Shown: positions 1-64,000 of the stretch, in pieces | How positions within the stretch are numbered: the first letter of the stretch is position 1 | Layout of the letters: each line of letters begins with the position of its first letter | Virus record (IMG/VR): IMGVR_UViG_3300021255_002129 | Length of the DNA: 64,000 nucleotides | Strand: one strand, 5' to 3' | Source of the DNA: a virus | Lineage: Duplodnaviria; Heunggongvirae; Uroviricota; Caudoviricetes | Position numbers and translations under genes: made by a program | The notes under the pieces: model-generated | Told to the model about the DNA's origin: nothing | What the model saw: only the letters and a program-made list of their open reading frames with translations | Database searches by the model: none

Positions 1-1
1 T

Positions 2-1303
2 ATTAATTGTAATATAGATGGAGAACAATTTAATTTTTATTCTCAAAATGGATTAAATGATTTAGTTGATAAGGCTGTAAAAGATAAAGAAATAATAAAT
101 AACAGATTTAATATGAATTTTACAGAAGGTAAAAATAAAATGGATATGGTATTAACATATACCTCTAATTATTCATTAACATTAATTCCTTATGTAAATA
201 CAGGTCTTACGGAAAAAGGACCTCATATAACTCAAGTTAAAACTATTATTACAAGAGAGTTTAATAAATTCTTTAGAGATAAAAAATGGTTAAAAGATAA
301 AGATGAAAATTTAACTGGAGATGATATTCAAGAGGGAATGTATATAGTGTTTAATATCACAGCCCCTAACATCGGATATGATGCTCAAGTTAAATCAACA
401 GTAACTAAAATAGATATGACACCATTTACTCAAACATTGGCAGATACTTTATCAGTATGGTTTAATAATAATGAAAAAGAAGTAAAAAATATATTTGATA
501 AAGCGGCAGCCGCTAGAAAAGCTAGAGAGGCAGCTAAAAATGCTCGTGAGAGAGTAAGAGAAACAAATAAGAAAAAAGAAAAAGCATTAAAATTTGATAG
601 TAAACTTGCAGATTGCTATTCAAAAGATAGAAGTAAATGTGAGATATATATTACAGAGGGAGATTCAGCAAGTGGAAACTTAAAGTCTGCTCGTAATAAT
701 GAATTTCAAGCAGTAATGCCTGTTCGTGGTAAAATACTTAATACTCAAAAAGCAAGTTTAGATAAGATACAAAAAAATGCAGAAATTATGACAATGATTG
801 ATGCTTTTGGATTATACATTGATACTAAAACTATGCAAGTTACTTATGATAAAGATAGTTTAAGATATGGCAAAATTATTATTGAATCTGATGCTGATGT
901 TGACGGAGCGCATATTAAAAACTTATTTTATACTTTTATATGGAATTTCTGCCCTCAATTAATTGAAGATGGATATATATATGCAGGAGTTCCACCACTA
1001 TATAAAGTAACAATAGGTAAAGAATATAAATATATTAAAAATGATGAAGAATTAGAAGAATTTAAAAAATCAATAGGTGACAAAAAAATAACTGTTAATC
1101 GTATGAAAGGTTTAGGTGAAATGTCCGTTGATGAAACTGAAGAAACATTAACTGATCCTGATAATAGAATAATTAAACAAATAACAGTTGAAGATGCGGC
1201 GGCCGCAAATAAATTGTTTAATGATTTAATGGGAACTGCTATTGTTGCTAGAAAGGATTTTATTAAAGAACATAGTAAGGAGGCTACATACAATGCAGAA
1301 TAG
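2..1303 (+). CDS. Type II topoisomerase (gyrase B / T4 gp39-like) large subunit, C-terminal TOPRIM part; 5' end lies upstream of the window
   Basis: Frame is open from position 2. TOPRIM motifs 'YITEGDSA', 'PVRGKILN' and 'ESDADVDGAHI' are present. No in-frame TGA. Confidence 0.85.
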   Translation: MNCNIDGEQFNFYSQNGLNDLVDKAVKDKEIINNRFNMNFTEGKNKMDMVLTYTSNYSLTLIPYVNTGLTEKGPHITQVKTIITREFNKFFRDKKWLKDKDENLTGDDIQEGMYIVFNITAPNIGYDAQVKSTVTKIDMTPFTQTLADTLSVWFNNNEKEVKNIFDKAAAARKAREAAKNARERVRETNKKKEKALKFDSKLADCYSKDRSKCEIYITEGDSASGNLKSARNNEFQAVMPVRGKILNTQKASLDKIQKNAEIMTMIDAFGLYIDTKTMQVTYDKDSLRYGKIIIESDADVDGAHIKNLFYTFIWNFCPQLIEDGYIYAGVPPLYKVTIGKEYKYIKNDEELEEFKKSIGDKKITVNRMKGLGEMSVDETEETLTDPDNRIIKQITVEDAAAANKLFNDLMGTAIVARKDFIKEHSKEATYNAE

Positions 1304-1419
1304 ATGTGTATATTTAAGACCTTTCTTATTTAATGCTTTAAAAAATTTTTTAAATATTGAAATGAATACAAATAAAATTAACTATTTAGGTTATATATTT
1401 ATAAAGGAGGCTACTTATA

Positions 1420-3759
1420 ATGCAGAATAATGATATTTTAAATGAATTAAGCACAAATTTTATTGAATATGCTGTTGCAGTTAATACAGACCGTGCAATT
1501 CCAGATGCAACAAGTGGTCTTAAACCTGTTCATAGAAGAATTTTATGGGGAGCATATGAAAAAGGTTATACTTTTAGTAAACCTCATGTAAAGTCAGCAA
1601 AAATTGTTGGAGATGTAATGGGTACATATCACCCACATGGAGATTCTTCAATATATGGTGCTCTTGTAAGATTGTCACAACCTTGGGTTATGAGATATCC
1701 TCTTATAGATTGGCACGGTTCAAATGGTAATATTGATGGCGATGGACCAGCTCATATGCGTTATACTGAAGCAAGACTTTCAAAACTTGCAGAAGATGGT
1801 ATGTTATTTGGAATAAAGAAAAGAAATGTAGATTTTATTCCTAACTATTCTGAAGATGCAGAAGAACCAGTTACATTACCTGCTATATTTCCTAATTTAT
1901 TATGTAATCCAAACACTGGTATTGGAGTTGCTATGGCTTGTAACTTTGCTCCACATAATTTAAAAGAAGTGGCTCAAGCTATTCATGATTATGTTGAAGG
2001 TAAAGAGCCTATGTTACCTGGGCCAGATTTTCCAACAGGTGGAATCATTATTAATATGAATGATATTCCTGCAATTATGAATACTGGGCATGGTGGCGTA
2101 AAAGTTAGAGCAAAATATAAAGTAGAAAAACAAAATTTAGTATTTTATGAAATTCCTTATGGAACATCTACTGAAGCATTAATTGCGGAAATAGGTAAAG
2201 TAGCAGAAGAAGAATTAAGTGAAATTACTAATATTAGAAATGAAAGTAATAAAAAAGGATTAAGAATTGTTATAGAGTGTAAAAAAGATGTTAATCCTGA
2301 TGCAATAGCAAATAAATTATTTGCAAAAACTAATTTACAAACAAGTTTTTCATATAATCAAGTTGCTTTAATAAATAAAACTCCAACAGAGGTTAATTTA
2401 AAAGATTGTATTAAAATATACCTAAATCATAATATTGAATGTTTAATAAAAGAGTGCGATTTTGATTTAAAGAAGGCGGAAGCCCGCCTAGAAATAGTAG
2501 AAGGTTTATTAAAAGCATTACAAGATATTGATACTATAATTACATTTATTAAAAAGTCTGCTAGTAGTGCTGCCGCAAAAGATGGATTAGTAAGTGATTT
2601 TGGATTTACTGAACCTCAAGCAAAATCTATCGTAGCTATGAGATTAGGTAGTTTAGCTAAACTTGAGGGTGTTGAACTTAATGATGAAAAAGCTAAATTA
2701 AATGAAACAATAGATGATTTAAATAGAATATTAGGTTCAGAAACTGAACAATTAAATGTTATTCTAGGTAGATTAGATGATTTAGTTAAAAAATATGGAG
2801 ATGCAAGAAGAACTGAACTAGCACAAATCGAAGTTCCAAAAGAAGAAAAAGAAATTGCAGAAGTTATTCCTGAAGATGTTGTTGTTATGCTATCACAAAC
2901 AGGAGACATTAAAAGAATACCTAAAGCTAGTTTTAGAACACAAAGAAAAGGCGGAAAAGGAGTTAAAACTGCAGACGATGCGGTAATGGCTACTATTAGA
3001 ACTAATACTATTGATGCTTTATTATTATTTACAAACAAAGGAAAAATGTATAGAATTATAGTAGATAATATACCTATTGGAACAAACGTATCAAAAGGTT
3101 CTAATGTATCAACATTAATTAATTTAGAAAATGATGAAAAAGTTATTGCTATAACTAATTTAGCAAGAGGAAATGAAAATAAATATGTCGTATTTATTAC
3201 AAAGAATGGTTTATTTAAGAAAACATCAATAGAAGAATATACTAAAACTAAAAGAAGTACAGGTATAGCCGCTATAAATCTTAAAGATGGAGATAGTATT
3301 GCTAATATAGAACTAATGAATGATGAAGATATGATTATAATAACTAAAAAAGGTTATTCAATTCATTTTGAAACTAAAGAGATTGCGGCAATCGGTAGAG
3401 TTACTGCTGGAGTTAAGGCGATTAAATTAGCAGATGATGATGAAGTATTAGTAGGTTTACCTATAAGAGATAAAAAAGAAACTATTGCAGTATTTAGTTC
3501 ATTTGGAAATGCTAAAAAAACTAGTATAGATGAATTCCCATTACAAGCTAGAGCTGGGAAAGGCGTGGTTGCTTATAAAGTTAGTCCAGCTACAGGAGAC
3601 GTAGTAGGAGCTACTATGATAAATAATGAAGATAATATCTTATTAGTAGGAAAAACTTCTATATGCGTTGCCGCAACAGATATACCTCAATTAGGTAGAG
3701 CTGCAACAGGAAATATAATGATTAAAAATAGTCAAATAAATTCAGTAACAAAATTATAG
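1420..3759 (+). CDS. Type II topoisomerase subunit A (GyrA/ParC-like)
   Basis: N-terminal 'AVNTDRAIPDATSGLKPVHRRILW' and 'HMRYTEARLS' (active-site Tyr region) match the GyrA signature. RBS AAAGGAGG lies upstream. No in-frame TGA. Confidence 0.9.
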   Translation: MQNNDILNELSTNFIEYAVAVNTDRAIPDATSGLKPVHRRILWGAYEKGYTFSKPHVKSAKIVGDVMGTYHPHGDSSIYGALVRLSQPWVMRYPLIDWHGSNGNIDGDGPAHMRYTEARLSKLAEDGMLFGIKKRNVDFIPNYSEDAEEPVTLPAIFPNLLCNPNTGIGVAMACNFAPHNLKEVAQAIHDYVEGKEPMLPGPDFPTGGIIINMNDIPAIMNTGHGGVKVRAKYKVEKQNLVFYEIPYGTSTEALIAEIGKVAEEELSEITNIRNESNKKGLRIVIECKKDVNPDAIANKLFAKTNLQTSFSYNQVALINKTPTEVNLKDCIKIYLNHNIECLIKECDFDLKKAEARLEIVEGLLKALQDIDTIITFIKKSASSAAAKDGLVSDFGFTEPQAKSIVAMRLGSLAKLEGVELNDEKAKLNETIDDLNRILGSETEQLNVILGRLDDLVKKYGDARRTELAQIEVPKEEKEIAEVIPEDVVVMLSQTGDIKRIPKASFRTQRKGGKGVKTADDAVMATIRTNTIDALLLFTNKGKMYRIIVDNIPIGTNVSKGSNVSTLINLENDEKVIAITNLARGNENKYVVFITKNGLFKKTSIEEYTKTKRSTGIAAINLKDGDSIANIELMNDEDMIIITKKGYSIHFETKEIAAIGRVTAGVKAIKLADDDEVLVGLPIRDKKETIAVFSSFGNAKKTSIDEFPLQARAGKGVVAYKVSPATGDVVGATMINNEDNILLVGKTSICVAATDIPQLGRAATGNIMIKNSQINSVTKL

Positions 3760-3770
3760 AAAGGAGCTTT

Positions 3771-4022
3771 ATGGAGCAAGAGTATTATATAAAAGAAGGA
3801 GATAAATTTATACAAATTGGTTCTCCCTCTTTGCTAGGAGAAAAGATTACAATTCCTTTTGAAGAATATAAAGAACTTTTAATAATTAAAGGTCGTTATG
3901 AAGAATTAAAATCTCAACAAAATATGCCATGGACAGTTAAACCAAATGGAACAACTATAACATATACAAATACAAGAGAACAAGATAAAGAACTAACTCC
4001 TCCATATAAGGTAACTTGTTAA
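3771..4022 (+). CDS. hypothetical protein (83 aa)
   Basis: ORF with RBS AAAGGAGC 6 nt upstream. No similarity recognised. Confidence 0.4.
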   Translation: MEQEYYIKEGDKFIQIGSPSLLGEKITIPFEEYKELLIIKGRYEELKSQQNMPWTVKPNGTTITYTNTREQDKELTPPYKVTC

Positions 4023-4035
4023 AAGTTGCCTTATT

Positions 4036-4064
4036 TTGACTTTTTATAAAAATTTTGATATAAT
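4036..4064 (+). promoter_or_regulatory. sigma-70-type early promoter (TTGACT-N17-TATAAT, extended TG)
   Basis: TTGACT at 4036-4041, 17-nt spacer ending in TG, TATAAT at 4059-4064. It is one member of a 12-copy family in this window. Confidence 0.6.
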
Positions 4065-4096
4065 TTTTATATAAACTTGGAAAGGAGATTTTAAAT

Positions 4097-4393
4097 ATGT
4101 TTAAAGAAGAAGATTTAGTTATTAAAGAAAATTATTTTATTTATAAAGGAAATGCTTATACAGACAAAGAAGATATTACTTACAGTAAAGCAAATTTTTT
4201 AATTAATGAGGAAACTGGTAAAGAATATGATTTAGGATACTGTATTAAAGATGATATATCAGAAGGAACTATTTTTAAATTTAAAAATAAATATAAAGTT
4301 TCTAGAGGATATCGAGAATTAGAAATATTTGATACAGAAGAAGAAGCAAAATATTTTATAGATTTAATAACTAACAAAGAAGAAACTGAATAA
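4097..4393 (+). CDS. hypothetical protein (98 aa)
   Basis: ORF with RBS GGAAAGGAG, located downstream of the 4036 promoter. Confidence 0.45.
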   Translation: MFKEEDLVIKENYFIYKGNAYTDKEDITYSKANFLINEETGKEYDLGYCIKDDISEGTIFKFKNKYKVSRGYRELEIFDTEEEAKYFIDLITNKEETE

Positions 4394-4413
4394 GTTTCTT
4401 TTTGTTTTTTTAT
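4383..4413 (+). terminator. weak rho-independent terminator overlapping the next promoter
   Basis: Hairpin GAAAC-TGAATAA-GTTTC followed by TTTTTGTTTTTTT. Confidence 0.35.
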
Positions 4414-4430
4414 AAAAAATATGATATAAT
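4401..4430 (+). promoter_or_regulatory. early promoter (weak -35 TTTGTT, extended -10 TGATATAAT)
   Basis: TGATATAAT at 4422-4430, the same -10 element as the other family members. Confidence 0.45.
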
Positions 4431-4448
4431 TATTATATAAAAAGGAGA

Positions 4449-4658
4449 ATGCATATGAAAATAAATAATGATAAAATAATTAACTTTTATATTAAAAATA
4501 GTGCAACAATAGAAGAAGTAATTGAATTGCGTAAATATTTAGATGAATTAGAAGATGCCGCAAATAAATATTATGCTCTTGAGGCTGGTGGTGTAGATAA
4601 TTGGGATGGATATTCATACGCTATGGAAGAGTTAAAAGAAAATGAAAAGGAGGACTAA
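4449..4658 (+). CDS. hypothetical protein (69 aa)
   Basis: ORF with RBS AAAGGAGA. Confidence 0.4.
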   Translation: MHMKINNDKIINFYIKNSATIEEVIELRKYLDELEDAANKYYALEAGGVDNWDGYSYAMEELKENEKED

Positions 4659-4660
4659 TT

Positions 4661-4969
4661 ATGTTTTTATTAATCGAAGGTTCAAAAGATAGTTATGAAA
4701 GACCTATTGTTATATCCATTGTTGGAGAATATAAAACATTAGAAGAGGCTTCGGAAGAATTAAAATCTATTTGTTATAATTATGACTATGATTATGAAAA
4801 TAAACTTGATGAAGCTATTAAAAATCATAAAAAATATTATAAAAATGACTATGGAGATTATAGATATTTAGATTATACAGAAAATTATTTAACATATTAT
4901 TCAACAGGTTGTCCAGCTGATAATGAATATGATGGTCGAAGCTATGAAATATTTAAGGTAGGTGAATAA
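4661..4969 (+). CDS. hypothetical protein (102 aa), Tyr/Asp-rich
   Basis: ORF with RBS AAGGAGGA. It is translationally coupled to the preceding gene. Confidence 0.4.
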   Translation: MFLLIEGSKDSYERPIVISIVGEYKTLEEASEELKSICYNYDYDYENKLDEAIKNHKKYYKNDYGDYRYLDYTENYLTYYSTGCPADNEYDGRSYEIFKVGE

Positions 4970-4972
4970 GAT

Positions 4973-6928
4973 ATGGATCCAGATAAGATACATGAATATA
5001 AAATTCAAGAATTAGTTGATAAATTAAATTATTATACTAAACTATATGATGAAGGTCATCCCGCAATTAGTGATAAAGAATGGGATGATATGTATTTTGG
5101 ATTACAACAGTTAGAAAATTATTATGGTATTTATCTCCCAGACAGTCCAACTCAAAAAGTTAATTATCAAGTTGTAAATAAATTAAATAAAGTAAAGCAT
5201 AATCATCCTATGTTATCGCTTGATAAAACTAAATCAATAGATGCAATTAAATCTTTTTTAGGAAATAAAGATTTTATTTGTATGGCAAAAATGGACGGTC
5301 TGACTTGTTCTTTAAGATATTTAGATGGAAAATTAGTATCTGCGGAAACCCGCGGAAATGGTATTGAAGGAGAAGATATTTTTCATAATGCTTTACAAGT
5401 AAAAAATATTCCTAATAAAATTAACTATAAAGAAGAATTAATTATAGATGGAGAAATAATTTGTACTTATAATGATTTTAAAAATTTTGAAAAAGAATAT
5501 AAAAACCCTAGAAATTTTGCAAGTGGTAGTATAAGATTATTAGACAGTAAAGAAAGTTCTATGAGAAATCTTACTTTTATAACATGGGATATTATAAAAG
5601 GTCTAGATGAAGATAGATTAAGTAGCAAATTATTAAAGGCAGATGAATTAGGTTTTACTATTGTTCCTTTTGAAATTAATTTACCTGAATATGAAACAAT
5701 AGAGCAAATTATGGAGATAGTAAAAAAATCTAGCTCTATATATCCAATTGATGGACTTGTTTTTAAGTATGATAATTGTGATGAATATATTGCCGCAGGT
5801 AAAACCGACCATCATTTTAAGGGTGGATTGGCATATAAGTTTTATGATGAAGAATATGAAACTACTTTACAAAATATAGAATGGACTATGGGAAGAACTG
5901 GAGTACTAACTCCCGTAGCTATATTTGAACCTATTGATATAGATGGAACTGAAGTATCAAGAGCTAATTTATTTAATTTAAGTGTGGCTAGAGAGACTCT
6001 TCATGGTACTCAATACAGACTTGGTTGGAAAGGACAAAAAATAAATGTTTTTAAAGCTAATCAAATTATCCCTCAATTAAGTTGGTCAGAAGAAGATGAT
6101 GAGAAAACTAAAGAATATTTTTCTTATCCTGCAAGTTGCCCTATTTGCGGCTATTCAACAAAAATAAAAAAAGAAAATGATGTTGAAGTATTATTTTGCG
6201 ATAATGAACAATGTGAAGGTAAATTATTAAATAGAGTAGAACATTTCTTTAGTAAAAAAGGTTTAAATGCAAAGGGTTTATCAAAAGCAACAATAGAAAA
6301 ATTAATAGATTGGGGATGGATTAATGGAATCAAAGATGTATTCATACTTGATGCGTATGCAGAGGATTGGAAGAAAAAGGCAGGTTTTGGAGAAAAGTCT
6401 GTTAACAATATTATCACATCCATCAGAGAAAATAGTAATACTGACCTCGAATCCGTTATTAGTGCAGCAGGAATTCCACTTATTGGTAGAACAGTGGCTA
6501 GACAAATCGCAAGCATCTTCAATACATACGAGGATTTTAGAAAAGCAATCGGGAATTTTGATTTTTCAGAAATAGATGGCTTTGGATATGAAATGAATAA
6601 ATCATTAAAAAATTATAATTATGATGAATTAGATTATATTGTAGAAAATTTCTTAACTATAAATAATAAAATAGAAGAAAGGAAAGAACAAAAATTAGAA
6701 GGTTTAACTTTTTGTGTAACCGGAAAAATCAAACAATGGAAGAACAGAGATGAACTATCTAGTTTTATTACTTCACTAGGCGGAAAGGTAGTGGGTTCAG
6801 TTTCCGCAAATATGGATTATTTAATAAATAACGACATTAATTCAACATCAAGTAAAAATTTAAGAGCTAAAGAATTGGGCAAACAGATTATTGATGAGCA
6901 AACTTTCATGGATATGTTTGATTTATAA
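4973..6928 (+). CDS. ligA: NAD-dependent DNA ligase
   Basis: Adenylation motif 'MAKMDGL', OB/Zn-finger 'CPICG...C..C' and C-terminal BRCT ('LTFCVTGKI...') are all present. No TGA. Confidence 0.9.
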   Translation: MDPDKIHEYKIQELVDKLNYYTKLYDEGHPAISDKEWDDMYFGLQQLENYYGIYLPDSPTQKVNYQVVNKLNKVKHNHPMLSLDKTKSIDAIKSFLGNKDFICMAKMDGLTCSLRYLDGKLVSAETRGNGIEGEDIFHNALQVKNIPNKINYKEELIIDGEIICTYNDFKNFEKEYKNPRNFASGSIRLLDSKESSMRNLTFITWDIIKGLDEDRLSSKLLKADELGFTIVPFEINLPEYETIEQIMEIVKKSSSIYPIDGLVFKYDNCDEYIAAGKTDHHFKGGLAYKFYDEEYETTLQNIEWTMGRTGVLTPVAIFEPIDIDGTEVSRANLFNLSVARETLHGTQYRLGWKGQKINVFKANQIIPQLSWSEEDDEKTKEYFSYPASCPICGYSTKIKKENDVEVLFCDNEQCEGKLLNRVEHFFSKKGLNAKGLSKATIEKLIDWGWINGIKDVFILDAYAEDWKKKAGFGEKSVNNIITSIRENSNTDLESVISAAGIPLIGRTVARQIASIFNTYEDFRKAIGNFDFSEIDGFGYEMNKSLKNYNYDELDYIVENFLTINNKIEERKEQKLEGLTFCVTGKIKQWKNRDELSSFITSLGGKVVGSVSANMDYLINNDINSTSSKNLRAKELGKQIIDEQTFMDMFDL

Positions 6929-6946
6929 AAAATTTTTTGTTATAAT
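6918..6946 (+). promoter_or_regulatory. early promoter TTGATT-N17-TATAAT (extended TG)
   Basis: TTGATT at 6918-6923 and TGTTATAAT ending at 6946. It overlaps the ligA stop codon. Confidence 0.5.
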
Positions 6947-6952
6947 ATATTT

Positions 6953-7138
6953 ATGAAAGATGAGAAAAAACTAAAAGAGTTGACGGAACAAATAATTAAA
7001 TATGAAAAAGAATGCCAACTCGGAAATAACGTTCAAGAAAATATGAGTAAGATAGAGCAACTTATTCAATCTCTTTCAGTAGAAGAAATGCTCGCTATAG
7101 ATGCATATATAACTAATGAAAATTTTTTGACAAAGTAA
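6953..7138 (+). CDS. hypothetical protein (61 aa)
   Basis: Short ORF downstream of a promoter. Confidence 0.35.
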   Translation: MKDEKKLKELTEQIIKYEKECQLGNNVQENMSKIEQLIQSLSVEEMLAIDAYITNENFLTK

Positions 7139-7155
7139 AATTTTTATGATATAAT
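7127..7155 (+). promoter_or_regulatory. early promoter TTGACA-N17-TATAAT (consensus)
   Basis: TTGACA at 7127-7132 and TGATATAAT ending at 7155. Confidence 0.6.
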
Positions 7156-7218
7156 ATATATGTAAAATGAAAAAGATGAAAAACATCAAAATAGAATAAA
7201 AAAAGGAGAGAAAGAATT

Positions 7219-7491
7219 ATGTTAAAACCAAATAGTAGAACAGTTTATGAATTTGTAAAAGCTAATGACGGTAAGAATATTACTGCAGCTGATATCGCAG
7301 AAAGAACAGGATTAGATACTAAACAAGTAAATGGTATCGTTACATCTGCATTCCAAAGAAAAGGATTAATGGAAAGAATTCCTGCTGAAATCGAATTAGA
7401 AGATGGAAGTCATAAATCAGTTAAATTCATCAGATTAACTGACGAAGGAAAAGCTTTTAATCCAGATGCTGAAGAAACAAAAGCTGAATAA
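7219..7491 (+). CDS. hypothetical protein (90 aa), possible HTH DNA-binding protein
   Basis: RBS AAAGGAGAG. It is followed by a terminator. Confidence 0.4.
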   Translation: MLKPNSRTVYEFVKANDGKNITAADIAERTGLDTKQVNGIVTSAFQRKGLMERIPAEIELEDGSHKSVKFIRLTDEGKAFNPDAEETKAE

Positions 7492-7513
7492 TTTTTAATA
7501 AAAATCTAACATA

Positions 7514-7552
7514 GGAAAGCGGAGGAGGTAATCCTCTGCTTTCCTTTATTTT
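7514..7552 (+). terminator. rho-independent terminator
   Basis: GGAAAGCGGAGG...CCTCTGCTTTCC hairpin followed by TTTATTTT. Confidence 0.6.
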
Positions 7553-7567
7553 AAAAAGGTGATGTAA

Positions 7568-8500
7568 ATGTATTTTATAATATTTCTATTATTATGTATT
7601 TCTTGTTTACTATTTTATTTATATTACAAAGAAAAAAACAAAACAAGAGAAATAGATGAAATAAATGAAAATATTAAAAAAGAAAATGAAAAAATAGAAG
7701 ATGAAAATAAATACTTAAATGAGAAAAAAGATTTTATACAAAAAGAAATTGAAAATAAACAAAATATTTTAAATAAAGTTCAACAATCAATAGAAAGTTC
7801 GGAACAAGTATCCAGAAATGCGTTTGAAAATTATATGGATACTTTAGATAAAGAATACGAGTTAAAAGAAAAAGAATATTATGCGGCAATAGATTTATTA
7901 AACAAAAGTTATGGAGATATACAAAATAAAGTTAATGCGGAAATCGATCAAATCCGTATAGACCTAGATAAAATTTCTGCAACCCGCACCGCCGCAATTC
8001 AAGCACAATTAGAAGAAGAAAAAATACAACAACAAGCAGAATATTATTCTTTATCTATTGATGATGTAGATAAACGAGAAACAAAAATATTGCAATCTAT
8101 TGAAAATGAACTCCGTGATCCTAGGCCTATCCGCATGATTATATGACAAACATATTATTCTAAAAAAGCAAATGAACTTGCTGCAAGAGTATTAGGAACA
8201 GAGGAAAAATGCGGAATATATAAAATTACAAATAAAACAAATAAACTATGTTATATAGGACAAGCTAAAAAAATTAGAGAAAGATGGCGTGAACATATGA
8301 AATGCGGTCTTGGAATAGACACTCCCGCAAATAATAAATTATATCAAGCTATGTATAAAGAAGGAATTGATAACTTTACTTTTGAAATGCTTGAGGAGTG
8401 CGCTACCGCAGATTTAAATGAAAAAGAAGCCTTTTATATTAATTTATATAATTCATATGATTATGGATATAATTCTAATAAGGGAATTAGAAATTCCTAA
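7568..8500 (+). CDS. membrane-anchored coiled-coil protein with a C-terminal GIY-YIG / T5orf172-like nuclease domain (DUF4041-like architecture); contains one in-frame TGA (Trp) at 8144-8146
   Basis: N-terminal TM 'MYFIIFLLLCISCLLFYLYY' is followed by a long coiled coil. The in-frame TGA is followed by 'GIYKITNKTNKLCYIGQAKKIRERWREH', a GIY-YIG/T5orf172 motif. Track ORFs 7568..8146 and 8297..8500 are in the same frame. Confidence 0.55.
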
Positions 8501-8501
8501 T

Positions 8502-8530
8502 TTGATTTATTAAATAAAAAATGATATAAT
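8502..8530 (+). promoter_or_regulatory. early promoter TTGATT-N17-TATAAT
   Basis: TTGATT at 8502-8507 and TGATATAAT ending at 8530. Confidence 0.55.
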
Positions 8531-8560
8531 ATAATTAGAAAATGAAAGGAGAAAAATAAT

Positions 8561-9199
8561 ATGTGGTTATCTTTTCTAAAAAGAATGAACAAAAATAAAC
8601 AATATATTACTTCTCTTGAAGATATTCCAAAATATATGAAAATTAGCAATAGAGAATTACAATTAGATACTTTGACACCTCAAATAGCTGAGTCTATTGA
8701 TGCTTATATTAGATTTTGGAATTTAGCAGATGACGAAATGGGAATTTTATTATCTGAAAGAGAACCTATTAAACTTTATATAAACTCAATTGGTGGAAGT
8801 TTAGATGCAGCAATTACAATTGCTAATTCAATTCAAATATCTAAAACACCTGTTTATACTTTTAATATTGGCTCTGTGCATAAAGAGAGTTTTTTGGTGT
8901 ACTTAGCTGGGCATAAAAGATTTACTTATGTTGATTCAACATTTATGTTTACAGACAGTATTTTTCAAAAGCCAGTTGAAGAAGAAAATGAGTCTACTTT
9001 TTATAGTAAAAATATGTTATTAACTGCTATTCAAGCAAATATAAAAACTTCTTTAATTGAAAAAACAGGAATTACAGAAGCTCAATATGATAAGCATTGC
9101 AAAAATGAATGGTGGTTTAATACTGATGATGCATTTAAATTACATATATGCAACGAAATATCAAGAAGTCATTATCATTATATAAAGAAAGATAGATAG
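8561..9199 (+). CDS. ClpP/S49-like serine peptidase family protein
   Basis: 'YINSIGGSLDAAITIANSIQ' resembles the ClpP 'INSPGGSV' region. The catalytic residues are not confidently assigned. Confidence 0.5.
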   Translation: MWLSFLKRMNKNKQYITSLEDIPKYMKISNRELQLDTLTPQIAESIDAYIRFWNLADDEMGILLSEREPIKLYINSIGGSLDAAITIANSIQISKTPVYTFNIGSVHKESFLVYLAGHKRFTYVDSTFMFTDSIFQKPVEEENESTFYSKNMLLTAIQANIKTSLIEKTGITEAQYDKHCKNEWWFNTDDAFKLHICNEISRSHYHYIKKDR

Positions 9200-9212
9200 G
9201 GAGGGAAATAAT

Positions 9213-9542
9213 ATGACAATGAATGAATTTTTAAAAGAATTAGAAATATATACAAAATATTTTAGTCCTGCGGCAATGGATTTTTATACCGAATTAAAAG
9301 AAAAAACTCAAAATACTTTTACTGAAAATGGTAGAAAAATACTTATTTGTATGCAACAAAATCAAGCAACATATAAAACTTTTAGTTCAAAACAATTAGG
9401 AGAATTATTATTTATACCTCCACGCTCAGTATCTGGAGCTATGAAAAAGTTACTTAATGAGGGGTATTGCCGCAAACAAGCTACAAACCCTGTGACATAT
9501 GAGTTGACAACTTTAGGCAGTGAAACTCAGCTTGACGATTAA
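9213..9542 (+). CDS. hypothetical protein (109 aa)
   Basis: RBS GGGAGGGA. Confidence 0.4.
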   Translation: MTMNEFLKELEIYTKYFSPAAMDFYTELKEKTQNTFTENGRKILICMQQNQATYKTFSSKQLGELLFIPPRSVSGAMKKLLNEGYCRKQATNPVTYELTTLGSETQLDD

Positions 9543-9560
9543 AAAAATTTTTGATATAAT
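9532..9560 (+). promoter_or_regulatory. early promoter TTGACG-N17-TATAAT
   Basis: TTGACG at 9532-9537 and TGATATAAT ending at 9560. Confidence 0.55.
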
Positions 9561-9615
9561 ATTAATATAGAAAAATGAAAATTAAAAGAATAATTAGAAA
9601 AGGAGAAGAAAGTAA

Positions 9616-10578
9616 ATGAAAAAAATGATTAATACTGAAAGAGTAGAAGGTAGAATTTATCAACATAATTTAGTAAAGAAAACTGTACAAAATCAAGCAT
9701 CTCAAAACTTTGGTAAAGAATTTATATCAGGCAATATTGAAGTTGCTGTTGATGAAGAAGGATTAGTAGTAATTCCAGTACACTTTACATATGTTGTAGA
9801 AACAACTAACTCAGGAAATAAAAATGCAACTTATACAAATTTAGATAGAATTATCAATGGTGGCAAAACTTGGGTTACAGATGGAAAAGACGAAGCATTA
9901 AAAGTAAGAATTGATACTGCATTAGCATTAAATGATTTTTATACACAAGATGATAGATTAGTATCAACTAAAGTAAATGAAGGTGGATTTGTTACAATCA
10001 TATCTGACTTAGGTCCAGAAAATGAAAGAAATACATTTACAACCGATATGTTAATCACAAATGTAACAAGAGTTGAAGCTGACCCTGAAAAAAATATAGA
10101 TAAAGATTATGTAGTAGTAAAAGGTGCTATATTTAATTTTAGAAATGCATTATTACCTGTTGATTTTATCGTTAGAAATGATGAAGGTATGGAATATTTT
10201 GAAGATTTAAACGCATCTCAAAATGAACCAGTATTCACAAAAGTATGGGGTAGAATTAATTGTGGTTCAATCGCAAATGAAGTAAAAGAAGAAACTGCAT
10301 TTGGTGAAGAAGCTGTTAGAACTTTTGAAAGAAAAATAAGAGAATGGATTATCACAGGGACATCAAAAGTACCATATGATTTTGGAGATGAAACTGTATT
10401 AACTGTTGCTGAAGTTCAAAAGGCTATGCAAGATAGAGAATTAATGTTAGCAGACACAAAGAAACGTAGTGAAGAATATAGAGCTCAAAAAGACAGAGGA
10501 TCTACTTCAGCTCCAGCAGCTACACCATCAACTACAACTACTACTGTAACTGCAGCTAAAGGAACATTTAATTTTTAA
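9616..10578 (+). CDS. hypothetical protein (320 aa); possibly a single-strand DNA-binding/annealing partner of the downstream ATPase
   Basis: Large ORF with RBS AAAGGAGAAG and a Ser/Thr/Pro/Ala-rich tail ('STSAPAATPSTTTTTVTAAK'). The function is inferred only from its position next to the Sak4-like gene. Confidence 0.4.
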   Translation: MKKMINTERVEGRIYQHNLVKKTVQNQASQNFGKEFISGNIEVAVDEEGLVVIPVHFTYVVETTNSGNKNATYTNLDRIINGGKTWVTDGKDEALKVRIDTALALNDFYTQDDRLVSTKVNEGGFVTIISDLGPENERNTFTTDMLITNVTRVEADPEKNIDKDYVVVKGAIFNFRNALLPVDFIVRNDEGMEYFEDLNASQNEPVFTKVWGRINCGSIANEVKEETAFGEEAVRTFERKIREWIITGTSKVPYDFGDETVLTVAEVQKAMQDRELMLADTKKRSEEYRAQKDRGSTSAPAATPSTTTTTVTAAKGTFNF

Positions 10579-10593
10579 TAAAACTCTATAAAT

Positions 10594-10620
10594 GGAGGAG
10601 CGTAGCCTCCTCCTTATTTA
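10594..10620 (+). terminator. rho-independent terminator
   Basis: GGAGGAG-CGTAGC-CTCCTCC followed by TTATTTA. Confidence 0.6.
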
Positions 10621-10654
10621 ATATATAAGAATAAAGAAGAAGGAGAAATATAAA

Positions 10655-11647
10655 ATGGCTATAGATTTACAAAAATTAACACCTCATAAAGTAAGTAGAG
10701 ATTTAAGTGGATATATTACTTATATATATGGAGCGCCAAAAGTAGGTAAAACTTCTTTAGGTGCAGATATGCCTAAACCATTATTACTAGCATTTGAACG
10801 CGGTTATAATGCTTTAGCTGGAATTATTGCTCAAGATATTTCATCTTGGTCAGAAATTAAACAAGTAGTAAGAGAATTAAAGAAACCTGAAAATAAAGAA
10901 AGCTTCTCAACTATTATAGTAGATACCGTAGATGTTGCGGCAATTCAATGCGAAAAATATATATGCGGACAAAATGGAGTTAATGCTCTAGGAGAAATTC
11001 CTTATGGTCAAGGATGGACTTTACTTAAAAAGGAATTTGAAGAAGTATTCCGTTCAATAGCTCAATTAGGATATGCAGTATATTTCATTGCTCACTATAA
11101 AGAAGGTAGCTTTAAGAAATCAGATGGCTCTGAATTTTCAATTATCAGACCTTCTGTATCAGATACTTATAATAGAATAATTGAAAATATGGCTGATATT
11201 TATGGTTATATGTATGCAGATACAACAGATGGAGTAACAACTCGTAAAATTAGATTACGTTCTCAAGATGGTAGTGTAACATGTGGTTGCCGCTTCAAAC
11301 ATATGGTAGAAGAAGTACCTGCTAATTATGATGCTCTTGTAAAGGCACTTAATGATGCTATAGATGCTGCCGCAAAAGAAAAAGGTGCAGAATTTGTAAC
11401 TAATGAAAAGAATGAATTTAAAGTAGAAGAATTAGATTTTGATACTGTAAAAGCAAAATTTGAAGAAATAGTTACAAAAATTATAACTTCTCATACTGAA
11501 AAAGAAATGGAAGAAGTATGGACACCTAAAATTACACAAATTACTGAAAAGTATCTTGGTAAAGGCAAAAAAGCTAGTCAATGTACAAGAGACCAAGTTG
11601 AAATGCTTAATCTTATTGTAATTGATTTAGAAGATTTGATAAAATAA
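10655..11647 (+). CDS. RecA-like/Sak4-like AAA ATPase (phage recombination protein)
   Basis: Walker A 'GAPKVGKTS' and Walker B 'TIIVDTVD' are present. The ~330-aa size and context are typical of Sak4/AAA_24 phage recombinases. Confidence 0.6.
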   Translation: MAIDLQKLTPHKVSRDLSGYITYIYGAPKVGKTSLGADMPKPLLLAFERGYNALAGIIAQDISSWSEIKQVVRELKKPENKESFSTIIVDTVDVAAIQCEKYICGQNGVNALGEIPYGQGWTLLKKEFEEVFRSIAQLGYAVYFIAHYKEGSFKKSDGSEFSIIRPSVSDTYNRIIENMADIYGYMYADTTDGVTTRKIRLRSQDGSVTCGCRFKHMVEEVPANYDALVKALNDAIDAAAKEKGAEFVTNEKNEFKVEELDFDTVKAKFEEIVTKIITSHTEKEMEEVWTPKITQITEKYLGKGKKASQCTRDQVEMLNLIVIDLEDLIK

Positions 11648-11666
11648 GAATAAAGAGGAGTGATAA

Positions 11667-11712
11667 AGAGAAGATATCTAGACACAAATTATATCTTCTC
11701 TTTTTTGATTTT
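11667..11712 (+). terminator. rho-independent terminator
   Basis: AGAGAAGATAT...ATATCTTCTCT hairpin followed by TTTTTTGATTTTT. Confidence 0.6.
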
Positions 11713-11732
11713 TACTTAAAATTATGTTATAA
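11704..11732 (+). promoter_or_regulatory. early promoter TTGATT-N17-TATAAT
   Basis: TTGATT at 11704-11709 and TGTTATAAT ending at 11732. It overlaps the preceding terminator. Confidence 0.55.
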
Positions 11733-11764
11733 TATAATAAAGAAGAAAAGAAGGTGTATAGAGT

Positions 11765-12270
11765 ATGGCACATTTTGTTACTTGTAAATATTGCGGGATC
11801 CGCTTTGATAGAGATTTAGAACCGGCTATAGAAGTTAGTTCTAGACGATATGCGCATAAGACTTGCGCCGAAAAAGTAGAAGCCACAATTCCGCAAGATG
11901 AAAAAGATTATAACAGTTTAGAATTATATATAAAAAAATTATTTAAAGTAAATACTATTAATGCAAAAACAAGAAAACAAATTAAAGATTTTAGAGAAGA
12001 ATATGGATATAGTTATTCTGGAATGCTAAAGACTTTATATTGATGGTATGAAATACAAGGACATACAACAGAATTAGCTAAAGATGGTATTGGAATAGTC
12101 CCATATGTTTATGATGATGCCGAAAAATATTATTATACACTATATTTGGCAAAATTAGTTAATGATAATATTGGAGAATATAAGCCTAAAGTTGAGGAAG
12201 TAGAAATTGCATCTCCGCGTGTTTATACAAATCCAACAAAATTATTTAAGATAGATGATAATGAAGATTA
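11765..12270 (+). CDS. hypothetical Cys-rich (zinc-finger-like) protein, 168 aa with one in-frame TGA at 12041
   Basis: 'CKYCGIRFD...HKTCAEK' motif. The reading frame continues through TGA ('KTLYWWYEIQG...') to TAG at 12268, and the next RBS follows directly. Confidence 0.45.
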
Positions 12271-12282
12271 GGAGGGTAGCAA

Positions 12283-13818
12283 ATGGCGAAATATGTAGAT
12301 TTATCAGCAACTATTCAAGTGATAGGGTGCATCTATCAAAATCCTTCTTTATTAGATGATGAAAGATATTTCTTCAATGAAGATGATTTTACTGAAGAAT
12401 TTCATAAAATATTATTTGGTTCTATTTACAATCTCCATGCTCTTGGAGCAAAAGAGGTTAATGTTAATACAATAGAAGATTATTTAAAAGATAGACCTAA
12501 AAGTTTAGCAACTTATAAAACATATAAAGGTGCAGAATATTTACAAAAGATAACAAAAAATATACAATTATCAACTTTTGATTATTATTATCAAAGAGTT
12601 AAAAAGATGACTTTACTGCGTATGTATAGCAATGCGGGAATGGATTTATCTTGGTTATATGATATTAATAATATATTAGATGTTAAAAAGAAACAAGCTC
12701 AAGAGGATTGGTTAGACAATTCATCTCTTGATAGTATTGCAGATTTAATAGATAAAAAAATTACTGAAATAAGAATGAAATACGTAGATGACTCAAATGA
12801 AGATTTTATCCAAGCTGGAGATAGAATGGTTGAATTAATTGAAAATCTTCAAAAACGACCTGAGATTGGATATCCAATGTATGGACCTCTCATTAATACA
12901 GTCACACGTGGAGCTCGTTTAAAAAAGTTTTATTTAAGGTCTGCGGCAACAGGTGTTGGTAAAACTCGTAGTATGATTGCAGATGCTTGTTCAATAGCTT
13001 GTGATAAAATATATGATTCAGACTTAGGTAAATGGGTTGAAAATGGAACTAAAGAACCTACTATGTTTATAACAACAGAGCAAGAGGTTGATGAAATACA
13101 AACTATGATGTTAGCATTTTTATCTGATGTAAATGAAAACCATATTATATATAATGCATATGAAGTTGGAGAATTAGAACGTGTTATTTATGCGGCTGAG
13201 CTTATTAAAAAGTGTCCGCTATATATTAAAAAATTACCTGACTTCTCAATGAAAGATATTGAAAATACTATTAAATTTGGTATTCATGAGTGGGATGTTA
13301 GATATGTATTCTTTGACTATTTACATACTTCAATGAAAATATTAAGTGAAGTAACTTCAAAAACTGGAATTAAAGGTTTAAGAGAAGACAATGTATTATT
13401 TATGATTTCAATTAAATTAAAAGATATATGTAATGAATATGGAGTATTTATTCTTACCGCTACTCAGCTTAATGCAGATTATACTACCGCACAACAATAT
13501 GACCAAAACCTATTACGTGGAGCAAAGTCAATAGCAGATAAAATTGATTTAGGTATGATTATGCTTAAGACAAGTAAAGAAGATAAAGAAGCGTTAAGAG
13601 AAGTTATAGCAAGATTTAAGTTTGAAGAACCCGCAATTAAAATATCTGTTTATAAAAATCGTAGAGGTCAATATAAAGATATTTTATTATGGTGTAAAGC
13701 AAATCAAGCCACTTGCCGCGTAATACCTATGTTTGCTACCGATTATAATTATCAATTAGTAGATTTACCTGATTTCAAAATAAATGTTAATCCTAAGTTG
13801 CAAGTTTCTGCTTTCTAA
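12283..13818 (+). CDS. DnaB-like replicative DNA helicase
   Basis: DnaB-like N-terminal domain plus a RecA-like core with 'AATGVGKT' Walker A. No TGA. Confidence 0.8.
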   Translation: MAKYVDLSATIQVIGCIYQNPSLLDDERYFFNEDDFTEEFHKILFGSIYNLHALGAKEVNVNTIEDYLKDRPKSLATYKTYKGAEYLQKITKNIQLSTFDYYYQRVKKMTLLRMYSNAGMDLSWLYDINNILDVKKKQAQEDWLDNSSLDSIADLIDKKITEIRMKYVDDSNEDFIQAGDRMVELIENLQKRPEIGYPMYGPLINTVTRGARLKKFYLRSAATGVGKTRSMIADACSIACDKIYDSDLGKWVENGTKEPTMFITTEQEVDEIQTMMLAFLSDVNENHIIYNAYEVGELERVIYAAELIKKCPLYIKKLPDFSMKDIENTIKFGIHEWDVRYVFFDYLHTSMKILSEVTSKTGIKGLREDNVLFMISIKLKDICNEYGVFILTATQLNADYTTAQQYDQNLLRGAKSIADKIDLGMIMLKTSKEDKEALREVIARFKFEEPAIKISVYKNRRGQYKDILLWCKANQATCRVIPMFATDYNYQLVDLPDFKINVNPKLQVSAF

Positions 13819-13847
13819 TTGATTATATAAATAATTTTTGTTATAAT
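13819..13847 (+). promoter_or_regulatory. early promoter TTGATT-N17-TATAAT
   Basis: TTGATT at 13819-13824 and TGTTATAAT ending at 13847. Confidence 0.55.
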
Positions 13848-13875
13848 ATAATTATATGAAAAGGAGTGAATAGTA

Positions 13876-14970
13876 ATGGATAATATAAAAGAATGGTCTG
13901 AAAATATTAAAAATAGTTTAACAATAGAACAAATAAAAGAATTACTATATGCTCTTGGCGGCGACCCAATACTTAAAGGTGATATTATTATATCTAGGAC
14001 TATATGCCATGGAGGTCAAAGCCACAAATTATATTATTATGACAATACTAAATTATTTAGATGTTATACTGAATGTAGTGACATATTTGATATATATGAT
14101 TTTATTATAAAAAATAAAAAATTAGAAGGTATTGATTTTACTTTATTCCAAGCTATTCAATTTGTAATTACTTTTTTCAATTTGGCAATCTCAAATGAAA
14201 ATTTTGTTTACAGTAATGAAGAAGTAGGGGATTGGCAAATTCTTAATAAATATGAACAAAATAGTTCTCAAGAAAAACAAGAAAAAATAATTGAGTTTAA
14301 ATTTTATGATGATAAAATTTTAAAATATTTGCCAAGACCAAAAATTCCTATGTGGCTAAAAGAAGGTATATCTCAAGAAGCAATGGATAATTGTGGAATT
14401 GCATTTGATCCAGTTTCATGGGGAATAGTAATCCCGCATTATAATATCGATGGTAAATTAATTGGAATTAGAGAAAGAACATTAATTAAAGAAGAAGAGG
14501 AAAATGGAAAATATAAACCTGCTATTTTAAATTATCAAATGTATAATCACCCATTAGGTTTTAATTTATATAATTTAAATAATAGTAAAGATAATATTAG
14601 AAAAATAAAAAAAGCGATTGTATTTGAAGGAGAAAAAAGCTGTTTATTATATCAATCTTATTTTGGAATTGATAATGATATTAGTGTTGCAGTGTGCGGA
14701 AGCAACTTGACAAACTATCAAATACAACTTTTAAAGTCTTTAGATGTTGAAGAAATTGTAATTGCTTTTGATAAGCAATTTAAAGAAATAGGAGATAAAG
14801 AATGGAAGGGCTGGGTTAAAAAATTAACCGATATAAATAAAAAATATAGTTCTATTATTCAAATTAGTTTTATGTTTGATAAATGGAATTTATTAGGATA
14901 TAAAGATGCTCCAATTGATTGCGGTCCTGAAATCTTTACTCAACTTTTTGAAAGGAGAGTAATGTTATAA
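13876..14970 (+). CDS. DNA primase (DnaG-like zinc-binding + TOPRIM)
   Basis: 'CHGGQSHKLYYYDNTKLFRCYTEC' zinc-binding region and 'IVFEGEKS' TOPRIM-like motif, positioned directly after the helicase gene. Confidence 0.6.
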   Translation: MDNIKEWSENIKNSLTIEQIKELLYALGGDPILKGDIIISRTICHGGQSHKLYYYDNTKLFRCYTECSDIFDIYDFIIKNKKLEGIDFTLFQAIQFVITFFNLAISNENFVYSNEEVGDWQILNKYEQNSSQEKQEKIIEFKFYDDKILKYLPRPKIPMWLKEGISQEAMDNCGIAFDPVSWGIVIPHYNIDGKLIGIRERTLIKEEEENGKYKPAILNYQMYNHPLGFNLYNLNNSKDNIRKIKKAIVFEGEKSCLLYQSYFGIDNDISVAVCGSNLTNYQIQLLKSLDVEEIVIAFDKQFKEIGDKEWKGWVKKLTDINKKYSSIIQISFMFDKWNLLGYKDAPIDCGPEIFTQLFERRVML

Positions 14971-15053
14971 TGCAAAATAATTTTGCTGGTTTTATGATAG
15001 GCATTATTTGTGGTTATTTACTTTGATTTTTCGTAGATGATGATGATGAATAA
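14970..15053 (+). CDS. possible 27-aa membrane peptide (contains one TGA)
   Basis: ATG overlaps the primase stop. 'MQNNFAGFMIGIICGYLLWFFVDDDDE'. This is a weak call. Confidence 0.25.
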
Positions 15054-15229
15054 AATAAAAGAATATAGAACAATACATAAAAAATGTAAATGATGCAAAT
15101 ATTATAAATATTATTTATATCCTCATTGATTAACAATAGGATATGGGAAATGTTTATTAAAAGATAAAATAATTAATTATGAAAGTTTGCCGAGATTATG
15201 TAAATATTATGACTTAAAGGAGGATAATA

Positions 15230-15430
15230 ATGACTCAAGAAAAAATTAATGAACTTATAGTTAAAGAGTTAATGGTAAATCAGCAAATGTTAAAAGCAAT
15301 TATTATATTATTATCCCCATCAAGAACAGATGGTATAAAAATAATCAATGAATGTAGAACTAATATTGAAGAAGCATTTAAAATAACAAAGGAGGATAAT
15401 AATGAGATACCAACTAATAAATCCAATTAA
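15230..15430 (+). CDS. hypothetical protein (66 aa)
   Basis: RBS AAGGAGGATAATA. Confidence 0.35.
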   Translation: MTQEKINELIVKELMVNQQMLKAIIILLSPSRTDGIKIINECRTNIEEAFKITKEDNNEIPTNKSN

Positions 15431-17150
15431 TCCAAAATATTCTACAATAGAAACAATATTAACAAATAGACATATTCCACTTGCGGAAGTAGCTCATTAT
15501 TTAAATACCACTGATGAAGATATTAATAAACCAGAAGCATTTGGTCAAAATTGTTTGACACAAGCCGCTCAATGTTTAATACAACACATTGCTGCAGGAA
15601 GTCGTGCTTTAGTCATTGTAGACTGCGATTGTGATGGTTTTACCTCTGCCGCATTACTTATTAATTATCTTCATGACCTAGTCCCAAGTTGGGTAGAGTC
15701 AAATCTTAAATGATGGGTTCATGAAGGAAAGCAACATGGATTAAATGATTGTATGGATTATATTAATTCACATACTTTTGATTTGGTATTAATCCCTGAT
15801 GCTGGGTCAAATGATTATGAAGCCCATGCCGCACTTAAAAAGAAAAATATTGATACAATAATATTAGACCACCACTTAGCTGATAAATTAAGTGATGATG
15901 CTATTGTAATTAATAATCAATTATCAAACTATCCAAACAAAGAATTATCAGGTGTTGGTGTTGTCTATCAATTTTGTAGATATATAGATGAAAAAATGAA
16001 AACTCATTTTGCAGATTATTATTTAGATTTAGTAGCATTAGGTCTTACTGGAGATATGATGTCATTAACATCAATAGAAACAAAGCATTTGATTATGAAA
16101 GGCTTTGAACCTGAAAATATACACAATCCATATATCTATGAAATGTGGCAAAAGAATAAATTTAAACTAGGTGAGCATATTACTTCAATAGATGCAGCGT
16201 TTTATATAGTCCCTATGATTAATGCAGTTCAACGTAGTGGAGAAATTGAAGAAAAAGAATTATTATTCAAATCAATGTTAAAACATGAAGCTTTTGAAAT
16301 GATACCATCTAATAAACGCGGACATGCTTCAGGTGAAATGGAAAGATTAGTAGACCAAGCAGTTCGTATGTCTACAAACGTTAAAAATAGACAAACAAGA
16401 GAACAAGATAAAACAATGGAAGAACTAGAGCTTTTGATAGAAGATTCAGGTTTGTTAGACCATAAAGTTATATTATTTACTCTTGATGATAAAGAATTAA
16501 ATAGAAATATTGCAGGATTAATTGCAAATAAAATTGCTAATAAATATCAAAGACCTTGTTGTATATTAAGTAAAACCTTAGAAATCGATCCTGGACATAC
16601 AACTATGTTGCAAGATGGAACTGAAGTTTTTGTAACTAGTGCTAGTAGAGTATTATATCAAGGTAGCGCAAGAGGGTATGAAGCAACAGGCGTAACTAAT
16701 TTTAAAACTATATGTGAGGCGGCTGGGGCTGAATGGTGCCAAGGTCATGAGAATGCATTTGGTATGTGTCTTGCGGAAGATCAGATTGAAAGATTTTTAA
16801 CTGAGACTGATGCTGCATTAGCAGATATTTCCGCAGAGCCTATATATTATGTAGATTATATTTACAATGGAGCAGATGTTCAAGCAAGTGACATTTTAAC
16901 TATTGCTAATTTAGGTAATTTATGGGGAAAAGACTTTGATGAAGCTCTTGTGGCTGTTGAAAATTTAAAAATAAGTAAAGATATGATAACTGTATATAGA
17001 AAAACAGGAAATACATTAAAAATATCTTTACCAAATAAAATAAGTTTAATGAAATTTAATGCAACTGATGAAGAATGCTTCAAACTAGAAAACTTTGAAG
17101 GTGCATATTTGTCATTAAACATTGTAGGAAAATGTAATCAAAATGAATGA
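15402..17150 (+). CDS. RecJ-like DHH-family single-strand exonuclease; one in-frame TGA (Trp) at 15711
   Basis: DHH motifs 'LVIVDCDCDGFTSAAL' and 'TIILDHH' are present. Track ORFs 15402..15713 and 15753..17150 share a frame and are joined as '...SNLKWVHEGKQHGLN...'. Confidence 0.8.
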
Positions 17151-17222
17151 ATGGGTAATATATCTCCACAAATATTTATAGAAGATTATGAAATTACCGG
17201 TTCAGGAAAATATCTCTTTTAA

Positions 17223-17251
17223 TTGATTTTATTAAATAAAAATGATATAAT
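17223..17251 (+). promoter_or_regulatory. early promoter TTGATT-N17-TATAAT
   Basis: TTGATT at 17223-17228 and TGATATAAT ending at 17251. Confidence 0.55.
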
Positions 17252-17269
17252 ATAAATATATGAAAAGAG

Positions 17270-17545
17270 ATGATAATATTGAATAATAATAATATAAACA
17301 GGAATTTTGATATATTAGATTTTTTATCTTTAATTAGTTTTTTTGCTCAAATGAAAAATATGAATGATGATGATATTGCCGCTTTAAAAAATAATAAAGT
17401 AATTCAAGCAGTTGCAAATGAAGTAGATAAATTACATAAAGAAAATGATGATATTATTAACTATTTAAAAAGAGTAGATGATGATGAGCAAAAAATTATA
17501 AGGAGATTAGATAGTCTAATTACTATATTAGAAAGGAGACTATAA
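17270..17545 (+). CDS. hypothetical protein (91 aa)
   Basis: ORF downstream of a promoter, with a coiled-coil-like C-terminus. Confidence 0.35.
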   Translation: MIILNNNNINRNFDILDFLSLISFFAQMKNMNDDDIAALKNNKVIQAVANEVDKLHKENDDIINYLKRVDDDEQKIIRRLDSLITILERRL

Positions 17546-18739
17546 ATGGAGCTTAATGACAAACAAAAGCAGGGTTTAGATATAGCAGTAGATAGATATA
17601 AACGAAAAGAACGTTACACAGTTATATCTGGATATGCGGGAACAGGTAAGTCGACACTAGTTAAATTTATAGTCGCCGCTTTACCTAATATCAATCCAGA
17701 TGAAGATGTTATATATACATCTTTCACAGGTAAAGCAACACAAGTTTTACAAAAAAAAGGTAATAAAAATGTAAGCACATTACATAAATTATTATTTGAA
17801 AGTATCCCTAAGCCAGATGGAACTTTCTTTCGTAAACCTGTAGAGTTTATACCATATAAAATAGTTATAGTAGATGAATGTAGCATGGTACCAAAAGAGC
17901 TTTTACAACGATTAATTAAATATAATGTTCATATTATATGCTTAGGAGATCCAGGTCAATTGCCACCAATAAATAAAAATGAAGATAATCATTTACTAGA
18001 CCATCCACATATATTCCTAGATGAAATTATGCGTCAAGAGGCAGAAAGTGAAATTATTAATTTAACCATGGATATAAGGGCGGGAAAACCTTTAACTCGT
18101 TATCAAGGAAAAGAAGTTCAAGTTTTAAATAAAGATGAATTAACAACAGGTATGCTATTATGGGCAGACCAGATAATTTGTGCAAAAAATGAAACTAGAA
18201 TAGCTTTAAATAATCAAATGAGAGATTTGCTTGGTAGAAGCGGAGGTCCGCAAAATGGGGATAAAGTTATTTGTTTAAAAAATAATTGGGATATATATTC
18301 AGTTAATGATAACCCTCTTGTTAATGGAACTATTGGATATTTAAAAGATAGTTTTAGTACATATATTAATTTACCTAGACAAATAACTAGTGATGGACAG
18401 CCAAAAAAATTAGATATATTAACTGCTAATTTTATATCGGATACAGAAGAAGATTATGGTATATTAAATATGGATAAACAATTAATCACTACTGGAGTTC
18501 CAGGTTTAGATTGGAAAACAAGTTATAAGATGGGTAGAAATTGGAGATTTCAAGATAAAATTCCAGACCAGTTTACTTATGGTTATGCTATTACCTGTCA
18601 TAAATCACAAGGTTCAGAATGGGATAATGTACTTGTTATAGAAGAAGGTTTCCCTTTTGAAAAAGAAGAACATAAACAATGGTTATATACAGCTGCGACT
18701 AGGGCTGCTAAAAAACTAGTTATTATAAAGAAAGATTAG
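17546..18739 (+). CDS. Dda/RecD-like superfamily 1 DNA helicase
   Basis: Walker A 'GYAGTGKST', Walker B 'IVIVDECSMV', and 'ITCHKSQGSEWDNVLVI' (RecD/Dda motif VI-like). Confidence 0.8.
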   Translation: MELNDKQKQGLDIAVDRYKRKERYTVISGYAGTGKSTLVKFIVAALPNINPDEDVIYTSFTGKATQVLQKKGNKNVSTLHKLLFESIPKPDGTFFRKPVEFIPYKIVIVDECSMVPKELLQRLIKYNVHIICLGDPGQLPPINKNEDNHLLDHPHIFLDEIMRQEAESEIINLTMDIRAGKPLTRYQGKEVQVLNKDELTTGMLLWADQIICAKNETRIALNNQMRDLLGRSGGPQNGDKVICLKNNWDIYSVNDNPLVNGTIGYLKDSFSTYINLPRQITSDGQPKKLDILTANFISDTEEDYGILNMDKQLITTGVPGLDWKTSYKMGRNWRFQDKIPDQFTYGYAITCHKSQGSEWDNVLVIEEGFPFEKEEHKQWLYTAATRAAKKLVIIKKD

Positions 18740-18752
18740 AGGAGAGATTTTA

Positions 18753-19082
18753 ATGAATAAAAAATATAAATTTGATAGACTAATGTTTGATAGATACGCA
18801 GTGTGGTATATGGAAACACCAAAAGATAAAAGTAAATTAGGAGTATGGAAAATTATAGATTGCTTCCCTGGAACTAGACCAGCTAAATTTGCTTTTAGAT
18901 GGAAAGTAAAAGGAAAAGATAAAACACAAGAGCAATTAGATGAACAAATATTAAGTAATGCTACAAGAAACTTTTACAAACCTACTAATGTATTCCGCGG
19001 AAACCGCTCAATGGAGAGTCAAGCTCAGAGTAGAGCTGCACAATCTGCAACCGCAAAGGAGGAAAAATGCAAAAAATTATAA
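18753..19082 (+). CDS. hypothetical protein (109 aa)
   Basis: RBS GAGGAGAG. Trp is encoded by TGG here. Confidence 0.4.
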   Translation: MNKKYKFDRLMFDRYAVWYMETPKDKSKLGVWKIIDCFPGTRPAKFAFRWKVKGKDKTQEQLDEQILSNATRNFYKPTNVFRGNRSMESQAQSRAAQSATAKEEKCKKL

Positions 19083-19375
19083 TTCCTACTTATATTGAAT
19101 ATAATGCTTGTCAATTAACCATTGATAATTTAGATAATTTTAAAAAATTTATTTCAAAAGATGCTTATGATATTAGAATAACATATAAAGAAATGAAAAA
19201 TAAGAATATTCCTGTGGAAATAAGTTTTAGATGAAATCCTCATGGAGATGATTATCCTCCTACTATTTGTGTTCAATTAAATCAATATTTTCTTTATGAA
19301 GAAGAAGAACCAGATAGTTATTGAGTTTTAAATTCAGAAGATATAAGAAGGGAATGATATATTCATGAAAATTAG
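19067..19375 (+). CDS. hypothetical protein (102 aa) containing three in-frame TGA codons
   Basis: ATG at 19067 is preceded by AAGGAGGAAAA. The frame is continuous to TAG at 19373 only if TGA encodes an amino acid ('FRWNPHG', 'SYWVLN', 'REWYIH'). Confidence 0.35.
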
Positions 19376-19880
19376 AACAAGTTATTTTTATCAAATTAGA
19401 AATTTTAAAAAAAATATGATTCCAGTCTCTACTGCAATATGAGATCCAAAGTGGTTTCACGCATTCACTGGGGACTATTTTTATCTATTTAAAGATAAAA
19501 GAGATATATTAAATGGATTGCGCATAGAGCCTATCATTGAACAAGGTAGACAGTCTAATCACGGTCCAGAGATATGTCCATGTGAAGATAAAAATTATAA
19601 TACTTGTTCTTTTTTGCGTCAGTATCGTGAAAACTTAGAAAAAATAGACTTTGATAAAATGATGGCAGATATGGAAGATTTAGCTAATCGCTATGCTATT
19701 GCTAATAAAATAAATGAAGAGATTATAATAGTTCTTATAGTATATGAAACTCCAACTAACCCATGCAGTGAACGTAAGCCGCTACAAGATTTCTTTAATG
19801 CACATGGAGTAGAATGTAAAGAGTTAGATTATCCGATTAATAACCTAGCTTCAATCAAGGACGAACCATTTGATTTTTAA
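19365..19880 (+). CDS. hypothetical protein (171 aa), one in-frame TGA
   Basis: 'MKIRTSYFYQIRNF...STAIW(TGA)DPKWF...' is in frame with track ORF 19518..19880. Confidence 0.45.
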
Positions 19881-19898
19881 GAAAAATAATGATATAAT
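19870..19898 (+). promoter_or_regulatory. early promoter TTGATT-N17-TATAAT
   Basis: TTGATT at 19870-19875 and TGATATAAT ending at 19898. Confidence 0.55.
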
Positions 19899-19930
19899 AT
19901 ATATAGATAAAGTGAAGGAGGAATGATAAT

Positions 19931-22900
19931 ATGGATTGGAGTAAAAGATTTGAAGTACATAGTCATACGCATTATAGTAATTTAAGATTATTAGACTCCA
20001 TTAATCGTCCTAAAGATTTAATTAATCGAGCAATAGAATTAGGATTAGCTGGTATTGCAATTACAGACCATGAAGCATTATGTTCACATCCTGAGATTAA
20101 TTTTTATCAAAAGGAAATAGAAGAAAAAAATCCTGATTTTAAAATTGCTTTAGGAAATGAAATATATTTAACAGATACTCGTGATATGGGACAAAGATAT
20201 TATCACTTTATTTTAATTGCAAAAAATAAAGAAGGTCATAGAGCTTTAAGAGAGTTATCTTCAAGAGCTTGGATGAATAGTTATTGGGATAGAGGTCTTG
20301 AAAGAGTTCCAACTTTAAAAAGTGATTTAGAAGAAATATTATCAAAATATCCAAATAGTTTAATAGGAACAACCGCTTGTTTAGGTGGAGAATTAAGTGT
20401 TAACACTTTAGCATTAATTAACGCAGAAAAGACAGGAGATACAAATGGTGCGGCAACCGCACATAATAATATAGTAAACTTTTTATTATGGTGTAAAGAA
20501 GTATTTGGAGAAGATAATTTTTATATAGAATGTGCACCAGGGGCTAGCCGCGATCAAGTATTAGTAAATAAAAGATTTCCTGCTATTGCAAAAGCATTTG
20601 ATTTAAAAATGGTTATAGGTTCAGATGCACATTATCTTAAAAAAGAAGATAGATATGTTCATAAAGCATATCTTAATAGTAAATTTGGTGAACGTGAAGT
20701 AGATGAGTTTTATGAATTTGCATATCTTCAAGATAATGAAGAAATAAAAGAAAATTTATATGCATCAGAGTTTAGTGATGAATTTATAAATGAAATGTTT
20801 GCAAACAGTTATAACATTTATAATAAGATAGAAAAATTTAGTTTAGCACATAATCAAACTATTCCAAAAGTAGAAGTAGAAGATTATTCAAAAGAAATAA
20901 GAAAAGAATTTGAAGTTGGTTATCCGATATTGGCGGAAATGCTTAACTCAGATGATAAAGTTGAAAGATATTGGGTAAATAAATGTTTAAAAAGATTACA
21001 AAAATTAGATTTATATAATGAAACTTATTTAGATAGACTTGAAGAAGAAGCAGATATAAAAAAGACAATAAGTGAAAAGTTAGGAACTAATATGTTTAGT
21101 TATCCTGTAACTTTGGAACATTATGTTAATTTATTCTGGGAGTGCGGAAGTATGGTAGGTGCAGGTCGTGGTTCAAGTTGTTCAGGATTAAATCACTATC
21201 TTTTAGGAATAACTCAACTTGACCCAATTAAATGGAACTTACCATTCTGGAGATACTTAAATAAAGAACGTGTTGAATTAGGAGATATAGATTTAGATTT
21301 ATGTCCAAGTAAAAGACCAAGAATTTTAAATGAAATTAAAAAAGAAAGAGGTCAAAACTTTAATAAAGACATAGATGAATTAAGTAAAAAGAATTTAGGT
21401 TGTACTTTAATAGCAACTTTTGGAACTGAAGGAACTCGTTCAACAATTTTAACAGCTTGCCGCGGTTATCGTAGTGCAGAATATCCTGATGGTATTGATG
21501 TTGATACAGCACAATATTTAAGTTCATTAATTCCAAGTGAACGTGGTTTTTTATGGTCGTTAGATGATGTTATAAATGGTAATGAAGATAAAGGTAGAAA
21601 GCCAATTAAAATGTTTATTAATGAAGTAAATACATATCCAGGATTGTTAGAAATAATGGAAGGTATTGAAGGTTTAATTAACAAGCGTAGTAGTCATGCA
21701 TCAGGAGTAATATTATTTGATGAAGACCCATATGAATTTGGAACATTTATGAGAACTCCAAAAGGTGAAGTTATAACAGCTTATGATTTACATATGTGTG
21801 AAGCTTGTGGTATGACTAAATATGACTTTTTAGTAACAGAAGTTCAAGATAAATTATGTGAAGCAATAAGATTATTACAAGAGTATAATGAAATAGATAA
21901 TTCTTTGACATTAAGAGAAGTTTATGATAAATATTTTCACCCAAATGTATTGCCTATTGATAATCAAGAGATATGGAAAGCGCTTCAAGAAAATAGTGTA
22001 TTAAATATCTTTCAGTTTGATAGTGAAGTAGGTTCTCAGGCAGCAAAGAAAATTAAACCTAAATCAATGTTGGAGATGGCGGATGCAAATGGTTTAATGA
22101 GACTTATGACTGCAGAAAAGGGACAAGAGTCTCCAATGGAAAAATATATTAAGTTTAAAAATGATATATCATTATGGTATAAAGAAATGAGAGAATATGG
22201 ACTAACTCAAGCAGAACAAAAAACATTAGAGCCATATTTTAAAAGTTCATATGGAGTCCCACCTAGTCAAGAGCAATTAATGAGAATGTTAATGGATGAA
22301 AATATATGCGGATTTACTTTAGCAGAAGCTAACGCCGCACGTAAGATAGTTGGTAAAAAACAAATGAGTAAAATTCCTGAATTAAGAGATAAGGTTTTGA
22401 CACAAGCGAAGTCATCTTGTTTGGGGCATTATGTATGGGCATGCGGAATTGGACCTCAAATGGGTTATTCATTTAGTGTTATTCATGCTCTTGCATATTC
22501 ATTTATAGGTTTTCAAACTATGTTTATAGCAACTAATTGGAATCCGATATATTGGAACACAGCATGTTTAATTGTTAATAGCGGGGGACTTGAAGAAGAA
22601 AGTGACTTTGAAGAAGATGACGATGGATATGTTGTAGAAAAGAAAGAAAAAGCAACTGATTATGGTAAAATTGCAAAGGCTATTGGAGATATAACATCAA
22701 GAGGTATTCAGGTTAGTTTGGTTGATATTAATAAGTCAAGTTATAGTTTTAAGCCAGATGTTGAAAATAATGAAATATTATTTGGTATGAAAGCATTAAG
22801 TAATATAAATGGCCCAACAATAGAACAAATAATAAGTCATAGACCATATGCGGGAATAGCTGATTTTATGTCAAAATGTCCATTAAATAAAAGTGCAATG

Positions 22901-23887
22901 TTTAGTTTAATAAAAGCTGGAGCTTTTGATAAATTAGAAAAAACTTGGGCTGAAGAACTTCACACTACCGCACGTAATGTAACAATGATATATTATATAT
23001 CTAAAGTATGTGAAGCAAAGAAAAGAATAACTTTACAAAACTTTAATGGATTAATTCAACATGATTTAATACCCGCAGAATTAGATTTACAAAAGCAAAC
23101 TTATTTATTCACAAAATATTTAAAAGCAAATAAAAAAGTTGGTAAATATTATGTGTTTGATAATGTTTGTGAAGAATTTTATAATAAGCATTTTGATTTA
23201 GACCAGTTAGAAGTAATTAATGGATTAACTTGTATTTTACAAACTAATTGGGAAAAAATTTATCAAAATGTTATGGATAAAGCTAGAGATTGGGTTAAAG
23301 ATAATCAGGCGGAAATTCTTAATAGATTTAATAATATGTTATTTAAAGAGTGCTGGGATAAATATGCAACAGGAAATATAAGTTCATATGAAATGGAAGC
23401 ATTATGTTTCTATTATCATGAACATGAATTAATAAATGTCAATAATGATAAATATGGTATTGTAGATTTTAATGAATTAGCATCTAATCCTGTTATTGAT
23501 TACTTCTTTAAAAGAAATGGTAGAGATATTCCTATTTATAAAATATATAAAATTGTTGGAACTGTAATTGGAAAAAATGATAATCGTTCATCTATAACAC
23601 TATTAACCCCAACAGGTGTTGTTAATGTTAAGTTTACAAAAGAATATTATGCAATGTTTAATAGACAAATCAGTGAACTTGGTGAAGATGGTATTAAACA
23701 CGTAGTTGAAAAAGGTTGGTTCACAAGAGGAGTTAAATTATTAGTTGCGGGTTTCCGCAGAGATGATACTTTTGTAGGAAAAACATATAAAAATAATGGT
23801 TTTCATCAATTATATAAAATAATTGAAGTATATGATAATGGAGATATTAAATTAACTCATGATAGAGAAGGGTTAGAGACTGAATAA
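19931..23887 (+). CDS. DNA polymerase III alpha subunit (DnaE-type, N-terminal PHP domain)
   Basis: 1318 aa. PHP motif 'FEVHSHTHYS...IAITDHEAL' and polymerase core homology. There is no TGA; every Trp is TGG. Confidence 0.9.
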   Translation: MDWSKRFEVHSHTHYSNLRLLDSINRPKDLINRAIELGLAGIAITDHEALCSHPEINFYQKEIEEKNPDFKIALGNEIYLTDTRDMGQRYYHFILIAKNKEGHRALRELSSRAWMNSYWDRGLERVPTLKSDLEEILSKYPNSLIGTTACLGGELSVNTLALINAEKTGDTNGAATAHNNIVNFLLWCKEVFGEDNFYIECAPGASRDQVLVNKRFPAIAKAFDLKMVIGSDAHYLKKEDRYVHKAYLNSKFGEREVDEFYEFAYLQDNEEIKENLYASEFSDEFINEMFANSYNIYNKIEKFSLAHNQTIPKVEVEDYSKEIRKEFEVGYPILAEMLNSDDKVERYWVNKCLKRLQKLDLYNETYLDRLEEEADIKKTISEKLGTNMFSYPVTLEHYVNLFWECGSMVGAGRGSSCSGLNHYLLGITQLDPIKWNLPFWRYLNKERVELGDIDLDLCPSKRPRILNEIKKERGQNFNKDIDELSKKNLGCTLIATFGTEGTRSTILTACRGYRSAEYPDGIDVDTAQYLSSLIPSERGFLWSLDDVINGNEDKGRKPIKMFINEVNTYPGLLEIMEGIEGLINKRSSHASGVILFDEDPYEFGTFMRTPKGEVITAYDLHMCEACGMTKYDFLVTEVQDKLCEAIRLLQEYNEIDNSLTLREVYDKYFHPNVLPIDNQEIWKALQENSVLNIFQFDSEVGSQAAKKIKPKSMLEMADANGLMRLMTAEKGQESPMEKYIKFKNDISLWYKEMREYGLTQAEQKTLEPYFKSSYGVPPSQEQLMRMLMDENICGFTLAEANAARKIVGKKQMSKIPELRDKVLTQAKSSCLGHYVWACGIGPQMGYSFSVIHALAYSFIGFQTMFIATNWNPIYWNTACLIVNSGGLEEESDFEEDDDGYVVEKKEKATDYGKIAKAIGDITSRGIQVSLVDINKSSYSFKPDVENNEILFGMKALSNINGPTIEQIISHRPYAGIADFMSKCPLNKSAMFSLIKAGAFDKLEKTWAEELHTTARNVTMIYYISKVCEAKKRITLQNFNGLIQHDLIPAELDLQKQTYLFTKYLKANKKVGKYYVFDNVCEEFYNKHFDLDQLEVINGLTCILQTNWEKIYQNVMDKARDWVKDNQAEILNRFNNMLFKECWDKYATGNISSYEMEALCFYYHEHELINVNNDKYGIVDFNELASNPVIDYFFKRNGRDIPIYKIYKIVGTVIGKNDNRSSITLLTPTGVVNVKFTKEYYAMFNRQISELGEDGIKHVVEKGWFTRGVKLLVAGFRRDDTFVGKTYKNNGFHQLYKIIEVYDNGDIKLTHDREGLETE

Positions 23888-23999
23888 TTCTAACTCTTTT
23901 TCTGCCCTTAACCAGATTAGTTTAATCTATTAAAGAAAATTTTAAAATAAATTAAAAGGTTAAATCCTTTAAGATAATTAAATAACTAAGGAGGAACTT

Positions 24000-26249
24000 A
24001 TGAAAGTCATTAAAAGAGACGGTCGTATCGTAGATTTTGATGCGACAAAAATCGAGAGAGCTATTCTCGCAGCATTCCAAGACGTAGATGGTGAAATTAC
24101 TGACTACGCAAAAGAAAAAGCTGAAAATATAGCAAGTTATATTGAAGGGTATTATTTAGATGTAGATGAAACACCTGGAATTGAAGAAATTCAAGATTTA
24201 GTTGAAAAAGGTTTAATGTCAACAAAAAGAAAAGATGTTGCTAAAAATTATATCCTTTATAGAGAAGAAAGAACAAAAATAAGAAATGCAAATAGTAAAT
24301 TGATGCAAAATATTAAAGAGAAGATTGAAGCCTCAGATGTACAAAATCAAAATGCTAATGTTGATGAACATTCATTTGGTGGTCGTATGGGAGAAGCTAG
24401 ATCTGAATTAATGAAAGATTATGCTCTTAATTATATTGTATCTCCTATGGCAAGAGAAAATCATTTAAATAATGAAATATATATTCATGATTTAGATGCG
24501 TATGCAGTTGGTATGCATAACTGTTTAACTGTTCCTTTTGATAAATTATTAGCAGAAGGTTTTAATACTAGACAAACAGATGTAAGACCAGCCCGTTCAA
24601 TTAATACTGCATTTCAATTAGTTGCGGTATTATTCCAATTACAATCTTTACAACAATTTGGCGGAGTTAGTGCGAGTCATTTAGATTGGACTATGGTTCC
24701 ATATGTAAGATTATCATTTAAAAAACATTTTAGAGATGGTATGAAATATTTATGTGATATTGAATTAGATGAAATACCTGATGATACATCCATTGACAAT
24801 GAAATGTATTTAGCATCTCCAAAAGTATATAAGTATGCTATGGATATGACTGAAAAAGAGTTAATGCAAGCTGTCCAAGGAATGTATCATAATTTAAATA
24901 CATTACAAAGTAGAAGCGGAAACCAATTACCATTTACTTCAATTAATTATGGAACTTGTACTTTACCTGAAGGTAGAATGGTTACAAAAGCATTATTAGA
25001 AGGTTCTATTGAAGGTGTTGGTAAAGTTAGAAAAACTCCAATATTCCCATGTGGTATCTTTCAATGTATGAAAGGTGTTAACCGCAAACCAGGAGATCCT
25101 AACTACGATTTATTTAAATTAGCACTTAAATCAACAGCTCAAAGATTGTATCCTAATTATGTTAATGTAGATTGGTCAGTAAATGCTGGATATGATATTA
25201 ACGACCCTAAAACTTATGTTTCAACAATGGGATGCAGAACATACAATGGTGCAGATATCAACGCAGAGCCTGGAACTAATCCTCAAACAAAGGATGGCCG
25301 CGGAAATATTTGTCCTGTTACTATCGTTATGCCGACCTTGGCTATGAAAGCAAAAGAAAAAGCTATTGCAGAAGGTTTTGGAACCACAGACAAAGATTGC
25401 TTAGACCCAGTTAGTGCTTTTATGGAATTATTAGATAAAAAAATTCATGAAGCAAAAGATATGTTATTAGAGAGGTATCATTGGATTATAAATCAATCAC
25501 CTGAAAGTGCTAAGTTTATGTATGAAAATAACATTATGTTAGGTTATGATGGAAAAACAATAGAAAGTGCTATGAAACATGGAACTCTTGTTATTGGTCA
25601 AATAGGTTTGGCGGAAACGCTTCAAATTTTAATTGGTAAAGACCATACAACAAAGGAAGGTATGGAACTTGCTAAAAGAATTGAACAATTATTTAAAGAT
25701 AGATGTGCAGAATTTAAAAAAGATTTGCACTTAAATATAGGGGTATATTATACACCTGCTGAAAATATGTGTTATACTTCAATGAAAAAATTTAAAAAGG
25801 CTTATGGAATTATTCCTAATGTAAGTGATAGAGATTATTTTACAAATAGTATTCATGTTCCAGTATGGAAAGAGATGAGTCCATTTGATAAAATAGACAT
25901 AGAGAGTCAGTTAACTGGTTATAGTAATGCTGGATGTATTACTTATGTAGAATTAGAGGGCGGAGTTAAAAATAATTTAGATGCTCTTGAAGAAATAATT
26001 AATTATGCTATGGATAAAGATATTCCATATTTTGCAATTAATGTTCCAAATGATACTTGTTTAGATTGCGGTTATACTGATGAATTTAATGATAAATGTC
26101 CAATGTGCGGAAGTGAACATATACAACAACTTAGACGTGTTACAGGATATTTAACAGGAGATTACAAAACTGCATTTAATAAAGGAAAACAACAAGAGAC
26201 TGAACAAAGATATAAACATTCTAAAAAATTGGAGAATTGGAATGATTAG
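24000..26249 (+). CDS. nrdD: anaerobic ribonucleoside-triphosphate reductase (class III)
   Basis: N-terminal ATP-cone, C-terminal Zn ribbon 'CLDCGY...CPMCG' and glycyl-radical region 'RRVTGYL'. No TGA. Confidence 0.92.
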   Translation: MKVIKRDGRIVDFDATKIERAILAAFQDVDGEITDYAKEKAENIASYIEGYYLDVDETPGIEEIQDLVEKGLMSTKRKDVAKNYILYREERTKIRNANSKLMQNIKEKIEASDVQNQNANVDEHSFGGRMGEARSELMKDYALNYIVSPMARENHLNNEIYIHDLDAYAVGMHNCLTVPFDKLLAEGFNTRQTDVRPARSINTAFQLVAVLFQLQSLQQFGGVSASHLDWTMVPYVRLSFKKHFRDGMKYLCDIELDEIPDDTSIDNEMYLASPKVYKYAMDMTEKELMQAVQGMYHNLNTLQSRSGNQLPFTSINYGTCTLPEGRMVTKALLEGSIEGVGKVRKTPIFPCGIFQCMKGVNRKPGDPNYDLFKLALKSTAQRLYPNYVNVDWSVNAGYDINDPKTYVSTMGCRTYNGADINAEPGTNPQTKDGRGNICPVTIVMPTLAMKAKEKAIAEGFGTTDKDCLDPVSAFMELLDKKIHEAKDMLLERYHWIINQSPESAKFMYENNIMLGYDGKTIESAMKHGTLVIGQIGLAETLQILIGKDHTTKEGMELAKRIEQLFKDRCAEFKKDLHLNIGVYYTPAENMCYTSMKKFKKAYGIIPNVSDRDYFTNSIHVPVWKEMSPFDKIDIESQLTGYSNAGCITYVELEGGVKNNLDALEEIINYAMDKDIPYFAINVPNDTCLDCGYTDEFNDKCPMCGSEHIQQLRRVTGYLTGDYKTAFNKGKQQETEQRYKHSKKLENWND

Positions 26250-26748
26250 GGTTGCAGGTATTAATGGTAATGATTTCGTCAATGGAGAAGGGGTAAGCGT
26301 TAGTTTATTCCTTCAAGGTTGCCATTTTCATTGTCAGGGATGCCATAATCCAGAAACTTGAGATCCTAACGGCGGAAATATTTGAGATTGAAATGATTTA
26401 ATAAATCATATTATTGAATTAATTTCCGCAAATGGAATACAAAGAAATTTAAGTATTTTAGGTGGAGAACCTTTAGATACTTATGATAAAAGAGATTTCA
26501 TAAAATTACTATTAAAAGTAGTAAAAAATAAATTCCCAAATATTAAAATCTGTTTGTGGACAGGATATACTTTATCTCAATTAAGAGAAGATACTAATTT
26601 AATTGGGGTTGGGGAAATATTAACAACTATAGATTATTTGATTGAAGGCCCTTTTAAACTTAAAGAACGCGACATAACATTAAAATGGCGCGGCAGTCGC
26701 AATCAAAATATTATAAATATGAAAACAGGAGAGATAGAAAATGATTAA
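26242..26748 (+). CDS. nrdG: anaerobic RNR activating protein (radical SAM); three in-frame TGA = Trp
   Basis: 'CHFHCQGCHNPETW' carries the conserved NrdG Trp, which is encoded by TGA. 'NIWDWND' has two more. The ATG overlaps the nrdD end. Confidence 0.85.
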
Positions 26749-26902
26749 CTTTTTAAAAATATTTTTTCCAGCATTAATGGTTACAGGAGCTCTTGGTAGT
26801 TTAATCTTAAATATAATTACTAACAAAACTGAATGACCTGTTTCGTTACAATGGTTTGGAGCAGCATTATTATATACAGCATTATTATTTAGAAATAAAT
26901 AG
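26741..26902 (+). CDS. small two-TM membrane protein (53 aa), one TGA
   Basis: 'MINFLKIFFPALMVTGALGSLILNII...W(TGA)PVSLQWFGAALLY'. It overlaps the nrdG stop. Confidence 0.35.
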
Positions 26903-26907
26903 CAAAG

Positions 26908-26950
26908 GAGGTTAAGTAAGAAATAAAAAATTACTTAACCTCTTTTTTTG
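26908..26950 (+). terminator. rho-independent terminator
   Basis: Perfect 12-bp stem GAGGTTAAGTAA/TTACTTAACCTC followed by TTTTTTTG. Confidence 0.7.
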
Positions 26951-26975
26951 TTATGTTGATAGGAGAGTGTAACAA

Positions 26976-27395
26976 GTGCGAAAAATTACAAAAGAAATGA
27001 TTAAATTATATAATATTAAAAAATTAGGTTATGATTTTATGGGATATACTTTTAGAAATATTAATGAATTAAGTTTTCATCATTTAATAGTTCCTTATAG
27101 AAATTGTAAAAGAGAAGGTCTTGGAGAAGGATATCTATTATGAAATGGTGCAATTCTTAAACAAGAAACTTCCCATGAATATTTACATACTATTGAATTA
27201 TATGATAGAGAATTATTTTTACGAATAACAAAATATATGATACAGGAAAATGAAAATATGAAAATTGATATAGATAATTTAAAAAAAATACGAGAATTAC
27301 TTTTATATTTTGAAGCTGAACATTTAAACGATACAAACAAAAAAGGTAAAAAATTAATTAAAAGAAATTATCTAACAGACCGCATACATTTATAA
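26976..27395 (+). CDS. hypothetical protein (~139 aa), one in-frame TGA at 27141
   Basis: RBS AGGAGAG at 26961, then GTG at 26976 (or ATG at 26997). The frame was verified codon by codon to TAA at 27393. Confidence 0.4.
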
Positions 27396-27397
27396 TT

Positions 27398-27426
27398 TTG
27401 ACTTTTTTTAAAAATAATGATATAAT
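27398..27426 (+). promoter_or_regulatory. early promoter TTGACT-N17-TATAAT
   Basis: TTGACT at 27398-27403 and TGATATAAT ending at 27426. Confidence 0.6.
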
Positions 27427-27456
27427 ATTTATATAAGAATGAAAGGAAGAGTGTAA

Positions 27457-27900
27457 ATGATAAAAAGAATATTAAACTATAGAAATAAAGAAGATAAAGA
27501 GATACTTTCTCAAAAAAGTGAAACAGTAGAAAATATAGATGAAGTAAAAGACCTTATTCAAGATTTAAAAGATACATTACACGCAATTCCAGATGCAAAA
27601 GGACTTTCTGCAATTCAATTAGGAGTTAACAAAAAAGTATGTCTTTGTTCATGGGGCGGTGATGAGATACTACTTATAAACCCAGTTATTACGCGCAGCC
27701 GCGGAGAGCAAGAATATTTAGAAGGTTGTTTAAGTGTCCCTGGAGTATATAAAAAAATAACTAGATTTCAAAAAGTATGGTGTTCATATTTAAATGAAAA
27801 TGGTGAACAACAAGAAATAGCACAGGGTGGTCGTATGAGCGATATTATTCAACATGAGCTAGATCATTTTGAAGGCAAGTGTAAACTATATAATGAATAA
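27457..27900 (+). CDS. def: peptide deformylase
   Basis: Motifs 'EGCLSVPG' and 'HELDH'. Confidence 0.85.
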   Translation: MIKRILNYRNKEDKEILSQKSETVENIDEVKDLIQDLKDTLHAIPDAKGLSAIQLGVNKKVCLCSWGGDEILLINPVITRSRGEQEYLEGCLSVPGVYKKITRFQKVWCSYLNENGEQQEIAQGGRMSDIIQHELDHFEGKCKLYNE

Positions 27901-27916
27901 GAAAGAAGGTATTCAA

Positions 27917-28804
27917 ATGGCAGAGATGAAAATTAAAGGTCTGAAAATGGTTTATTCAGCATCAGAATTAACTATCATCGATAGCTATCAAATTAATAAT
28001 ATTAAAAAAATGAAAAATATTCTAACAGAGGCTTTGGAAAAGGCTGAAACATATATGACCAATAGAAATATGAATTCTCTAATTAATGAATGAATAGCTC
28101 ATAATACTTTTTATAAATTACATTTATTTAGAAAATATACTAAAAATTGTAGTTTTAAAAGAACACAAAATAAAATATTAAATATTATTTATTTTATTTT
28201 TAATATACCAACTAAAATAAAATATAATATAAAAAAATTTAAAGACAATAGAAAAATAAAAAAGCAAGAAAAAAATTATAAAAATTATATAAAAGAACAT
28301 CAAGAAAATGTTAGAAAAGCATTTGAAGAAATTAAAGAAAATCCTATTATATATCAAAGATACAGTGGTGAAATTTTAGATGCTCTATGGGGACGAGTTT
28401 TAATTCACGATAAAAGTAAATATTCTGAAGAAGAATTTGTACCTTATAGAAAAAATTTCTATCCAATAAATGCCGAAGAAAAAGAAGAAAATAAACCAAA
28501 TTTTGATAAAGCCTGGGAGCATCATTGGAAAAACAATTCTCACCATTGGCAATATAGGAAAAATAAAACTTCTTTTGATAAAAATAATAAGGAAGAAGTT
28601 CTTGATGTTTTAGAAAATATATTAGATTGAATTGCTATGGGATATAAATTCAATGACCGCCCATATCAATATTATGAAAATAATAAAAATAATATAATAT
28701 TATGTGAAGATGAAAGAAAATATTTAGAAGATTTAATATATAATGTTATTGATATTGATTATATACAAAAGGAGGATTCAGACGATAATGGAACAAGAGA
28801 ATAA
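27917..28804 (+). CDS. hypothetical protein (295 aa), two in-frame TGA
   Basis: RBS GAAAGAAGG, then ATG at 27917. The frame is open to TAA at 28802 only with TGA read as an amino acid ('LINEWIAHN', 'ILDWIAMG'). The C-terminal part is clearly protein-like. Confidence 0.45.
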
Positions 28805-29201
28805 TGAAAAAAAAGAAATAGAGTTTGGAACTCTTTATGATATAAATAAAAACATAGTAAAACAAAATGAAATAAAATTAAGTGAAGGAGTTTTAAATAG
28901 TAAAAAACAAATTATCGCTGATTTTATTAAAAAATGTAATAACTATTATTATATGTTATTATGCAACGAAAGAAAAGATTATACTGTGTTCCGTTGGGTT
29001 AATATATCTAATGATAATGATGCAAAAGAGATTGCTCAAATACTAGTTGATGAATGCTTAACTAATAGAGGCGAAATCCGCGGAATTGATTTAACAAAAA
29101 CTAAAGATGCTATTGAAATATGGATGGTAATAGATGATGAAGCCTATGTGTATTACTTCTTCCCATATGATAATGCAATAATAGAGGTAGGAGGATTTTA
29201 A
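28788..29201 (+). CDS. hypothetical protein (137 aa)
   Basis: RBS AAAAGGAGGA, then 'MEQENNEKKEIEF...'. Confidence 0.4.
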   Translation: MEQENNEKKEIEFGTLYDINKNIVKQNEIKLSEGVLNSKKQIIADFIKKCNNYYYMLLCNERKDYTVFRWVNISNDNDAKEIAQILVDECLTNRGEIRGIDLTKTKDAIEIWMVIDDEAYVYYFFPYDNAIIEVGGF

Positions 29202-29203
29202 TA

Positions 29204-29470
29204 ATGAAAAAAATTGTTAGTGTTATTAAACCATTTATAGTAAATCAAAATGTTTTTGTTTATGAAGATGGAAATAAAATAGACGTTTTATCTGTGCCTT
29301 TAAATGATATTCAAAACATTTTAGTTAATACAGCTACTCAATATGAAGTAACTGATATAGAATTAATAGGTTCTAAAAAATACTTAAATGGTATTGTTAA
29401 TAAAATTAAAGAAACAGAAATGTCTCAATATAATGAACATAAATTAAATATTAATATAATTAATGGATAG
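29204..29470 (+). CDS. hypothetical protein (88 aa)
   Basis: RBS GGAGGA. Confidence 0.4.
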   Translation: MKKIVSVIKPFIVNQNVFVYEDGNKIDVLSVPLNDIQNILVNTATQYEVTDIELIGSKKYLNGIVNKIKETEMSQYNEHKLNINIING

Positions 29471-29479
29471 GAGGTAAAC

Positions 29480-29731
29480 ATGAAATATCTTATAACTACA
29501 ACTGAAGTTTATAGATTTAGTAGTGAAGATGAAGCAACTAATTTTATTGAAGCTGCAAAGAAAGAGTCTGGATACGTATTAACTAAACATACAGTTGAAT
29601 ATAAAGAAAGAAAACAAAAAGGTGAAGTAATTGATTTTTGGTGAAAGGTTACCCTTGTTAAAAGTTTTAATAATGAAAAAGAACCTGAAACTGATGTTGA
29701 TGTAGAATATAAAGTAGGGAGTGCATTTTAA
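29480..29731 (+). CDS. hypothetical protein (83 aa), one TGA ('DFWW')
   Basis: RBS GGAGGTAAACA, then ATG. Confidence 0.4.
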
Positions 29732-29732
29732 T

Positions 29733-30203
29733 ATGTTTGGAATAGATATACTTGGTAGATATGAAGATAAATTAATTAAATATACAAAATTAAATGAATA
29801 CGCACAAGAGCCAACTAGAGGAAGTGCGGCAGCAGCTGGCTATGACCTTTATGCTGCGATTAGTGATTCTGTAACGATTCCCGCACATTCAACAGTAAAA
29901 ATAGGAACAGGATTAGCTTTTGCATTACCTGATAATACTTTTGCGGCAATATTTGCTAGAAGTGGTCTTGCAACAAAGCAAGGTTTAAGACCTGCTAATT
30001 GCGTTGGTGTATGCGATAGCGATTATCGCGGAGAATATATAGTAGCAGTTCATAATGATACTAATGAAGAAAAAATAATTGAACCAAATGAAAGAATTGC
30101 TCAAATGATATTAATGCCATATATCCCAATGATGTTTGGAGAGGTTGAATCTCTAGATGAAACAGAACGCGGAGAAGGCGGATTTGGAAGCACAGGTGTT
30201 TAA
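29733..30203 (+). CDS. dut: dUTP diphosphatase
   Basis: Motifs 'AAGYDLYA', 'RSGLA', 'DSDYRGE' and 'RGEGGFGSTG'. Confidence 0.9.
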   Translation: MFGIDILGRYEDKLIKYTKLNEYAQEPTRGSAAAAGYDLYAAISDSVTIPAHSTVKIGTGLAFALPDNTFAAIFARSGLATKQGLRPANCVGVCDSDYRGEYIVAVHNDTNEEKIIEPNERIAQMILMPYIPMMFGEVESLDETERGEGGFGSTGV

Positions 30204-30204
30204 T

Positions 30205-30507
30205 ATGGATAAAATACAAAGACATCAAGAATTATTAAATACAATGCATGAATTATACGTAACTAAAAATCATGATTATGGAGATAGTGTTCATGATACA
30301 TATTTAAAATATGGTTTAACATCTTTTTTAGTACGTTTAGAAGATAAGTTAAATAGAGCAAGAACAATTAGTCAAAAAGAACAATTAGTAAAAGACGAAA
30401 AAATTAAAGATACTTTATTAGATTTAGCTAATTATGCAACATTAGCAGTATTAGAATTAGAATGGGAGGAAAGTCAACGTGTACAAGGTGGAGATACAAA
30501 CAACTAA
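30205..30507 (+). CDS. putative MazG-like nucleotide pyrophosphohydrolase-domain protein
   Basis: 'HDYGDSVHDTYLKYGL...FLVRLEDKLNRA' resembles small MazG-like phage proteins. The call rests on recalled motifs only. Confidence 0.35.
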   Translation: MDKIQRHQELLNTMHELYVTKNHDYGDSVHDTYLKYGLTSFLVRLEDKLNRARTISQKEQLVKDEKIKDTLLDLANYATLAVLELEWEESQRVQGGDTNN

Positions 30508-31261
30508 AGGTCAAGTTACAGTAGAAATTAATGACATGACAGAATTGGGAAAAGCATTAGCTCCTTATGAAGATATATACATTAGCTGTAGAGCAAAATA
30601 TTGTGATGGTGTAGCAGAACCTTTAAAAGAAATAAAAAAACCTAAAAAAGAATATAATACAAATGTAACAATTACTAATTTTAATATTGATTGAATGAAA
30701 ATTAAATCAGCATGTATGACTACTATTTCTAAACAAGCTGGAGATAAAGAGCCTTCAGATAACTGGAAAAAGAAATTATTATTAGCAGAGCACTCACCTA
30801 TTAGAAGAGGACAAATAAGTTGGAAATGGGATGAGATTCCTTATGCTATTTCAACTCACTTTGCTAGACATCACGAAGGATGTGAAAAATTTGTAGGAAC
30901 TTCAAGAGAAGATAGAACTGGTGTAGATAGAACAACTCGCTCTCAAATGGATTGTGTTCCTATGGAAATGGATGCTAATATACAAGCATTAATTAACATA
31001 TCTTGGCGTAGATTATGTACATGTGCAGATCCAACTACTAGAAAGTATTGGGAAGCAGTATTAGAAGCTATTAGAGAATATGATGAAAATATTTATTGGG
31101 CTTGTGTTCCTCAATGCATAAGATGCGGCGGATGTGTAGAATTTTCTAATTGTGGTTTCTATGACACATTAATGAAAGATAGTCAACCAGAAGAACAAAA
31201 AGTATTAAAATTAAGATACGATAAATACAATCAATTTAGAGATAAGAAAAATCATAGATAA
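30479..31261 (+). CDS. ThyX-like flavin-dependent thymidylate synthase (divergent), one in-frame TGA at 30692
   Basis: GTG start after GGAGGA. N-terminus 'MYKVEIQTT...CRAKYCDG' and 'LAEHSPIRR...THFARHHEG...TSRE' resemble ThyX. Track ORFs 30479..30694 and 30695..31261 are contiguous in one frame. Confidence 0.5.
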
Positions 31262-31294
31262 AAAATTTTTGGAGATAAAAGGAGAAAAAAGAGA

Positions 31295-32743
31295 ATGAAT
31301 TTAATATTATTAGGAATTATTATTGCAGTAATTATTTTAGTGAGCATATTAGTTGCTGTTAGTTATGTAAAATGCCCGCCCGACATGGTATTTTTAATCT
31401 CAGGTATTAAAAAAGAGCCTAGAGTTATTACAGGAAAGGCCGCATTTAGAATACCTTTCTTTGAAAGGATAGATAAAATACCTTTAAAATTAATTCAAAT
31501 AGATGTTAGAGCAAACAGAGTTCCAACAAATGATTTTATTAATGTTGATGTAGATGCAGTAGCAAATGTAAGAATTTCAACTAAAAATGAATTAATACAA
31601 ATTGCTGCAAAACATTTCTTAAATCAAACAACAAAAGATATTGCAACTAATGTTCAACAAATACTTGAAGGTAATATGCGTGAGATTATTGGACAAATGA
31701 TACTTACTGATTTAGTAAATAATAAACAATTATTCTCACAAAAAATACAAGAAAATGCAATAGATGATATTGAAAAATTAGGACTTGAAATTGTAAATTT
31801 AAATGTTCAAAATGTATCCGATGAAAATGGAGCTATTACAGATTTAGGAATTGATAATCTATCACAAATTAAGAAAAATGCTAAAATAGCAAAAGCTCAA
31901 GCTGATAAAGAAGTAAAAGTTGCTGAAGCGGCGGCAGATGAAGAAGGAGCTCGTGCACGTGCGGAAGCTGACGAAAAAATAGCAGAACAACAAAAAAATT
32001 TATCAATTAAAAAAGCCGAATACAAAATTGAACAGGATAAAAAACAAGCTGATGCAGATGCTGCATATGATATCCAAAAAGCAATACAACAAAAAACTAT
32101 TAACGAAAAACAAGTTGATGCTCAAATAACTAAAACTGAAAAATCAACTGAATTAAAACAAAAAGAAGTCGCTCTAAAAGAGCAAGAACTTGAAGCTGAA
32201 ATTAAAAAACAAGCAGATGCAGAAAAATACGCTGCAGAAATCCAAGCTGAAGTTGATAAAACTCGTGCTATAAAAGCTGCAGAAGCTAAAGCCCAAGCTC
32301 GTATTGCTGAAGCGGAAGCAGAAAAAGAAGCCAATATTAAAGAAGCTGAGGGAATTAAAGCAAAATTATTAGCAGAGGCCGAAGGTAAAAAAGCTATCCT
32401 TCAAGCTGAAGCAGAAGGTATTCGTGCTAAAGGTGTTGCAGAAGCTGAAGGTATTGAAAAGAAAGCTGAGGCTCAAAAGAAAATGGGTGAAGCGTCTATC
32501 GTTGAAATGATTATGAATGCCTTACCACAAGTTGCAAAAGAAGTATCTGCTCCATTAGCTAACGTAGATAATATTACAATGTATGGTGACCAATCAACTA
32601 AACTTATTGAAAATAATACACAAAAAATAGACCAAGTATTAAAAGTAGCTCAAGATAGTTTAGGATTAGACTTAAAGAGTCTTATAGCAGGGTTTGCCGC
32701 AAATAAAGTAATACAAGATAATAAAAAGAAAAGTGATGAATAA
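31295..32743 (+). CDS. SPFH/band-7 flotillin-like membrane protein
   Basis: N-terminal TM segment, an SPFH core ('KCPPDMVFLISGIKK...') and a long Ala/Glu/Lys-rich coiled coil typical of FloT/YuaG. Confidence 0.8.
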   Translation: MNLILLGIIIAVIILVSILVAVSYVKCPPDMVFLISGIKKEPRVITGKAAFRIPFFERIDKIPLKLIQIDVRANRVPTNDFINVDVDAVANVRISTKNELIQIAAKHFLNQTTKDIATNVQQILEGNMREIIGQMILTDLVNNKQLFSQKIQENAIDDIEKLGLEIVNLNVQNVSDENGAITDLGIDNLSQIKKNAKIAKAQADKEVKVAEAAADEEGARARAEADEKIAEQQKNLSIKKAEYKIEQDKKQADADAAYDIQKAIQQKTINEKQVDAQITKTEKSTELKQKEVALKEQELEAEIKKQADAEKYAAEIQAEVDKTRAIKAAEAKAQARIAEAEAEKEANIKEAEGIKAKLLAEAEGKKAILQAEAEGIRAKGVAEAEGIEKKAEAQKKMGEASIVEMIMNALPQVAKEVSAPLANVDNITMYGDQSTKLIENNTQKIDQVLKVAQDSLGLDLKSLIAGFAANKVIQDNKKKSDE

Positions 32744-32760
32744 TCACTTTTTTATTTTAT
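32728..32760 (+). terminator. rho-independent terminator overlapping the flotillin stop
   Basis: AAGTGAT-GAATA-ATCACTT followed by TTTTATTTTAT. Confidence 0.5.
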
Positions 32761-32767
32761 ATAAATT

Positions 32768-32796
32768 TTGACAGTTCTAGAATTTTATGATATAAT
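32768..32796 (+). promoter_or_regulatory. promoter TTGACA-N17-TATAAT (consensus)
   Basis: TTGACA at 32768-32773 and TGATATAAT ending at 32796. It drives the glycosylation cluster. Confidence 0.6.
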
Positions 32797-32823
32797 GTAA
32801 ATATAAAGAAAGAAGGCTTTACT

Positions 32824-33768
32824 ATGAATGATAAAATAGATATAGTAGTTACATACTTAAATGATCAAGACCAGCAGTGACAAGAAGAATTTAATAAATA
32901 TAAACAATATGAAGTTTCTAAAGGATGAATAAATCCCAATAGTATTCAAGCCTTCGGAGAAGAAAGAATAAGAAATTGAGATTTTACTCAGTATTGGTTT
33001 AGAGGAGTAGAAAAATGCTGCCCATGAGTTAATAAAATATTTTTTATAATTCAAAATGAACATCATATTCCAGAATGATTAAATACTACTAATCCAAAAA
33101 TTCGTATAGTATATCATAATGAGTTTATACCAAAAGAATTATTACCTACATTTAATCCTATGACTATTGGATTATATATTAATCAAATTAAAGATTTAAG
33201 CGATAATTATATTATGTGTGACGATGATTATTTCTTTTTAAATCCGATAGATGAAACTAAGTTTTTTATAAATAATAAACCTCAGCATGAAGATAACCAA
33301 GCTCCATATGGATACTTTTACGATGGTGATGAATTTTTACATATAATGAATAATTGCTTTGATTTTGAAAAAAAATATGACGATGGTAAAACAAAATATC
33401 ATTTTTATCATTTACCGACAGCAAGAAATAAAACATTAGAACAAAAAATTTTAAAAGATAATTATAATGATATATTAAATTCTCAAAGAGTTAGTAGATT
33501 TAGATACCCAACTAATTTAGATGCAAATATTTATTCTAATATTTTAAAATTAACTCACAATGCAGATATCCTACCAAAAGGTACTATCTATGGAAATAGT
33601 GCTTATGTTGCATTACAACCAAATATTGATTTTTATCAATATAAAGATAAAGAAATGGTTTGTTTCAATGACGTAGATTTAGTAACAGGGCATTTTGAAG
33701 AAATACAAAAATCTCTTATTGAATTTTTAAAATATAAATTCCCAAATAAGAGTTCGTTTGAGGTGTAA
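32824..33768 (+). CDS. Stealth-family (CR1-CR4) sugar-phosphate transferase; at least six in-frame TGA
   Basis: 'IDIVVTYLNDQDQQW' (CR1-like) and '[37 protein letters not shown]' (CR2-like). In frame with track ORF 33160..33768. Confidence 0.6.
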
Positions 33769-33770
33769 AA

Positions 33771-34565
33771 ATGAAAGAAAAATTTTTTAGTGTTATAATT
33801 CCTAATTACAATAATTCAACATATTTAGAAAAATGTTTAAAATCAGTATTAAATCAAACTTTTACTAATTATGAATTAATTGTAATAGATGATGTTTCAA
33901 CAGATAATAGTGTTGAAATAATTAAAAATATTTTTAATGAATACAAAGATAAAGATACAAAATTAATTGAATTAAAAGAAAAAGCTTGAAATGGCGGTAG
34001 CCGCAATATTGGTATTAAACAAGCTACCGGAAAATATTTTCTATTTTTAGATAGCGACGATTGATTTATGAATAATACTATATTCCAACAAGTCTATGAT
34101 TTTATCATAAGTAAAAATAACCCAGAATTAATTAGACTTTCTTTTGATATATTAACAAAAGATAATTGGCAATTTACAGTATGACTAGATGAAAAAGATT
34201 TAGATGAATTAGCAAATACTTGTTATGTAGCTTCTTGAATAAAATGCATTAGAGCAGATAAAATGATACCCTTTGAAGAAGATACATTAATGGAAGATGC
34301 AATTCAACATATTAAACAAATTGATGTCTTAACTAATTTTGAAGTTTTAAAAATATCCGCCGTATGTCATAATACTCAAAATCCAAATCAATGTAGCTCA
34401 CAAGAAAATAAAAAATTACAAGATGCTAAATGAGAAAAATCAATGCATAAATTTTATCAAAGTTTATTAGATTTAAAATGTAATCACGACTATTGTGAAA
34501 AAAGAAGATTATGAAAAATAGAAGAAGCAAAAGGCCATATTGAAAGAGGAGAGGCTTGACAATAA
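33771..34565 (+). CDS. family 2 glycosyltransferase (GT-A); about seven in-frame TGA
   Basis: 'FSVIIPNYNNSTYLEKCLKSVLNQT...IVIDDVSTD' followed by 'FLDSDD'. Confidence 0.7.
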
Positions 34566-35140
34566 TGAAATTATCAATAATAACACCATATTATAATTGT
34601 CTAAACTATCTTCAAAACTTAGTAAAGGTTTTAGAACCACAATTAACCAATGAAGTCGAATGAATTATTATTGATGATGGCTGCCATGAACAAGAACTTG
34701 ATAAAATTAAAGCAACTATAATACATTTATTAAATAATAGCGGATGTGCAGGAGTCCCTCGCAATTATGGATTAGATATTGCAAAAGGAGATTATATAAC
34801 TTTCGTTGATGCAGATGATTTAGTTTCTAAAGATTTTGTATCTAAAATAATAAATAAAATAAATTTAACAACATTTGATTATTGTTTAATGAGTTGAGAA
34901 AAAATAGATAAATCATTTTATGTAGACGTAACAACTGGAAGACCAGATTGAAACTGTAGTGTGTGAGGTATTATATATAACAAAAATAATTTAAAAAATG
35001 TGCGTTTTAATAATAAAAAATTTGCAGAAGATTATGATTTTAATCAAATAGCATTAAAAGGAAAAGAAGAGAGAATACTTGATTACTTATATTTTTATAA
35101 TAGCAATGAAAATGGACTATCTGCAAATTGGGAAGGATAG
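34565..35140 (+). CDS. family 2 glycosyltransferase (GT-A); four in-frame TGA
   Basis: 'LSIITPYYNC...IIIDDGC...FVDADD'. The ATG overlaps the preceding TAA. Confidence 0.7.
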
Positions 35141-35143
35141 AGT

Positions 35144-36256
35144 ATGGAAAATCAAGAACAATTTTATACAAATATATTCTATTTTGATAGAATAAATAAA
35201 ATAGGCGGAGTTGAGACTTTCTTTTACGAAATAGCAAAAAAATATTGTAATAATGATATTACTGTATTTTATTCTTTTGGAGATTTAAAACAAATCCAAA
35301 GATTAAAAAAGCTTATAAGAGTAGTTAAATACACAGGACAAAAAATAAAATGTAAAAAAGCATTTTTCAATTACAGTTTAAAGCCTATCGACAATATACA
35401 GGCGGAAAAATATTATGAAATTATCCATGCTAATTATAAAGATTTAGGTATTTATCCTAATGTTAGTCCAAAAATAGATGAATATATTGGAGTTAGTCAA
35501 TCTGTATGCAATGCATTTACAGAATTAACTGGTTTACCTTGCACGCTATGTTATAACCCAATTACAATAGATAAGCCTAAAAGAGTATTATATCTTATTT
35601 CTGCAACTAGATTAACAAGAGAAAAAGGAAAAGATAGAATATTAAAACTTGCAAAAGCATTAGATGATGCGAAAATCCCCTATGTTTGAACTATATTTAC
35701 AAATGATACTAAAGAGATAAAACATCCCAGAATAATCTTTATGGAGCCACAATTAAATATTAGAGATTATATCGCTAAATCAGATTATACTGTTCAATTA
35801 AGTGATACAGAAGCTTATTGTTACACGATGATTGAAAGTTTATTATTAAACGTCCCTATTATTGTAACTCCATGAAAATGTTTAAAAGAGTTAAATATAA
35901 CAGAAGAATATGGATTTATATTACCTTTTGATATGGAAGATATTCCTGTAAAAGATATTTATAATAAAGAATTTAATTTTAAATATAAATTAATTCCAGA
36001 TACTTGAAATAAAATAATTGAACCAAGCAAATCTACTTATCAAGAAGAATTAAATGCCAAATATATTGTAGAAGCATTAAAAACATATCAAGATAGAAAT
36101 TTCAAAGATGTTCAATTAGGAATTATTCCTAGTCCTGGTTCTAGATGGACGGTTACAAAAGATAGATTGGATTTATTGTTAGGAGAAAATGAAAATCAAG
36201 AGGCTTATGTAAAATTAATTGACATAGTTAAAGATGATAAAGGAGATGATATATAA
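35144..36256 (+). CDS. GT-B fold (GT1/GT4-like) glycosyltransferase; three in-frame TGA
   Basis: 'GGVETFFYEIAKK', 'ISATRLTREKGKDRIL' and an E-X7-E-like 'ESLLLNVPIIVTP' motif. Confidence 0.65.
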
Positions 36257-36762
36257 TGAATATCTTATCATTAGACCTTTCAACCAAATCAAGCGGCTGA
36301 GCTTATTTTGAAGATGGAGAACTTAAAGATCATGGATGCATTACATCTGCATCTACTGATTTAATTAAAAGAATATATATTATGAGAGATGGGATTGCGG
36401 AAATCCTTGATAAATATGCTGTAACCAAGATTGTTGTAGAAGAAGTTAGACCTGAAGGTGGTTACGGAGTAGGCAATACAAAAACTCATCGAGCTTTAAT
36501 GTGACTTCAGGCAGCAACCGCATTTTTAATTCATGATAATTACCCTTCTATTGAAATAGAATATATATATCCAAGTTCATGACGTGCAGCTTTAGGTATT
36601 AAAAATGGTCGCGGAATAAAGAGGACATCATTAAAAGAGCAAGATATACAATATGTTCAAGATAAATATAATATAAATGTAAATGATGATGAAGCAGATG
36701 CAATATGCATAGGTTTATCACAATATAAAGAAAAAGATGATAATGAAATAAATTGAGCATAA
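36256..36762 (+). CDS. RuvC-like Holliday-junction resolvase; three in-frame TGA
   Basis: 'LSLDLSTKSSGWAYF' (RuvC motif I-like) and 'DDEADAICIG' (catalytic Asp pair). It is the last gene before the convergent terminator. Confidence 0.7.
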
Positions 36763-36801
36763 AAAAAAAGAGGTGGATTAATTTCCACCTCTTTTTTATT
36801 T
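36762..36801. terminator. bidirectional rho-independent terminator at the early/late convergence point
   Basis: A7-AGAGGTGGA-TTAATT-TCCACCTCT-T6ATTTTTATT: a perfect 9-bp stem flanked by an A-tract and a T-tract. Confidence 0.8.
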
Positions 36802-36804
36802 TTA

Positions 36805-37380
36805 TTATAATTCAGCTACAGTTTTTACATTAGTTAAATTAGAAAATTTACTTGTTATCCATCTTTTTGCATTATCATCTGCAACAATTATTTTACAATC
36901 ACTAGGTACGCTATTAAACATTCCAGTATATGAAGTAACATTACCAAAATTAAAATTGCGAATATCTAATAATGTTAATCTTTCACAATTTGCAAACATA
37001 TAGCTCATATCCGTAACCCTATTAGTATTAAAATTACTTAAATCTAAATTAATAATATGATTACAAGCATAGAACATATATCTCATATTATTAACATTTT
37101 CTGTATTAAAAGTACTTACATTTAAACTTGCTAAAACATCACAGTAATAAAACATTTGTGCCATAGTTGTCATTTTAGAAGTATCTAATGCAGCCAATTC
37201 AGGATTTAAGTCTCCTCCCTTATATTCCCTAAAAGATATAAATCTTGGAGAGTATGTAGTAGTAATACTATCAATAGCTTCACTCATATCTTCTGGTTTA
37301 TATTTAGTTGTATTTCCTTTTTTGCCACGAATACTATTTGCAATATTAGTTAAGTATTCTTTAGTTACTAATACTTTCAT
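36805..37380 (-). CDS. DUF285 (BspA/'Mycoplasma-type') repeat protein
   Basis: Tandem ~25-aa repeats such as 'NFNTNRVTDMSYMFANC' and 'NMRYMFYACNHIINLDLSNF' are characteristic of PF03382. Confidence 0.6.
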   Translation of the reverse strand: MKVLVTKEYLTNIANSIRGKKGNTTKYKPEDMSEAIDSITTTYSPRFISFREYKGGDLNPELAALDTSKMTTMAQMFYYCDVLASLNVSTFNTENVNNMRYMFYACNHIINLDLSNFNTNRVTDMSYMFANCERLTLLDIRNFNFGNVTSYTGMFNSVPSDCKIIVADDNAKRWITSKFSNLTNVKTVAEL

Positions 37381-37919
37381 TAAAATTCCACCTCGTCTCC
37401 ATCGATAATTGAATTAATTGCTGCCTCGATTGCCGCTTTCATTTCACTAGTAGTAGGATAATTTGATAAATCAACAGTTTGTGTTCCTAATTTTTCCCAT
37501 TGAGTTGTATATATATATTCATCATATAAATTACTTGTTTCTCCACTATTATTAGGTACTAAATATACAGTAGTTGTACTTATATCTAAAACAGGTAACG
37601 TTTCTACAACAGCAATAGCAAATTTAGGGATAACACTAATCATATTATCTACTTCTGCTTTTGTATATCTGTCATCAATTTCTTCTCTTAATTCAGTATC
37701 ATCATATTCAACTGAGTCCCCTTTTGGACCTTTTAATATAGGAGAAGTATATACATTTCCATTAGTTAAAGTTATTATTAATTCATACTCCGCATTCATT
37801 GTGATTGATGCAATACCTACACCATCTTCACCTTTAGGACCAGCGACACCTAAGTTAGCAAGAGTTAAACCTTTAATTTTATTTCCTGTTTTTCCATTTA
37901 AATCTGCCATCCTACGCAT
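37380..37919 (-). CDS. hypothetical protein with short collagen-like G-X-Y stretches
   Basis: Contains 'GVAGPKGEDGVG' and 'GPKGDS'. Confidence 0.45.
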   Translation of the reverse strand: MRRMADLNGKTGNKIKGLTLANLGVAGPKGEDGVGIASITMNAEYELIITLTNGNVYTSPILKGPKGDSVEYDDTELREEIDDRYTKAEVDNMISVIPKFAIAVVETLPVLDISTTTVYLVPNNSGETSNLYDEYIYTTQWEKLGTQTVDLSNYPTTSEMKAAIEAAINSIIDGDEVEF

Positions 37920-38298
37920 CCTCCTTTATACTTTCTGGATATAGTTTAAAAATCTTTGGACCTTCATCATCATAACCTAAAAGCATTTGTGCGATTGATG
38001 AATCTGGATTTAATTCTATATCATACCAATAATCAGTTGGTTTGTTAATCACAGTTCCTATTTTTGAATCGAAGCTAGTTATAGAAATAGTTACTTCTTC
38101 AGTATCTTCTTCTACTATTGTATCAACAGACATTACAACCATATTTTCTTTGCCTTCTTTTGTAACATTTAATCTAACAACATCTCCTGCAACAAAAGTA
38201 TATGGTTCGCCTTCAGGTGTCAATGCACCAAAAGTAATAGAACCAGATTGACCTCTAGTTACTTTTAAAGTTGTGCCGTCTTCATCTATTATAAACAT
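37912..38298 (-). CDS. hypothetical protein (128 aa)
   Basis: RBS AAAGGAGGCTGG. A TATAAATA element lies upstream. Confidence 0.45.
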   Translation of the reverse strand: MFIIDEDGTTLKVTRGQSGSITFGALTPEGEPYTFVAGDVVRLNVTKEGKENMVVMSVDTIVEEDTEEVTISITSFDSKIGTVINKPTDYWYDIELNPDSSIAQMLLGYDDEGPKIFKLYPESIKEDA

Positions 38299-38369
38299 AA
38301 TATCCAGCCTCCTTTTGAATCTTCTATTTATAAATAAAAACTATCTTTTGTATATTTATTATTTTTACC

Positions 38370-38407
38370 CAAAAAAAAGAAAGCTACAACTAAATATGTT
38401 GTAGCTT
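38370..38407 (-). terminator. rho-independent terminator (minus strand) followed by a conserved TTTTGGGTAAA element
   Basis: AAGCTACAAC...GTTGTAGCTT hairpin, then a T-tract on the minus strand. Confidence 0.6.
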
Positions 38408-38704
38408 ATAGAACACTTTATTTGTTATATTAATTATTTCTTCGCCATAAGTAGCAATAATATCTGCAATTACTTCTTCCTGTTCAAGAGAAAGATAGAC
38501 ATTATAGGAGAACATTGCGGCATGCACTAACTCATGACAAATAACTTTCTTTAGCATACTTCCTTCTAAATTCTCTGCTAAATATATGGTTTTAGTATCT
38601 TTATCGCACATTCCTAATGTACGAACTCCATCCTCGCGGATAAGTATCTCATCTCAAGGATGAACGAATTTCACTCTCCATCCTATTCCATTAATTGTAA
38701 TCAT
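38390..38704 (-). CDS. ImmA/IrrE-family (DUF955) zinc metallopeptidase-like protein, one in-frame TGA
   Basis: HEXXH motif 'ICHELVHAAM' with upstream 'GWRVKFVHPW(TGA)DEI...IYLAENL'. It is extended 5' of track ORF 38390..38611 through the TGA to the ATG at 38702-38704. Confidence 0.55.
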
Positions 38705-39291
38705 TATTTAATTTTTTCTGCTAAAGTGCTTAATTTTTGAGAAAGAATTTCTTTTTCTTCTGGAGTGGCATCATTAATCATTTCCATCATATCTCCGCTT
38801 AATTCTTTCATATATTTTTCTAATTCCATCATTTGTTTTTCTTTTCCTTCATGCATTTCTTTAGATTCCATATACATACGTCTTGAATTGCCACTTCTAC
38901 CTTCGCGGTAATCTCTTAATTCTCTAGGATATACATTTCCATAGTCACGCATTCCGCGGCTATATGCATCTCCATAGTAATAAGGTTCAGGATAATAATA
39001 TCTACCATCTGAATATCCTCTTCCATTACCACGAGCGTTATTTCCCACAGAACCACTTGACATATCTCCACCATTATAATACATAACTGGATAATACATC
39101 ATATTACGAGTTGGTTCTTTTTCTTTATCTTCCATTGCTTCTACGACAGTGCAATAATAAATAGTTTCCTCCAAGTCTTTAATCATATCAACAACTTCGC
39201 CTAATTCTTCAGCATTAGTTTTTGATAAATCTCCCATTTGGCTTTCTACACAAGACATTAGTCTTTCTTTCATTGCTTTTAATCTCTCCAT
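38704..39291 (-). CDS. hypothetical Tyr/Gly/Arg-rich intrinsically disordered protein
   Basis: Low-complexity core 'YYPVMYYNGGDMSSG...RGNGRGYSDGRYYYPEPYYYGDAYSRGMRDYG' flanked by helical Met/Glu/Lys-rich ends. Confidence 0.45.
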   Translation of the reverse strand: MERLKAMKERLMSCVESQMGDLSKTNAEELGEVVDMIKDLEETIYYCTVVEAMEDKEKEPTRNMMYYPVMYYNGGDMSSGSVGNNARGNGRGYSDGRYYYPEPYYYGDAYSRGMRDYGNVYPRELRDYREGRSGNSRRMYMESKEMHEGKEKQMMELEKYMKELSGDMMEMINDATPEEKEILSQKLSTLAEKIK

Positions 39292-39292
39292 A

Positions 39293-39718
39293 TTACGCCA
39301 CCCTTTCCACGATTAAATTAGCGTTTTCCACTAATATATCGTCTGCACTTGTATTTTCTACACTAACTTGAGCGCAACATCCTGCAGGAACATCAATATT
39401 AACATCTCTGCTTACATTGAAAAATTCTTCTACTGCAGCTGGAGTAACTATCATTTTTGTACTAGCAACAGGTTCTCCATCAATAGCAATAGCTACTGAA
39501 ATTGCATCTACAGTTCCTCCTGTTGGTATAGCGATATTACCTCCAAAAGACACTTTAAATCTTGCACGAGGTTGGCAGCAAGTTAGTCCTCTTAAAGAAA
39601 CTAACCCACTTCCATCTCTATGCATTATGGAGTTATTACCACGCACTGGGGTATCTGTAAATAAAATAACTTGATTTGGTTCAACTGTTTGTTGAGCCAC
39701 AGCTGTAAATTCTGCCAT
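39293..39718 (-). CDS. hypothetical protein, possibly a TNF/C1q-like beta-sandwich, with paired Cys-Cys motifs
   Basis: 'LRGLTCCQPRARFKVSFGG' and 'PAGCCAQVSV'. The fold assignment is a guess. Confidence 0.4.
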   Translation of the reverse strand: MAEFTAVAQQTVEPNQVILFTDTPVRGNNSIMHRDGSGLVSLRGLTCCQPRARFKVSFGGNIAIPTGGTVDAISVAIAIDGEPVASTKMIVTPAAVEEFFNVSRDVNIDVPAGCCAQVSVENTSADDILVENANLIVERVA

Positions 39719-39745
39719 ATTTTTATTACCTCCATTTAATTAATT

Positions 39746-40579
39746 TTAATAATTATAGTTGTTAAAGCATCCACCATTGCAGCAATAAGGATTTGGTACA
39801 TTATATGCTGGGATTGGACATGGTCTTAATTGGTCAACTAAATAATTATTTTGTGCGGCTTGAGATGCAGCAAATTTTAATGCTTGATTTTCATCTCTTA
39901 AATCAGCCATCTTATCACTAGTTAATCTATCTAAGATAGCTCTAGTGTTTGCGTTTTGATTTTCTACGATGTCTCTAGTTTGGTCGCAAATATCTTGTCT
40001 AATTCCATTTACTTGAGTTGCTAAGTTGTAATTAGTGTCTGAGAAACCTTTTTCAACTTGGTATCTCATATCGCAGCAGCAACTAGCCATTTGATTTCCT
40101 AATGCAGTAATTTGTGAACCAATAGCATAAGTATTTTGCATATTATTAACATTAACGTCATTAATACCAGATTGTAATTGATATCCTAAATTAGATATAT
40201 TGGTATTAATTGAATTAACACCACTATTAATAGTACCATTTAAATCACAAATACCTTGAATAACATTTGTAGATAAGTTATGATAATCATTACTTAAGTC
40301 TACTCTAGTATCTCTAACTGCATGGTCTAAATCAGAGAAGTTAATTTCATCGGTTAAATCGGCTCTAGTTAAAGCACCTTGCATTGCGGCACTATTGAAA
40401 CTTCCATTTCCGTTACCGAACCAACCTCCATTTCCTCCCCATCCGCCAAATGCGAATAAGAATAAGATGATAATCCACCATCCATCTCCACCGAAGCCAT
40501 TACCAAAGAATCCGCCACGGTTTCCATCTGTTACTGCAGCTATATCTGCTAAACTGTAACCATTATTTGAGCTAAACAT
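39746..40579 (-). CDS. hypothetical Gly/Trp-rich membrane protein with Cys-rich C-terminus
   Basis: 'GFFGNGFGGDGWWIIILFLFAFGGWGGNGGWFGNGNG' (TM segment), 'ASCCCDMRY' and 'PYCCNGGCFNNYNY'. Confidence 0.45.
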   Translation of the reverse strand: MFSSNNGYSLADIAAVTDGNRGGFFGNGFGGDGWWIIILFLFAFGGWGGNGGWFGNGNGSFNSAAMQGALTRADLTDEINFSDLDHAVRDTRVDLSNDYHNLSTNVIQGICDLNGTINSGVNSINTNISNLGYQLQSGINDVNVNNMQNTYAIGSQITALGNQMASCCCDMRYQVEKGFSDTNYNLATQVNGIRQDICDQTRDIVENQNANTRAILDRLTSDKMADLRDENQALKFAASQAAQNNYLVDQLRPCPIPAYNVPNPYCCNGGCFNNYNY

Positions 40580-40619
40580 ACAAACTCTCCTTTCCTATAA
40601 ATATATTATATCTATATCT

Positions 40620-40871
40620 TTAAAGCTTAAAGGTATCCCTAAAAGCTTTAAATTCTTTATCATAATCCATACCACGCTCTTTAGCAATATTACGAACAAC
40701 TTTTTCTATTTCTTCTGTTTTTCCTTCTTTGATTAGATTTGCTAAATTTTGCATGATTGGATTTCCTTGACTTGCAGCTTCATTAACCATGTTTGAAACA
40801 AGAGCTGATGGATCTTGACTCTTAAAGCTACTAATCAATCTAAACATATCTTGAGGACTTCTAATAAGCAT
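40620..40871 (-). CDS. hypothetical protein (83 aa)
   Basis: ORF overlapping the upstream gene's end by 11 nt. Confidence 0.4.
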   Translation of the reverse strand: MLIRSPQDMFRLISSFKSQDPSALVSNMVNEAASQGNPIMQNLANLIKEGKTEEIEKVVRNIAKERGMDYDKEFKAFRDTFKL

Positions 40872-41274
40872 TTACTTTCACATCCTTTGCGGCGGCAGGT
40901 GCTGCAGGCGTAGGGGCTTGCTTTGCCGTACTATTCATCAACGCATCTAATTTTTCATTTAAAGCATTGATTTTTTCTAATAATTCATCTCTTGATGAGA
41001 TTTCTTTTGCTTCCTTAGTTTCCTCTACAGGAATAGGTTTATAAGTGTTGATTTGAGTAGTTCCATTATTATTCCATGACTTGACATAGATTTCACTTAG
41101 GTCTCCTTTTGGGAATACTCCAAATCCGCCAAATGGAACTTCATTCACTCTAACCATATCTACGCTATCAACCACTTTTCCTTGTAATGCGGCAACCGCA
41201 GGTTGAGCTTGTTGAGGCTGATACATATTGCCATACGAATAGTTTTGATAAAAATTATTTGGATAATAGTTCAT
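40861..41274 (-). CDS. hypothetical protein with Q/N/Y-rich N-terminus
   Basis: 'MNYYPNNFYQNYSYGNMYQPQQAQP'. RBS GAAAGGAG, with a TATAAT-like element just upstream. Confidence 0.45.
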   Translation of the reverse strand: MNYYPNNFYQNYSYGNMYQPQQAQPAVAALQGKVVDSVDMVRVNEVPFGGFGVFPKGDLSEIYVKSWNNNGTTQINTYKPIPVEETKEAKEISSRDELLEKINALNEKLDALMNSTAKQAPTPAAPAAAKDVKVNAY

Positions 41275-41480
41275 AATTTTAAATACTCCTTTCTATTATA
41301 TCCTTTCCTTTCACTAATATCTGAGTTTTTATCAAAACTTATTTTTCAAGTTTGACTAAGTTTTTATTAAAACTTTTAAATTTAGCAGGTAGTAAATTTT
41401 ATTTACAACTTACGATTAAAAGTTTATCATTACAAACAAAAAAATGCTCAGAAAGTGGAAATTAATCCAAATTCTGAGCA

Positions 41481-41520
41481 TAAAAAAAGAGGATAACTTA
41501 ATTTTATAAGTTATCCTCTT
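41481..41520 (-). terminator. rho-independent terminator (minus strand)
   Basis: Perfect 13-bp stem AGAGGATAACTTA/TAAGTTATCCTCT flanked by an A/T tract. Confidence 0.65.
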
Positions 41521-41797
41521 TACTAACTTGTATAGTATAATCTATAATACTATTTTCATCTGTATTTTGAGCAAAATATATTGAAGTAATTTCAGTATTT
41601 CCTATTTCATAAATACCTGTTTTACCAATTTCATATTCTTTGCCATTTATATAAATGTAATTTCTTACATCAGTTTGTACACCAATATGACTCACATAGT
41701 CGATCGGATAGGCGGCTGCCGCAACTATTTTATCATATAATTCATCATTTGCAGTGAAAGGCCCGATTAATTGACCTGTATATCCATTAACGCCCAT
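41504..41797 (-). CDS. small tail-fibre-like protein (97 aa)
   Basis: C-terminal 'EIGKTGIYEIGNTEITSIYF' motif is shared with the 43085..43789 protein. Confidence 0.45.
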   Translation of the reverse strand: MGVNGYTGQLIGPFTANDELYDKIVAAAAYPIDYVSHIGVQTDVRNYIYINGKEYEIGKTGIYEIGNTEITSIYFAQNTDENSIIDYTIQVSKEDNL

Positions 41798-43071
41798 TAA
41801 ATACTACCTGGCTCTCCGTCATCTTCTACGATTAACCAAGCACTATATGGTGGCATCGTATTAGCAACAGATGTAACTCCACTATCGCTTTCCTCTCCAG
41901 CAATAGCTCCAACTCCAGTTCCATTACCAATATAGCCTAAATCCGCCCAATCATTTTTACCATTATAAGTTGCTTTTGGTGAGAATGCACTTCTTTTTGC
42001 AGGATCTGCATAATAAACTAATAAATGATATCTATTATCAATAGCAGTAGCCATAATATAATTTAATGGTTGACCAATTTCTTCAGTGTCTCCATTTGCA
42101 TACGTAATAACTACTTTTTGAGTTCCTGTACCTTCAGTAGAACCAGTATTAATACTAACACTTGTAGGTATTCTTAATTGATAAGCATCATTATCATCAT
42201 GAGTATATTCAATAGTAACCAAACCTGTTGCGGAAACTGTAATATTACTAATTTTATTATAATCTCCTACGTAATAAGTTTTCATATCACCATTTTCTTT
42301 TTCATCATAATGATAATAATCATATACTAATACTTGTCTATTATTAGCAATATCGTCCGCTTGTCCTGTATAATTTTGAATAGTGTTATCGGCAACCATT
42401 ACTCTAAAATTCTTAAAAGCATCTCCCTTAACACCTTTAGGAATTGAAATGTTTCATTTTTCATAAAATGGATGAGATCCATCATCTATCCTCATTGCGG
42501 CTGATGTATCTGCATAATTTCCATTTTCATAAGTACTAACTGAAGTAGTTGTATAATCAATTACTGTATATGGGAATTTAAATCCAATATGAGCAGTTGA
42601 TTCATGAGAGTTCATATCTCTTACTGAACAATAAGCCCAAGAAATTTTATCATTATATTTGATAATTCCAGTTCCTGGTTCTACATATTTACCTGGAATA
42701 ATATTCTCACCAATTGGACTATATTCTCCACTTCCACGTCTATAAGTAAAATCTTCCCTTTGTTCAATTTGTTCTACTTCATCGATAGTATGCATTTCAG
42801 TATGTGGAGCTAATCCTGCAGGTCCAACTATTTGACCTTCATATATAGCACCACCCATAGAGTTGTTGTATTCATAACCCCTACGATATATCTTACCATT
42901 ATCTGGGTTATTTTTATTTTCAGTATCAATTAAAACATATTCATCATAATTAACAGTTTTGTAATCTCCACCTTGACTAAAGGCGGCAACCATTTCTGCA
43001 ATTGTTGAATATCTTTTGGCTATAACGAAGGAAGCACCTCTTCTTCCTCCATAAAAACTATTATATTCCAT
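41797..43071 (-). CDS. tail-fibre/baseplate-associated structural protein (424 aa), one in-frame TGA at 42454
   Basis: Track ORFs 42454..43071 and 41797..42399 share a frame. The junction reads '...HPFYEKW(TGA)NISIPKGVKG...'. Confidence 0.5.
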
Positions 43072-43084
43072 GTGCTTACCCTCC

Positions 43085-43789
43085 TTAATATTGATAATCT
43101 AGAATAAAGTATTTTTCATCAGCTTCAACTATAAAACCAATAAAAGTTGTATTTATTCCATTATTTATCTCATATAGTCCACTTCTACCAATTCTAATGG
43201 CTTCACCATTAATGCTCATTAATAATCCTGGAGGCCCTTGAACACCAATTTGTTTTAATGTGCCTTTATTATCAATAGAAGTATTTAAATAATTTATAAC
43301 ATTATATATTTCATCTAATCTATCTATTGAAATATTCATTTCTCGTCCATAAGTTCCATCTGGTTTTAAAGTATTATAATCAATCAATTCTCTATTTAAT
43401 TGAAAATAAATTTGATTATAAGTATGATTATCATTAGGACTTAACACTAATTCAAATATATCATAATCAGTTGGGTTTCCCGCTGGTATTTCAATATCTT
43501 CAATTAGTTGTGTATTATCTGACGTTTTTTCTGTATTAACAAGTCTTACAGTTATTTTTTGAACAGTATCTAGTTTATATATTTTAAATCTTATATAATA
43601 ACTTCTTTGTTTTCCATCACTTGTTAATGCTTGTAATATATTATCTCCATCTAAGTCAATACCTTTATCTATAAAAACTACACCTGTAGAAAGACTTGAT
43701 TCAACTCTTAAATCATTAAGAGTATAGTCTAAAGGTGATAAATAATCAGAGTATTGACTCTTACGGAATTGTCCAAATTTGTAACTCAT
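43085..43789 (-). CDS. tail-fibre-like structural protein
   Basis: RBS AAAAGGAGTG, then ATG ('MSYKFGQF...'). C-terminal 'RIGRSGLYEINNGINTTFIGF' motif. Confidence 0.5.
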   Translation of the reverse strand: MSYKFGQFRKSQYSDYLSPLDYTLNDLRVESSLSTGVVFIDKGIDLDGDNILQALTSDGKQRSYYIRFKIYKLDTVQKITVRLVNTEKTSDNTQLIEDIEIPAGNPTDYDIFELVLSPNDNHTYNQIYFQLNRELIDYNTLKPDGTYGREMNISIDRLDEIYNVINYLNTSIDNKGTLKQIGVQGPPGLLMSINGEAIRIGRSGLYEINNGINTTFIGFIVEADEKYFILDYQY

Positions 43790-43808
43790 TCTAAACACTC
43801 CTTTTTAT

Positions 43809-45860
43809 CTAAAATCTTTCTAAAGCTCTTGTAGCTGATATTGACATCGTACTACTTATATCAAGAGGAATAGAAATACTTGAAATCATATAATCTCCAT
43901 AAATATCACTTTCAATATCCCTAACCCCAATTCTTGTATTCGGTTCTAAATGATAGATTGGAATACTTTGAATAGTAATACTTTCATTATAACTTGTATA
44001 TTCATGCAACATCATTTTTATTTCATTAAATGCTGAATTGGATGTTCCACCAAGAGCAAGTAAGTTAAATATTCCTGTAGTTACTTGAATATAGTTTTGA
44101 CCTTTAGCTTCACATTCTGCGCGTTTTTCATCAGTATCAGGTTGACCTAATTCTATAATAATAAAATCAGGTATATCTGGTTCAAATACGCAATTTATAT
44201 CATTTCTATTAACGACTTGACTGCGGCGACCGATATTACGAACACTGAACTTCGATATTGCTGCAGCAGAGTCTATAAAATCTAAATAGTAATCTATATC
44301 ACTAGGTGTTTTTAAGACCTCATCATAAAAGCCACCTGTATAAATAGTTTCACCTTTATCATCTATGTAAAAATCCTTTTGTAGATTATACAGCTTTGGC
44401 CACTCGTTCATTAATTCAGTATAGTAGTAATTAGAATCTATGCCCAGTGGCTCAGCTTGAACTCCTTGTAAATATAATTCACTTCTTCAATCTGTTGTTT
44501 TAACTTTAACAAATTGAGTTGTTTCACTATCTACTTCAACATATTGTTTTAAATCTCCATCTCAATAGTAAATAGTTCCTGTACTAGTGTCTTTATAATA
44601 TACACCTGCCGCACCATCAGTTTTAACTATTTCTGCATAACTACTATATAATATAGGCATTTTTGCTTTTGTTAATCCATCATCTGGGTCTTCATAGAAA
44701 AATACATCATATATATTTCCAATAGCAGGTTTAGTATCAATAGCTAAATGATATCTAATAGGAACATCGTTACCATTAGCATTTTTTCTAATTCCCCAAA
44801 CTACAAAATCATTTTTAATTTTATTAAATTGAGGACTATTAGAAAATGATGTAACTAAATTACTATTATTAAATTCATATACTGTTTTACCTTTACTAGC
44901 ATCAATTAAATAATCATTCTTATTCATTGTTTCTAAATCTAATGTTGCTTTTGTTGTGTTTAAATAATTTTTAATTTCTTGCCAATGAAAATTTCCTTCT
45001 GTATCATAAAAATATTCATAATTACCTAGCATATTTTTAATTTTATCTAAGATAACACACACATTATCTCCAGCATTTCCAATTAATTCACTAGGGCAAG
45101 TAAAGTTTGTAAACATATAACCAATATCTTCACCATACTCAAACATTTGATAAGTATGACCCGCGGCGTCCGCATAATTAGTTGACATTGTGTATGAACC
45201 ACTATCTTCAATTAAATACAATGGTGTATTTCCAATTCATTTCATTACTTTTTTTATTCTTGAAGGTACATCAGATATAATTATCTTACTTAATTGTTCT
45301 CCTCCAAAATGATTAACTACCTCCCTAATAATTTGTTCAAAGGTAGGTTTTGATATAACTCAATTTCCATTCTCGTCAATGGTTTCATATTGATCGAATT
45401 GCGTTGATGCAGGAATCACACCTCCGCATTCTCCATTTAACAAACACATTTTATCTCTTAATGAAACTTGTAATGAAGCTCCTCCAGTCGAACGGCTTAA
45501 TGAAGGAGCTATCATAACAAATGTCCCTTGTGGAAATCAAATCTTTTTATGTCTAATATATTGGTCTGTTGTATTAACATAACCAATTTCTAAATACATT
45601 TTTTTATTTATTGAAAACAAATTATCTAAACTTGTTATATTTGCATTTTCTTCTTTATCTATATAGCAAGATAAATTGACAGTTCTTCTTACATTTGAAT
45701 TACCATCTAAATTAAGATTGCCACCTGTTACAATTCCTTGAACTTCTTGTATAGGTCTTTCTTCTCAATCTAATATGGTGATTTTAACAAACTGTTCTTT
45801 TAAATGTTCATTATCTATTAGTTCTAAAAAACTTTTATCACTAGAATATTCATATACTTT
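43809..45860 (-). CDS. large tail tip/baseplate hub (Tal-like) structural protein, 683 aa with at least five in-frame TGA
   Basis: Continuous hand translation from the ATG at 45858-45860 (overlapping the upstream TAA) to TAG at 43809. It incorporates track ORFs 44562..45221 and 43809..44411, which share a frame. Confidence 0.5.
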
Positions 45861-48800
45861 TTTCATTACTCTGCATACCTACCTTTCATAATTTCACAAT
45901 GATAATCAATCAAGGCTTCAACAGGACAAAGTAAATCATCATTATTTGTAAATAGCCATCATTGGTCATTATGCCAAATAAATCTACTATTTGCTTCATC
46001 TATTAATCTTTGTAATATTAAAGCATATTGTCTATCTATTTCTTTATTTAATACTAAATGATAATAATCATCATAAGCTCTATCTAAACTAATAGTATAT
46101 GTTGAACCTAATTTTGACAATTGATCTGGATCTGTGGAAGCAGTCGCCTCATCAGGCCACTGTTCACGAGATTTCATTATATAAACTCCATCTCTATATT
46201 GTCTATCACCTGTTGGTATTAAATCTTCTTCATGATTTAAATTATTTTGAGTTTCATTTTCCTCATCTTTAGTTCCATCAATATATAATGAGCCTGTCCA
46301 TACATCTCCACCAACTTGTTCAATTCATTCTTCGTCTACTATTAATCCACCATCATCATCAATAGGTTGCAATACTCTATCAAATAATAATGTATAACTT
46401 GATGAAGGATGTTCTATATTATCTTGATTAACTGATGCAGTGTATTGTTCTGGTCATTGTTCTTTAGATTTAATGCTATATCATCCAGCAAATTGGTCAA
46501 TAGCTTCTAAATAATCATCTGCAAGAGTATAAACCCCATTTTTAATTAATTGAGATGTATCACTTACATATTTATCTAATATTATATTTGTTTCAATATA
46601 TTTATTATCGGGTAATGTTTCTCTTTCTTGCTCTGCGGCAGTAGCAGGTTCAAGATGGATACCAGCGAAATATAATCCCTCAATAGCAGAGCCCTCCGCA
46701 TCAAGAGCTAAAGTATGTGTTGGTCCAATAACATGTCTTTCAAAATCTGTATCTGCAGACTCTTTAACAAATATTACAGTACCTGGTTCAGCTTCAATTT
46801 TTACTCCATCTAAAGATAACATTATTTGTTGATAATTTGAATATTTTTCAAAATATTTATTCCATATATTTTGATAGATTGAATCATTTGGTTTAAATGC
46901 TCCTCATTTTTGTCCAACTCTTCTATAAAAACTACTAGTTTGAAATACTTTACTAGTATCTTCAGTTTGTTGTAAATTAATATGGTACTCTAAATTAACT
47001 TGAGTATCAACAGGAAAAAATAATGAAGTAATTTCTACGTTCTCACCTTTTAATTCATATATACCTTCTGGATTTATTATAATAGGTTTATTATTAACAT
47101 AAACTAAATAACCTAAGATTGCGGAATCTGGATTTTCTTTATCATCACCAAGATCATCTACTACACAGGGGCCATCTTCACCCTCTTTAATTAGGTATGG
47201 GTCACTTTCAAATTCTAATCTTAAGAAATCTAAATTTTGAATTGCAATTTTATAATTTTCTTTTGCATATTTTTCATATTTCTTTTGAATTAAACTTAAA
47301 GCCTCTGTATTTGCAGGTATTATTTCATTATATTGTCCTACATAATCACTAGCAAATTGTAATAATGTATCATAAGTTCCTAATGGAGAAATATTATATT
47401 TATCATAATTTTTAATTGTTGCCGCATCCACTTCATAAGCAGTTGCTGTAAATGAATATATTCTTCTACCTAATGTTGAATTAGGTGTTAAATTAATATC
47501 CATAATTTTAACAAGTATATTTCCTTCAGTAGCTGACCTGAATAATCTAACTTTATTTGCATATAAGAAATCCATAACTTTTTCTCTGAATTCACGCTCA
47601 TAAGTCCAATCGTTAAAATCATCTATTCTTACATTTTTATCTTTATTAAATTCAATATAATTATCTAGGCTGTCTCTAAACATTTCTTCTTTTGATGTTA
47701 TTAGATGTGATGGATCCATTAAATGAGTTATCGTACCTCCAATAGGAAATTGTCTATATTCAACATAGCCATTTCTTTTAATATATGGATATTTACTTCC
47801 TATTGTATCTGTGCGGGATTCACTTACTGTACGTTTGAACGAACTTACTGATGGATCAAATCTAATATTAAGTTGCCCATCTCCGCCAGTTAAATACATA
47901 TCATCAAATAACATCATGAATGGTTCATCCTCTGCGTGAATTGCGATACCTCTATTTCCAACACTACTTCTTCTTTGTGCTATATATTTATAATACACTC
48001 CACTTTTAATAGTATAGTCATATCAAGTATAATTTAATTTACTATTTTCTTCAAAAGACTCTGTATGAACATCTTCTCATATTGTAAAATTACTTTCACT
48101 TGATGTTCTTCTAATAGTTATATTACCAATAAAAGAATCGTCATCATCTTTGCTTTTAACATTAAGTACAATACAACCATTAATATTATCAAGAGTAGCA
48201 GTTAATGTAGCTTCAAGTTTATCAGCGTTTTCTTGGACTACCATAAATTCATATGTATCTTTTTCAGTATACATATTAGCAGTTTCATATTCAAAAGTAA
48301 AATAATAGCTTTCTCCTTCATTAAAAGCATATTCAAAAGTATAGTTAAATTCATTAATATTAAAATAAATATTTGAATATATTACACCACTATCTGATAA
48401 TAATTGATTATTTATATCGTATAATTTTATTTGATAACTTTTTAATGTATCTGTTTCCGCGGAATCCGCATATGTTAATCTACCAACCACATCTACATTA
48501 TTTAATGACCATAACGTTGTGTCTGCGGAAATATCGAATCCTGAAACACTAAGACTAGGTACACTAATCCCTCTAACTAAACATACTGTTGATCATTCAG
48601 AGAAGTTTGATAAATTTGCAGCAAGCCAGCTATCGATCGCTTGAGGCGTGTTTAAAGATACATCGGCGGCGCCTGCCGCAGTAAATCTAATTTGAACTTT
48701 GTAATATTGATTTATTTGAAAACCTTCTTCAATATCACTAGTTTTTATCTCAATATAATATTTATTATCTGATACTCTTGTTAAATCAGTTTTAATGTCA

Positions 48801-49024
48801 GTTAACATAATTTCACAAGGATATTTGCTTTTATCTAATACAGATAAATTGGTATTTTGATTAACAACTGTTACTTGTGCATTTTTTATATCATTTAAAC
48901 TATTATATAAAGAAATAGAGAAATATACTCTACAAGTATTTTTTTGTATATCACTACTTCCTACTAAAAACGCAGGCATGTAGGTATCCACAACTGGTGG
49001 ATATAAATTAATATTAACTGCCAT
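45861..49024 (-). CDS. very large tail/baseplate structural protein (~1054 aa, Dit-like position) with at least five in-frame TGA
   Basis: Track ORFs 48593..49024, 48077..48490, 46904..47998, 46481..46822 and 45959..46177 all share a frame and are each bounded by TGA. Gaps read without TAA/TAG. An internal repeat 'KSKEQWPEQYTAS'/'KSREQWPDEATAS' is present. Confidence 0.5.
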
Positions 49025-49055
49025 ATCATCTCTCTCCTTTTTCTCTTAATCTTTA

Positions 49056-49508
49056 TTACTTATTTTCTTCTTTTTTATGAATTACTGATACTATTGGTAA
49101 TACTCTTATATCTTTCATAAAACCATCTATAAAAGTATTTCCGTTTTCTTCTTTATAATGTTTGTATCTAGCTTCTATACATTGAAGATTATAGTCATCA
49201 ATATAACCTAAATCATAACAAAAATAATGATGTTTTTCAGTAATCCAAGCTTTAATATCGTCTTTATCTGACTCTATTAAAACACTAATTGATTTAGCCA
49301 TTTTATCAATTTGTTTATTATGTGATTCTAACGTATCTATCATCTTTTGATGTAATTCTTCTACCGATTGTTGCTTACTTGTTGTTTTTGTTATTCTATT
49401 TTTTGCTCAATCATAAAAATCAACAACACCCTTAATAGCAAATGCTAACATTACAACAAAAATAGCTATATCAGTTAATGAATAATTTTTAAGTAAATCT
49501 AACATTCT
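49056..49508 (-). CDS. N-terminally membrane-anchored protein (150 aa), one TGA; possible lysis-associated protein
   Basis: Strong RBS GGAAGGAGATATAGA, then ATG. TM segment 'IAIFVVMLAFAIKGVV', then 'DFYDW(TGA)AKN...', in frame with track ORF 49056..49343. Confidence 0.45.
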
Positions 49509-49589
49509 ATATCTCCTTCCTATATAATTCTCATAATTCTATCTAATAATATATAAAAGTTACAGAAGAAAGATTAGATAAATTAGACC

Positions 49590-49630
49590 AAAATAAAAAA
49601 GATACTTTGCTTTATAAAGCAAAGTATCTA
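49590..49630 (-). terminator. rho-independent terminator (minus strand)
   Basis: GATACTTTGC...GCAAAGTATC hairpin with a flanking A/T tract. Confidence 0.6.
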
Positions 49631-49648
49631 TTATTTATAAAAATATTT

Positions 49649-49867
49649 TTAATTATTACTTTCTTCTAATGCTTCTAACCTTTCAATTATATTTTTTAAT
49701 TGTTCAGCAATACTACCATCTCTATCTACATTAATATCTCCAATAGTATCTTGTAAATCTTTACCATTTTTCATATCAACATCTTTAGCATCAACTGAAA
49801 TAGTATAAGTTTCTTCACTAACTGAACCGTCTGGATTTTTTATCTTAACAGTTTTAATTTTATCCAT
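49649..49867 (-). CDS. 72-aa protein consisting of the receptor-binding-protein N-terminal anchor module plus a short coiled coil
   Basis: 'MDKIKTVKIKNPDGSVSEETYTI' matches the N-termini of the 52379..54190 and 54889..57066 products. Confidence 0.4.
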   Translation of the reverse strand: MDKIKTVKIKNPDGSVSEETYTISVDAKDVDMKNGKDLQDTIGDINVDRDGSIAEQLKNIIERLEALEESNN

Positions 49868-49943
49868 AAATTAAACCTCCTTTTACGTCTTTGTTTCTAA
49901 TACTATGTGAAAAAGGATTAATTAAGATGGGTTATTTTTGACC

Positions 49944-49976
49944 AAAATAAAAAAGAGGAGTATTTAGTTACTCCTC
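49944..49976 (-). terminator. rho-independent terminator after the holin gene
   Basis: GAGGAGTA-TTTAGT-TACTCCTC with a flanking A/T tract. Confidence 0.6.
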
Positions 49977-50393
49977 ATCATCTTTAACTTCCCAAGTAAT
50001 GACTTCAGTGTCTGAACTAATATTTGCTAAATCTACAACTCCTTGAATTGCTTTCTTTCCTTGTGCCACAATAGTTGCAGTGACTACACCTAATACTGCA
50101 ACACTTGATAATGTATTAAGTAATTCGCTTGATAATAATATTACTCCAAATGCACTTGTAATCATTTTATTAATAAATGGTAACATAGTAAATGCAACAG
50201 CAACAAACACTGAGCATACATAAAACGCTAATATTTTTGTAATACCTTTAATCATTTTCTTTCCATTAAAAGTTTCTTTTCCTGACCAAATATTAATTAA
50301 TGTTCCAGTTACAATATTAACAATAGCAAGAATAGCTAATGCAATACCTAACCATCCCATTATTTGTAAAGTTTTTAAAATTGCTTCTACCAT
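49968..50393 (-). CDS. holin (multi-TM)
   Basis: 141 aa with three or four predicted TM helices and a charged C-terminus, located next to the endolysin. Confidence 0.6.
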   Translation of the reverse strand: MVEAILKTLQIMGWLGIALAILAIVNIVTGTLINIWSGKETFNGKKMIKGITKILAFYVCSVFVAVAFTMLPFINKMITSAFGVILLSSELLNTLSSVAVLGVVTATIVAQGKKAIQGVVDLANISSDTEVITWEVKDDEE

Positions 50394-50767
50394 AATATCA
50401 TGCGGCGGTCGTCGGTCTTAGAACTTTTAGTCTTGCTCTTACGCATGCCTGATCGGCTCCCGCGCCTCCTTTCCTTATTGTTTCCGCACTCTCCACCTTT
50501 AGTGCAATTATAACCAAAAAGTGGAATATTACTTTTGTAATAACCTATTAAATATTTTTCTAACCTAACAGCTTGCTCTTGTGTCAATCCACTAGATATT
50601 ACAATGTGTTTAATGTTTTTTCAGCCATATTTTTTAATAGGTTTATAGACTAACTGGCCTTTATAGCCTCGCCCATTTTTCCATCTAGACTCAGGTTTTT
50701 GGCCAGTTAATCCAATATATCGTTTCCCATTAGGGAAAATTAATTCATATACACAATAATTATGCAT
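50387..50767 (-). CDS. GIY-YIG homing-endonuclease-like protein inserted between endolysin and holin; at least one in-frame TGA
   Basis: 'VYELIFPNGKRYIGLTGQKPESRWKNGRGY' is a GIY-YIG motif and '...LEKYLIGYYKS...FGYNCTKGG' is I-TevI-like. The ATG overlaps the endolysin TAA, and the TAG stop overlaps the holin start. The C-terminal basic tail is encoded by an anomalously GC-rich patch (~50400-50480). Confidence 0.55.
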
Positions 50768-51945
50768 TATAGTTTTTGTAGACTTGATGCTGGGTAGAAT
50801 CCTGTAGTTCCAGATCCATTTCCAACTTGATATGGATAAGGTCTTCCATCCCAAATTCTTAAAATTTGTCTAGTCCATCCAATACCATATGCAGTATTAC
50901 TTCCACCATAAGAACTTCCATTACCAGTTCCTATAATCTTAACTTTATCTCCTACTTGTAATCCAGTTGGTTGTGGTGTAGGTTGTGGAGCAGGTTCATC
51001 ATATTTTTTAATTGAACTTTGATCCATCCATCCTAAGTCTCCTGTTGTATTATATGGATGCGCGCTTCCTGGGTTTTTTCTTGTAATATAAGTAACTTTA
51101 TTACTTACACTTCCTGCAGGACTAGCTGCATTAGAATTAACATATAGAGGTCCATTGATTATTACATGGTCTCCAATATTAAATGCATCACTTGGACCTG
51201 GAGTAGGTGTAGGGGCAGGACTTCCGCCATCTATTAATTTTTGAACGTCATCTGGTAAATATATAAAACATCTAAAGTAATAATTACTTGAACATCCCCA
51301 TCTACCATTATTATTTGTTCTAATTTGGTTCCAGAATATTGTGCTTGAGCCCCATCCAGATTCAGATGTATAAACTTGATTATTACTATCTACTCTTTCA
51401 ACGATTGCTACATGACCAGCGCCTGAGTTTCCCCAGCACATAATTGCTCCACGTTTTGGGGTTGAACCAGTTTTAAGCCCCGCTGTCTCCGCTCTTTCTT
51501 TAAAATTAATAGCATTGCAATTTAAAGTTTTATAAGTACATCCGCTTGTATCTCTTGCAATATTTATAATTTCATTAAATCTACCACTTGCATAACCTAC
51601 GCAGTTTGCTAATGCATTTGCTGGTGCATATAATGGATTACCTTTGATACAAGTATTCCATCCACCAGAACCTGTAACTATAAAGTTTTTGTTATTAGCA
51701 GGTCTGCTAATTCTCATTATAAAACCCGCAGCACCTATACCTTCAGGTTCATCTGCGTTAAGGTTTTCAATTTCATAATGCTCATCCGCATCATTTAATT
51801 CTTCAGGTGTGTCTGTGTTAAATAAATATTGAACATTTTCGTCATCAATATCATCTCTTAAAAAAGCTTTAGCAACCATAGTTTGCACTTCTGTAGGTGC
51901 CATTTCCACTCTTTTAATTCTTTCTTCACTTGATAATTGTGCCAT
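50767..51945 (-). CDS. endolysin: CHAP-domain peptidoglycan hydrolase with two C-terminal SH3b-like cell-wall-binding domains
   Basis: CHAP catalytic Cys 'ANCVGYASGRF' and His 'GAGHVAIVERVD'. A Pro/Thr linker 'PAPTPTPGP' precedes two SH3b-like repeats ('GDHVIINGPLYV...', 'LQVGDKVKIIGTGNG...'). Confidence 0.8.
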   Translation of the reverse strand: MAQLSSEERIKRVEMAPTEVQTMVAKAFLRDDIDDENVQYLFNTDTPEELNDADEHYEIENLNADEPEGIGAAGFIMRISRPANNKNFIVTGSGGWNTCIKGNPLYAPANALANCVGYASGRFNEIINIARDTSGCTYKTLNCNAINFKERAETAGLKTGSTPKRGAIMCWGNSGAGHVAIVERVDSNNQVYTSESGWGSSTIFWNQIRTNNNGRWGCSSNYYFRCFIYLPDDVQKLIDGGSPAPTPTPGPSDAFNIGDHVIINGPLYVNSNAASPAGSVSNKVTYITRKNPGSAHPYNTTGDLGWMDQSSIKKYDEPAPQPTPQPTGLQVGDKVKIIGTGNGSSYGGSNTAYGIGWTRQILRIWDGRPYPYQVGNGSGTTGFYPASSLQKL

Positions 51946-52029
51946 AGATTTTTACCTCCTTTATATAATTTGTAAAAAATAAAAACAACAATTAAAATAT
52001 TATCTTTCTCTTAATTATTTTTGAAATTT

Positions 52030-52060
52030 TAATTAAAATTATTATATATTTTAGCCCAAA
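52030..52060 (-). promoter_or_regulatory. candidate late promoter element (minus strand GGGCTAAAATATATAAT)
   Basis: One of three near-identical TTTTGGGYWAAAWATAWATAAT elements found just downstream of minus-strand terminators. Confidence 0.3.
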
Positions 52061-52378
52061 AAAAAAGAAGCAAAAACAATTTTACTTTTCCTTTTATTAT
52101 AGTAATTCTAGAATCTAACTTATTTTGTTCTTCTTTCGCATATTTTATCTTAATAATAAGTTTTTCTGTAGATATAGCTGTAGTATTAACTCTATCAAAT
52201 GTTTTTTAAGTCCTTTACATTGTTTTTTAATCATCAAATTTATGTCTAAAAGTTTTTCTTTCATATTTTGTGACATTCTTTACTCTTTCTTTTTTTATTA
52301 ACTATTATACAAAATATTTATTAGCAATAGTTGGTAAAGTTTTAATAGTTTTTATTTTGCTTCTTTTTTAAATATTAA

Positions 52379-54190
52379 TTAGGATGTTGTTTTTTGTATT
52401 GTAACACTTGCCAAGATATTACCCGATTCTATACTTTCAGCAGACGGAAATCGTTTTCTATATGAAAAAATAGGCACATTCGATGAATCTATACTTATAT
52501 TAGTGTTAACATCATTTGTTAAAGCATTATTTCCTACTTGTGCATATAAATCGTATACGTCTATAGATGAGTCATTACTAAAAGTAATAGTTCTTTTTTT
52601 AACCATTACAAAAGTCCACGTTCTAATATATGAATTGTATTTGTCAATTACTTCAATTGTGTTTGAATTGCGAATTTTTATTGTTGCATCAAAAACTATT
52701 CCATTTCTGATTCTTATTATTGGCGAATTTAAAGTAGTAGAAAGTATAAAACTACATAAATAATAATACGAATTTAAATCAAACGTTTGTCCACTATAAT
52801 ATGGTGTTATTTCAGAATTATTATTTAACTGTAAACAATATGCTGGATCATCATAATTAACTAAATTATTAGTATTATTAAATTTATTATTGGACAAATG
52901 AATATTATCATTAGCTATCATATATCTATAATCACTAGCATGATTAAATCTTATAAAAGCACAATCACCTTTTAAAGCTGAATTAAACTTACTATTTGTA
53001 ATTGAAATATATGCTTGTTTTCTTTCTCCAATATAAATTGCTGAAGTTTCACTATTTTCACTAAATGCATCATAATAATACACACAACAATTTGTTAAAA
53101 AGTAGTTTCCATTATCATTATCAAATTCAAAACCTCTAGCATAAGTATCAGCATAACAATTTGAAAGAACAGCACTCCCTTGTGTAAACAAAAAACCAAT
53201 AGTCGTATTTTTTAAATCATCTGTAGATTGGCTATTATATAAAGCTGTACAATGAATATCATCAAACGTTTGAAAACCACCTGTCATTTTAATACCAATC
53301 TGACATCCATCAATTCTTATATGAACTATTTCATTATCATAAGAGTCAATCTTAATAGCTGTTCCTTGATTACTATCTTTTCTAAAAAAATCACAATATG
53401 ATACTTTTACATCACCACTTGTATAACGTTGGTTAAGAGATAAATACAACCCAAAATCTTCTATATTTTTAAATACTGTTTTTGCTAATTGCACTAGTTG
53501 TCTACCACTGTCTATTACCATACCTTTTGATACATTAGAACAATCAATAATACCGCCTTCAACAAAAATAACATTATTAGCCTTTGTTCTACTATAAGTT
53601 CCTTTAGTATCATCTAAGCCAATTTCAATCAATGTCTCTAGTTTTTCATTAGAAATATTTTTAATTAGTGCATTTTCATCTAGTTTAAGATTTACACCAT
53701 AATTATTAGCTTGATAAACTATAATTTTATTTGTTATTCCATAGTCTCCTTTTGGGAAATAAATTGTCTTTAGAGGGTTCTCATCAATAGCTTTTTGAAT
53801 GGCTTGTATATCATCATGTATTCCATCGCCATAAGCACCATATTGTTTAATATTAATAAAATCTTCAGCAATCAATGTAGCATATTTATCATTGCTTAAT
53901 ACTTCTTGATAATCAGTTTCACTTTTTTCATCAGTTATCTTATATGTAGCTCCACCACCATCATTAATCTCATAATATCCAAGCGTTACTACCATATCTC
54001 CAACTTTTAATTTCGTATCAGCTTTCATGTCTGCAACACTGTTATAATAATAAGGTTTTTTATTCAACTTTAATTGAACAGACTCACCATCACTAGTCGA
54101 TACATTCTGAGCTTCTGCTCCAATAGGAATATAATCAGTAAAAGTGCCATCTTGTTTTTTTATTTTAATTTTCTTAAATAAATCTGCCAT
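52379..54190 (-). CDS. tailspike/receptor-binding protein with pectate-lyase-superfamily (right-handed beta-helix) depolymerase domain
   Basis: 'IKQYGAYGDGIHDDIQAIQKAID' is the hallmark motif of PF12708. The N-terminal anchor 'MADLFKKIKIKKQDGTFTDYIPI' is shared with the other fibre proteins. Confidence 0.7.
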   Translation of the reverse strand: MADLFKKIKIKKQDGTFTDYIPIGAEAQNVSTSDGESVQLKLNKKPYYYNSVADMKADTKLKVGDMVVTLGYYEINDGGGATYKITDEKSETDYQEVLSNDKYATLIAEDFINIKQYGAYGDGIHDDIQAIQKAIDENPLKTIYFPKGDYGITNKIIVYQANNYGVNLKLDENALIKNISNEKLETLIEIGLDDTKGTYSRTKANNVIFVEGGIIDCSNVSKGMVIDSGRQLVQLAKTVFKNIEDFGLYLSLNQRYTSGDVKVSYCDFFRKDSNQGTAIKIDSYDNEIVHIRIDGCQIGIKMTGGFQTFDDIHCTALYNSQSTDDLKNTTIGFLFTQGSAVLSNCYADTYARGFEFDNDNGNYFLTNCCVYYYDAFSENSETSAIYIGERKQAYISITNSKFNSALKGDCAFIRFNHASDYRYMIANDNIHLSNNKFNNTNNLVNYDDPAYCLQLNNNSEITPYYSGQTFDLNSYYYLCSFILSTTLNSPIIRIRNGIVFDATIKIRNSNTIEVIDKYNSYIRTWTFVMVKKRTITFSNDSSIDVYDLYAQVGNNALTNDVNTNISIDSSNVPIFSYRKRFPSAESIESGNILASVTIQKTTS

Positions 54191-54327
54191 AAAGCGCGTC
54201 TCCTTTCATTCTTTTAAATTAAAACTAATGTATAATAAAATTATATATACTATAATTCATTCTTTCTAATTCTATTTAAATATTGATTAAAATAAATGAG
54301 TTGTTTTTGTCCAACCAATGTTTAAAC

Positions 54328-54370
54328 AAAATAAAAAAGACTGCGGCAATCACAGTCTTTTTTATTTTTA
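54328..54370. terminator. bidirectional-looking rho-independent terminator
   Basis: AAGACTG-CGGCAATCA-CAGTCTT with an A-tract 5' and a T-tract 3'. Confidence 0.5.
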
Positions 54371-54392
54371 TATACTTTATTTCAATAGTAAA

Positions 54393-54870
54393 ATTATCTC
54401 TTGCTAAATGCCCATCTTTCTATAACTATATTTACAGCCTCATATAGCGACTTTCTAACACATCTAAAGGAATTTATATTAGCTATATTAGAAAGTGTTG
54501 TAAAAGGGCTATGATTATCTATTGTACTATTCAAATGGTCTAAAACATCATTACAATTTTTATCTACAACAGAACTATCTGCAATTAAGTAGTTCTTATT
54601 ATCATAAAATACATGATATGCTCTAACTTTTATTTTACTTTTAGTTTTTTCTGGATTAGATAATCTAAAAGCTTGTCCACCTTGTGGGTAGCAGCAACTA
54701 TTATATTTCCCTGTACTAAATCATTTACATATTCAAGTCCAGTTTCTAAATCTAAATAGTATGTTCCATTATCTTCTTTATGAATTTTAAGCTTCAGTCG
54801 GAATTATTATTTTATCTCCATTTGATGAAAACAACTTGTCTGTTGAATTAAATAATTTAATCTTAAATTA
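54393..54870 (-). pseudogene. disrupted small gene downstream of the M14 fibre gene (possible fibre-assembly chaperone remnant or -1 frameshift site)
   Basis: Two protein-like minus-strand frames abut at an A6 run (~54640-54660) and there is no clean start (ATG-GAG-ATA-AAA-TAA-TAA). The downstream frame ends with '...VNIVIERWAFSKR*'. Confidence 0.3.
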
Positions 54871-54888
54871 AATAGTTTAAATATAAAA

Positions 54889-57066
54889 TTAGTCAATAAC
54901 ACTAACTTCATTAAATTTATAATCATTCTCACAAATATACTTATTCTTTATAATAACATTTTCAAGTAATGAAACAACTGTTGTTATTGCAATTTTCCTC
55001 ATGTCATCTCTACTTCCTGTATAATCATCACCAGACGTTGTAGCAAGTTCAATTAAAAAACCATGCAAATTCATAACACCACTATACCATTCATCAAAAG
55101 AACCATGAAACTCACCAGTTTTCTTTAAAGTAAAGCAATTTTGGTTATTTGTATATTCTGTTTTTAACCAATCAAAATTAGAACGCATTTGTGAATTTAA
55201 GGCTTTAATGGTAGAATAACCAATATCCAAATCTGATTTAAAGCCACTTGCAAAATATCCAATAACACCACCAGCAGTCAAAGAAGCTGTTGAATGTCTA
55301 TTAATAACTAAGAATATTTTATCTTTGTTGTTACGAATATAGTCACATAATATTTGAGTTTCAATTTCACTTTCAGGATATTGTCCTGAAGAATTGTATT
55401 CATTATCACTATATACCCAATTTGCATTGAAATTTCTATTAATATTCACATTATTTCCATTATTTCTTATATGGTGTTCATAACCATATGGGTTTATTGT
55501 TGGTATTACTTCAAATATGACATTATCAAATAAATTCTTTAAAGCATCATTTGTACCATAATTGTCCAATATGTCTTTAAACATCATATAGTCATCTAAT
55601 GCAATAGTTTCTTCATTACCATGCATTGAACCAACATATAGAATTGTTAATTTTTGTTTTGGTATCTGTTGTAATGCTATATTTTCATTGTGTGAATTAA
55701 TAGTGTATTTTCTTATTTCTAGGTTATCTGTAGTAGTCCCAAGAACTGTTTTAGTAATAAATGATGAATAAGTATTTAGTAACCCATCCCATAAATCATA
55801 TAATGTTGATAATTTATTTGTAGTATAATATGGAACAATTGCCTGATTAAAATTATATTTAGAAAATTGAGAGCAAATTTCTATAATTTTACTTATATTA
55901 TTATTTTCAGGATTAATTATATATTTATCATAGTATAAATTTAATGTCATATGATTTAATGCATTATTTACTCTTTTGGCATTAAAATTTTCAGATGATG
56001 AACCATCATCGATTGAAAATCTAATATAACAATCTTGATTAATGATGAATTTATCTATTCCATATGTTCTATAATCTATTAAATACGATGAATCTTTATC
56101 ACTAAAAGTACAAATATTAAATTGAACATTGCCATCACTACTAATTGATGAACCTTTTAACACTTTAATATAATCAATTGTTCTAAAACGTGATGGGAAT
56201 GTATTATTAATTCCTGTTGATGAAATTTGACCCTGTTCAAAATTTGAATATGATAAATTATGTTTATTATACAAATTATCATTAATATTTTGTATTCTGT
56301 TCTCTATGTCTGTATTTTTTGATTCTTCTAATAAATTTAATGTTATATGAGATAAAGCTGAGTCTACTCTTTCTTCATTAAATGTTTCAGATGAGCTACC
56401 ATCATTAATTGAAAATCTAATATAACAGTTTTGAGAAACAATGTAAATGTTTGTTGAAAATGTTCTATACTCTAACAAAGAGCTTGTATTTTTATCACTA
56501 AAAGTACAAATATTAAATTGAACATTGCCATCTGTTTCAATAGAAGTTCCTTTAAGCACTTTAATATAATCTTTAGTTCTAAATCGTGATGGAAATGTTG
56601 TGTTTATTCCAGAAGAACTTATTTGACCTTGTTCAAATTTTGAATATGATAAATTATACTTATTATACGAATTATCAATAATATTTTGTATTTTTTTATC
56701 GTCTTCATTTAATCTTTCATTAATTTCTTCATAATCGCTACTTGCTTGATAAAGTCCACCATCTACCCAAGTTGTACCATTGTAATAATACCAATGACCA
56801 TCAATAGTTAAAACATAAACTCTTGTTGTATCAGTCATTTTACTTATTGAATTTGCTACTAATGGGCTTCCACTTGCTAAGCTATTTATTTGATTTTGTA
56901 AACTATTGATACTAGAATTAACATTTATAACATTAGCTTTATTATTTAATTCATTAGTCAATGTATTTCCATTAACATCGACATGGTCACTATCAACAGC
57001 TAATGGAATACTATCACTATATGAACCATCTTTATTTTCTAATTTAACATATTTTAATTTATCCAT
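54889..57066 (-). CDS. tail fibre with internal duplicated domain and C-terminal M14 zinc-carboxypeptidase-like domain
   Basis: Shared N-terminal anchor 'MDKLKYVKLENKDGSYSDSIPL'. Two ~120-aa repeats are ~70% identical ('NLSYSKFEQGQISSSGINTTFPSRFRT...' and 'NLSYSNFEQGQISSTGINNTFPSRFRT...'). M14 motifs 'SMHGNEET' (HxxE), 'NPYG', 'NRNF' and 'INRHS' are present. Confidence 0.7.
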   Translation of the reverse strand: MDKLKYVKLENKDGSYSDSIPLAVDSDHVDVNGNTLTNELNNKANVINVNSSINSLQNQINSLASGSPLVANSISKMTDTTRVYVLTIDGHWYYYNGTTWVDGGLYQASSDYEEINERLNEDDKKIQNIIDNSYNKYNLSYSKFEQGQISSSGINTTFPSRFRTKDYIKVLKGTSIETDGNVQFNICTFSDKNTSSLLEYRTFSTNIYIVSQNCYIRFSINDGSSSETFNEERVDSALSHITLNLLEESKNTDIENRIQNINDNLYNKHNLSYSNFEQGQISSTGINNTFPSRFRTIDYIKVLKGSSISSDGNVQFNICTFSDKDSSYLIDYRTYGIDKFIINQDCYIRFSIDDGSSSENFNAKRVNNALNHMTLNLYYDKYIINPENNNISKIIEICSQFSKYNFNQAIVPYYTTNKLSTLYDLWDGLLNTYSSFITKTVLGTTTDNLEIRKYTINSHNENIALQQIPKQKLTILYVGSMHGNEETIALDDYMMFKDILDNYGTNDALKNLFDNVIFEVIPTINPYGYEHHIRNNGNNVNINRNFNANWVYSDNEYNSSGQYPESEIETQILCDYIRNNKDKIFLVINRHSTASLTAGGVIGYFASGFKSDLDIGYSTIKALNSQMRSNFDWLKTEYTNNQNCFTLKKTGEFHGSFDEWYSGVMNLHGFLIELATTSGDDYTGSRDDMRKIAITTVVSLLENVIIKNKYICENDYKFNEVSVID

Positions 57067-57121
57067 TAAAATCTTCTCTCCTTTCTTAAGATTGAGATTA
57101 TATATCTCATTTCTAAATCTA

Positions 57122-57163
57122 TATCAAAAGAAGGGACAAATAATTATCTTATTTTGTCCCTTC
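57122..57163 (-). terminator. rho-independent terminator (minus strand)
   Basis: Perfect 11-bp stem GAAGGGACAAA/TTTGTCCCTTC flanked by an A/T tract. Confidence 0.6.
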
Positions 57164-57406
57164 TTCATTAATACTTGCGGCAACCGACTCTTCGGTTTTA
57201 GAATTAGATTCTTCATTTGTTTGGCTAGCTTTCAATTCTTTTTTAGCCATTTCTGCACGTTCTATATCTTCTTTTTTACAAAATTCAAAATATTGTTGTT
57301 CAATTTCTGTCATTATACTTTTCATAATAAAATATATTGCATCTATTGATATTCCACTTTCATTTAAATCCTGTACAATTTTTTGTTCTAAATCTCTAAA
57401 TATCAT
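57149..57406 (-). CDS. hypothetical protein (85 aa)
   Basis: RBS AAAGGAGTAAAAAG, then ATG. True TAA stop. Confidence 0.45.
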   Translation of the reverse strand: MIFRDLEQKIVQDLNESGISIDAIYFIMKSIMTEIEQQYFEFCKKEDIERAEMAKKELKASQTNEESNSKTEESVAASINEEGTK

Positions 57407-57425
57407 ATCTTTTTACTCCTTTAAA

Positions 57426-60400
57426 CTAATAATCTTTAACCGCAACAAGAATTCCATTTGTAAAACGTAATCCAATAACACTATTATCTGTTTTTCTAAT
57501 AATAATTTCATTTGTTGCTTGGCCAGTCTCTCCAGAAGAAGTATGTAAATTTCCAATATTATACAATCCATTTCCATTCATTTGAATAGCTCCTCTAACA
57601 TTTAAACCAGATACTTTTGGATGATTAGTTTCTATTCCCATTTCAAGATAATATTCTCCCTTATGAATACTAATACTTCCACCTGTAATAGTAGCTCCTC
57701 CAACAGTACCTCCATTAATACTAGAACCACTAATATTTCCACTAAACTGTCCATTACTAGCATGAAGAGTTCCATTACTTTCAATTCTAAAACGAGTACC
57801 ATAATTAATTAAATCAGCAGTCCCTTGTGACCATCCACCATTATCTATTCTAATATTTTTAAAGTGGGCGTTTCCTGCTGCATTAATCTCTCAATTTGGT
57901 CCTTTAAGAGTTCCATTTGCAGAGATATGTGTATTTCCATTATTGCTTTGTAATTCAGTTCCATTAATAGTTCATCCACCTATTTGACCGCTAGACGAAT
58001 ATAAAGCCCCATCTTTATCAACAGCAAATTTATTGTTAATAGCTAAATTTAAGTTATCTCTATTAGTTCCATTAATAGTTCTACTAAATAATCCATTATT
58101 ACTTGAAAATCTAATATTTGCAGAACTACTTTTTGTTCCCGTATAAATTGAATCATCATCAATATTAAACCCAGCTAAAGTACCTCCGCCTTTTGCAGTT
58201 AGATGTCCATCTTTATCAACTTTAAAATTACCATTTCCTCATTCAATTAATGGCGTAGTTAAATCAATTAACATTCCTTGATTATTTTTATTTCCAACGC
58301 CATAATTTAAAGGTTTTCCACTATCATCATAATTTTTTCAATAAGCGCTACTATATAACATAGCTTTTTCTGCGGCGGGGTCTAAAATAATTTGACCTGG
58401 GCCATGTTTACCAAATATTGCAGATCCATCTTCTGCATTTAAGAACATTGTACGTTCACCAAAATTATATCCAAACATACCAATATCTTTTTTATTTTTA
58501 CCAGCTTCTTTAACACTACCCATTAACATACCAGTAAAACTATTATCTGCTTCTTTTTGACCTGCACCAACTTGTGGAGCTAATATAACTCCATTACCAT
58601 TTTTATCTATGCTAACACTATTACCATCTCATCCGTTAATAGCTGCATTTCCATATTTATTTAATAATAAATGAATTGGTATATGAATTCTAGCAACTTC
58701 ATTTGCACTCTTATCTATTATGATACATTCAAGAGCATTAGTTACACACTCACCATCAAAATCATCTATTGGTTTATATGATTTTGTATTCCTTGCTGCG
58801 GGAATATCACCTCTTGAATATTCTTTTAAGAATTCTTTATTTATCCAACTTCTATTAACTGAGTCATATATTCTTCCTCGAATATTCCAATCATAATTAA
58901 CTCCATTAGTTTTAGTTAATACGCTGATATCTTCAGTGATATTATTTATTACTTTCGTTACTTTTAATTCAAAAGGCTTTGAATTATCATATTGCGGCTT
59001 GCGGCCATCTGCACTATAAGTCGCATATCTAAATCCTGTGTCTTCAACTAATGAAACTCCATATCCGCTTACCGCAGTTGCAGTTATAACAGGCATTGTA
59101 GCATAATATTCAATATTATCATAAGTAATTATAACTTTAACAATATTAGCAGGTGAATTAACACCTTTATATCCGCTATAACTAAATGTTCCATTATCTG
59201 TAACACCTAAACTAGTTTCATCATAAACATTGCTTGTGTATTTATTTTGTAAAATAGTTCATTTAACATTTGCAGTTTTTCCTTCAGTAGTATTACCACT
59301 TGAACTACCATCAAATATTTTTTCTCCACTATGCCATAATTGAGCATTAAACCATTTATTATTTTGTCTTGGAGTATAATTAATATTTCCATTTAATATC
59401 ATTGGATATCCAAAACCAGTGTTTTGAGTATTAGGAACTATTTTACATACGAATTCAGTTCCATTAGTTCCTGGTTCTCCTTCTTTAACAAAAGTAAAAT
59501 CAGTTTCCGCAACTAAATTCATATCTTTATAATCAACCGTTAATTTAATTTTATTATTGTTCTTTTTAATATCATACTTATCTCTAATTGTATATTGAAG
59601 ATACATTTCTCCTTCAACTGTTTTATAATCATCTTGAACAATCCAATCATAGCTATCAGGAACTTTTAGCATCGTATCTTCAAGAGGAACTGTTCAACTA
59701 AACTTACATTTATCTATAATATCATCTGCTAAAGCATTACCTAAATTATCATAAACTGTAAAACTTAATGGTAATATAACTTGAGGATTATCTAAACTAT
59801 CACTTACAGGTGATATACCAGCCTCATCGTATTTAAAAGTTTGTGTTCCATTATTTATAATTAAAGTATAAGCATCTTTTTTATCTAAATCATTTCTAAT
59901 AACAATAGAAGCAGTTCCAATATATATTCCATTGTGGTAAACTGAACATTTATAAGTACTAAAATTAGTTATTGTATTCACTTGTAAATGATGTATTTTT
60001 CTACCTTCTACTCTCATTATTTTATCATATCTATTTATAATTGTCAAGTATTGATTTAATTGTCCTTGACTTGCTGCGGCCATAGCTCTTTCTGCAGCAA
60101 TGTCAGCTTTAAGTTGCGTATAACCGACAACTGCATTGTTATATTCTGTATTATCTTCAGTGGTTTCCGTCAAAGCATAGAAATTATTATTATTATCTAT
60201 TTCAACTCATTGATAAGTATATTCATTACTAGTTGACTCTTGACCATTAATTTTACAAGTTAATGTAGGATTTCCAATATCATAATAGAATTGTTCGCCC
60301 TTATCGCTTTCAATACTAATCTCATAATTAGATGAATAATTAGTAACAGTAATAACCCTACTTAATTGAATATTATTATAAATAACAACACATTTATATT

Positions 60401-61559
60401 TAGTTTCTTTTGCTTCGCTATCGCTTTTCTTTACAATATATTTAAAATCTGCGGGAATCCATTCTACTACAGGTGCAGTTCCAGCAGATGCGTTTTTAAT
60501 TACGTTCTTTTGATTTAAACATTTCCATCCTTGTCCGCCATAAGCATTAAAATCTTCACTTAAACTAGTTACACCATTGTTTTCAACAAACCAATAATAT
60601 GGTAATCTTTGACTATCAGGATTAATATATTTACCTTTAACTCTTACTTGTGCCATTAATGTTCTAGTTGCACTAGGTAAATCATTTTCATCAAAATAAA
60701 CTCCTTGTGGAGTAACAAAACTTAAACTACATGACTCTAGGTCTACTGCACTTAAAGCCTGACTTCCGCATATTTCAAAATCTTTAATAAATATATCATT
60801 AAGTTTTGTTTCATCTTGATTTGGAAAATCATAACAGAATAGAGATATTTTATTTATATATTGAAAATTAACACCATCTATATCAAATATTCCAACTTGT
60901 CTTTTGAAATTAGGTATTTTATATGGATTACCTTCGAATTGATTAACATCAAGAGCATAATTTCTAGTAACTAATTCTTCACTAGCATTATCTTTAAAAA
61001 CCATTTCATATAAAATTCCGTAGTTTCCTCTAAATTGTTGTTCAGTAGGTAAGCTAGTTTTTATTGTAGCTGCTAAAAGTATTGATGTAGATGACTTTAT
61101 ATATTCGTTTATACTTTTTAGGTTAAGTCTTAAATTATTAGCAGAACTGCTATTTCTATCATATATTACATATTCATTAGTAGTTTTATATGAACATAAT
61201 TCATATTGGTTATTACTTTCTACACAGTTATTACCAATTATTTCAAAAGCCTCTTCACCTTCTGCGGCAACCGCATAATTCTTTCCTAATCGACTTACCG
61301 CACCTAGAATAGTTTTATCCCTACTCATATCATTATTAGGAATTAAAACATAGACTTCAGAGCCATTCATATAACTGATTTCAGAACTACCTGAATATGC
61401 ATAAAAATTACTATCTTGATATTGGACTTTGTATTTACCAATAGTTGGGTCTTCACAGTTAATAATCTTAGCTTGAACTGTCTTATCATATCCAGCATTT
61501 TTAACTCTTTGGTTTACAATAGTTTCAATAGCATCAAGTATTTGGTTTTCATATTTCAC
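57426..61559 (-). CDS. giant tail-tip structural protein (~1377 aa) with a C-terminal Gly/Asn-rich fibre-like repeat region; at least five in-frame TGA
   Basis: Six track ORFs (60207..61559, 59694..60173, 59259..59672, 58629..59096, 58338..58529, 57426..57641) share one frame and are each separated by a TGA. The gaps were translated by hand without TAA/TAG. Start is 'MKYENQILDAIE' after AAGGAG; stop is TAG at 57426. Confidence 0.5.
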
Positions 61560-61599
61560 TCCTTGTCATCTCCTTTTCTCTCTAAATTTCTTATTTTTT

Positions 61600-61640
61600 C
61601 TTCAATATTCTATTAGAAATATTATTTATATTTACCCAAA
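61600..61640 (-). promoter_or_regulatory. candidate late promoter element (minus strand GGGTAAATATAAATAAT) directly after the tape-measure terminator
   Basis: TATAAATA-like element in a conserved context that recurs at 52030-52060 and 38345-38370. Confidence 0.3.
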
Positions 61641-61673
61641 ATAAAAAAGAAGGTAACCTTCCGATTACCTTCT
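61638..61673 (-). terminator. rho-independent terminator overlapping the tape-measure stop codon
   Basis: GAAGGTAA...TTACCTTC hairpin with a flanking A/T tract. Confidence 0.5.
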
Positions 61674-64000
61674 GTTAGCTCTCATACTAGCCATATTAAC
61701 TAAGTTGTTTAGAGCTTCTTCTATTTCTCTTGAGTCTTTTACGTTAGGGAATTGAGCATCAATGTGAACATTTTGTTCTAATACATCTCCACCAACTTCA
61801 GTACCTAATCCTCCTGCGGTTGCCGCAGCAAGTTTTCCTAACACTGAACTTCCTAACATATTAGTTATATTTCTCATAATACTAATAGCATTTAACATAT
61901 TAGCAGTATCTTCTTTATTTAATACTAATTCCTTTTGATGTAATAGAGCTAGGCGACCATCACTTCCCCATTCGCCTGTGTATCCACCAGTATCATATCC
62001 AGATAATTGAGATTTCTTAACCCATCCAAGGTCTCTATATCTACCATCTGCACTATGAATATGAATACCATAAGGATTATTAGTAATTCTATCAACTACT
62101 ATACCATTAGCAACTCCTGAATATTTACTTCCAGTTGGACTAGAACCATAAGAGTCATAATAGTATCTACCAGAATATGTTGCGGTTTCACCTACAACTA
62201 AATTATTGTCTCCACCTAGTGCGGAACCTCCTCCAGCACCAGAGCCAGATGAGTCACTTCCTGAACCTGAACTTCCACTTCCAGATCCAGAACCTCCATT
62301 AGCATTACCGGCTGCTGCAGCAGCTTGTCTTTGTTGTTCTGACCAATATTCATAAGCAGCTTTAGTAGCAGCGATTGCCGCATCCTTAGCAGCATTATAT
62401 TTATTAACCAAATCATCAAGCTGAGCTATAACATTACCAATAGCAGTTAATTCTTGTTCATAACTATTGATTAATTCAGTATTATCACTAATTAATTGTT
62501 GAGTTCTATTGATATTTTCATCAATGCCTTCTCCAATACTTTCAAAATCAATTCTACCAGTATTTTCTAATTCATCTAATCCATCTTCATAATCTTTAGT
62601 TGCATCATGAAGTTGATCAAAGGCGTCTTTACATACTCCTAAGAATCCACCCTCCCCAGCAAACACATCAGTCATATGTTGAACTCCAGATTCCCAATAA
62701 GGTAATAAATCGCCCATTAATACATCTTTTTCTTCATCAGACATATTTTGGAAATTTGCAACATCTATATCATATAATCTAGATAAATCATTAAAAGCTG
62801 ACTCATGTAAATTATTTCTAACAGTTGTATTTTGTTCAGTTAAACCATTTATTAATTGTTCATATTGATTTTGTAATAATAGTTCTCTTTCACTTCTTGC
62901 AACTGGGTCATTGATTTGAGCGGCTTCAGCCATTTTTTCTTGGAATTCAACTCAAACGTCATACATTTGATTTAAGTTATCTTGATATCTTGCTTTATCA
63001 AAGTTATAAAGTGAATTATACATATCATTTAATTCGTCTTGTAATTGACCAATTTGGTCTCCATCCGCAGTATATTCATATCTATAATTACCTTGACTAT
63101 CTCTTCTTAATCTCATTTTAGATTTATTTTGTTGAGCTTCTTGAAGAGCAATTTGTTTTAAAGCAATTTCATATTTTTTATTAGCTCTTTCAATATCATA
63201 TTCAGTTAATTTATCTCTTTCACGTAAATCCGCAAGTTCTTCATCCATAATCTTTTTAAGTTGTCTTTGTGCGGAAATACTATCAGTTTGGTCTAAAGCA
63301 TCTAAATATTTACCTTCAAGTTTTTGAACTTCATATAATGAATTAATTGTATCTAAATATTGGTCTGCATTTTTATTAATTAAATTCCATTCTTCTTCAA
63401 TATATTCAAGTCCTAAATTATCAGTAATTTTATTATTTAAGTTTTGGAATATTAAATTAATTGCATTTAAATATTTATCTTGAAGATTTTGAATTGATTC
63501 TTCAATTAAATCATTCATTGATTGAACTGCATCAGCTCATTTTTCTCTTGCGTTTTCTCATTCATCAGAACCCTCTTCTAAAGTATCTAACTGTTGTCTC
63601 CAGAAATCCGCTTGTTGTCTTTGAAAATCTAATTGACTATTAAAGTTTTGTTGTTGTTTATCATAATATTTAGCTAATTGACTATAAGATTGTTCTCCAT
63701 ATACTAATGATATTACTTCCATATCATGTTCGATTAAATCACTAATCATTTCATATGCTTCAATTTGTTCATCAAATTTCTCTTGAGCCTCATCCATCAT
63801 ATCTATATAAGATTCATGAATTTCTTTTTGAAGTTCAAGCACGTCTGTAAGATTAGACATTAATTCTTCATAATATTTCTTTAAGTCATCTAATGCAGCA
63901 GTTCTATTATCACCATAAACATTAGACCAACCATTAGTATCCATTTGATTTAATTCAGCTAATGTATTATCTACTTGTTTTCTTAATGCTTGAACTATAC
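61665..64000 (-). CDS. tail tape-measure protein, C-terminal ~780 aa (5' end beyond window); at least two in-frame TGA
   Basis: Track ORFs 63558..63944, 62952..63518 and 61665..62933 share a frame and are bounded by TGA. Extensive coiled coil, a Gly/Ser linker 'GSGSGSGSSGSGSDSSGSGAGGG', and a true TAA stop at 61665. Confidence 0.6.

What the first reader, a model, noticed from the sequence alone, without database searches (positions are those of the whole stretch)
49649..57066. Modular receptor-binding proteins share a ~25-aa N-terminal anchor: M-(A)D-K/L-hydrophobic-K-x-V/I-K-I/L-K/E-N-K/P-DG-S/T...
'MADLFKKIKIKKQDGTFTDYIPI' (tailspike with pectate-lyase domain), 'MDKLKYVKLENKDGSYSDSIPL' (fibre with M14 domain) and 'MDKIKTVKIKNPDGSVSEETYTI' (72-aa stub ending in a short coiled coil) begin with the same module. 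This is the classic signature of interchangeable RBPs docking to a common baseplate adaptor. The 72-aa gene may be a truncated spare RBP or an anchor-competing regulator. Two enzymatic RBPs (a depolymerase and a peptidase) imply a dual or branched receptor specificity.
Basis: seen in the sequence. Interest (0 to 1): 0.65.

Follow-up and report, generated by a model that had tools for sequence, protein, structure and literature searches.

The report
Swappable phage tail-fibre anchors, headless stub
Three tail-fibre genes of an uncultured phage that reads TGA as tryptophan start with related ~45-residue modules onto which evolution has grafted hundreds of different enzyme heads, and the 72-residue gene is a conserved headless version, an ordinary principle of phage biology seen here in a new sequence family.

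Summary
The three N-termini are exactly as quoted. They are homologous over about 45 residues, not 25, and this is far beyond compositional chance (z 6.8-11.9; 0 of 5000 shuffles).

The module has no Pfam, PHROG, PDB or GenBank-phage match. It nevertheless heads at least 1,202 distinct protein clusters in metagenomes, always at residues 1-46. Their bodies include pectate-lyase spikes, metallo-beta-lactamase, GDSL esterases, glycoside hydrolases and peptidases.

The anchors fall into three discrete classes, A, B and C. Identity is 72-81% within a class and 33-42% between classes. All 12 related genomes I examined carry at least one gene of each class. DNA homology between relatives breaks exactly at the anchor/body boundary, which indicates cassette exchange.

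The 72-aa gene is a conserved headless form made of anchor, neck and a short coil. It shows dN/dS of 0.13-0.35 and has its own ribosome-binding site and terminator. Stubs occur in all three classes, almost always where no full-length gene of that class exists.

My reading is three parallel docking classes with a slot-filling stub, not one common adaptor. Physical docking is untested. Truncated 69-aa RBPs are already known in Klebsiella phages, so this is a variant of a known kind.

The parts
54889..57066 (-). Class-A RBP, 725 aa. Layout: anchor (aa 1-45), coil-like linker, two copies of a ~132-aa repeated domain, then a C-terminal M14 zinc-carboxypeptidase head.
   Evidence: ORF. Pfam PF00246 1.9e-23 over aa 423-682. 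HxxE, NRNF and H motifs align with carboxypeptidase O. Anchor HMM E=2e-21.
56929..57066 (-). Class-A anchor module (aa 1-46: MDKLKYVKLENKDGSYSDSIPLAVDSDHVDVNGNTLTNELNNK).
   Evidence: Alignments. blastn homology between L001 and L002 ends about 133 nt into the gene, roughly aa 44.
55021..55800 (-). Peptidase_M14 domain (aa 423-682) of the class-A RBP.
55935..56630 (-). Internal duplication in the class-A fibre: two 300-nt copies, 76% identical, 396 nt apart.
   Evidence: the repeat finder family D1. The repeated peptide is visible in the translation.
52379..54190 (-). Class-B RBP, 603 aa. Layout: anchor (aa 1-29, up to 45), 'KKPYYYNSVADMK' junction/cap domain, then a pectate-lyase-like beta-helix tailspike.
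   Evidence: Pfam PF12708 3.8e-11. PDB sequence hits to beta-helix proteins. AF2 is confident only for aa ~45-190.
54056..54190 (-). Class-B anchor module (aa 1-45: MADLFKKIKIKKQDGTFTDYIPIGAEAQNV...).
   Evidence: Homology to L002 ends about 87 nt into the gene, roughly aa 29.
49649..49867 (-). Class-C headless stub, 72 aa. Layout: anchor (beta-hairpin aa 6-22), neck with an NxDxDG loop (aa 43-52), then a two-heptad helix (aa 53-70). Stop codon is TAA.
   Evidence: There are 68 homologues, nearly all 70-72 aa. AF2 pLDDT 78. dN/dS 0.13-0.31.
49600..49629 (-). Intrinsic terminator hairpin directly after the stub gene.
   Evidence: Terminator scan and sequence.
49955..49976 (-). Intrinsic terminator hairpin at the end of the holin gene, upstream of the stub. 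Both terminators are followed by the motif TTTTTATTTTGGTC.
   Evidence: families D2, D4, D15.
50767..51945 (-). CHAP endolysin, 392 aa. It lies inside the RBP cassette region.
   Evidence: Pfam PF05257 6e-14.
50387..50767 (-). GIY-YIG homing-endonuclease-like gene, 126 aa with one in-frame TGA, wedged between endolysin and holin.
   Evidence: Code-4 translation. Pfam PF01541 7.7e-7.
49968..50393 (-). Holin, 141 aa.
   Evidence: Pfam PF05105, 23 bits against a cut-off of 22.2.
54433..54861 (-). Decayed remnant, with stops and a frameshift, of a 160-aa gene that is intact in relative L007. It lies between the class-A and class-B RBP genes and looks like a recombination scar.
   Evidence: tblastn 44% identity over 144 aa, E=4e-35, with in-frame stops.
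57149..57406 (-). Conserved 85-aa helical, acidic-tailed gene. It forms the upstream border of the RBP region in the relatives whose loci reach that far upstream. Function unknown.
   Evidence: No Pfam hit.
49056..49505 (-). Conserved 149-aa membrane protein with one in-frame TGA. It forms the downstream border of the RBP/lysis region in most relatives that cover it (not evident in L015 or L018).
   Evidence: Weak ATP-synt_B-like hit. It resembles the recoded TM protein described for Agate phages.

Best explanation
The three genes are modular receptor-binding proteins (RBPs) of a roughly 136-kb uncultured phage that reads TGA as tryptophan.

Each RBP begins with a ~45-residue module. It consists of a Lys-rich beta-hairpin (K-x-phi-K-phi-K-x-x-DG-S/T...), followed by a 'phi-D-A-x-N-phi-D' segment and a short helix. 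I infer that this module fixes the trimeric protein to the tail tip.

The module exists in three paralogous classes, A, B and C. These are conserved separately across related genomes, which suggests three non-equivalent docking positions rather than one shared site.

Behind the anchor, and sometimes behind an optional neck made of a DxDxDG-like loop plus a short coiled coil, the body is freely exchanged. The shown mechanism is homologous recombination that uses the anchor-coding DNA as the 5' arm and conserved downstream sequence as the 3' arm. This has produced hundreds of different heads.

In this window class A carries an M14 carboxypeptidase fibre and class B carries a pectate-lyase-type tailspike. 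Class C is represented only by a 72-aa headless protein (anchor + neck + two-heptad coil). I infer that this stub fills the class-C position so that the tail-tip complex stays complete. As a by-product it keeps a landing pad for acquiring a new head.

Shown: the homology, the class structure, the mosaic breakpoints, the diversity of heads, and purifying selection on stubs. Inferred: attachment to the tail, trimer formation, and the slot-filling role.
For: - **Homology beyond chance.**
- **Breadth of the family.** The anchor-only profile finds 1,202 clusters (629 at E<=1e-10), always at residues 1-46, with lengths of 60-991 aa.
- **Diversity of bodies.** 78 long members carry Pect-lyase (25), Phage_fiber_rpt (15), metallo-beta-lactamase (9), Beta_helix (7), NosD, GDSL esterases, GH43/39/16, metallophosphatase, S9 peptidase, alpha/beta-hydrolases and CBM4_9.
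- **Class structure.** 258 anchors split into A 25, B 89 and C 144. Identity is 72-81% within a class and 33-42% between classes.
- **Every genome has all classes.** All 12 non-redundant related genomes have at least one gene of each class, despite permuted gene order and three different lysis cassettes.
- **One body type on any anchor.** The same tailspike junction (KKPYYYNSVADMK...) is mounted on A (L007, L008), B (window) and C (P0054, L009, L014).
- **Mosaic breakpoints.** blastn of L001 against L002 shows homology ending at about aa 44 of A and aa 29 of B, then resuming before the next conserved gene.
- **The stub as a gene.** It has an RBS and is bracketed by two terminators. There are 68 homologues, almost all 70-72 aa. 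dN/dS is 0.13-0.35.
- **Stubs across classes.** Stubs exist with A, B and C anchors and share the C-terminal 'IAEQLKNIIERLEALEE'-type helix.
- **Stub versus full-length gene.** Relative L014 has 95% identical flanks, a full-length class-C RBP and no stub. L007 has a full-length class-C RBP followed by a decayed stub that lacks a start codon and the DxDxDG loop.
- **Structure prediction.** The AF2 stub model shows a hairpin at aa 6-22 and a helix at aa 53-70, with pLDDT 78.
Against: - **No partner identified.** No docking partner was found. The neighbouring large tail proteins have no informative Pfam or PHROG hits.
- **No structural or family match.** The anchor has no PDB, Pfam or Foldseek match. 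'Anchor' therefore rests on analogy with other phages.
- **An exception to slot-filling.** L009 has an intact class-B stub next to a full-length gene with a diverged B anchor.
- **Extra copies.** L015 has two class-A genes.
- **The triad is not universal.** More distant lineages show other combinations and shorter anchor variants (L020, L021).
- **Incomplete view of the genome.** Only 64 kb of about 136 kb is visible here. A full-length class-C gene elsewhere in this genome is not excluded. In the 143.8-kb IMG/VR relative, all matches lie in one locus.
- **Weak model of the anchor in context.** In the AF2 monomer of the tailspike the anchor is low-confidence.
Confidence: 0.6

Rival explanations
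1. The 72-aa gene is only a relic of an RBP that lost its head ('retrograde evolution', as proposed for the 69-aa second RBP of Klebsiella phage KpV767). It would have no function of its own.
For: Truncated RBPs that retain only the conserved N-terminus are documented (PMC6872550). The stub is collinear with the first ~60 residues of full-length class-C RBPs. A decaying copy exists in L007.
Against: About 60 variants keep a length of 70-72 aa with no frameshifts. dN/dS is 0.13-0.35 at dS up to 1.5. The gene has its own RBS and terminator. Stubs of all three classes share a specific C-terminal helix that full-length RBPs do not need. The only decayed copy sits next to a full-length gene of the same class.
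Confidence: 0.12
2. The stub is a regulator that competes with full-length RBPs for docking sites and so tunes how many heads are displayed.
For: It carries a complete anchor and would bind wherever that anchor binds. In L009 a class-B stub sits beside a full-length B-like RBP.
Against: In the window and in 7 other stub instances, the visible locus has no full-length gene of the same class. The classes are only 33-42% identical and are conserved separately, so cross-class competition is not expected.
Confidence: 0.1
3. The A, B and C modules co-assemble into one heterotrimeric stalk with one chain of each class. Every fibre would then carry up to three different heads, and a stub would be the headless third chain.
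For: Every close relative keeps at least one gene of each of exactly three classes, and a stub appears when a class has no head. The three modules are paralogous and the same length.
Against: Within one genome the necks and coils are not in register: window B has no neck or coil, A has a different coil, and C has neck plus coil. Some genomes have four anchor genes or two of one class. From general knowledge, pectate-lyase tailspikes and coiled-coil fibres are homotrimers.
Confidence: 0.07
4. The N-terminal module is not a virion anchor. It would instead be a self-contained trimerisation or folding nucleus, or shaft repeat, that happens to sit first.
For: A more distant protein, P0132, carries two tandem copies of the module, like a shaft repeat. 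There are weak sub-threshold hits to the repeat family CFSR.
Against: In 1,202 clusters the best match is always at residues 1-46. The module is the most conserved part of otherwise unrelated proteins, and recombination breakpoints fall right after it. That is the pattern of attachment domains in characterised phages (PMC6872550, PMC8262889).
Confidence: 0.08
5. The resemblance is compositional (Lys/Asp-rich, AT-rich genome) or chance.
For: The genome is 28% G+C, and the motif is rich in K, I, D and N.
Against: 0 of 5000 composition-preserving shuffles reach the observed scores. Intermediates and chimeras link the three types. Profile hits reach 88 bits.
Confidence: 0.01

Closest known systems
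Klebsiella podophage RBP systems (KP32- and KP34-like: anchor domain, T4gp10-like branch, 'conserved peptide'), including truncated RBPs such as the 69-aa second RBP of KpV767 (Latka et al. 2019, PMC6872550; experimental follow-up PMC13352976)
   Same: Both have a conserved N-terminal attachment sequence on RBPs with highly variable depolymerase bodies. Both have more than one RBP per virion and broken synteny at RBP genes. In both, some genomes carry very short proteins (69 aa there, 72 aa here) that retain only the conserved N-terminus.
   Different: Here the three N-termini are homologous to one another; the Klebsiella anchor and conserved peptide are not. No T4gp10-like branching domain was detected. 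Any of the three classes can be the stub, so no RBP body can be the obligatory branch platform. The stubs form a widespread family under purifying selection with their own conserved C-terminal coil, rather than single-genome truncations. The host and phage type are unrelated: a low-GC phage reading TGA as Trp, whose relatives have a 2,600-2,800-aa tape measure.
K1-5/K1E/SP6-type dual-tailspike phages, with an adaptor protein and 7-11-residue conserved N-terminal peptides on the tailspikes (as summarised in PMC6872550)
   Same: Short conserved N-terminal sequences mount alternative enzymatic tailspikes on a fixed tail structure. Heads are swapped between phages.
   Different: Those peptides are much shorter and not paralogous. 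A dedicated adaptor protein is known there and none is identified here. Those phages have two sites, against three classes here.
P22-like tailspikes with a conserved head-binding domain and mosaic receptor-binding bodies (e.g. phage epsilon34, PMC2629481)
   Same: There is a sharp mosaic boundary between a conserved N-terminal particle-binding domain and a divergent beta-helix body. Exchange is by recombination.
   Different: The P22 domain is a dome of about 110 residues with a solved structure and occurs once per phage. Here the module is about 45 residues, has no structural match, and occurs as three paralogous classes per genome.
Ackermannviridae (CBA120-type) four-tailspike branched complex (review PMC11721090)
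   Same: Several enzymatic tailspikes are displayed together, giving multivalent host recognition.
   Different: Assembly there depends on large N-terminal tandem domains of TSP2 and TSP4 that act as the platform. Here all anchors are short and equivalent in size, and each is dispensable down to a stub.
TGA-recoded 'Agate' gut phages (Borges et al., bioRxiv 10.1101/2021.08.26.457843)
   Same: Both show TGA read as Trp in structural and lysis genes, a genome of about 127-154 kb, an endonuclease gene carrying in-frame TGA, and a recoded membrane protein with ATP-synthase-B-like annotation in the lysis region. That paper's endonuclease is a group I intron endonuclease inserted in an early gene; the window's is a GIY-YIG gene in the lysis cassette.
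   Different: Membership was not tested, since no terminase phylogeny was done. 'Tail fiber' does not occur in that preprint's main text, so it apparently does not treat the RBP anchors or stubs.

Membership tests
Modular phage RBPs with a conserved N-terminal attachment module | The same N-terminal sequence on proteins with unrelated C-terminal bodies | tested here: met
   1,202 clusters at 50% identity carry the module at residues 1-46. 24 different Pfam families occur among 78 bodies.
Modular phage RBPs with a conserved N-terminal attachment module | A mosaic (recombination) boundary directly after the conserved module | tested here: met
   blastn of L001 against L002, L005, L006 and L014: homology ends about 87-133 nt into the RBP genes and resumes at the next conserved gene.
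Modular phage RBPs with a conserved N-terminal attachment module | A receptor-binding or depolymerising head | tested here: met
   PF12708 and PF00246 are above their gathering scores. The M14 zinc-ligand motifs are conserved. Enzymatic activity itself was not tested.
Modular phage RBPs with a conserved N-terminal attachment module | Physical attachment of the N-terminus to a tail or baseplate protein | not testable with these tools
   No multimer prediction is available. There is no structural homologue, and the neighbours are unannotated.
Anchor-branch RBP systems (G7C / KP32 type) | A T4gp10-like branching domain in a primary RBP | tested here: inconclusive
   No such domain was found by Pfam in the window RBPs, the relatives' RBPs or the neighbours. 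Profile-profile sensitivity (HHpred) was not available. Independently, every class can be a ~70-aa stub, which argues against a body-borne branch point.
Pect-lyase_RHGA_epim (PF12708) tailspikes | Score above the Pfam gathering threshold | tested here: met
   43.6 bits against 27, over aa 111-160. The GAxGDGxxDD motif aligns with beta-helix proteins in the PDB. The AF2 beta-helix is confident only to about aa 190.
Peptidase_M14 | Gathering score, plus the HxxE...H zinc ligands and the NR substrate-binding motif | tested here: met
   83.9 bits against 21.6. 'mHgnE', 'NRNF' and 'nrHS' align with carboxypeptidase O. The catalytic Glu270 equivalent ('FLIELATT') was read by eye only.
CFSR collagen-flanked surface repeat (PF19079) | Score above the gathering threshold | tested here: not met
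   14.1 bits against 27 for the stub. Only 3 of 38 stubs hit at E<=1.
EF-hand calcium-binding loop (neck motif D-x-D-x-D-G-x-I-x-E-x-L) | Pfam threshold and a canonical acidic residue at loop position 12 | tested here: not met
   10 of 38 stubs give only sub-threshold EF-hand hits (best E 0.006). Position 12 is Leu, and Glu is at position 10 (sequence). This is a DxDxDG-like loop at most.
Agate clade of stop-codon-recoded phages | TGA reassigned to Trp in late genes | tested here: met
   In-frame TGA occurs in many long ORFs. In orthologue alignments, TGA pairs with TGG 48 times and with a Gly codon (GGA) 3 times.
Agate clade of stop-codon-recoded phages | Placement in the clade by terminase phylogeny or ANI | not tested
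   Only a resemblance of genome size and lysis-region content to the description.

The most novel reading that the evidence does not exclude
The three anchor classes may not mark three separate docking sites. They could instead be the three chains of one heterotrimeric stalk, so that a single fibre carries up to three different enzymatic heads and the ~70-aa stubs are headless chains needed to complete the trimer. That would be an RBP architecture not described before. It would explain why close relatives always keep at least one gene of each class.
Probability: 0.07. Interest if true: 0.8.

Novelty: new variant of a known kind. Interest (0 to 1): 0.42.

Why it matters
Conserved N-terminal anchors with exchangeable heads are the basis of host-range evolution and of current plug-and-play phage engineering. 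This locus adds a very large anchor family with no prior annotation, drawn from uncultured phages that read TGA as Trp. At least 1,200 distinct bodies sit on one ~45-residue module. The family has a simple grammar: three anchor classes, an optional neck, then a head.

It also gives comparative evidence that headless, anchor-only proteins are maintained by selection. If the slot-filling role is correct, it would show that a tail tip needs every docking position occupied. It would also offer a natural minimal scaffold for mounting foreign enzymes on a virion.

On the practical side, the family is a ready index of candidate glycan-, ester- and peptide-cleaving enzymes aimed at bacterial surfaces. 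The source record names suggest a rumen or herbivore-gut origin, but this was not verified.

Tried and rejected
- **Nucleotide search of GenBank phages.** Megablast of the 9-kb region gave no match.
- **Protein search of GenBank phages with the stub.** tblastn gave no match at E<=1.
- **Protein search with the two full RBPs.** Hits begin at residue 41 (spike) or 64 (fibre), so the anchor is absent from 50,697 GenBank phage records.
- **Pfam and PHROGs on the N-termini.** Only sub-threshold noise appeared: CFSR, DUF5016 and phrog_32868.
- **PDB profile search with the anchor/stub alignment.** Nothing better than E=0.095, from EF-hand-like loop matches.
- **Foldseek of the AF2 stub model against the PDB.** The best hit was E=1.8 (monocin side fibre), which is not significant.
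- **AF2 of the full tailspike.** Mean pLDDT was 51.8, with the anchor and C-terminal half unreliable, so no fold search was run on it.
- **Pfam and PHROGs on the flanking large tail proteins, to find a docking partner.** Only 'tail protein' for the 685-aa protein.
- **Host assignment.** The one hit in GTDB genomes is a 73-kb phage-like contig binned with an 'uncultured Bacilli' MAG, which is not decisive.
- **L016.** It looked like a phage-host junction (FeoB, RmuC upstream). It is probably a chimeric assembly, because it is 99.99% identical to L017 up to a break inside an RBP gene, with a GC jump.
- **TGA as Gly (code 25).** Considered and rejected.
- **Upstream in-frame extensions of the A and B genes under code 4.** Rejected. 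The extensions overlap the RBS, and relatives start at the same Met or at TTG.
- **Promoter scan.** It found fewer sites than shuffled controls (59 against a mean of 67), so it was not used.
- **GTDB scan with alignment A3.** It failed for lack of a conserved stretch. A2 was used instead.

Full report
**1. The observation**

The three ORFs lie on the minus strand exactly where stated, and they start with the quoted peptides.
- Pfam places a pectate-lyase-like domain in the 603-aa protein and a Peptidase_M14 domain in the 725-aa protein, both above the gathering score.
- Aligned, the three N-termini resemble each other over about 45 residues rather than 25.
- Local alignment scores are 53-77. 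Composition-preserving shuffles give 21-26 +/- 4-5, and none of 5000 shuffles reaches the observed value for any pair (z = 6.8-11.9).
- The refutation criterion 'compositional bias only' therefore fails.
- An HMM of the module finds exactly these three genes among all ATG-started ORFs of at least 40 aa in the 64-kb window, read with TGA as a sense codon.

**2. Genetic code and context**

Standard-code ORF maps shred the neighbouring genes.
- If TGA is read through, long ORFs appear: 1399 codons with 10 TGA at 57426-61625, 1052 aa with 8 TGA at 45866-49024, 685 aa with 6 TGA at 43809-45866, and a tape-measure C-terminus.
- In orthologue alignments between related contigs, TGA pairs with TGG 48 times and with a Gly codon (GGA) only 3 times. 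TGA therefore encodes Trp and not Gly.
- No tRNA gene lies in the window.

The minus-strand gene order is:
- tape measure (2,600-2,800 aa in relatives, PF10145)
- 1377-aa protein
- 85-aa protein
- class-A RBP (M14)
- a pseudogene remnant
- class-B RBP (tailspike)
- CHAP endolysin
- GIY-YIG endonuclease
- holin
- 72-aa stub
- 149-aa membrane protein
- 1052-, 685-, 234- and 424-aa structural proteins

The three genes of the finding contain no in-frame TGA, so their boundaries are unaffected. The starts are supported by RBS sequences and by relatives.

The recoding and the content of the lysis region resemble the TGA-recoded 'Agate' phages of Borges et al.. I did not test membership of that clade.

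**3. The stub is a conserved gene**

- A search of 5.8 billion proteins returned 68 homologues at 63-100% identity, nearly all 70-72 aa, on contigs up to 137 kb.
- The gene has an AAAGGAGG ribosome-binding site and a TAA stop. It lies between two intrinsic terminators, at 49976-49955 and 49629-49600.
- Pairwise dN/dS among four class-C stubs is 0.13-0.31, at dS up to 1.5. For two class-A stubs it is 0.35.
- AlphaFold2 with 38 homologues gives pLDDT 78: a beta-hairpin at aa 6-10 and 16-22 around the invariant DG turn, short helices, and a C-terminal helix at aa 53-70.
- The hydrophobic positions I53, L57, I60, L64 and L67 follow a heptad pattern.

**4. Three anchor classes**

Relatives were fetched around the stub and around other anchor-bearing proteins (L001-L021). 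L001 is the same sequence as the window. They were scanned with the anchor HMM under code 4.

The three classes recur with these N-termini:
- A: 'MDKLKY[VI]KLE..DGSYS.SIPL'
- B: 'MADLIKKIKIKKQDGTFTDYIPIG'
- C: 'MDKIKTVKIKN.DGSVSEETYTIS'

Among 258 anchors from public proteins, identity over 26 residues is 72-81% within a class and 33-42% between classes.

Twelve non-redundant genomes of the window's clade all have at least one gene of each class:

| Genome | Class A | Class B | Class C |
|---|---|---|---|
| window / L001 | 725 aa (M14) | 603 aa | stub |
| L002 | 691 aa | 666 aa | stub |
| L005 | stub (71 aa) | 616 aa | stub |
| L006 | 366 aa | 517 aa | stub |
| L007 | 516 aa | 626 aa | 693 aa plus a decayed stub |
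| L008 | 657 aa | 415 aa | 692 aa |
| L009 | 655 aa (metallo-beta-lactamase) | stub (70 aa) plus a diverged 502-aa B-like gene | 685 aa |
| L011 | stub | 748 aa | 657 aa |
| L014 | 680 aa | 866 aa | 639 aa, no stub |
| L015 | two genes | probable, N-terminus cut off at the locus edge | 682 aa |
| L018 | 606 aa | 564 aa | stub |
| L019 | 691 aa (TTG start) | 568 aa | stub |

- Gene order is permuted, and the lysis cassette is of three different kinds: CHAP, Amidase_2 and GH25.
- More distant lineages (L020, L021) show other combinations and a shorter anchor variant. The triad is therefore a property of this clade and not of the whole family.

**5. Interchangeable bodies**

- An exhaustive HMMER search with the anchor-only profile, against 1.84 billion cluster representatives at 50% identity, gave 1,202 hits at E<=1e-3 and 629 at E<=1e-10. 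The best match always lies at residues 1-46, and lengths are 60-991 aa. Because the representatives differ by more than 50%, these are largely different bodies on one anchor.
- Pfam on 78 long members found Pect-lyase (25), Phage_fiber_rpt (15), metallo-beta-lactamase (9), Beta_helix (7), NosD (4), GDSL esterases, GH43, GH39, GH16, metallophosphatase, S9 peptidase, alpha/beta-hydrolases, EEP and CBM4_9.
- The same tailspike junction 'KKPYYYNSVADMK...' follows A anchors (L007, L008), B anchors (window) and C anchors (P0054, L009, L014).
- Chimeras exist in which a B anchor is joined to the stub's neck and coil (P0063, P0064, P0069).
- At the DNA level, homology of L001 to L002 holds through the 85-aa gene and the first ~133 nt of the A gene, vanishes, returns for the upstream region and the first ~87 nt of the B gene, vanishes again, and returns before the endolysin. 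This is the signature of cassette replacement with the anchor as one recombination arm.
- From residue ~41 the window tailspike matches proteins of SPO1-like Bacillus phages and other phages. No GenBank phage matches residues 1-40.

**6. What the stub does**

- Stubs occur with all three anchor classes. They share a neck ('IGxIxVDxDGSIAEQL') and a C-terminal helix ('KNIIERLEALEE'-like).
- I saw nine intact stub genes. Eight are the only gene of their class in the visible locus.
- L014 has flanks 95% identical to the window. It has a full-length class-C RBP elsewhere in the cassette, and nothing in the stub position.
- L007 has a full-length class-C RBP followed by a stub copy that has lost its start codon and the DxDxDG loop.
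- Together with purifying selection, this fits a headless protein that is needed only when no other protein supplies that anchor class. In other words, it behaves as a slot-filler.
- Because each class is reduced to ~70 aa in some genome, none of the RBP bodies can be an obligatory platform for the others. This disfavours a branched architecture of the G7C/KP32 type.
- The one counter-example is L009, which has a class-B stub beside a diverged B-like full-length gene. That leaves room for a competitor role.

**7. What could not be shown**

- The anchor has no match in Pfam, PHROGs, PDB sequences or the PDB by fold.
- The flanking tail proteins are essentially unannotated.
- The tailspike AF2 model is reliable only for aa ~45-190.
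- Only 64 of about 136 kb of this genome is visible. In the 143.8-kb IMG/VR relative, all pattern matches confirmed by tblastn lie in a single locus.

**8. Comparison with known systems**

- Conserved N-terminal anchors with variable heads are well established: T7/K1F gp17, P22-like tailspikes, K1-5/SP6, G7C, the Klebsiella phages and Ackermannviridae (PMC6872550, PMC8262889, PMC2629481, PMC11721090).
- Latka et al. already describe truncated RBPs. One is a 69-aa second RBP in KpV767 that keeps only the 29-residue conserved peptide, which they interpret as retrograde evolution.
- The present system works like these but differs in four ways:
  - The three attachment modules are paralogues of one another.
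  - No T4gp10-like domain is detectable.
  - Any class may be headless.
  - The headless form is a widespread family shaped by selection, with its own conserved C-terminus.
- I therefore rate it a new variant of a known kind, in a new sequence family.

**9. Verdict**

Modular, interchangeable RBPs on a shared anchor are supported. A 'common adaptor', a 'spare RBP' and a 'competing regulator' are not supported by the comparative data.
- The best-supported reading is three parallel docking classes with a selected, headless slot-filler.
- Interest is moderate. The principle is textbook, but the size of the family, its clean grammar and the evidence for functional headless anchors are useful and testable.

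Noticed in passing
whole window, e.g. 57426-61625(-), 45866-49024(-), 43809-45866(-), 61665-63998(-), 32824-36762(+): TGA is a sense codon (Trp). Long ORFs carry 3-10 in-frame TGA codons, while most plus-strand genes between 1 and 32 kb have none and a minority carry 1-3. In orthologue alignments TGA pairs with TGG 48 times and with a Gly codon (GGA) 3 times. No tRNA, and so no suppressor, is found in the window.
   Followed up: yes
49649-57066 compared with the flanks 43809-49024 and 57426-63998: The RBP/lysis cassette of this genome (both RBPs, endolysin, holin, stub) has 0 TGA against 18 TGG. The flanking tail genes have 25 TGA against 27 TGG (Fisher p = 1e-4). Relatives' RBPs in the same slots carry 6-11 TGA. 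This suggests a recent import of the cassette from a standard-code relative, or selection for suppressor-independent expression.
   Followed up: partly
50387-50767(-): A GIY-YIG homing-endonuclease-like gene with one in-frame TGA is wedged between endolysin and holin and overlaps both ends. It is present only in relatives that have the CHAP lysis cassette. It could promote co-conversion of the adjacent RBP cassettes.
   Followed up: partly
49056-49505(-): A 149-aa single-pass membrane protein with an in-frame TGA gives a weak ATP-synthase-B-like hit. It matches the description of the preferentially recoded TM protein in the lysis region of Agate phages (Borges et al.).
   Followed up: partly
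54433-54861(-): A pseudogene remnant with stops and a frameshift, derived from a 160-aa gene that is intact in relative L007 (15816-16298). It occupies the 700-bp 'intergenic' gap between the two RBP genes.
   Followed up: yes
55935-56234 and 56331-56630: A 300-nt internal duplication (76% identity, 396 nt apart) gives two copies of a ~132-aa domain in the shaft of the M14 fibre.
   Followed up: partly
32824-36256(+): A cluster of four glycosyltransferase genes (Stealth CR2/CR4, two GT2, one GT1-type) uses TGA far more than TGG for Trp (20 against 4). It is followed by a RuvC-like 168-aa gene. It might glycosylate the host surface or the virion.
   Followed up: partly
36805-37380(-) and 37380-37919(-): A DUF285 (BspA-type leucine-rich repeat) protein and a collagen-like (GPKGEDG / GPKGDS) protein lie at the end of the structural block. 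They may be further adhesins. Neither carries the anchor module.
   Followed up: partly
49711-49740(-), stub aa 43-52; necks of many relatives: The neck motif 'IGDI(D/N)VDxDGSIAEQL' is a DxDxDG-type loop. It gives sub-threshold EF-hand and dockerin hits in 10 of 38 stubs, which could indicate a Ca2+ site. It can be absent, single or duplicated (L009 class-A RBP).
   Followed up: partly
49581-49599, 49935-49953; weaker copies at 52038-52070 and 54318-54340: A conserved post-terminator motif, TTTTTATTTTGGTC, follows the holin and stub genes, with weaker copies after the two RBP genes. The homologous intergenic element also borders RBP cassettes in L007 and L009. It may be a cassette boundary or 3' recombination arm.
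   Followed up: partly
L007 12185-12397: A decayed class-C stub (no start codon, DG turn and DxDxDG loop degraded, 74% nt identity) lies immediately downstream of a full-length class-C RBP.
   Followed up: yes
L016 1-4465: A 40-kb metagenome contig joins FeoB, RmuC and MBL genes (35% GC) to this phage inside a class-B RBP gene. It is 99.99% identical to L017 beyond the break. It is most likely a chimeric assembly and not an integration site.
   Followed up: partly
protein P0132 (231 aa) and locus L020: More distant relatives carry two tandem copies of the anchor module (P0132). L020 carries a 68-aa stub-like protein with a divergent anchor, plus RBPs with a shortened anchor ('MKIKEIKIVNQDESTEVADIG'). 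The module family extends beyond the A/B/C triad.
   Followed up: partly
39746-40579(-): A 277-aa protein has a Gly/Trp-rich hydrophobic N-terminal segment (GGDGWWIIILFLFAFGGWGGNGGWFG) and Cys-rich ends. It sits within the structural block and has no annotation.
   Followed up: no

What the first reader, a model, noticed from the sequence alone, without database searches (positions are those of the whole stretch)
50387..50767. GIY-YIG homing-endonuclease-like gene wedged between endolysin and holin, with an anomalously GC-rich 3' segment
The ORF starts on the endolysin TAA (TAATG overlap) and ends overlapping the holin start codon. It carries a canonical GIY-YIG core and I-TevI-like second motif. 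Its last ~30 codons, encoding a basic tail 'NNKERRRGSRSGMRKSKTKSSKTDDRRMILW', lie in a ~80-bp patch that is strikingly GC-rich for this genome (for example CGGCGGTCGTCGGTC...GGCTCCCGCGCCTCC). This suggests recent horizontal acquisition or a recombined DNA-binding tail. A homing endonuclease gene invading the lysis cassette is a typical selfish-element pattern and may affect holin translation.
Basis: partly seen in the sequence, partly recalled or inferred. Interest (0 to 1): 0.6.

Follow-up and report, generated by a model that had tools for sequence, protein, structure and literature searches.

The report
Truncated homing endonuclease fused to holin leader
A selfish nuclease gene sits between the two cell-bursting genes of a phage that reads TGA as tryptophan; it has lost its DNA-binding half, and its odd GC-rich tail is the neighbouring holin gene's former untranslated leader, now read as protein.

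Summary
The ORF 50387..50767 (-) is open only if the in-frame TGA at 50621-50623 is read as Trp. The window does this: late genes carry up to 10 in-frame TGAs, and relatives swap TGG and TGA at invariant Trp positions.

The protein is a GIY-YIG nuclease (Pfam above cut-off; the model's best match is the I-TevI catalytic domain). Relatives show the site is polymorphic: no gene, a full-length 186-aa gene, or this 126-aa form.

The GC-rich tail is neither an acquired DNA-binding module nor recent. In L023 the same sequence is the untranslated 80-nt spacer between a full-length endonuclease gene and the holin ATG. The window is 267 nt (89 codons) shorter there, lacking the DNA-binding region and stop codon, so translation runs through the old leader to a TAG overlapping the holin ATG.

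Alleles without the gene keep the same Shine-Dalgarno, GC stem and 8-nt spacer around a short loop, so the leader is native to the holin.

The nuclease core is under strong purifying selection (dN/dS about 0.1). The tail is predicted disordered and varies quickly.

Whether the stem works as a split ribosome-binding site is unproven. This is an unusual variant of a known kind of element.

The parts
50767..51945 (-). Endolysin (392 aa, CHAP domain). It has its own strong Shine-Dalgarno (AAAGGAGG, 9 nt, ATG). It contains no in-frame TGA and 8 TGG codons.
50387..50767 (-). 126-codon GIY-YIG gene, open only under code 4. It has no Shine-Dalgarno of its own; its start overlaps the endolysin stop as TAATG.
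50483..50767 (-). GIY-YIG catalytic core, codons 1-95. Y7, Y17, R28, E70 and N87 are invariant or nearly so. dN/dS is 0.07-0.18. pLDDT is above 90 and the best structural match is the I-TevI catalytic domain (1mk0).
50621..50623 (-). In-frame TGA at codon 49, read as Trp. It aligns with an invariant Trp in the motif KYGW. Codons downstream of it are under purifying selection (pN/pS 0.16).
50474..50484 (-). Junction of the in-frame 267-nt (89-codon) gap relative to full-length alleles. The linker, the helix-turn-helix domain and the stop codon are missing. It is flanked by an A.GAAA microhomology.
50394..50473 (-). Former holin leader, now translated as the basic tail (codons 99-126). It is homologous to the untranslated spacer of L023. 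This is the GC-rich patch.
50465..50469 (-). GGAGG, the holin's Shine-Dalgarno, now 71 nt upstream of the holin ATG and inside the endonuclease ORF (codons 100-101, Arg-Arg).
50451..50463 (-). 5' arm of the predicted closing helix (GCGGGAGCCGAUC).
50402..50413 (-). 3' arm of the predicted closing helix (GACGACCGCCGC). The CCGCCGC part is identical in the alleles that lack the gene.
49968..50393 (-). Holin (141 aa, Phage_holin_4_1). It has no Shine-Dalgarno near its start. Its ATG lies 4 nt upstream of the end of the endonuclease TAG.
49955..49976 (-). Intrinsic-terminator-like hairpin plus T-run overlapping the holin stop codon. It closes the endolysin / endonuclease / holin transcription unit.

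Best explanation
This is a free-standing GIY-YIG homing endonuclease gene. It was inserted precisely between the endolysin stop codon and the holin ribosome-binding site of a phage that reads TGA as tryptophan in its late genes.

The copy in the window is a truncated derivative. An in-frame 267-nt deletion, or an equivalent recombination, removed the linker, the DNA-binding domain and the stop codon. Ribosomes therefore read on through the holin's 5' leader until a TAG that overlaps the holin ATG. That leader consists of a Shine-Dalgarno followed by a GC-rich stem-loop.

The 'anomalously GC-rich basic tail' is that leader translated. Its GC content reflects its origin as a structured untranslated sequence, not codon usage. 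That is why it is predicted disordered and evolves fast.

Shown:
- The tail is homologous to the untranslated spacer of a full-length allele.
- Alleles lacking the gene have the same Shine-Dalgarno, stem and spacer.
- TGA is read as a sense codon.
- The catalytic core is under purifying selection.

Inferred:
- The 126-aa product is still an active nuclease, made late in infection. It is translated by reinitiation after the endolysin (TAATG) and only once TGA is decoded.
- Without a specificity domain it probably no longer homes efficiently. It is inherited vertically with this holin allele.
- Holin translation now comes from termination-reinitiation at ATGGTAG, from the distant Shine-Dalgarno brought near the AUG by the GC-rich helix (a split ribosome-binding site), or from both.
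For: Genetic code:
- Long late-gene ORFs carry up to 10 in-frame TGAs, while most early plus-strand genes have none.
- Trp29 is TGG in the window and TGA in 7 of the 10 family members examined. Trp49 is TGA in all and aligns with an invariant Trp.
- pN/pS downstream of the TGA is 0.16.

Family:
- Pfam GIY-YIG scores above its cut-off, and PHROGs calls it a homing endonuclease.
- In the AlphaFold model, residues 1-95 have pLDDT above 90. The best PDB match is the I-TevI catalytic domain 1mk0 (probability 1.0, TM 0.74).

Site polymorphism:
- L001, L003-L012, L017 and L020 have endolysin, a Shine-Dalgarno and then the holin, with no endonuclease gene.
- L054-L058 and L063-L064 also lack the gene and have a holin 82-89% identical to the window's.
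- L021 and L023 carry full-length genes (about 190 and 186 aa) with a C-terminal helix-turn-helix at the same site.

Origin of the tail:
- L023 positions 851-1639 (spacer, holin and downstream) match window 50475-49687 at 92%. L023 positions 576-850 have no counterpart in the window.
- The junction sequences are shown.
- The leader in alleles lacking the gene reads GAAAGGAGG-GTGGCGG-16 nt-CCGCCGC-ATGATATT-ATG.

Properties of the tail:
- GC3 is 0.64 against 0.19 expected.
- pLDDT is below 50.
- Loop codons 107-116 vary at almost every position.

Selection: core dN/dS is 0.07-0.18 with dS up to about 1.

Operon and translation signals:
- The endolysin has a Shine-Dalgarno; the endonuclease gene and the holin have none near their starts.
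- A terminator follows the holin.

Helix:
- It appears in the consensus fold and in 6 of 8 single-sequence minimum-energy folds.
- Synonymous diversity in the Shine-Dalgarno and arm codons is 0.09, against 0.25-0.57 elsewhere.
Against: - No direct full-length ancestor of the window's own core allele with this spacer was found. L023's core is only 61% identical in protein. L025 shares the core at 94.5% nt but has a different 3' end. The order of events could therefore be recombination rather than simple deletion.
- The tail shows pN/pS of 0.3-0.4, not 1, so some protein-level constraint on it is possible.
- Helix support is weak. Fold z-scores range from -1.4 to +0.05. The helix is absent from the minimum-energy fold of the window itself and of L024. 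There is one compensatory change, a level 134 of 500 shuffles also reach. The synonymous-site test gives p = 0.21. L059-L061 carry a mismatch in the stem.
- The origin of the extra roughly 45 nt of GC-rich loop is unknown.
- No suppressor tRNA lies in the window.
- Nuclease activity and holin coupling are untested.
Confidence: 0.75

Rival explanations
1. One reading: the GC-rich tail is a recently acquired or recombined DNA-binding tail from a more GC-rich donor.
For: Codon usage in the tail is foreign to this genome (GC3 0.64 against 0.19 expected). The tail is basic. pN/pS is 0.3-0.4, below 1.
Against: The same sequence is an untranslated spacer after the stop codon of a full-length endonuclease gene in L023. 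Its Shine-Dalgarno, 3' arm and spacer are present in alleles with no endonuclease gene at all. It is predicted disordered. Its middle varies at nearly every residue. No donor was found in IMG/VR or in the genome collection, and the metagenome scan returned only members of this same family. All family members share it at dS up to about 1, so it is not recent.
Confidence: 0.05
2. The gene is a functionless decaying remnant. It is kept only because its sequence carries the holin's ribosome-binding site, or because its translation is needed to deliver ribosomes to the holin start.
For: The DNA-binding domain is lost. The holin has no Shine-Dalgarno near its start and overlaps the ORF's stop. L059-L061 retain a 5'-truncated remnant plus the leader in front of the holin after a swap of the lysin module.
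Against: A need for coupling alone would not constrain the amino-acid sequence. Yet core dN/dS is 0.07-0.18 over dS up to about 1, and all catalytic residues are invariant.
Confidence: 0.1
3. The truncated protein has been domesticated as a nuclease with a new role for the phage, not involving homing. Examples would be degrading host or competitor DNA late in infection, in the way the small stand-alone GIY-YIG enzyme T4 endonuclease II works (that comparison is from my own knowledge).
For: Strong purifying selection without a specificity domain. Endonuclease identity tracks that of the flanking endolysin and holin (95/96/95%, 96/96/96%, 81/86/79% in L049, L052, L050), which suggests vertical inheritance. 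The 126-aa form is the commonest form (the P0001 cluster has 149 member sequences).
Against: There is no direct evidence for any activity or target. Co-divergence with the flanks is also expected for a fixed endonuclease gene that can still home. Sampling of flanking genes is limited.
Confidence: 0.25
4. The ORF is an artefact. The TGA at codon 49 is a real stop, and the locus holds two unrelated short ORFs or a pseudogene.
For: Under table 11 the region splits into ORFs of 77 and 66 aa. No suppressor tRNA was found in the window.
Against: The TGA aligns with an invariant Trp. TGG and TGA interchange at Trp29 and Trp126 among relatives. There is purifying selection downstream of the TGA. In-frame TGAs occur across the window's late genes. 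Phages of this type are described in bioRxiv 10.1101/2021.08.26.457843.
Confidence: 0.03

Closest known systems
Free-standing GIY-YIG homing endonucleases of T-even phages (seg genes) and I-TevI
   Same: GIY-YIG catalytic domain with the I-TevI fold. Inserted in an intergenic region between conserved genes, in the same orientation as them. Present in some related genomes and absent in others. The start overlaps the upstream gene's stop with no ribosome-binding site of its own, as described for nrdA/mobE (PMC2988022). Full-length relatives carry NUMOD and helix-turn-helix modules.
   Different: The window's copy has no DNA-binding region. Its C-terminus is the translated leader of the downstream gene. 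It carries a reassigned stop codon. Cleavage and mobility are untested.
T4 I-TevIII (endonuclease inactivated by a large deletion) and the general cycle of invasion, fixation and decay of homing endonuclease genes
   Same: An internal deletion removes part of an endonuclease gene that stays in place (PMC2988022).
   Different: Here the catalytic core remains under strong purifying selection, so the gene is not simply decaying.
Split translation-initiation regions of T4 genes 25 and 38
   Same: A Shine-Dalgarno too far from the AUG (38 nt in alleles lacking the gene, 71 nt in the window), with a predicted intervening helix that would bring the spacing to about 9-10 nt. In T4, spacings of 22 and 27 nt are reduced to 5 and 11 (PMC3014915).
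   Different: The intervening segment is much longer and lies inside a translated ORF. The helix has no statistical support yet.
TGA-recoded gut phages ('Agate'-type, about 127 kb), Borges et al., bioRxiv 10.1101/2021.08.26.457843
   Same: TGA is read as Trp in structural and lysis modules but not in the replication genes. The relatives here come from metagenome contigs of 110-140 kb. That paper reports an intron endonuclease family that prefers TGA and suggests this delays endonuclease synthesis. In the family studied here, 18 of 30 Trp codons are TGA, against 29% in the window's long ORFs.
   Different: Clade membership was not tested. The endonuclease here is free-standing in the lysis cassette, not intron-encoded in an early gene.
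T4 mobA plus the 50-nt bypass insert of gene 60 (a mobile endonuclease cassette with an adjacent small insert)
   Same: An endonuclease gene travels with a small nearby insertion in the neighbouring gene's expression signals. The neighbouring gene's expression is rescued at the RNA or translation level (titles and text listed; the mechanism is from my own knowledge).
   Different: No bypassing is involved here. Any link between the GC-rich loop expansion and immunity to cleavage is pure conjecture.

Membership tests
GIY-YIG nuclease superfamily (Pfam PF01541) | Profile match above the curated cut-off | tested here: met
   29.8 bits against a cut-off of 22.6, residues 3-79
GIY-YIG nuclease superfamily (Pfam PF01541) | Conserved motif and catalytic residues (the two Tyr, plus Arg, Glu and Asn) | tested here: met
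   Y7, Y17, R28 and E70 are invariant, and N87 is invariant or nearly so, across 19-20 homologues. The equivalence to I-TevI Y6/Y17/R27/E75/N90 is from my own knowledge.
GIY-YIG nuclease superfamily (Pfam PF01541) | The alpha/beta GIY-YIG fold | tested here: met
   The model has the order b-b-a-a-b-a with pLDDT above 90. The best PDB match is 1mk0, the I-TevI catalytic domain (probability 1.0, TM 0.74, rmsd 2.5 Å). The model was built on P0001, which is 93% identical.
GIY-YIG nuclease superfamily (Pfam PF01541) | Nuclease activity | not testable with these tools
   Inferred only from purifying selection
Free-standing homing endonuclease gene | Presence/absence polymorphism at one conserved intergenic site among related genomes | tested here: met
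   Loci lacking the gene: L001, L003-L012, L017, L020, L054-L058, L063-L064. Loci with it: the window, L021-L024, L026-L027, L049-L053 and L062.
Free-standing homing endonuclease gene | A sequence-specific DNA-binding region joined to the catalytic domain | tested here: not met
   The window's protein ends 31 residues after the core in a tail predicted to be disordered. NUMOD and helix-turn-helix modules occur only in longer relatives.
Free-standing homing endonuclease gene | Cleavage of the allele lacking the gene, followed by gene conversion | not testable with these tools
   Needs enzyme assays and mixed infections
Free-standing homing endonuclease gene | Evidence of recent mobility (disagreement with the flanking genes) | tested here: inconclusive
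   Within the 126-aa family the gene's identity tracks the flanks. However, two endonuclease types only 61% identical occupy the same site next to holins about 96% identical.
Group I intron-encoded endonuclease | A ribozyme core flanking the ORF, interrupting a single gene | tested here: not met
   No Rfam match even at E <= 1. The allele lacking the gene differs by the ORF replacing about 10 nt of intergenic DNA.
Split ribosome-binding site (T4 gene 25/38 type) | Shine-Dalgarno at a non-functional linear distance from the AUG | tested here: met
   GGAGG lies 71 nt (window) or 38 nt (L054) upstream of the AUG, with no Shine-Dalgarno closer in.
Split ribosome-binding site (T4 gene 25/38 type) | A stable, conserved intervening helix that restores the spacing | tested here: inconclusive
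   The helix is predicted in the consensus fold, in 6 of 8 folds of gene-bearing alleles and in the allele lacking the gene. Against this: z-scores are -1.4 to +0.05, there is one compensatory pair (134 of 500 shuffles do as well), and the synonymous-site test gives p = 0.21.
Phage using genetic code 4 (TGA = Trp) | In-frame TGA at conserved Trp positions, concentrated in late genes | tested here: met
Phage using genetic code 4 (TGA = Trp) | A phage-encoded TGA suppressor tRNA | tested here: not met
   No tRNA in the 64-kb window. The rest of the genome was not available. Borges et al. found such tRNAs in only 35% of code-4 genomes.

The most novel reading that the evidence does not exclude
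The truncated endonuclease ORF and the expanded GC-rich leader together act as a translational gate for lysis. The holin's Shine-Dalgarno is buried in a translated, structured segment and its AUG overlaps the ORF's stop. Holin synthesis would then depend on ribosomes that have read through the TGA codon(s) of the endonuclease ORF. That would tie lysis timing to the phage's late switch of genetic code.

A related reading is that the GC-rich loop expansion, seen only in alleles that carry the gene, is an immunity insert that travels with the endonuclease gene, as the gene 60 bypass insert does with mobA in T4.
Probability: 0.12. Interest if true: 0.7.

Novelty: new variant of a known kind. Interest (0 to 1): 0.42.

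Why it matters
It explains a conspicuous compositional anomaly with a traceable event: a deletion fused a selfish nuclease gene to its neighbour's untranslated leader. It is a documented case of new protein sequence arising from a structured 5' leader.

It also shows a homing endonuclease gene that lost its specificity domain yet stays under strong selection. That raises the question of what such 'core-only' nucleases do.

Endolysin, nuclease and holin are chained by overlapping stop and start codons in a phage that recodes TGA. The locus is therefore a compact test bed for two ideas: that stop-codon recoding times lysis, and that distant Shine-Dalgarno sequences can be bridged by RNA structure.

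For annotation, the gene, like many in this genome, is missed or split unless code 4 is used.

Tried and rejected
- tRNA or tmRNA in the patch: none in the window.
- Known RNA family: no Rfam match at gathering score for the whole window, nor at E <= 1 for 49900-52000.
- Stable RNA structure: folds of the patch are no better than shuffles. Covariation is not significant. The synonymous-site conservation test gives p = 0.21.
- Repeat or mobile element: there is no second copy of the patch in the window.
- Origin of the GC-rich loop: block A has no match in IMG/VR. The block B matches are chance hits in contigs of 44-68% GC. The broader element pattern is absent from IMG/VR. Two loop patterns are absent from 185,579 reference genomes. 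The metagenome scan returned only the same 126-aa family.
- Other GC-rich patches as related elements: they are Ala/Gly/Pro-rich coding stretches.
- Sequence search of PDB with the family profile: only a spurious designed-repeat hit. The fold search was needed to recover I-TevI.
- Group I intron around the gene: rejected (see the membership test).
- An ungapped identity comparison of endolysin 3' ends was invalid because of indels. The tblastn values were used instead.
P0001 was used instead.

Full report
**The observation.** On the minus strand an ORF runs from the ATG at 50767-50765 to the TAG at 50389-50387. Its ATG shares one base with the endolysin stop (TAATG). Its TAG overlaps the holin start (ATGGTAG). 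Under the standard bacterial code the region is two ORFs of 77 and 66 aa. The last 33 codons lie in a real GC outlier. The 80-nt maximum is 55% against a window mean of 28.6% (SD 6.8%), a value reached by about 0.03% of 80-nt windows. Ten other regions also reach 50% or more, but those are Ala/Gly/Pro-rich coding stretches. In the target patch the excess is in codon choice. GC3 is 0.64 where 0.19 is expected for the same amino acids under the window's own codon usage, and none of 20,000 simulations reached that.

**Genetic code.** If TGA is read as sense, the minus-strand late genes become long ORFs with many in-frame TGAs. Examples are 57426..61625 (1399 codons, 10 TGA), 45866..49045 (8 TGA) and 43809..45878 (6 TGA). 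The plus-strand block 32.7-36.8 kb behaves the same way. Most plus-strand genes in 1-31 kb have none.

Within the gene itself, TGA49 aligns with a Trp that is invariant in 19-20 homologues. The invariant Trp29 is TGG in the window and L024 but TGA in L022, L025, L026 and L027. Trp126 is TGA in L027. Codons 50-93, downstream of the TGA, are under purifying selection (pN/pS 0.16). So the gene is intact under code 4.

This matches the TGA-recoded gut phages described by Borges et al. In those, late and lysis genes are recoded, and an endonuclease family prefers TGA (bioRxiv 10.1101/2021.08.26.457843). No tRNA lies in the window. I did not test membership of their 'Agate' clade.

**What the protein is.** Pfam GIY-YIG scores 29.8 bits against a cut-off of 22.6. 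PHROG 314 'homing endonuclease' gives E = 1e-15. An AlphaFold model of the 93%-identical P0001 has pLDDT above 90 for residues 1-95, with the secondary-structure order b-b-a-a-b-a. Residues 96-126 have pLDDT below 50. The best PDB match is the I-TevI catalytic domain 1mk0 (probability 1.0, TM 0.74 normalised to the target, rmsd 2.5 Å). Y7, Y17, R28, E70 and N87 are conserved.

Close relatives are all 126 aa long with the same tail. More distant ones (40-61% identity) are 186-221 aa and carry NUMOD modules and a C-terminal helix-turn-helix.

**The site is polymorphic.** Three kinds of allele were found.
- In L001, L003-L012, L017 and L020 the endolysin is followed within 15-70 nt by a strong Shine-Dalgarno and the holin, with no endonuclease gene.
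- L021 has a full-length gene of about 190 aa, inserted exactly between the endolysin stop and TAGGAGG.
- The window, L022, L024, L026, L027, L049-L053 and L062 have the 126-aa form.

This is the classic pattern for a free-standing homing endonuclease gene (PMC2988022).

**What the GC-rich tail is.** L023 carries a full-length 186-aa gene (P0009). It ends ...TWEYA-TAG, where other family members end. The 80 nt between that stop and the holin ATG are the window's tail sequence. Comparison by blastn gives the following.

| L023 positions | Content | Match in window |
|---|---|---|
| 2-575 | endolysin 3' end and endonuclease core | 51048-50484, 79% |
| 576-850 | linker and helix-turn-helix | only 8 nt (50483-50476) in its place |
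| 851-1639 | spacer, holin and downstream | 50475-49687, 92% |

The window is 267 nt, or 89 codons, shorter here, and the gap is in frame. At the junction L023 reads AAA GAA|AAT on the 5' side and TAG GAA|AGG AGG on the 3' side. The window reads AAG GAA AGG AGG. This fits a deletion between short A.GAAA repeats. The arithmetic agrees: 186 - 89 + 29 read-through codons = 126.

Alleles lacking the gene but with a closely related holin (82-89% identical: L054-L058, L063-L064) show the native leader. It reads TAA-11 nt-GAAAGGAGG-GTGGCGG-16-nt AT-rich loop-CCGCCGC-ATGATATT-ATG. The Shine-Dalgarno, the CCGCCGC arm and the 8-nt spacer are the same as in the window. Gene-bearing alleles have a longer, GC-rich segment between the arms.

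So the tail is the holin's leader, now translated. This accounts for three things: the foreign codon usage, the predicted disorder, and the near-saturated variation of codons 107-116.

**Selection.** Core dN/dS is 0.07-0.18 at dS up to about 1. For the tail it is 0.16-0.59. The gene is therefore not a pseudogene, and a need for translation alone would not conserve the core's amino acids. Within the 126-aa family the gene's identity tracks that of the flanking genes, which suggests vertical inheritance. Two endonuclease types whose cores are only 61% identical sit next to nearly identical holins, so there has been turnover at the site.

L059-L061 have a different lysin module: an r1t-type holin, a GH25 lysin and a 68-aa ORF. 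The recombination breakpoint there lies inside the endonuclease gene. A 5'-truncated remnant and the leader remain in front of the holin.

**How it probably works.** The endolysin has its own AAAGGAGG. Neither the endonuclease gene nor the holin has a Shine-Dalgarno near its start. A terminator-like hairpin overlaps the holin stop. From this I infer one late transcript. The endonuclease is made at a low level by reinitiation at TAATG, and only when TGA is decoded. Ribosomes finishing at the TAG can reinitiate at the holin AUG 4 nt upstream.

Independently, the GGAGG at 50465-50469 could serve the holin if the GC-rich segment folds. RNAalifold predicts a 10-bp interrupted helix between 50463-50451 and 50413-50402. 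With it formed, the GGAGG would sit about 9 nt from the AUG. The allele lacking the gene has the equivalent 6+3-bp hairpin. This resembles the split initiation regions of T4 genes 25 and 38 (PMC3014915).

The support for this helix is weak.
- The helix appears in 6 of 8 minimum-energy folds, but not in the window's own.
- Fold z-scores are -1.4 to +0.05.
- There is one compensatory pair, a level 134 of 500 shuffles also reach.
- Synonymous diversity in the Shine-Dalgarno and arm codons is low (0.09 against 0.25-0.57), but the site-count test gives p = 0.21.

I treat the helix as a hypothesis.

**Unresolved.** The source of the extra roughly 45 nt of GC-rich loop could not be traced. It is unknown whether the 126-aa enzyme still homes or has taken on another role. 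The order of events, deletion or recombination, is also not fixed.

**Verdict.** The 'homing endonuclease in the lysis cassette' reading is right. The 'acquired DNA-binding tail' reading is wrong. This is an unusual variant of a well-known kind of element, in an already described type of recoded phage. Its interest is moderate.

Noticed in passing
window 1-64000: TGA is used as a sense codon in the late modules (minus strand 43.8-64 kb, plus strand 32.7-36.8 kb). It is almost absent from plus-strand genes in 1-31 kb. Under table 11 many late genes appear fragmented. No tRNA gene lies in the window.
   Followed up: partly
window 49056-49505 (-): A second small lysis-type protein: an N-terminal transmembrane helix followed by a coiled coil, with weak PHROG holin and spanin-like hits. 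It is split by an in-frame TGA (…VVDFYD*AKNR…). It lies two genes downstream of the holin and has its own GGAAGGAG Shine-Dalgarno.
   Followed up: partly
L051 5570-6571: In this relative the endolysin gene itself is interrupted after nt 353 by about 1 kb. The insert encodes a full-length GIY-YIG endonuclease and has a GC-richer 3' part. The boundaries fit group I intron rules (exon ending in U, insert ending in G), but there is no Rfam match at E <= 1. The same locus also has the 126-aa gene, so the lysis cassette attracts endonuclease genes repeatedly.
   Followed up: partly
L024 2712-3368: A further 218-aa GIY-YIG gene lies two genes downstream of the holin in a relative. The window has nothing there.
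   Followed up: no
L025 1-1324: This contig has the same endonuclease core allele as the window (94.5% nt) but a different 3' end: a NUMOD3-like motif, then what looks like a frameshift. It is followed by a promoter-like sequence and an ABC-F-type ATPase gene instead of the holin. It may be a chimeric assembly or a different genomic context.
   Followed up: partly
L059 812-2926, L060: The lysin module is swapped: an r1t-type holin, a GH25/CW_7/LysM endolysin and a 68-aa ORF sit upstream of the same holin. The recombination breakpoint lies inside the endonuclease gene (near codon 55). An unannotated ORF of about 72 codons, starting at an internal ATG, remains and still ends at the TAG over the holin ATG.
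   Followed up: partly
L054 2464-2530 (also L055-L058, L063-L065): The leader in alleles lacking the gene holds an upstream in-frame ATG inside the hairpin loop and stem. Gene callers therefore give a 148-aa holin (MRPPHDI + holin). This could be a dual-start holin/antiholin arrangement controlled by the hairpin, or just a miscalled start.
   Followed up: no
L003-L011 about 6165-6226; L020 4934-5000: More distant relatives lacking the gene have an unrelated hairpin (AGCGACT…AGTCGCT or GCGGCAATC…GATTGTCGC) in the endolysin-holin spacer, ahead of the Shine-Dalgarno. A structured spacer between these two genes therefore seems to recur in this phage group.
   Followed up: no
window 18980-19074 (+) and 40847-40960 (-): Two other GC-rich patches are also C-terminal tails of genes (…SQAQSRAAQSATAKEEK, …AKQAPTPAAPAAAKDVK). 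Each runs directly into the next gene's Shine-Dalgarno and start codon.
   Followed up: no
window 50607-50781: The 5' part of the endonuclease gene has a 68% nucleotide match to Bacteroides crAss-like phages PhiCrAssBcn22 and PhiCrAssBcn23, next to their portal gene. This suggests related GIY-YIG genes in unrelated phage lineages.
   Followed up: no

What the first reader, a model, noticed from the sequence alone, without database searches (positions are those of the whole stretch)
50767..51945. CHAP + 2xSH3b endolysin argues against a wall-less (Mollicute) host despite code-4-like TGA use
The catalytic Cys/His CHAP signature and two SH3b-like cell-wall-binding repeats are typical of endolysins from phages of Gram-positive cocci and bacilli. 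Together with the holin and the M14 and pectate-lyase-like fibre enzymes, this indicates a peptidoglycan- and polysaccharide-bearing host.
Basis: partly seen in the sequence, partly recalled or inferred. Interest (0 to 1): 0.6.

Follow-up and report, generated by a model that had tools for sequence, protein, structure and literature searches.

The report
Standard-code endolysin in TGA-recoded phage
The gene is a real cell-wall-cutting enzyme (endolysin) of a large rumen or gut phage that reads the stop codon TGA as tryptophan, so the host probably has a cell wall; this kind of recoded phage has already been published.

Summary
Window 50767-51945 (minus strand) is an intact 392-aa ORF. It has an acidic N-terminal extension, a CHAP peptidoglycan-hydrolase domain (Pfam E 6e-14; Cys115, His178, Glu195 invariant) and two C-terminal ~65-aa repeats. 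The repeats fold as SH3-like barrels but match no Pfam SH3b family. They form an unassigned wall-binding module found on many lysins, and a third copy sits on this phage's tape measure.

The gene lies next to a holin, and that adjacency is kept in relatives. dN/dS is about 0.2. I read it as the endolysin.

TGA recoding in the window is real: TGA means Trp, and 24 of 63 genes contain it. The lysin gene itself has no TGA, so the proposed TGA-to-TGG edit is unnecessary.

Several results argue that the phage, not a code-4 host, supplies UGA decoding:
- TGA use is mosaic across genes.
- Relatives with 72-82% identical lysins use the standard code.
- The replication and tail genes are SPbeta-like.
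- A 92-97% identical relative carries a tRNA-Trp(UCA).

This matches the published "Agate" recoded phages. The host itself was not identified. The tRNA(UCA) has an odd extra arm that mimics a CCA anticodon loop and deserves follow-up.

The parts
50767..51945 (-). Endolysin gene, 392 aa, no in-frame TGA. It has an N-terminal acidic extension, a CHAP domain and two SH3-like wall-binding repeats.
   Evidence: ORF; Pfam CHAP; 4600 homologues; dN/dS about 0.2; 0 TGA and 8 TGG.
51691..51945 (-). N-terminal extension, aa 1-85. It is acidic (20 D+E against 6 K+R) with no hydrophobic signal-like stretch. Function unknown.
   Evidence: Composition. Conserved in homologues. Two short helices, otherwise low confidence. 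dN/dS 0.08-0.31. No family match.
51241..51690 (-). CHAP catalytic domain, aa ~86-235. Catalytic codons: Cys115 at 51601-51603, His178 at 51412-51414, Glu195 at 51361-51363.
   Evidence: Pfam E 6e-14; PcsB alignment; Foldseek probability 1.0 to 4cgk, 9eum, 5t1q and 2k3a; invariant residues; coordinates.
50998..51189 (-). Wall-binding repeat 1, aa 253-316: an SH3-like barrel not assigned to any Pfam family.
50770..50967 (-). Wall-binding repeat 2, aa 327-392: the same module.
50387..50767 (-). Free-standing GIY-YIG homing endonuclease between lysin and holin. It overlaps both and has one in-frame TGA (codon 49, 50621-50623).
   Evidence: Pfam GIY-YIG E 8e-7; PHROG homing endonuclease E 1e-15. 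Absent from relative L005, where the holin follows the lysin by 13 nt. TGA position.
49968..50393 (-). Holin, 141 aa, no TGA.
   Evidence: Pfam Phage_holin_4_1 at 23 bits against a cut-off of 22.2; TIGR01593 weak hit; 64% identical to the holin beside the lysin in L005.
49955..49976 (-). Terminator-like hairpin followed by a T run, at the end of the lysin, endonuclease and holin unit.
   Evidence: 4 terminator-like sites found against 0.8 expected. Consensus scan only.
49056..49505 (-). 149-aa protein with an N-terminal hydrophobic segment (transmembrane by inspection of the sequence) and one in-frame TGA (codon 33). Candidate lysis regulator.
   Evidence: Weak Pfam Mt_ATP-synt_B hit. This is the same label that Borges et al. 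report for the recoded TM protein of the Agate lysis cassette. TGA position.
52379..54190 (-). Pectate-lyase-like tail fibre or depolymerase, 603 aa.
   Evidence: Pfam PF12708 E 4e-11; PHROG tail fibre.
54889..57216 (-). Tail-fibre-like protein with a C-terminal M14 carboxypeptidase domain.
   Evidence: Pfam Peptidase_M14 E 2e-23.
61992..62201 (-). Third copy of the same SH3-like module, inside the C-terminal part of the tape measure protein (gene 61665-63944 and beyond).
   Evidence: 32% identity to lysin repeat 1, E 8e-6; aligned; tape measure assignment; coordinates.

Best explanation
The ORF encodes the endolysin of a ~136-kb SPbeta-like phage from rumen or gut metagenomes.

How it most likely works:
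- The enzyme has no signal sequence, so it should accumulate in the cytoplasm late in infection.
- It reaches the wall through the neighbouring holin.
- Its two C-terminal SH3-like modules anchor it to the wall.
- Its CHAP domain (Cys115-His178-Glu195) cuts the peptide part of peptidoglycan. It acts either as an amidase or as a cross-bridge endopeptidase; which bond is not determined.

The phage reads TGA as tryptophan in a subset of its genes, mostly tail, glycosyltransferase and lysis-accessory genes. The lysin and holin are written in the standard code. UGA decoding is supplied by the phage itself, through a tRNA-Trp with anticodon UCA inside a large tRNA array.

The host therefore need not use code 4. 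It is most likely a peptidoglycan-bearing member of the Bacillota.

Shown here: domain identity, conserved catalytic residues, purifying selection, holin adjacency, TGA = Trp, mosaic TGA use, and a tRNA(UCA) in close relatives.
Inferred: the bond cleaved, the wall ligand, the timing, the host identity, and the presence of the tRNA in this exact genome.
For: - CHAP domain and catalytic residues.
- The C-terminal module co-occurs with CHAP (52), M23 (29), GH25 (11), Amidase_2 (9) and NlpC/P60 (7) among 122 distant carriers. It is C-terminal in 91 of 150.
- A holin is adjacent in the window and in relatives, including one lineage with the order inverted.
- No other lysin was found in the window.
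- dN/dS is 0.17-0.20.
- Window TGA codons align to TGG in a standard-code relative at 11 of 13 aligned comparisons (two paralogous genes in L005); the other two align to Tyr or Phe.
- 24 of 63 genes carry TGA, and every gene ends in TAA or TAG.
- The lysin has 0-1 TGA in all 25 relatives.
- The DnaE polymerase is closest to SPbeta-like Bacillus phages and Enterococcus phages. Genes on the contig carry YorF, YorH, YomU and YomV family labels.
- tRNA-Trp(UCA) is present in a relative 92-97% identical in DNA, and in contigs that carry lysin homologues (L006 and L021).
- The pattern agrees with the published Agate clade.
- Phage tRNAs(UCA) from such metagenomes insert Trp in cell-free assays (bioRxiv 10.1101/2025.10.30.685624).
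Against: - No enzymatic or binding data exist.
- The CHAP part of the structure model is poor (pLDDT 21-74 per ten-residue block).
- The gene lies inside the tail gene block, and relatives carry a second, classical lysin (GH25 + CW_7 + LysM) near the holin. The CHAP protein could therefore have an entry role instead of, or as well as, a lysis role.
- The 85-aa acidic N-terminal extension is unusual for an endolysin and is unexplained.
- No tRNA was found in the window or within ~9 kb either side of it. The suppressor is inferred from relatives.
- The host was not identified. Genome-bin labels of relatives include 'Mollicutes', 'Bacilli' and 'Bacteroidaceae'.
Confidence: 0.78

Rival explanations
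1. The CHAP protein is a virion-associated (tail) peptidoglycan hydrolase used to pierce the wall at entry, not the lysis enzyme.
For: - The gene sits between tail-fibre genes and baseplate or tail genes.
- Relatives have a separate GH25 + CW_7 + LysM lysin close to the holin.
- The same binding module occurs on the tape measure protein.
- The conserved N-terminal extension could be a docking segment.
- One Foldseek hit is the CHAP domain of the phi812 baseplate hub protein.
Against: - Adjacency to the holin is kept across rearranged contexts.
- The size and layout (one catalytic domain plus two C-terminal binding modules) are those of modular endolysins. Most carriers of the module are 250-400 aa lysin-like proteins.
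- No other lysin was found in this window.
- The hub hit reflects the CHAP fold only.
Confidence: 0.12
2. The host is a code-4, wall-less Mollicute (Mycoplasmatales). TGA is read by the host, and the lysin is vestigial or serves another purpose.
For: - TGA means Trp, as in code 4.
- GC content is low, at 28.6%.
- A DUF285 'Mycoplasma protein' domain lies at 36805-37380.
- One relative's contig is binned in a MAG named 'uncultured Mollicutes bacterium'.
- The glycosyltransferase block uses TGA for 24 of its 28 Trp codons.
Against: - Only 39% of genes use TGA, and TGG outnumbers it 161 to 70. Large early genes have none, for example DnaE with 0 TGA and 19 TGG.
- Relatives with a near-identical lysin are written in the standard code.
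- The lysin, its catalytic residues and both binding modules are under purifying selection.
- Relatives carry their own tRNA-Trp(UCA).
- The lineage is SPbeta-like.
- Bin labels are weak evidence. NCBI's 'Mollicutes' label covers walled RF39-type lineages.
Confidence: 0.04
3. The host is a thin-walled, uncultured relative of the Mollicutes within class Bacilli (orders RF39, RFN20 or ML615J-28), not a classical Gram-positive coccus or bacillus. The lysin then targets a reduced peptidoglycan layer.
For: - Two of the three genome-collection hits to the lysin lie in MAGs labelled 'uncultured Bacilli bacterium' and 'uncultured Mollicutes bacterium'.
- These orders live in guts and are mostly predicted to keep a thin peptidoglycan wall (PMC10868615).
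- The phage has low GC content and its nearest cultured relatives infect Bacilli.
Against: - Binning of phage contigs into MAGs is unreliable. A third hit is in a 'Bacteroidaceae' bin.
- The visible ends of these contigs are all phage genes, with no host flank.
- No spacer or integration evidence was obtained.
Confidence: 0.25

Closest known systems
TGA-recoded 'Agate' phages (Borges et al., bioRxiv 10.1101/2021.08.26.457843; published in Nat Microbiol 2022)
   Same: - Genome of ~127-154 kb, found in ruminant and other animal guts.
- TGA read as Trp.
- Replication genes mostly in the standard code; tail and lysis-region genes recoded.
- The lysis cassette contains a recoded TM protein labelled 'ATP synthase B chain'.
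- Recoded homing endonucleases.
- Close standard-code relatives with almost no TGA stop codons.
- GC skew typical of bidirectional replication.
   Different: - Membership was not tested by terminase phylogeny or by direct sequence comparison, because the Agate genomes were not available here.
- In this genome the lysin and holin themselves are free of TGA.
- The glycosyltransferase block is the most heavily recoded part of the window.
Bacillus phage SPbeta and relatives (including Enterococcus faecium phages H1 and VRE9)
   Same: - Genome size of 125-140 kb.
- DnaE-type polymerase 39% identical over 99% of its length.
- YorF, YorH, YomU (tube) and YomV family genes.
- The hosts are walled Bacillota.
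   Different: - SPbeta uses the standard code.
- From my own knowledge, not checked here: SPbeta lyses with the BlyA amidase, and its tape-measure-like CwlP carries the wall hydrolase domains.
- Here the lysin is CHAP-based, and the tape measure carries only the binding module.
CHAP-domain peptidoglycan hydrolases (PcsB of Streptococcus pneumoniae, PDB 4cgk; staphylococcal CHAP proteins 2k3a, 5t1q; phi812 hub 9eum)
   Same: The sequence around the catalytic His and Glu is the same (E 5e-10). The Cys-His-Glu residues are conserved. The fold matches with probability 1.0.
   Different: - PcsB is a secreted division hydrolase with a coiled-coil regulator.
- This protein has an acidic N-terminal extension, an extra ~45 aa before the catalytic Cys, and two C-terminal barrel modules.
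Bacterial SH3 (SH3b) and GW wall-binding modules (Psm endolysin 4krt, Listeria Auto 5jqc, AtlE R2ab 4epc, InlB 1m9s)
   Different: - No sequence match to Pfam SH3_3, SH3_5 or other SH3b models. The only hint is a GW hit at E 0.023 for one distant member.
- Non-wall SH3-like barrels (PsaE, KOW) score as well or better.
- The module has its own motif: G-D-x-V near the start, P-Y in the middle and G-W/F near the end.

Membership tests
CHAP domain (Pfam PF05257) | Profile match above the curated threshold | tested here: met
   52.7 bits against a cut-off of 26, E 6.1e-14, aa 113-196.
CHAP domain (Pfam PF05257) | Conserved catalytic Cys and His (plus an acidic or polar third residue) | tested here: met
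   Cys115, His178 and Glu195 are invariant in 31 homologues. The His and Glu stretch aligns to the PcsB CHAP domain.
CHAP domain (Pfam PF05257) | Papain-like CHAP fold | tested here: inconclusive
   Foldseek gives probability 1.0 to solved CHAP domains over ~90 residues. However, the model of this region has low confidence (pLDDT 21-74 per ten-residue block).
CHAP domain (Pfam PF05257) | Amidase or endopeptidase activity on peptidoglycan | not testable with these tools
   Needs the purified enzyme and muropeptide analysis.
Bacterial SH3 (SH3b) wall-binding domains (Pfam SH3_3, SH3_5 and relatives) | Sequence match to an SH3b family profile | tested here: not met
   No Pfam hit for the whole protein at E<=1. 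No hit for the isolated lysin repeats or the tape-measure copy at E<=10, and only a GW hit at E 0.023 for one distant member. The profile finds no PDB sequence at E<=10.
Bacterial SH3 (SH3b) wall-binding domains (Pfam SH3_3, SH3_5 and relatives) | SH3-like beta-barrel fold | tested here: met
Bacterial SH3 (SH3b) wall-binding domains (Pfam SH3_3, SH3_5 and relatives) | Binding to peptidoglycan or wall polymers | not testable with these tools
   Only indirect support: the module is fused to many peptidoglycan hydrolase domains.
Holin-endolysin lysis cassette of phages of Gram-positive bacteria | Lysin gene adjacent to a holin gene | tested here: met
   In the window only a homing endonuclease separates them. 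They are directly adjacent in L005. The order is inverted but still adjacent in L033.
Holin-endolysin lysis cassette of phages of Gram-positive bacteria | Modular lysin: catalytic domain plus C-terminal binding domain, no secretion signal | tested here: met
   Architecture. The N-terminus is acidic and not hydrophobic by inspection. No signal-peptide predictor was available.
Stop-codon-recoded phages of standard-code hosts (Agate-type, TGA to Trp) | In-frame TGA that corresponds to Trp | tested here: met
   11 of 13 window TGA comparisons align to TGG in a relative; the other two align to Tyr or Phe, and none to Gly.
Stop-codon-recoded phages of standard-code hosts (Agate-type, TGA to Trp) | Partial, module-wise use of the recoded codon, with close standard-code relatives | tested here: met
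   24 of 63 genes (39%) carry TGA. The published range is 26-71% for phages of standard-code hosts, against ~90% for phages of recoded hosts. Standard-code relatives are shown.
Stop-codon-recoded phages of standard-code hosts (Agate-type, TGA to Trp) | Phage-encoded suppressor tRNA | tested here: inconclusive
   None in the window or within ~9 kb either side. Present in a 92-97% identical relative just beyond the reachable DNA, and in contigs that carry lysin homologues.
Stop-codon-recoded phages of standard-code hosts (Agate-type, TGA to Trp) | Placement in the Agate clade by terminase phylogeny | not tested
   The terminase lies outside the window, and the reference genomes were not available.
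Phages of native code-4 hosts (Mycoplasma or Spiroplasma phages) | TGA used as the main Trp codon throughout the genome | tested here: not met
   70 TGA against 161 TGG. 39 of 63 genes have none, including DnaE (0 against 19), ligase (0 against 9) and the lysin (0 against 8).

The most novel reading that the evidence does not exclude
The phage recodes UGA in a walled, standard-code host by means of an unusual tRNA. It is a tRNA-Trp (A1-U72 pair, G73) with anticodon UCA. Its variable region holds an extra hairpin with a covarying stem, and the hairpin loop always shows UCCAA, a copy of the CCA anticodon loop of normal tRNA-Trp.

The mimic loop might keep the suppressor chargeable by the host tryptophanyl-tRNA synthetase, which normally reads the CCA anticodon. 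The phage would then need no synthetase of its own.

The structure is well supported in relatives. All 25 Trp-type long-insert UCA tRNAs recovered carry the loop; the covariation score is 0.875 against 0.233 in shuffles. The proposed function is speculation. I found no description of this tRNA in the papers I could search.
Probability: 0.3. Interest if true: 0.75.

Novelty: new member of a known kind. Interest (0 to 1): 0.3.

Why it matters
For annotation: a window that looks like code 4 is not evidence of a Mycoplasma-type host. The lysis genes give an independent and here consistent reading of the host envelope.

Practical points:
- The lysin can be expressed as it stands, because it contains no TGA.
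- A labelled version of its binding modules could be used to fish out the unknown host from rumen or gut samples.
- The binding module is a widespread, uncatalogued lysin domain: 573 clusters at 50% identity.

The general phenomenon, TGA-recoded phages of standard-code Bacillota with recoded lysis-region genes, is already published, so the finding mainly adds a well-characterised example. The suppressor tRNA with an anticodon-loop mimic, seen in close relatives, is the part that could open a new question.

Tried and rejected
- TGA = Gly (code 25, Absconditabacteria or Gracilibacteria) was considered. It was rejected because TGA aligns to TGG and never to a Gly codon.
- Searches for a named family for the C-terminal repeats found nothing usable: Pfam at E<=1 and E<=10, NCBIfam, PHROGs, and PDB sequences by profile.
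- A protein search of cultured and deposited phages with the lysin gave only two weak CHAP-only hits, so there is no named close relative.
- tRNA searches were negative in the window (ARAGORN; Rfam), in ~9 kb either side, in 21 lysin loci and in 60 tail-tube loci. The array was found only after walking along a relative.
- I could not read the rest of the window's own 136-kb contig. Look-ups are limited to proteins encoded in the window.
- The metagenome scan for the exact tRNA found 17 contigs, but none from sample 3300002641, which holds the identical lysin.
- A search for relatives of the Stealth glycosyltransferase in viral contigs found none. I therefore could not test whether that TGA-rich block was recoded in place or acquired.
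- A literature search for MAG UMGS1109 found nothing.
- The published Borges paper (PMC9197471) and its supplementary tables were not available. The Agate host phylum is therefore not cited from the paper's table.
- The full-length structure model was poor in the CHAP half. I relied on sequence evidence there.
Full report
THE GENE. Window 50767-51945 holds a 392-aa ORF on the minus strand that is intact under the standard code. Pfam finds one domain, CHAP, at aa 113-196 (52.7 bits against a cut-off of 26, E 6e-14). The stretch around the catalytic His and Glu aligns to the CHAP domain of pneumococcal PcsB (E 5e-10). About 4600 homologues exist in metagenomes, and the best 120 are all at least 77% identical. 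In an alignment of 31 of them, Cys115, His178 and Glu195 are invariant. Against six relatives the gene shows dN/dS of 0.17-0.20. All four parts (N-terminal extension, CHAP, repeat 1, repeat 2) lie between 0.08 and 0.31. It is a working gene.

THE C-TERMINAL REPEATS. Two ~65-aa segments (aa 253-316 and 327-392) are separated by Pro/Thr-rich linkers. They resemble each other at 32% identity (E 4e-4). They model confidently as small beta-barrels: pLDDT 80-92 in the full model and 82-90 in a C-terminal-only model.

A profile of the single module finds 573 cluster representatives among 1.84 billion proteins. They carry one to three copies, and in 91 of the best 150 the module is at the C-terminus. 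In 122 carriers the partner domains are CHAP (52), M23 (29), LysM (16), GH25 (11), Amidase_2 (9), SH3_3 (8), CW_7 (7) and NlpC/P60 (7). This is the signature of a cell-wall-binding module of modular lysins. A third copy lies near the C-terminal end of this phage's tape measure protein (61992-62201; E 8e-6). So '2 x SH3b' is right for the fold and the probable role, but not for family membership.

THE NEIGHBOURHOOD. Reading along the minus strand, the order is:
- tape measure;
- a 1314-aa tail protein;
- an M14-peptidase fibre protein;
- a pectate-lyase-like fibre protein;
- a 433-nt gap;
- the lysin;
- a GIY-YIG homing endonuclease that overlaps both its neighbours;
- a Phage_holin_4_1 holin;
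- a terminator-like hairpin;
- a 72-aa ORF;
- a 149-aa protein with an N-terminal hydrophobic segment;
- more tail genes.

In relative L005 the holin follows the lysin directly. In another lineage (L033) a homologous holin lies directly upstream of it. Lysin-holin adjacency therefore survives rearrangement. Relatives also carry a classical GH25 + CW_7 + LysM lysin near the holin. This window has no homologue of that lysin.

THE GENETIC CODE. With TGA read as sense, 63 genes tile the window. Of these, 24 contain in-frame TGA (70 TGA against 161 TGG), and all end in TAA or TAG. Window TGA codons in two tail genes align to TGG in a relative at 11 of 13 comparisons, to Tyr or Phe at the other two, and never to Gly. 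The meaning is therefore Trp, not the Gly of code 25.

Use of TGA is strongly uneven:
- None in GyrA, ligase, DnaB, DnaE (0 against 19 TGG), NrdD, the lysin (0 against 8) or the holin.
- Many in tail genes, for example 8 against 8, 8 against 9 and 6 against 3.
- Dominant in a block encoding a Stealth enzyme, two GT2 and one GT1 glycosyltransferases and a RuvC-like protein by sequence motif, with no Pfam hit (24 TGA against 4 TGG in 32824-36762).
- One each in the homing endonuclease and the 149-aa protein.

Among phages sharing this lysin at 72-82% identity, some are recoded. Others have essentially no in-frame TGA and also no TGA stop codons. The lysin has 0-1 TGA in all 25 relatives.

WHAT PHAGE THIS IS. 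The identical lysin lies on a 136,410-bp ENA contig. The record labels suggest sheep and cattle rumen samples; that is my reading of the labels and is not verified. The replication module includes gyrase, NAD ligase, DnaB, RecJ, DnaE and NrdDG. The DnaE is closest to Bacillus SPbeta-like and Enterococcus faecium phages of 125-140 kb (39% identity, 99% coverage). Genes on the contig carry YorF, YorH, YomU and YomV family labels.

The following features fit the 'Agate' clade of Borges et al. closely:
- the genome size;
- the animal-gut source;
- TGA = Trp;
- replication genes mostly in the standard code, with tail and lysis-region genes recoded;
- a recoded protein in the lysis cassette that draws the label 'ATP synthase B chain';
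- recoded homing endonucleases;
- standard-code relatives stripped of TGA stops;
- a clean GC-skew switch at about 36.8 kb.

I could not test clade membership by phylogeny.

HOW UGA IS READ. The window has no tRNA, and neither does the ~9 kb on either side of it. Walking along a viral contig that is 92-97% identical in DNA to the window's contig reached an array of 24 tRNAs plus a tmRNA-like gene. The array starts about 2.4 kb beyond the DNA I could reach.

The array includes a 96-nt tRNA with anticodon UCA, 5 nt upstream of a normal tRNA-Trp(CCA). It scores 60.4 bits on the Rfam tRNA model. It has the A1-U72 pair and G73 of bacterial tRNA-Trp. The same tRNA occurs on contigs that carry lysin homologues (L006 and L021).

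Phage tRNAs(UCA) from such metagenomes insert Trp in cell-free tests (bioRxiv 10.1101/2025.10.30.685624). The phage lineage therefore brings its own UGA decoder. That this exact genome has it is an inference.

AN UNEXPECTED DETAIL. That tRNA has a 23-nt insert in the variable region, and the insert forms a second hairpin. I recovered UCA tRNAs from viral contigs using a search pattern based on the anticodon arm:
- 12 have normal length.
- 12 look like tRNA-Sec.
- 25 are Trp-type with a long insert, and all 25 show UCCAA in the loop of the extra hairpin.

In the extra hairpin 85.8% of cells are paired, against 51% in shuffles. There are 40 cells with changes on both sides. The covariation score is 0.875 against 0.233, and slid registers reach at most 0.25.

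The loop copies the anticodon loop of tRNA-Trp(CCA). From general knowledge, TrpRS uses the CCA anticodon and G73 as identity elements. I therefore suspect the mimic helps charging, but this is speculation. I found no description of it.

HOST. Evidence for a walled member of the Bacillota:
- a functional holin and lysin pair of Gram-positive type;
- a wall-binding module on both the lysin and the tape measure;
- peptidoglycan-related and polysaccharide-related tail enzymes;
- phage glycosyltransferases;
- SPbeta-like ancestry.

Evidence against a native code-4 host is the partial TGA use, the standard-code relatives and the phage-borne tRNA(UCA).

Caveat: three genome-collection hits lie in bins labelled 'uncultured Bacilli', 'uncultured Mollicutes' and 'Bacteroidaceae'. 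What is visible of these contigs is all phage genes. NCBI's 'Mollicutes' label covers the orders RF39, RFN20 and ML615J-28, most of which are predicted to keep a thin wall (PMC10868615). A wall-less host is unlikely. A thin-walled relative of the Mollicutes remains possible.

VERDICT. Two corrections apply. The repeats are SH3-like only in fold, and the lysin gene has no TGA. I rate it a new member of a known kind, with modest interest. The suppressor tRNA with an anticodon-loop mimic lies outside the window and is seen only in relatives. It is the most promising lead.

Noticed in passing
L122 13115-13210 (relative IMGVR_UViG_3300037400_002591); also L123-L136, L175 and 13 further loci: A tRNA-Trp-type tRNA with anticodon UCA carries an extra hairpin in the variable region. 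The hairpin loop (UCCAA) copies the CCA anticodon loop of tRNA-Trp. The stem covaries (score 0.875 against 0.233 in shuffles). All 25 Trp-type long-insert UCA tRNAs recovered have it. No description was found in the searchable literature.
   Followed up: partly
L122 5338-20316: An array of 24 tRNAs covering most amino acids, plus an ARAGORN tmRNA call (8526-8948). It starts about 2.4 kb beyond the left end of the DNA reachable from the window. The relative is 92-97% identical in DNA to the window's contig.
   Followed up: partly
window 50387-50767 (-): A free-standing GIY-YIG homing endonuclease with one in-frame TGA is wedged between lysin and holin and overlaps both. It is present in some relatives (L039) and absent in others (L005), as expected of a mobile element.
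   Followed up: partly
window 61992-62201 (-): A third copy of the lysin's wall-binding module sits inside the C-terminal part of the tape measure protein.
   Followed up: partly
window 32824-36762 (+): This block encodes a Stealth phosphotransferase, two GT2 and one GT1 glycosyltransferases and a RuvC-like protein by sequence motif (no Pfam hit). TGA is the main Trp codon here (24 TGA against 4 TGG), unlike the rest of the plus-strand genes. Whether it was recoded in place or acquired could not be tested.
   Followed up: partly
L004 2263-3420; L005 13221-14378: Relatives carry a second, classical lysin (GH25 + CW_7 + LysM, 385 aa) near the holin. The window has no homologue.
   Followed up: yes
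L005, L008, L011, L013, L017: Standard-code relatives use TGA neither in frame nor as a stop codon (0 of 14-18 ORFs per locus). This is the 'unassigned codon' state proposed as a step towards recoding.
   Followed up: partly
window 51691-51945 (-): The lysin has a conserved, acidic 85-aa N-terminal extension (20 D+E against 6 K+R) with two short helices. It matches no family and its role is unknown. Other CHAP-plus-module proteins, such as P0121, lack it.
   Followed up: partly
L028 1678-5942 (contig DNA just left of the window): Metallophosphatase, HNH, RNA ligase and AAA_33 kinase-like genes lie between the tRNA array and the replication genes. This could be a tRNA repair set.
   Followed up: no
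window 36805-37380 (-): A 191-aa protein with a DUF285 domain ('Mycoplasma protein of unknown function', E 8e-22) sits at the start of the minus-strand late block.
   Followed up: no
window ~36800: GC skew flips sign where the plus-strand and minus-strand gene blocks converge. This fits a replication terminus and bidirectional replication.
   Followed up: no
window 7568-8500 (+): A 310-aa protein among the early genes has a coiled-coil-like N-terminal part and a C-terminal GIY-YIG domain. It contains one in-frame TGA.
   Followed up: no
L025, L026, L027: Contigs carrying lysin homologues are binned in MAGs labelled 'uncultured Bacilli bacterium' (rabbit), 'uncultured Mollicutes bacterium UMGS1109' (181-kb contig) and 'Bacteroidaceae'. 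The visible parts are all phage genes.
   Followed up: partly
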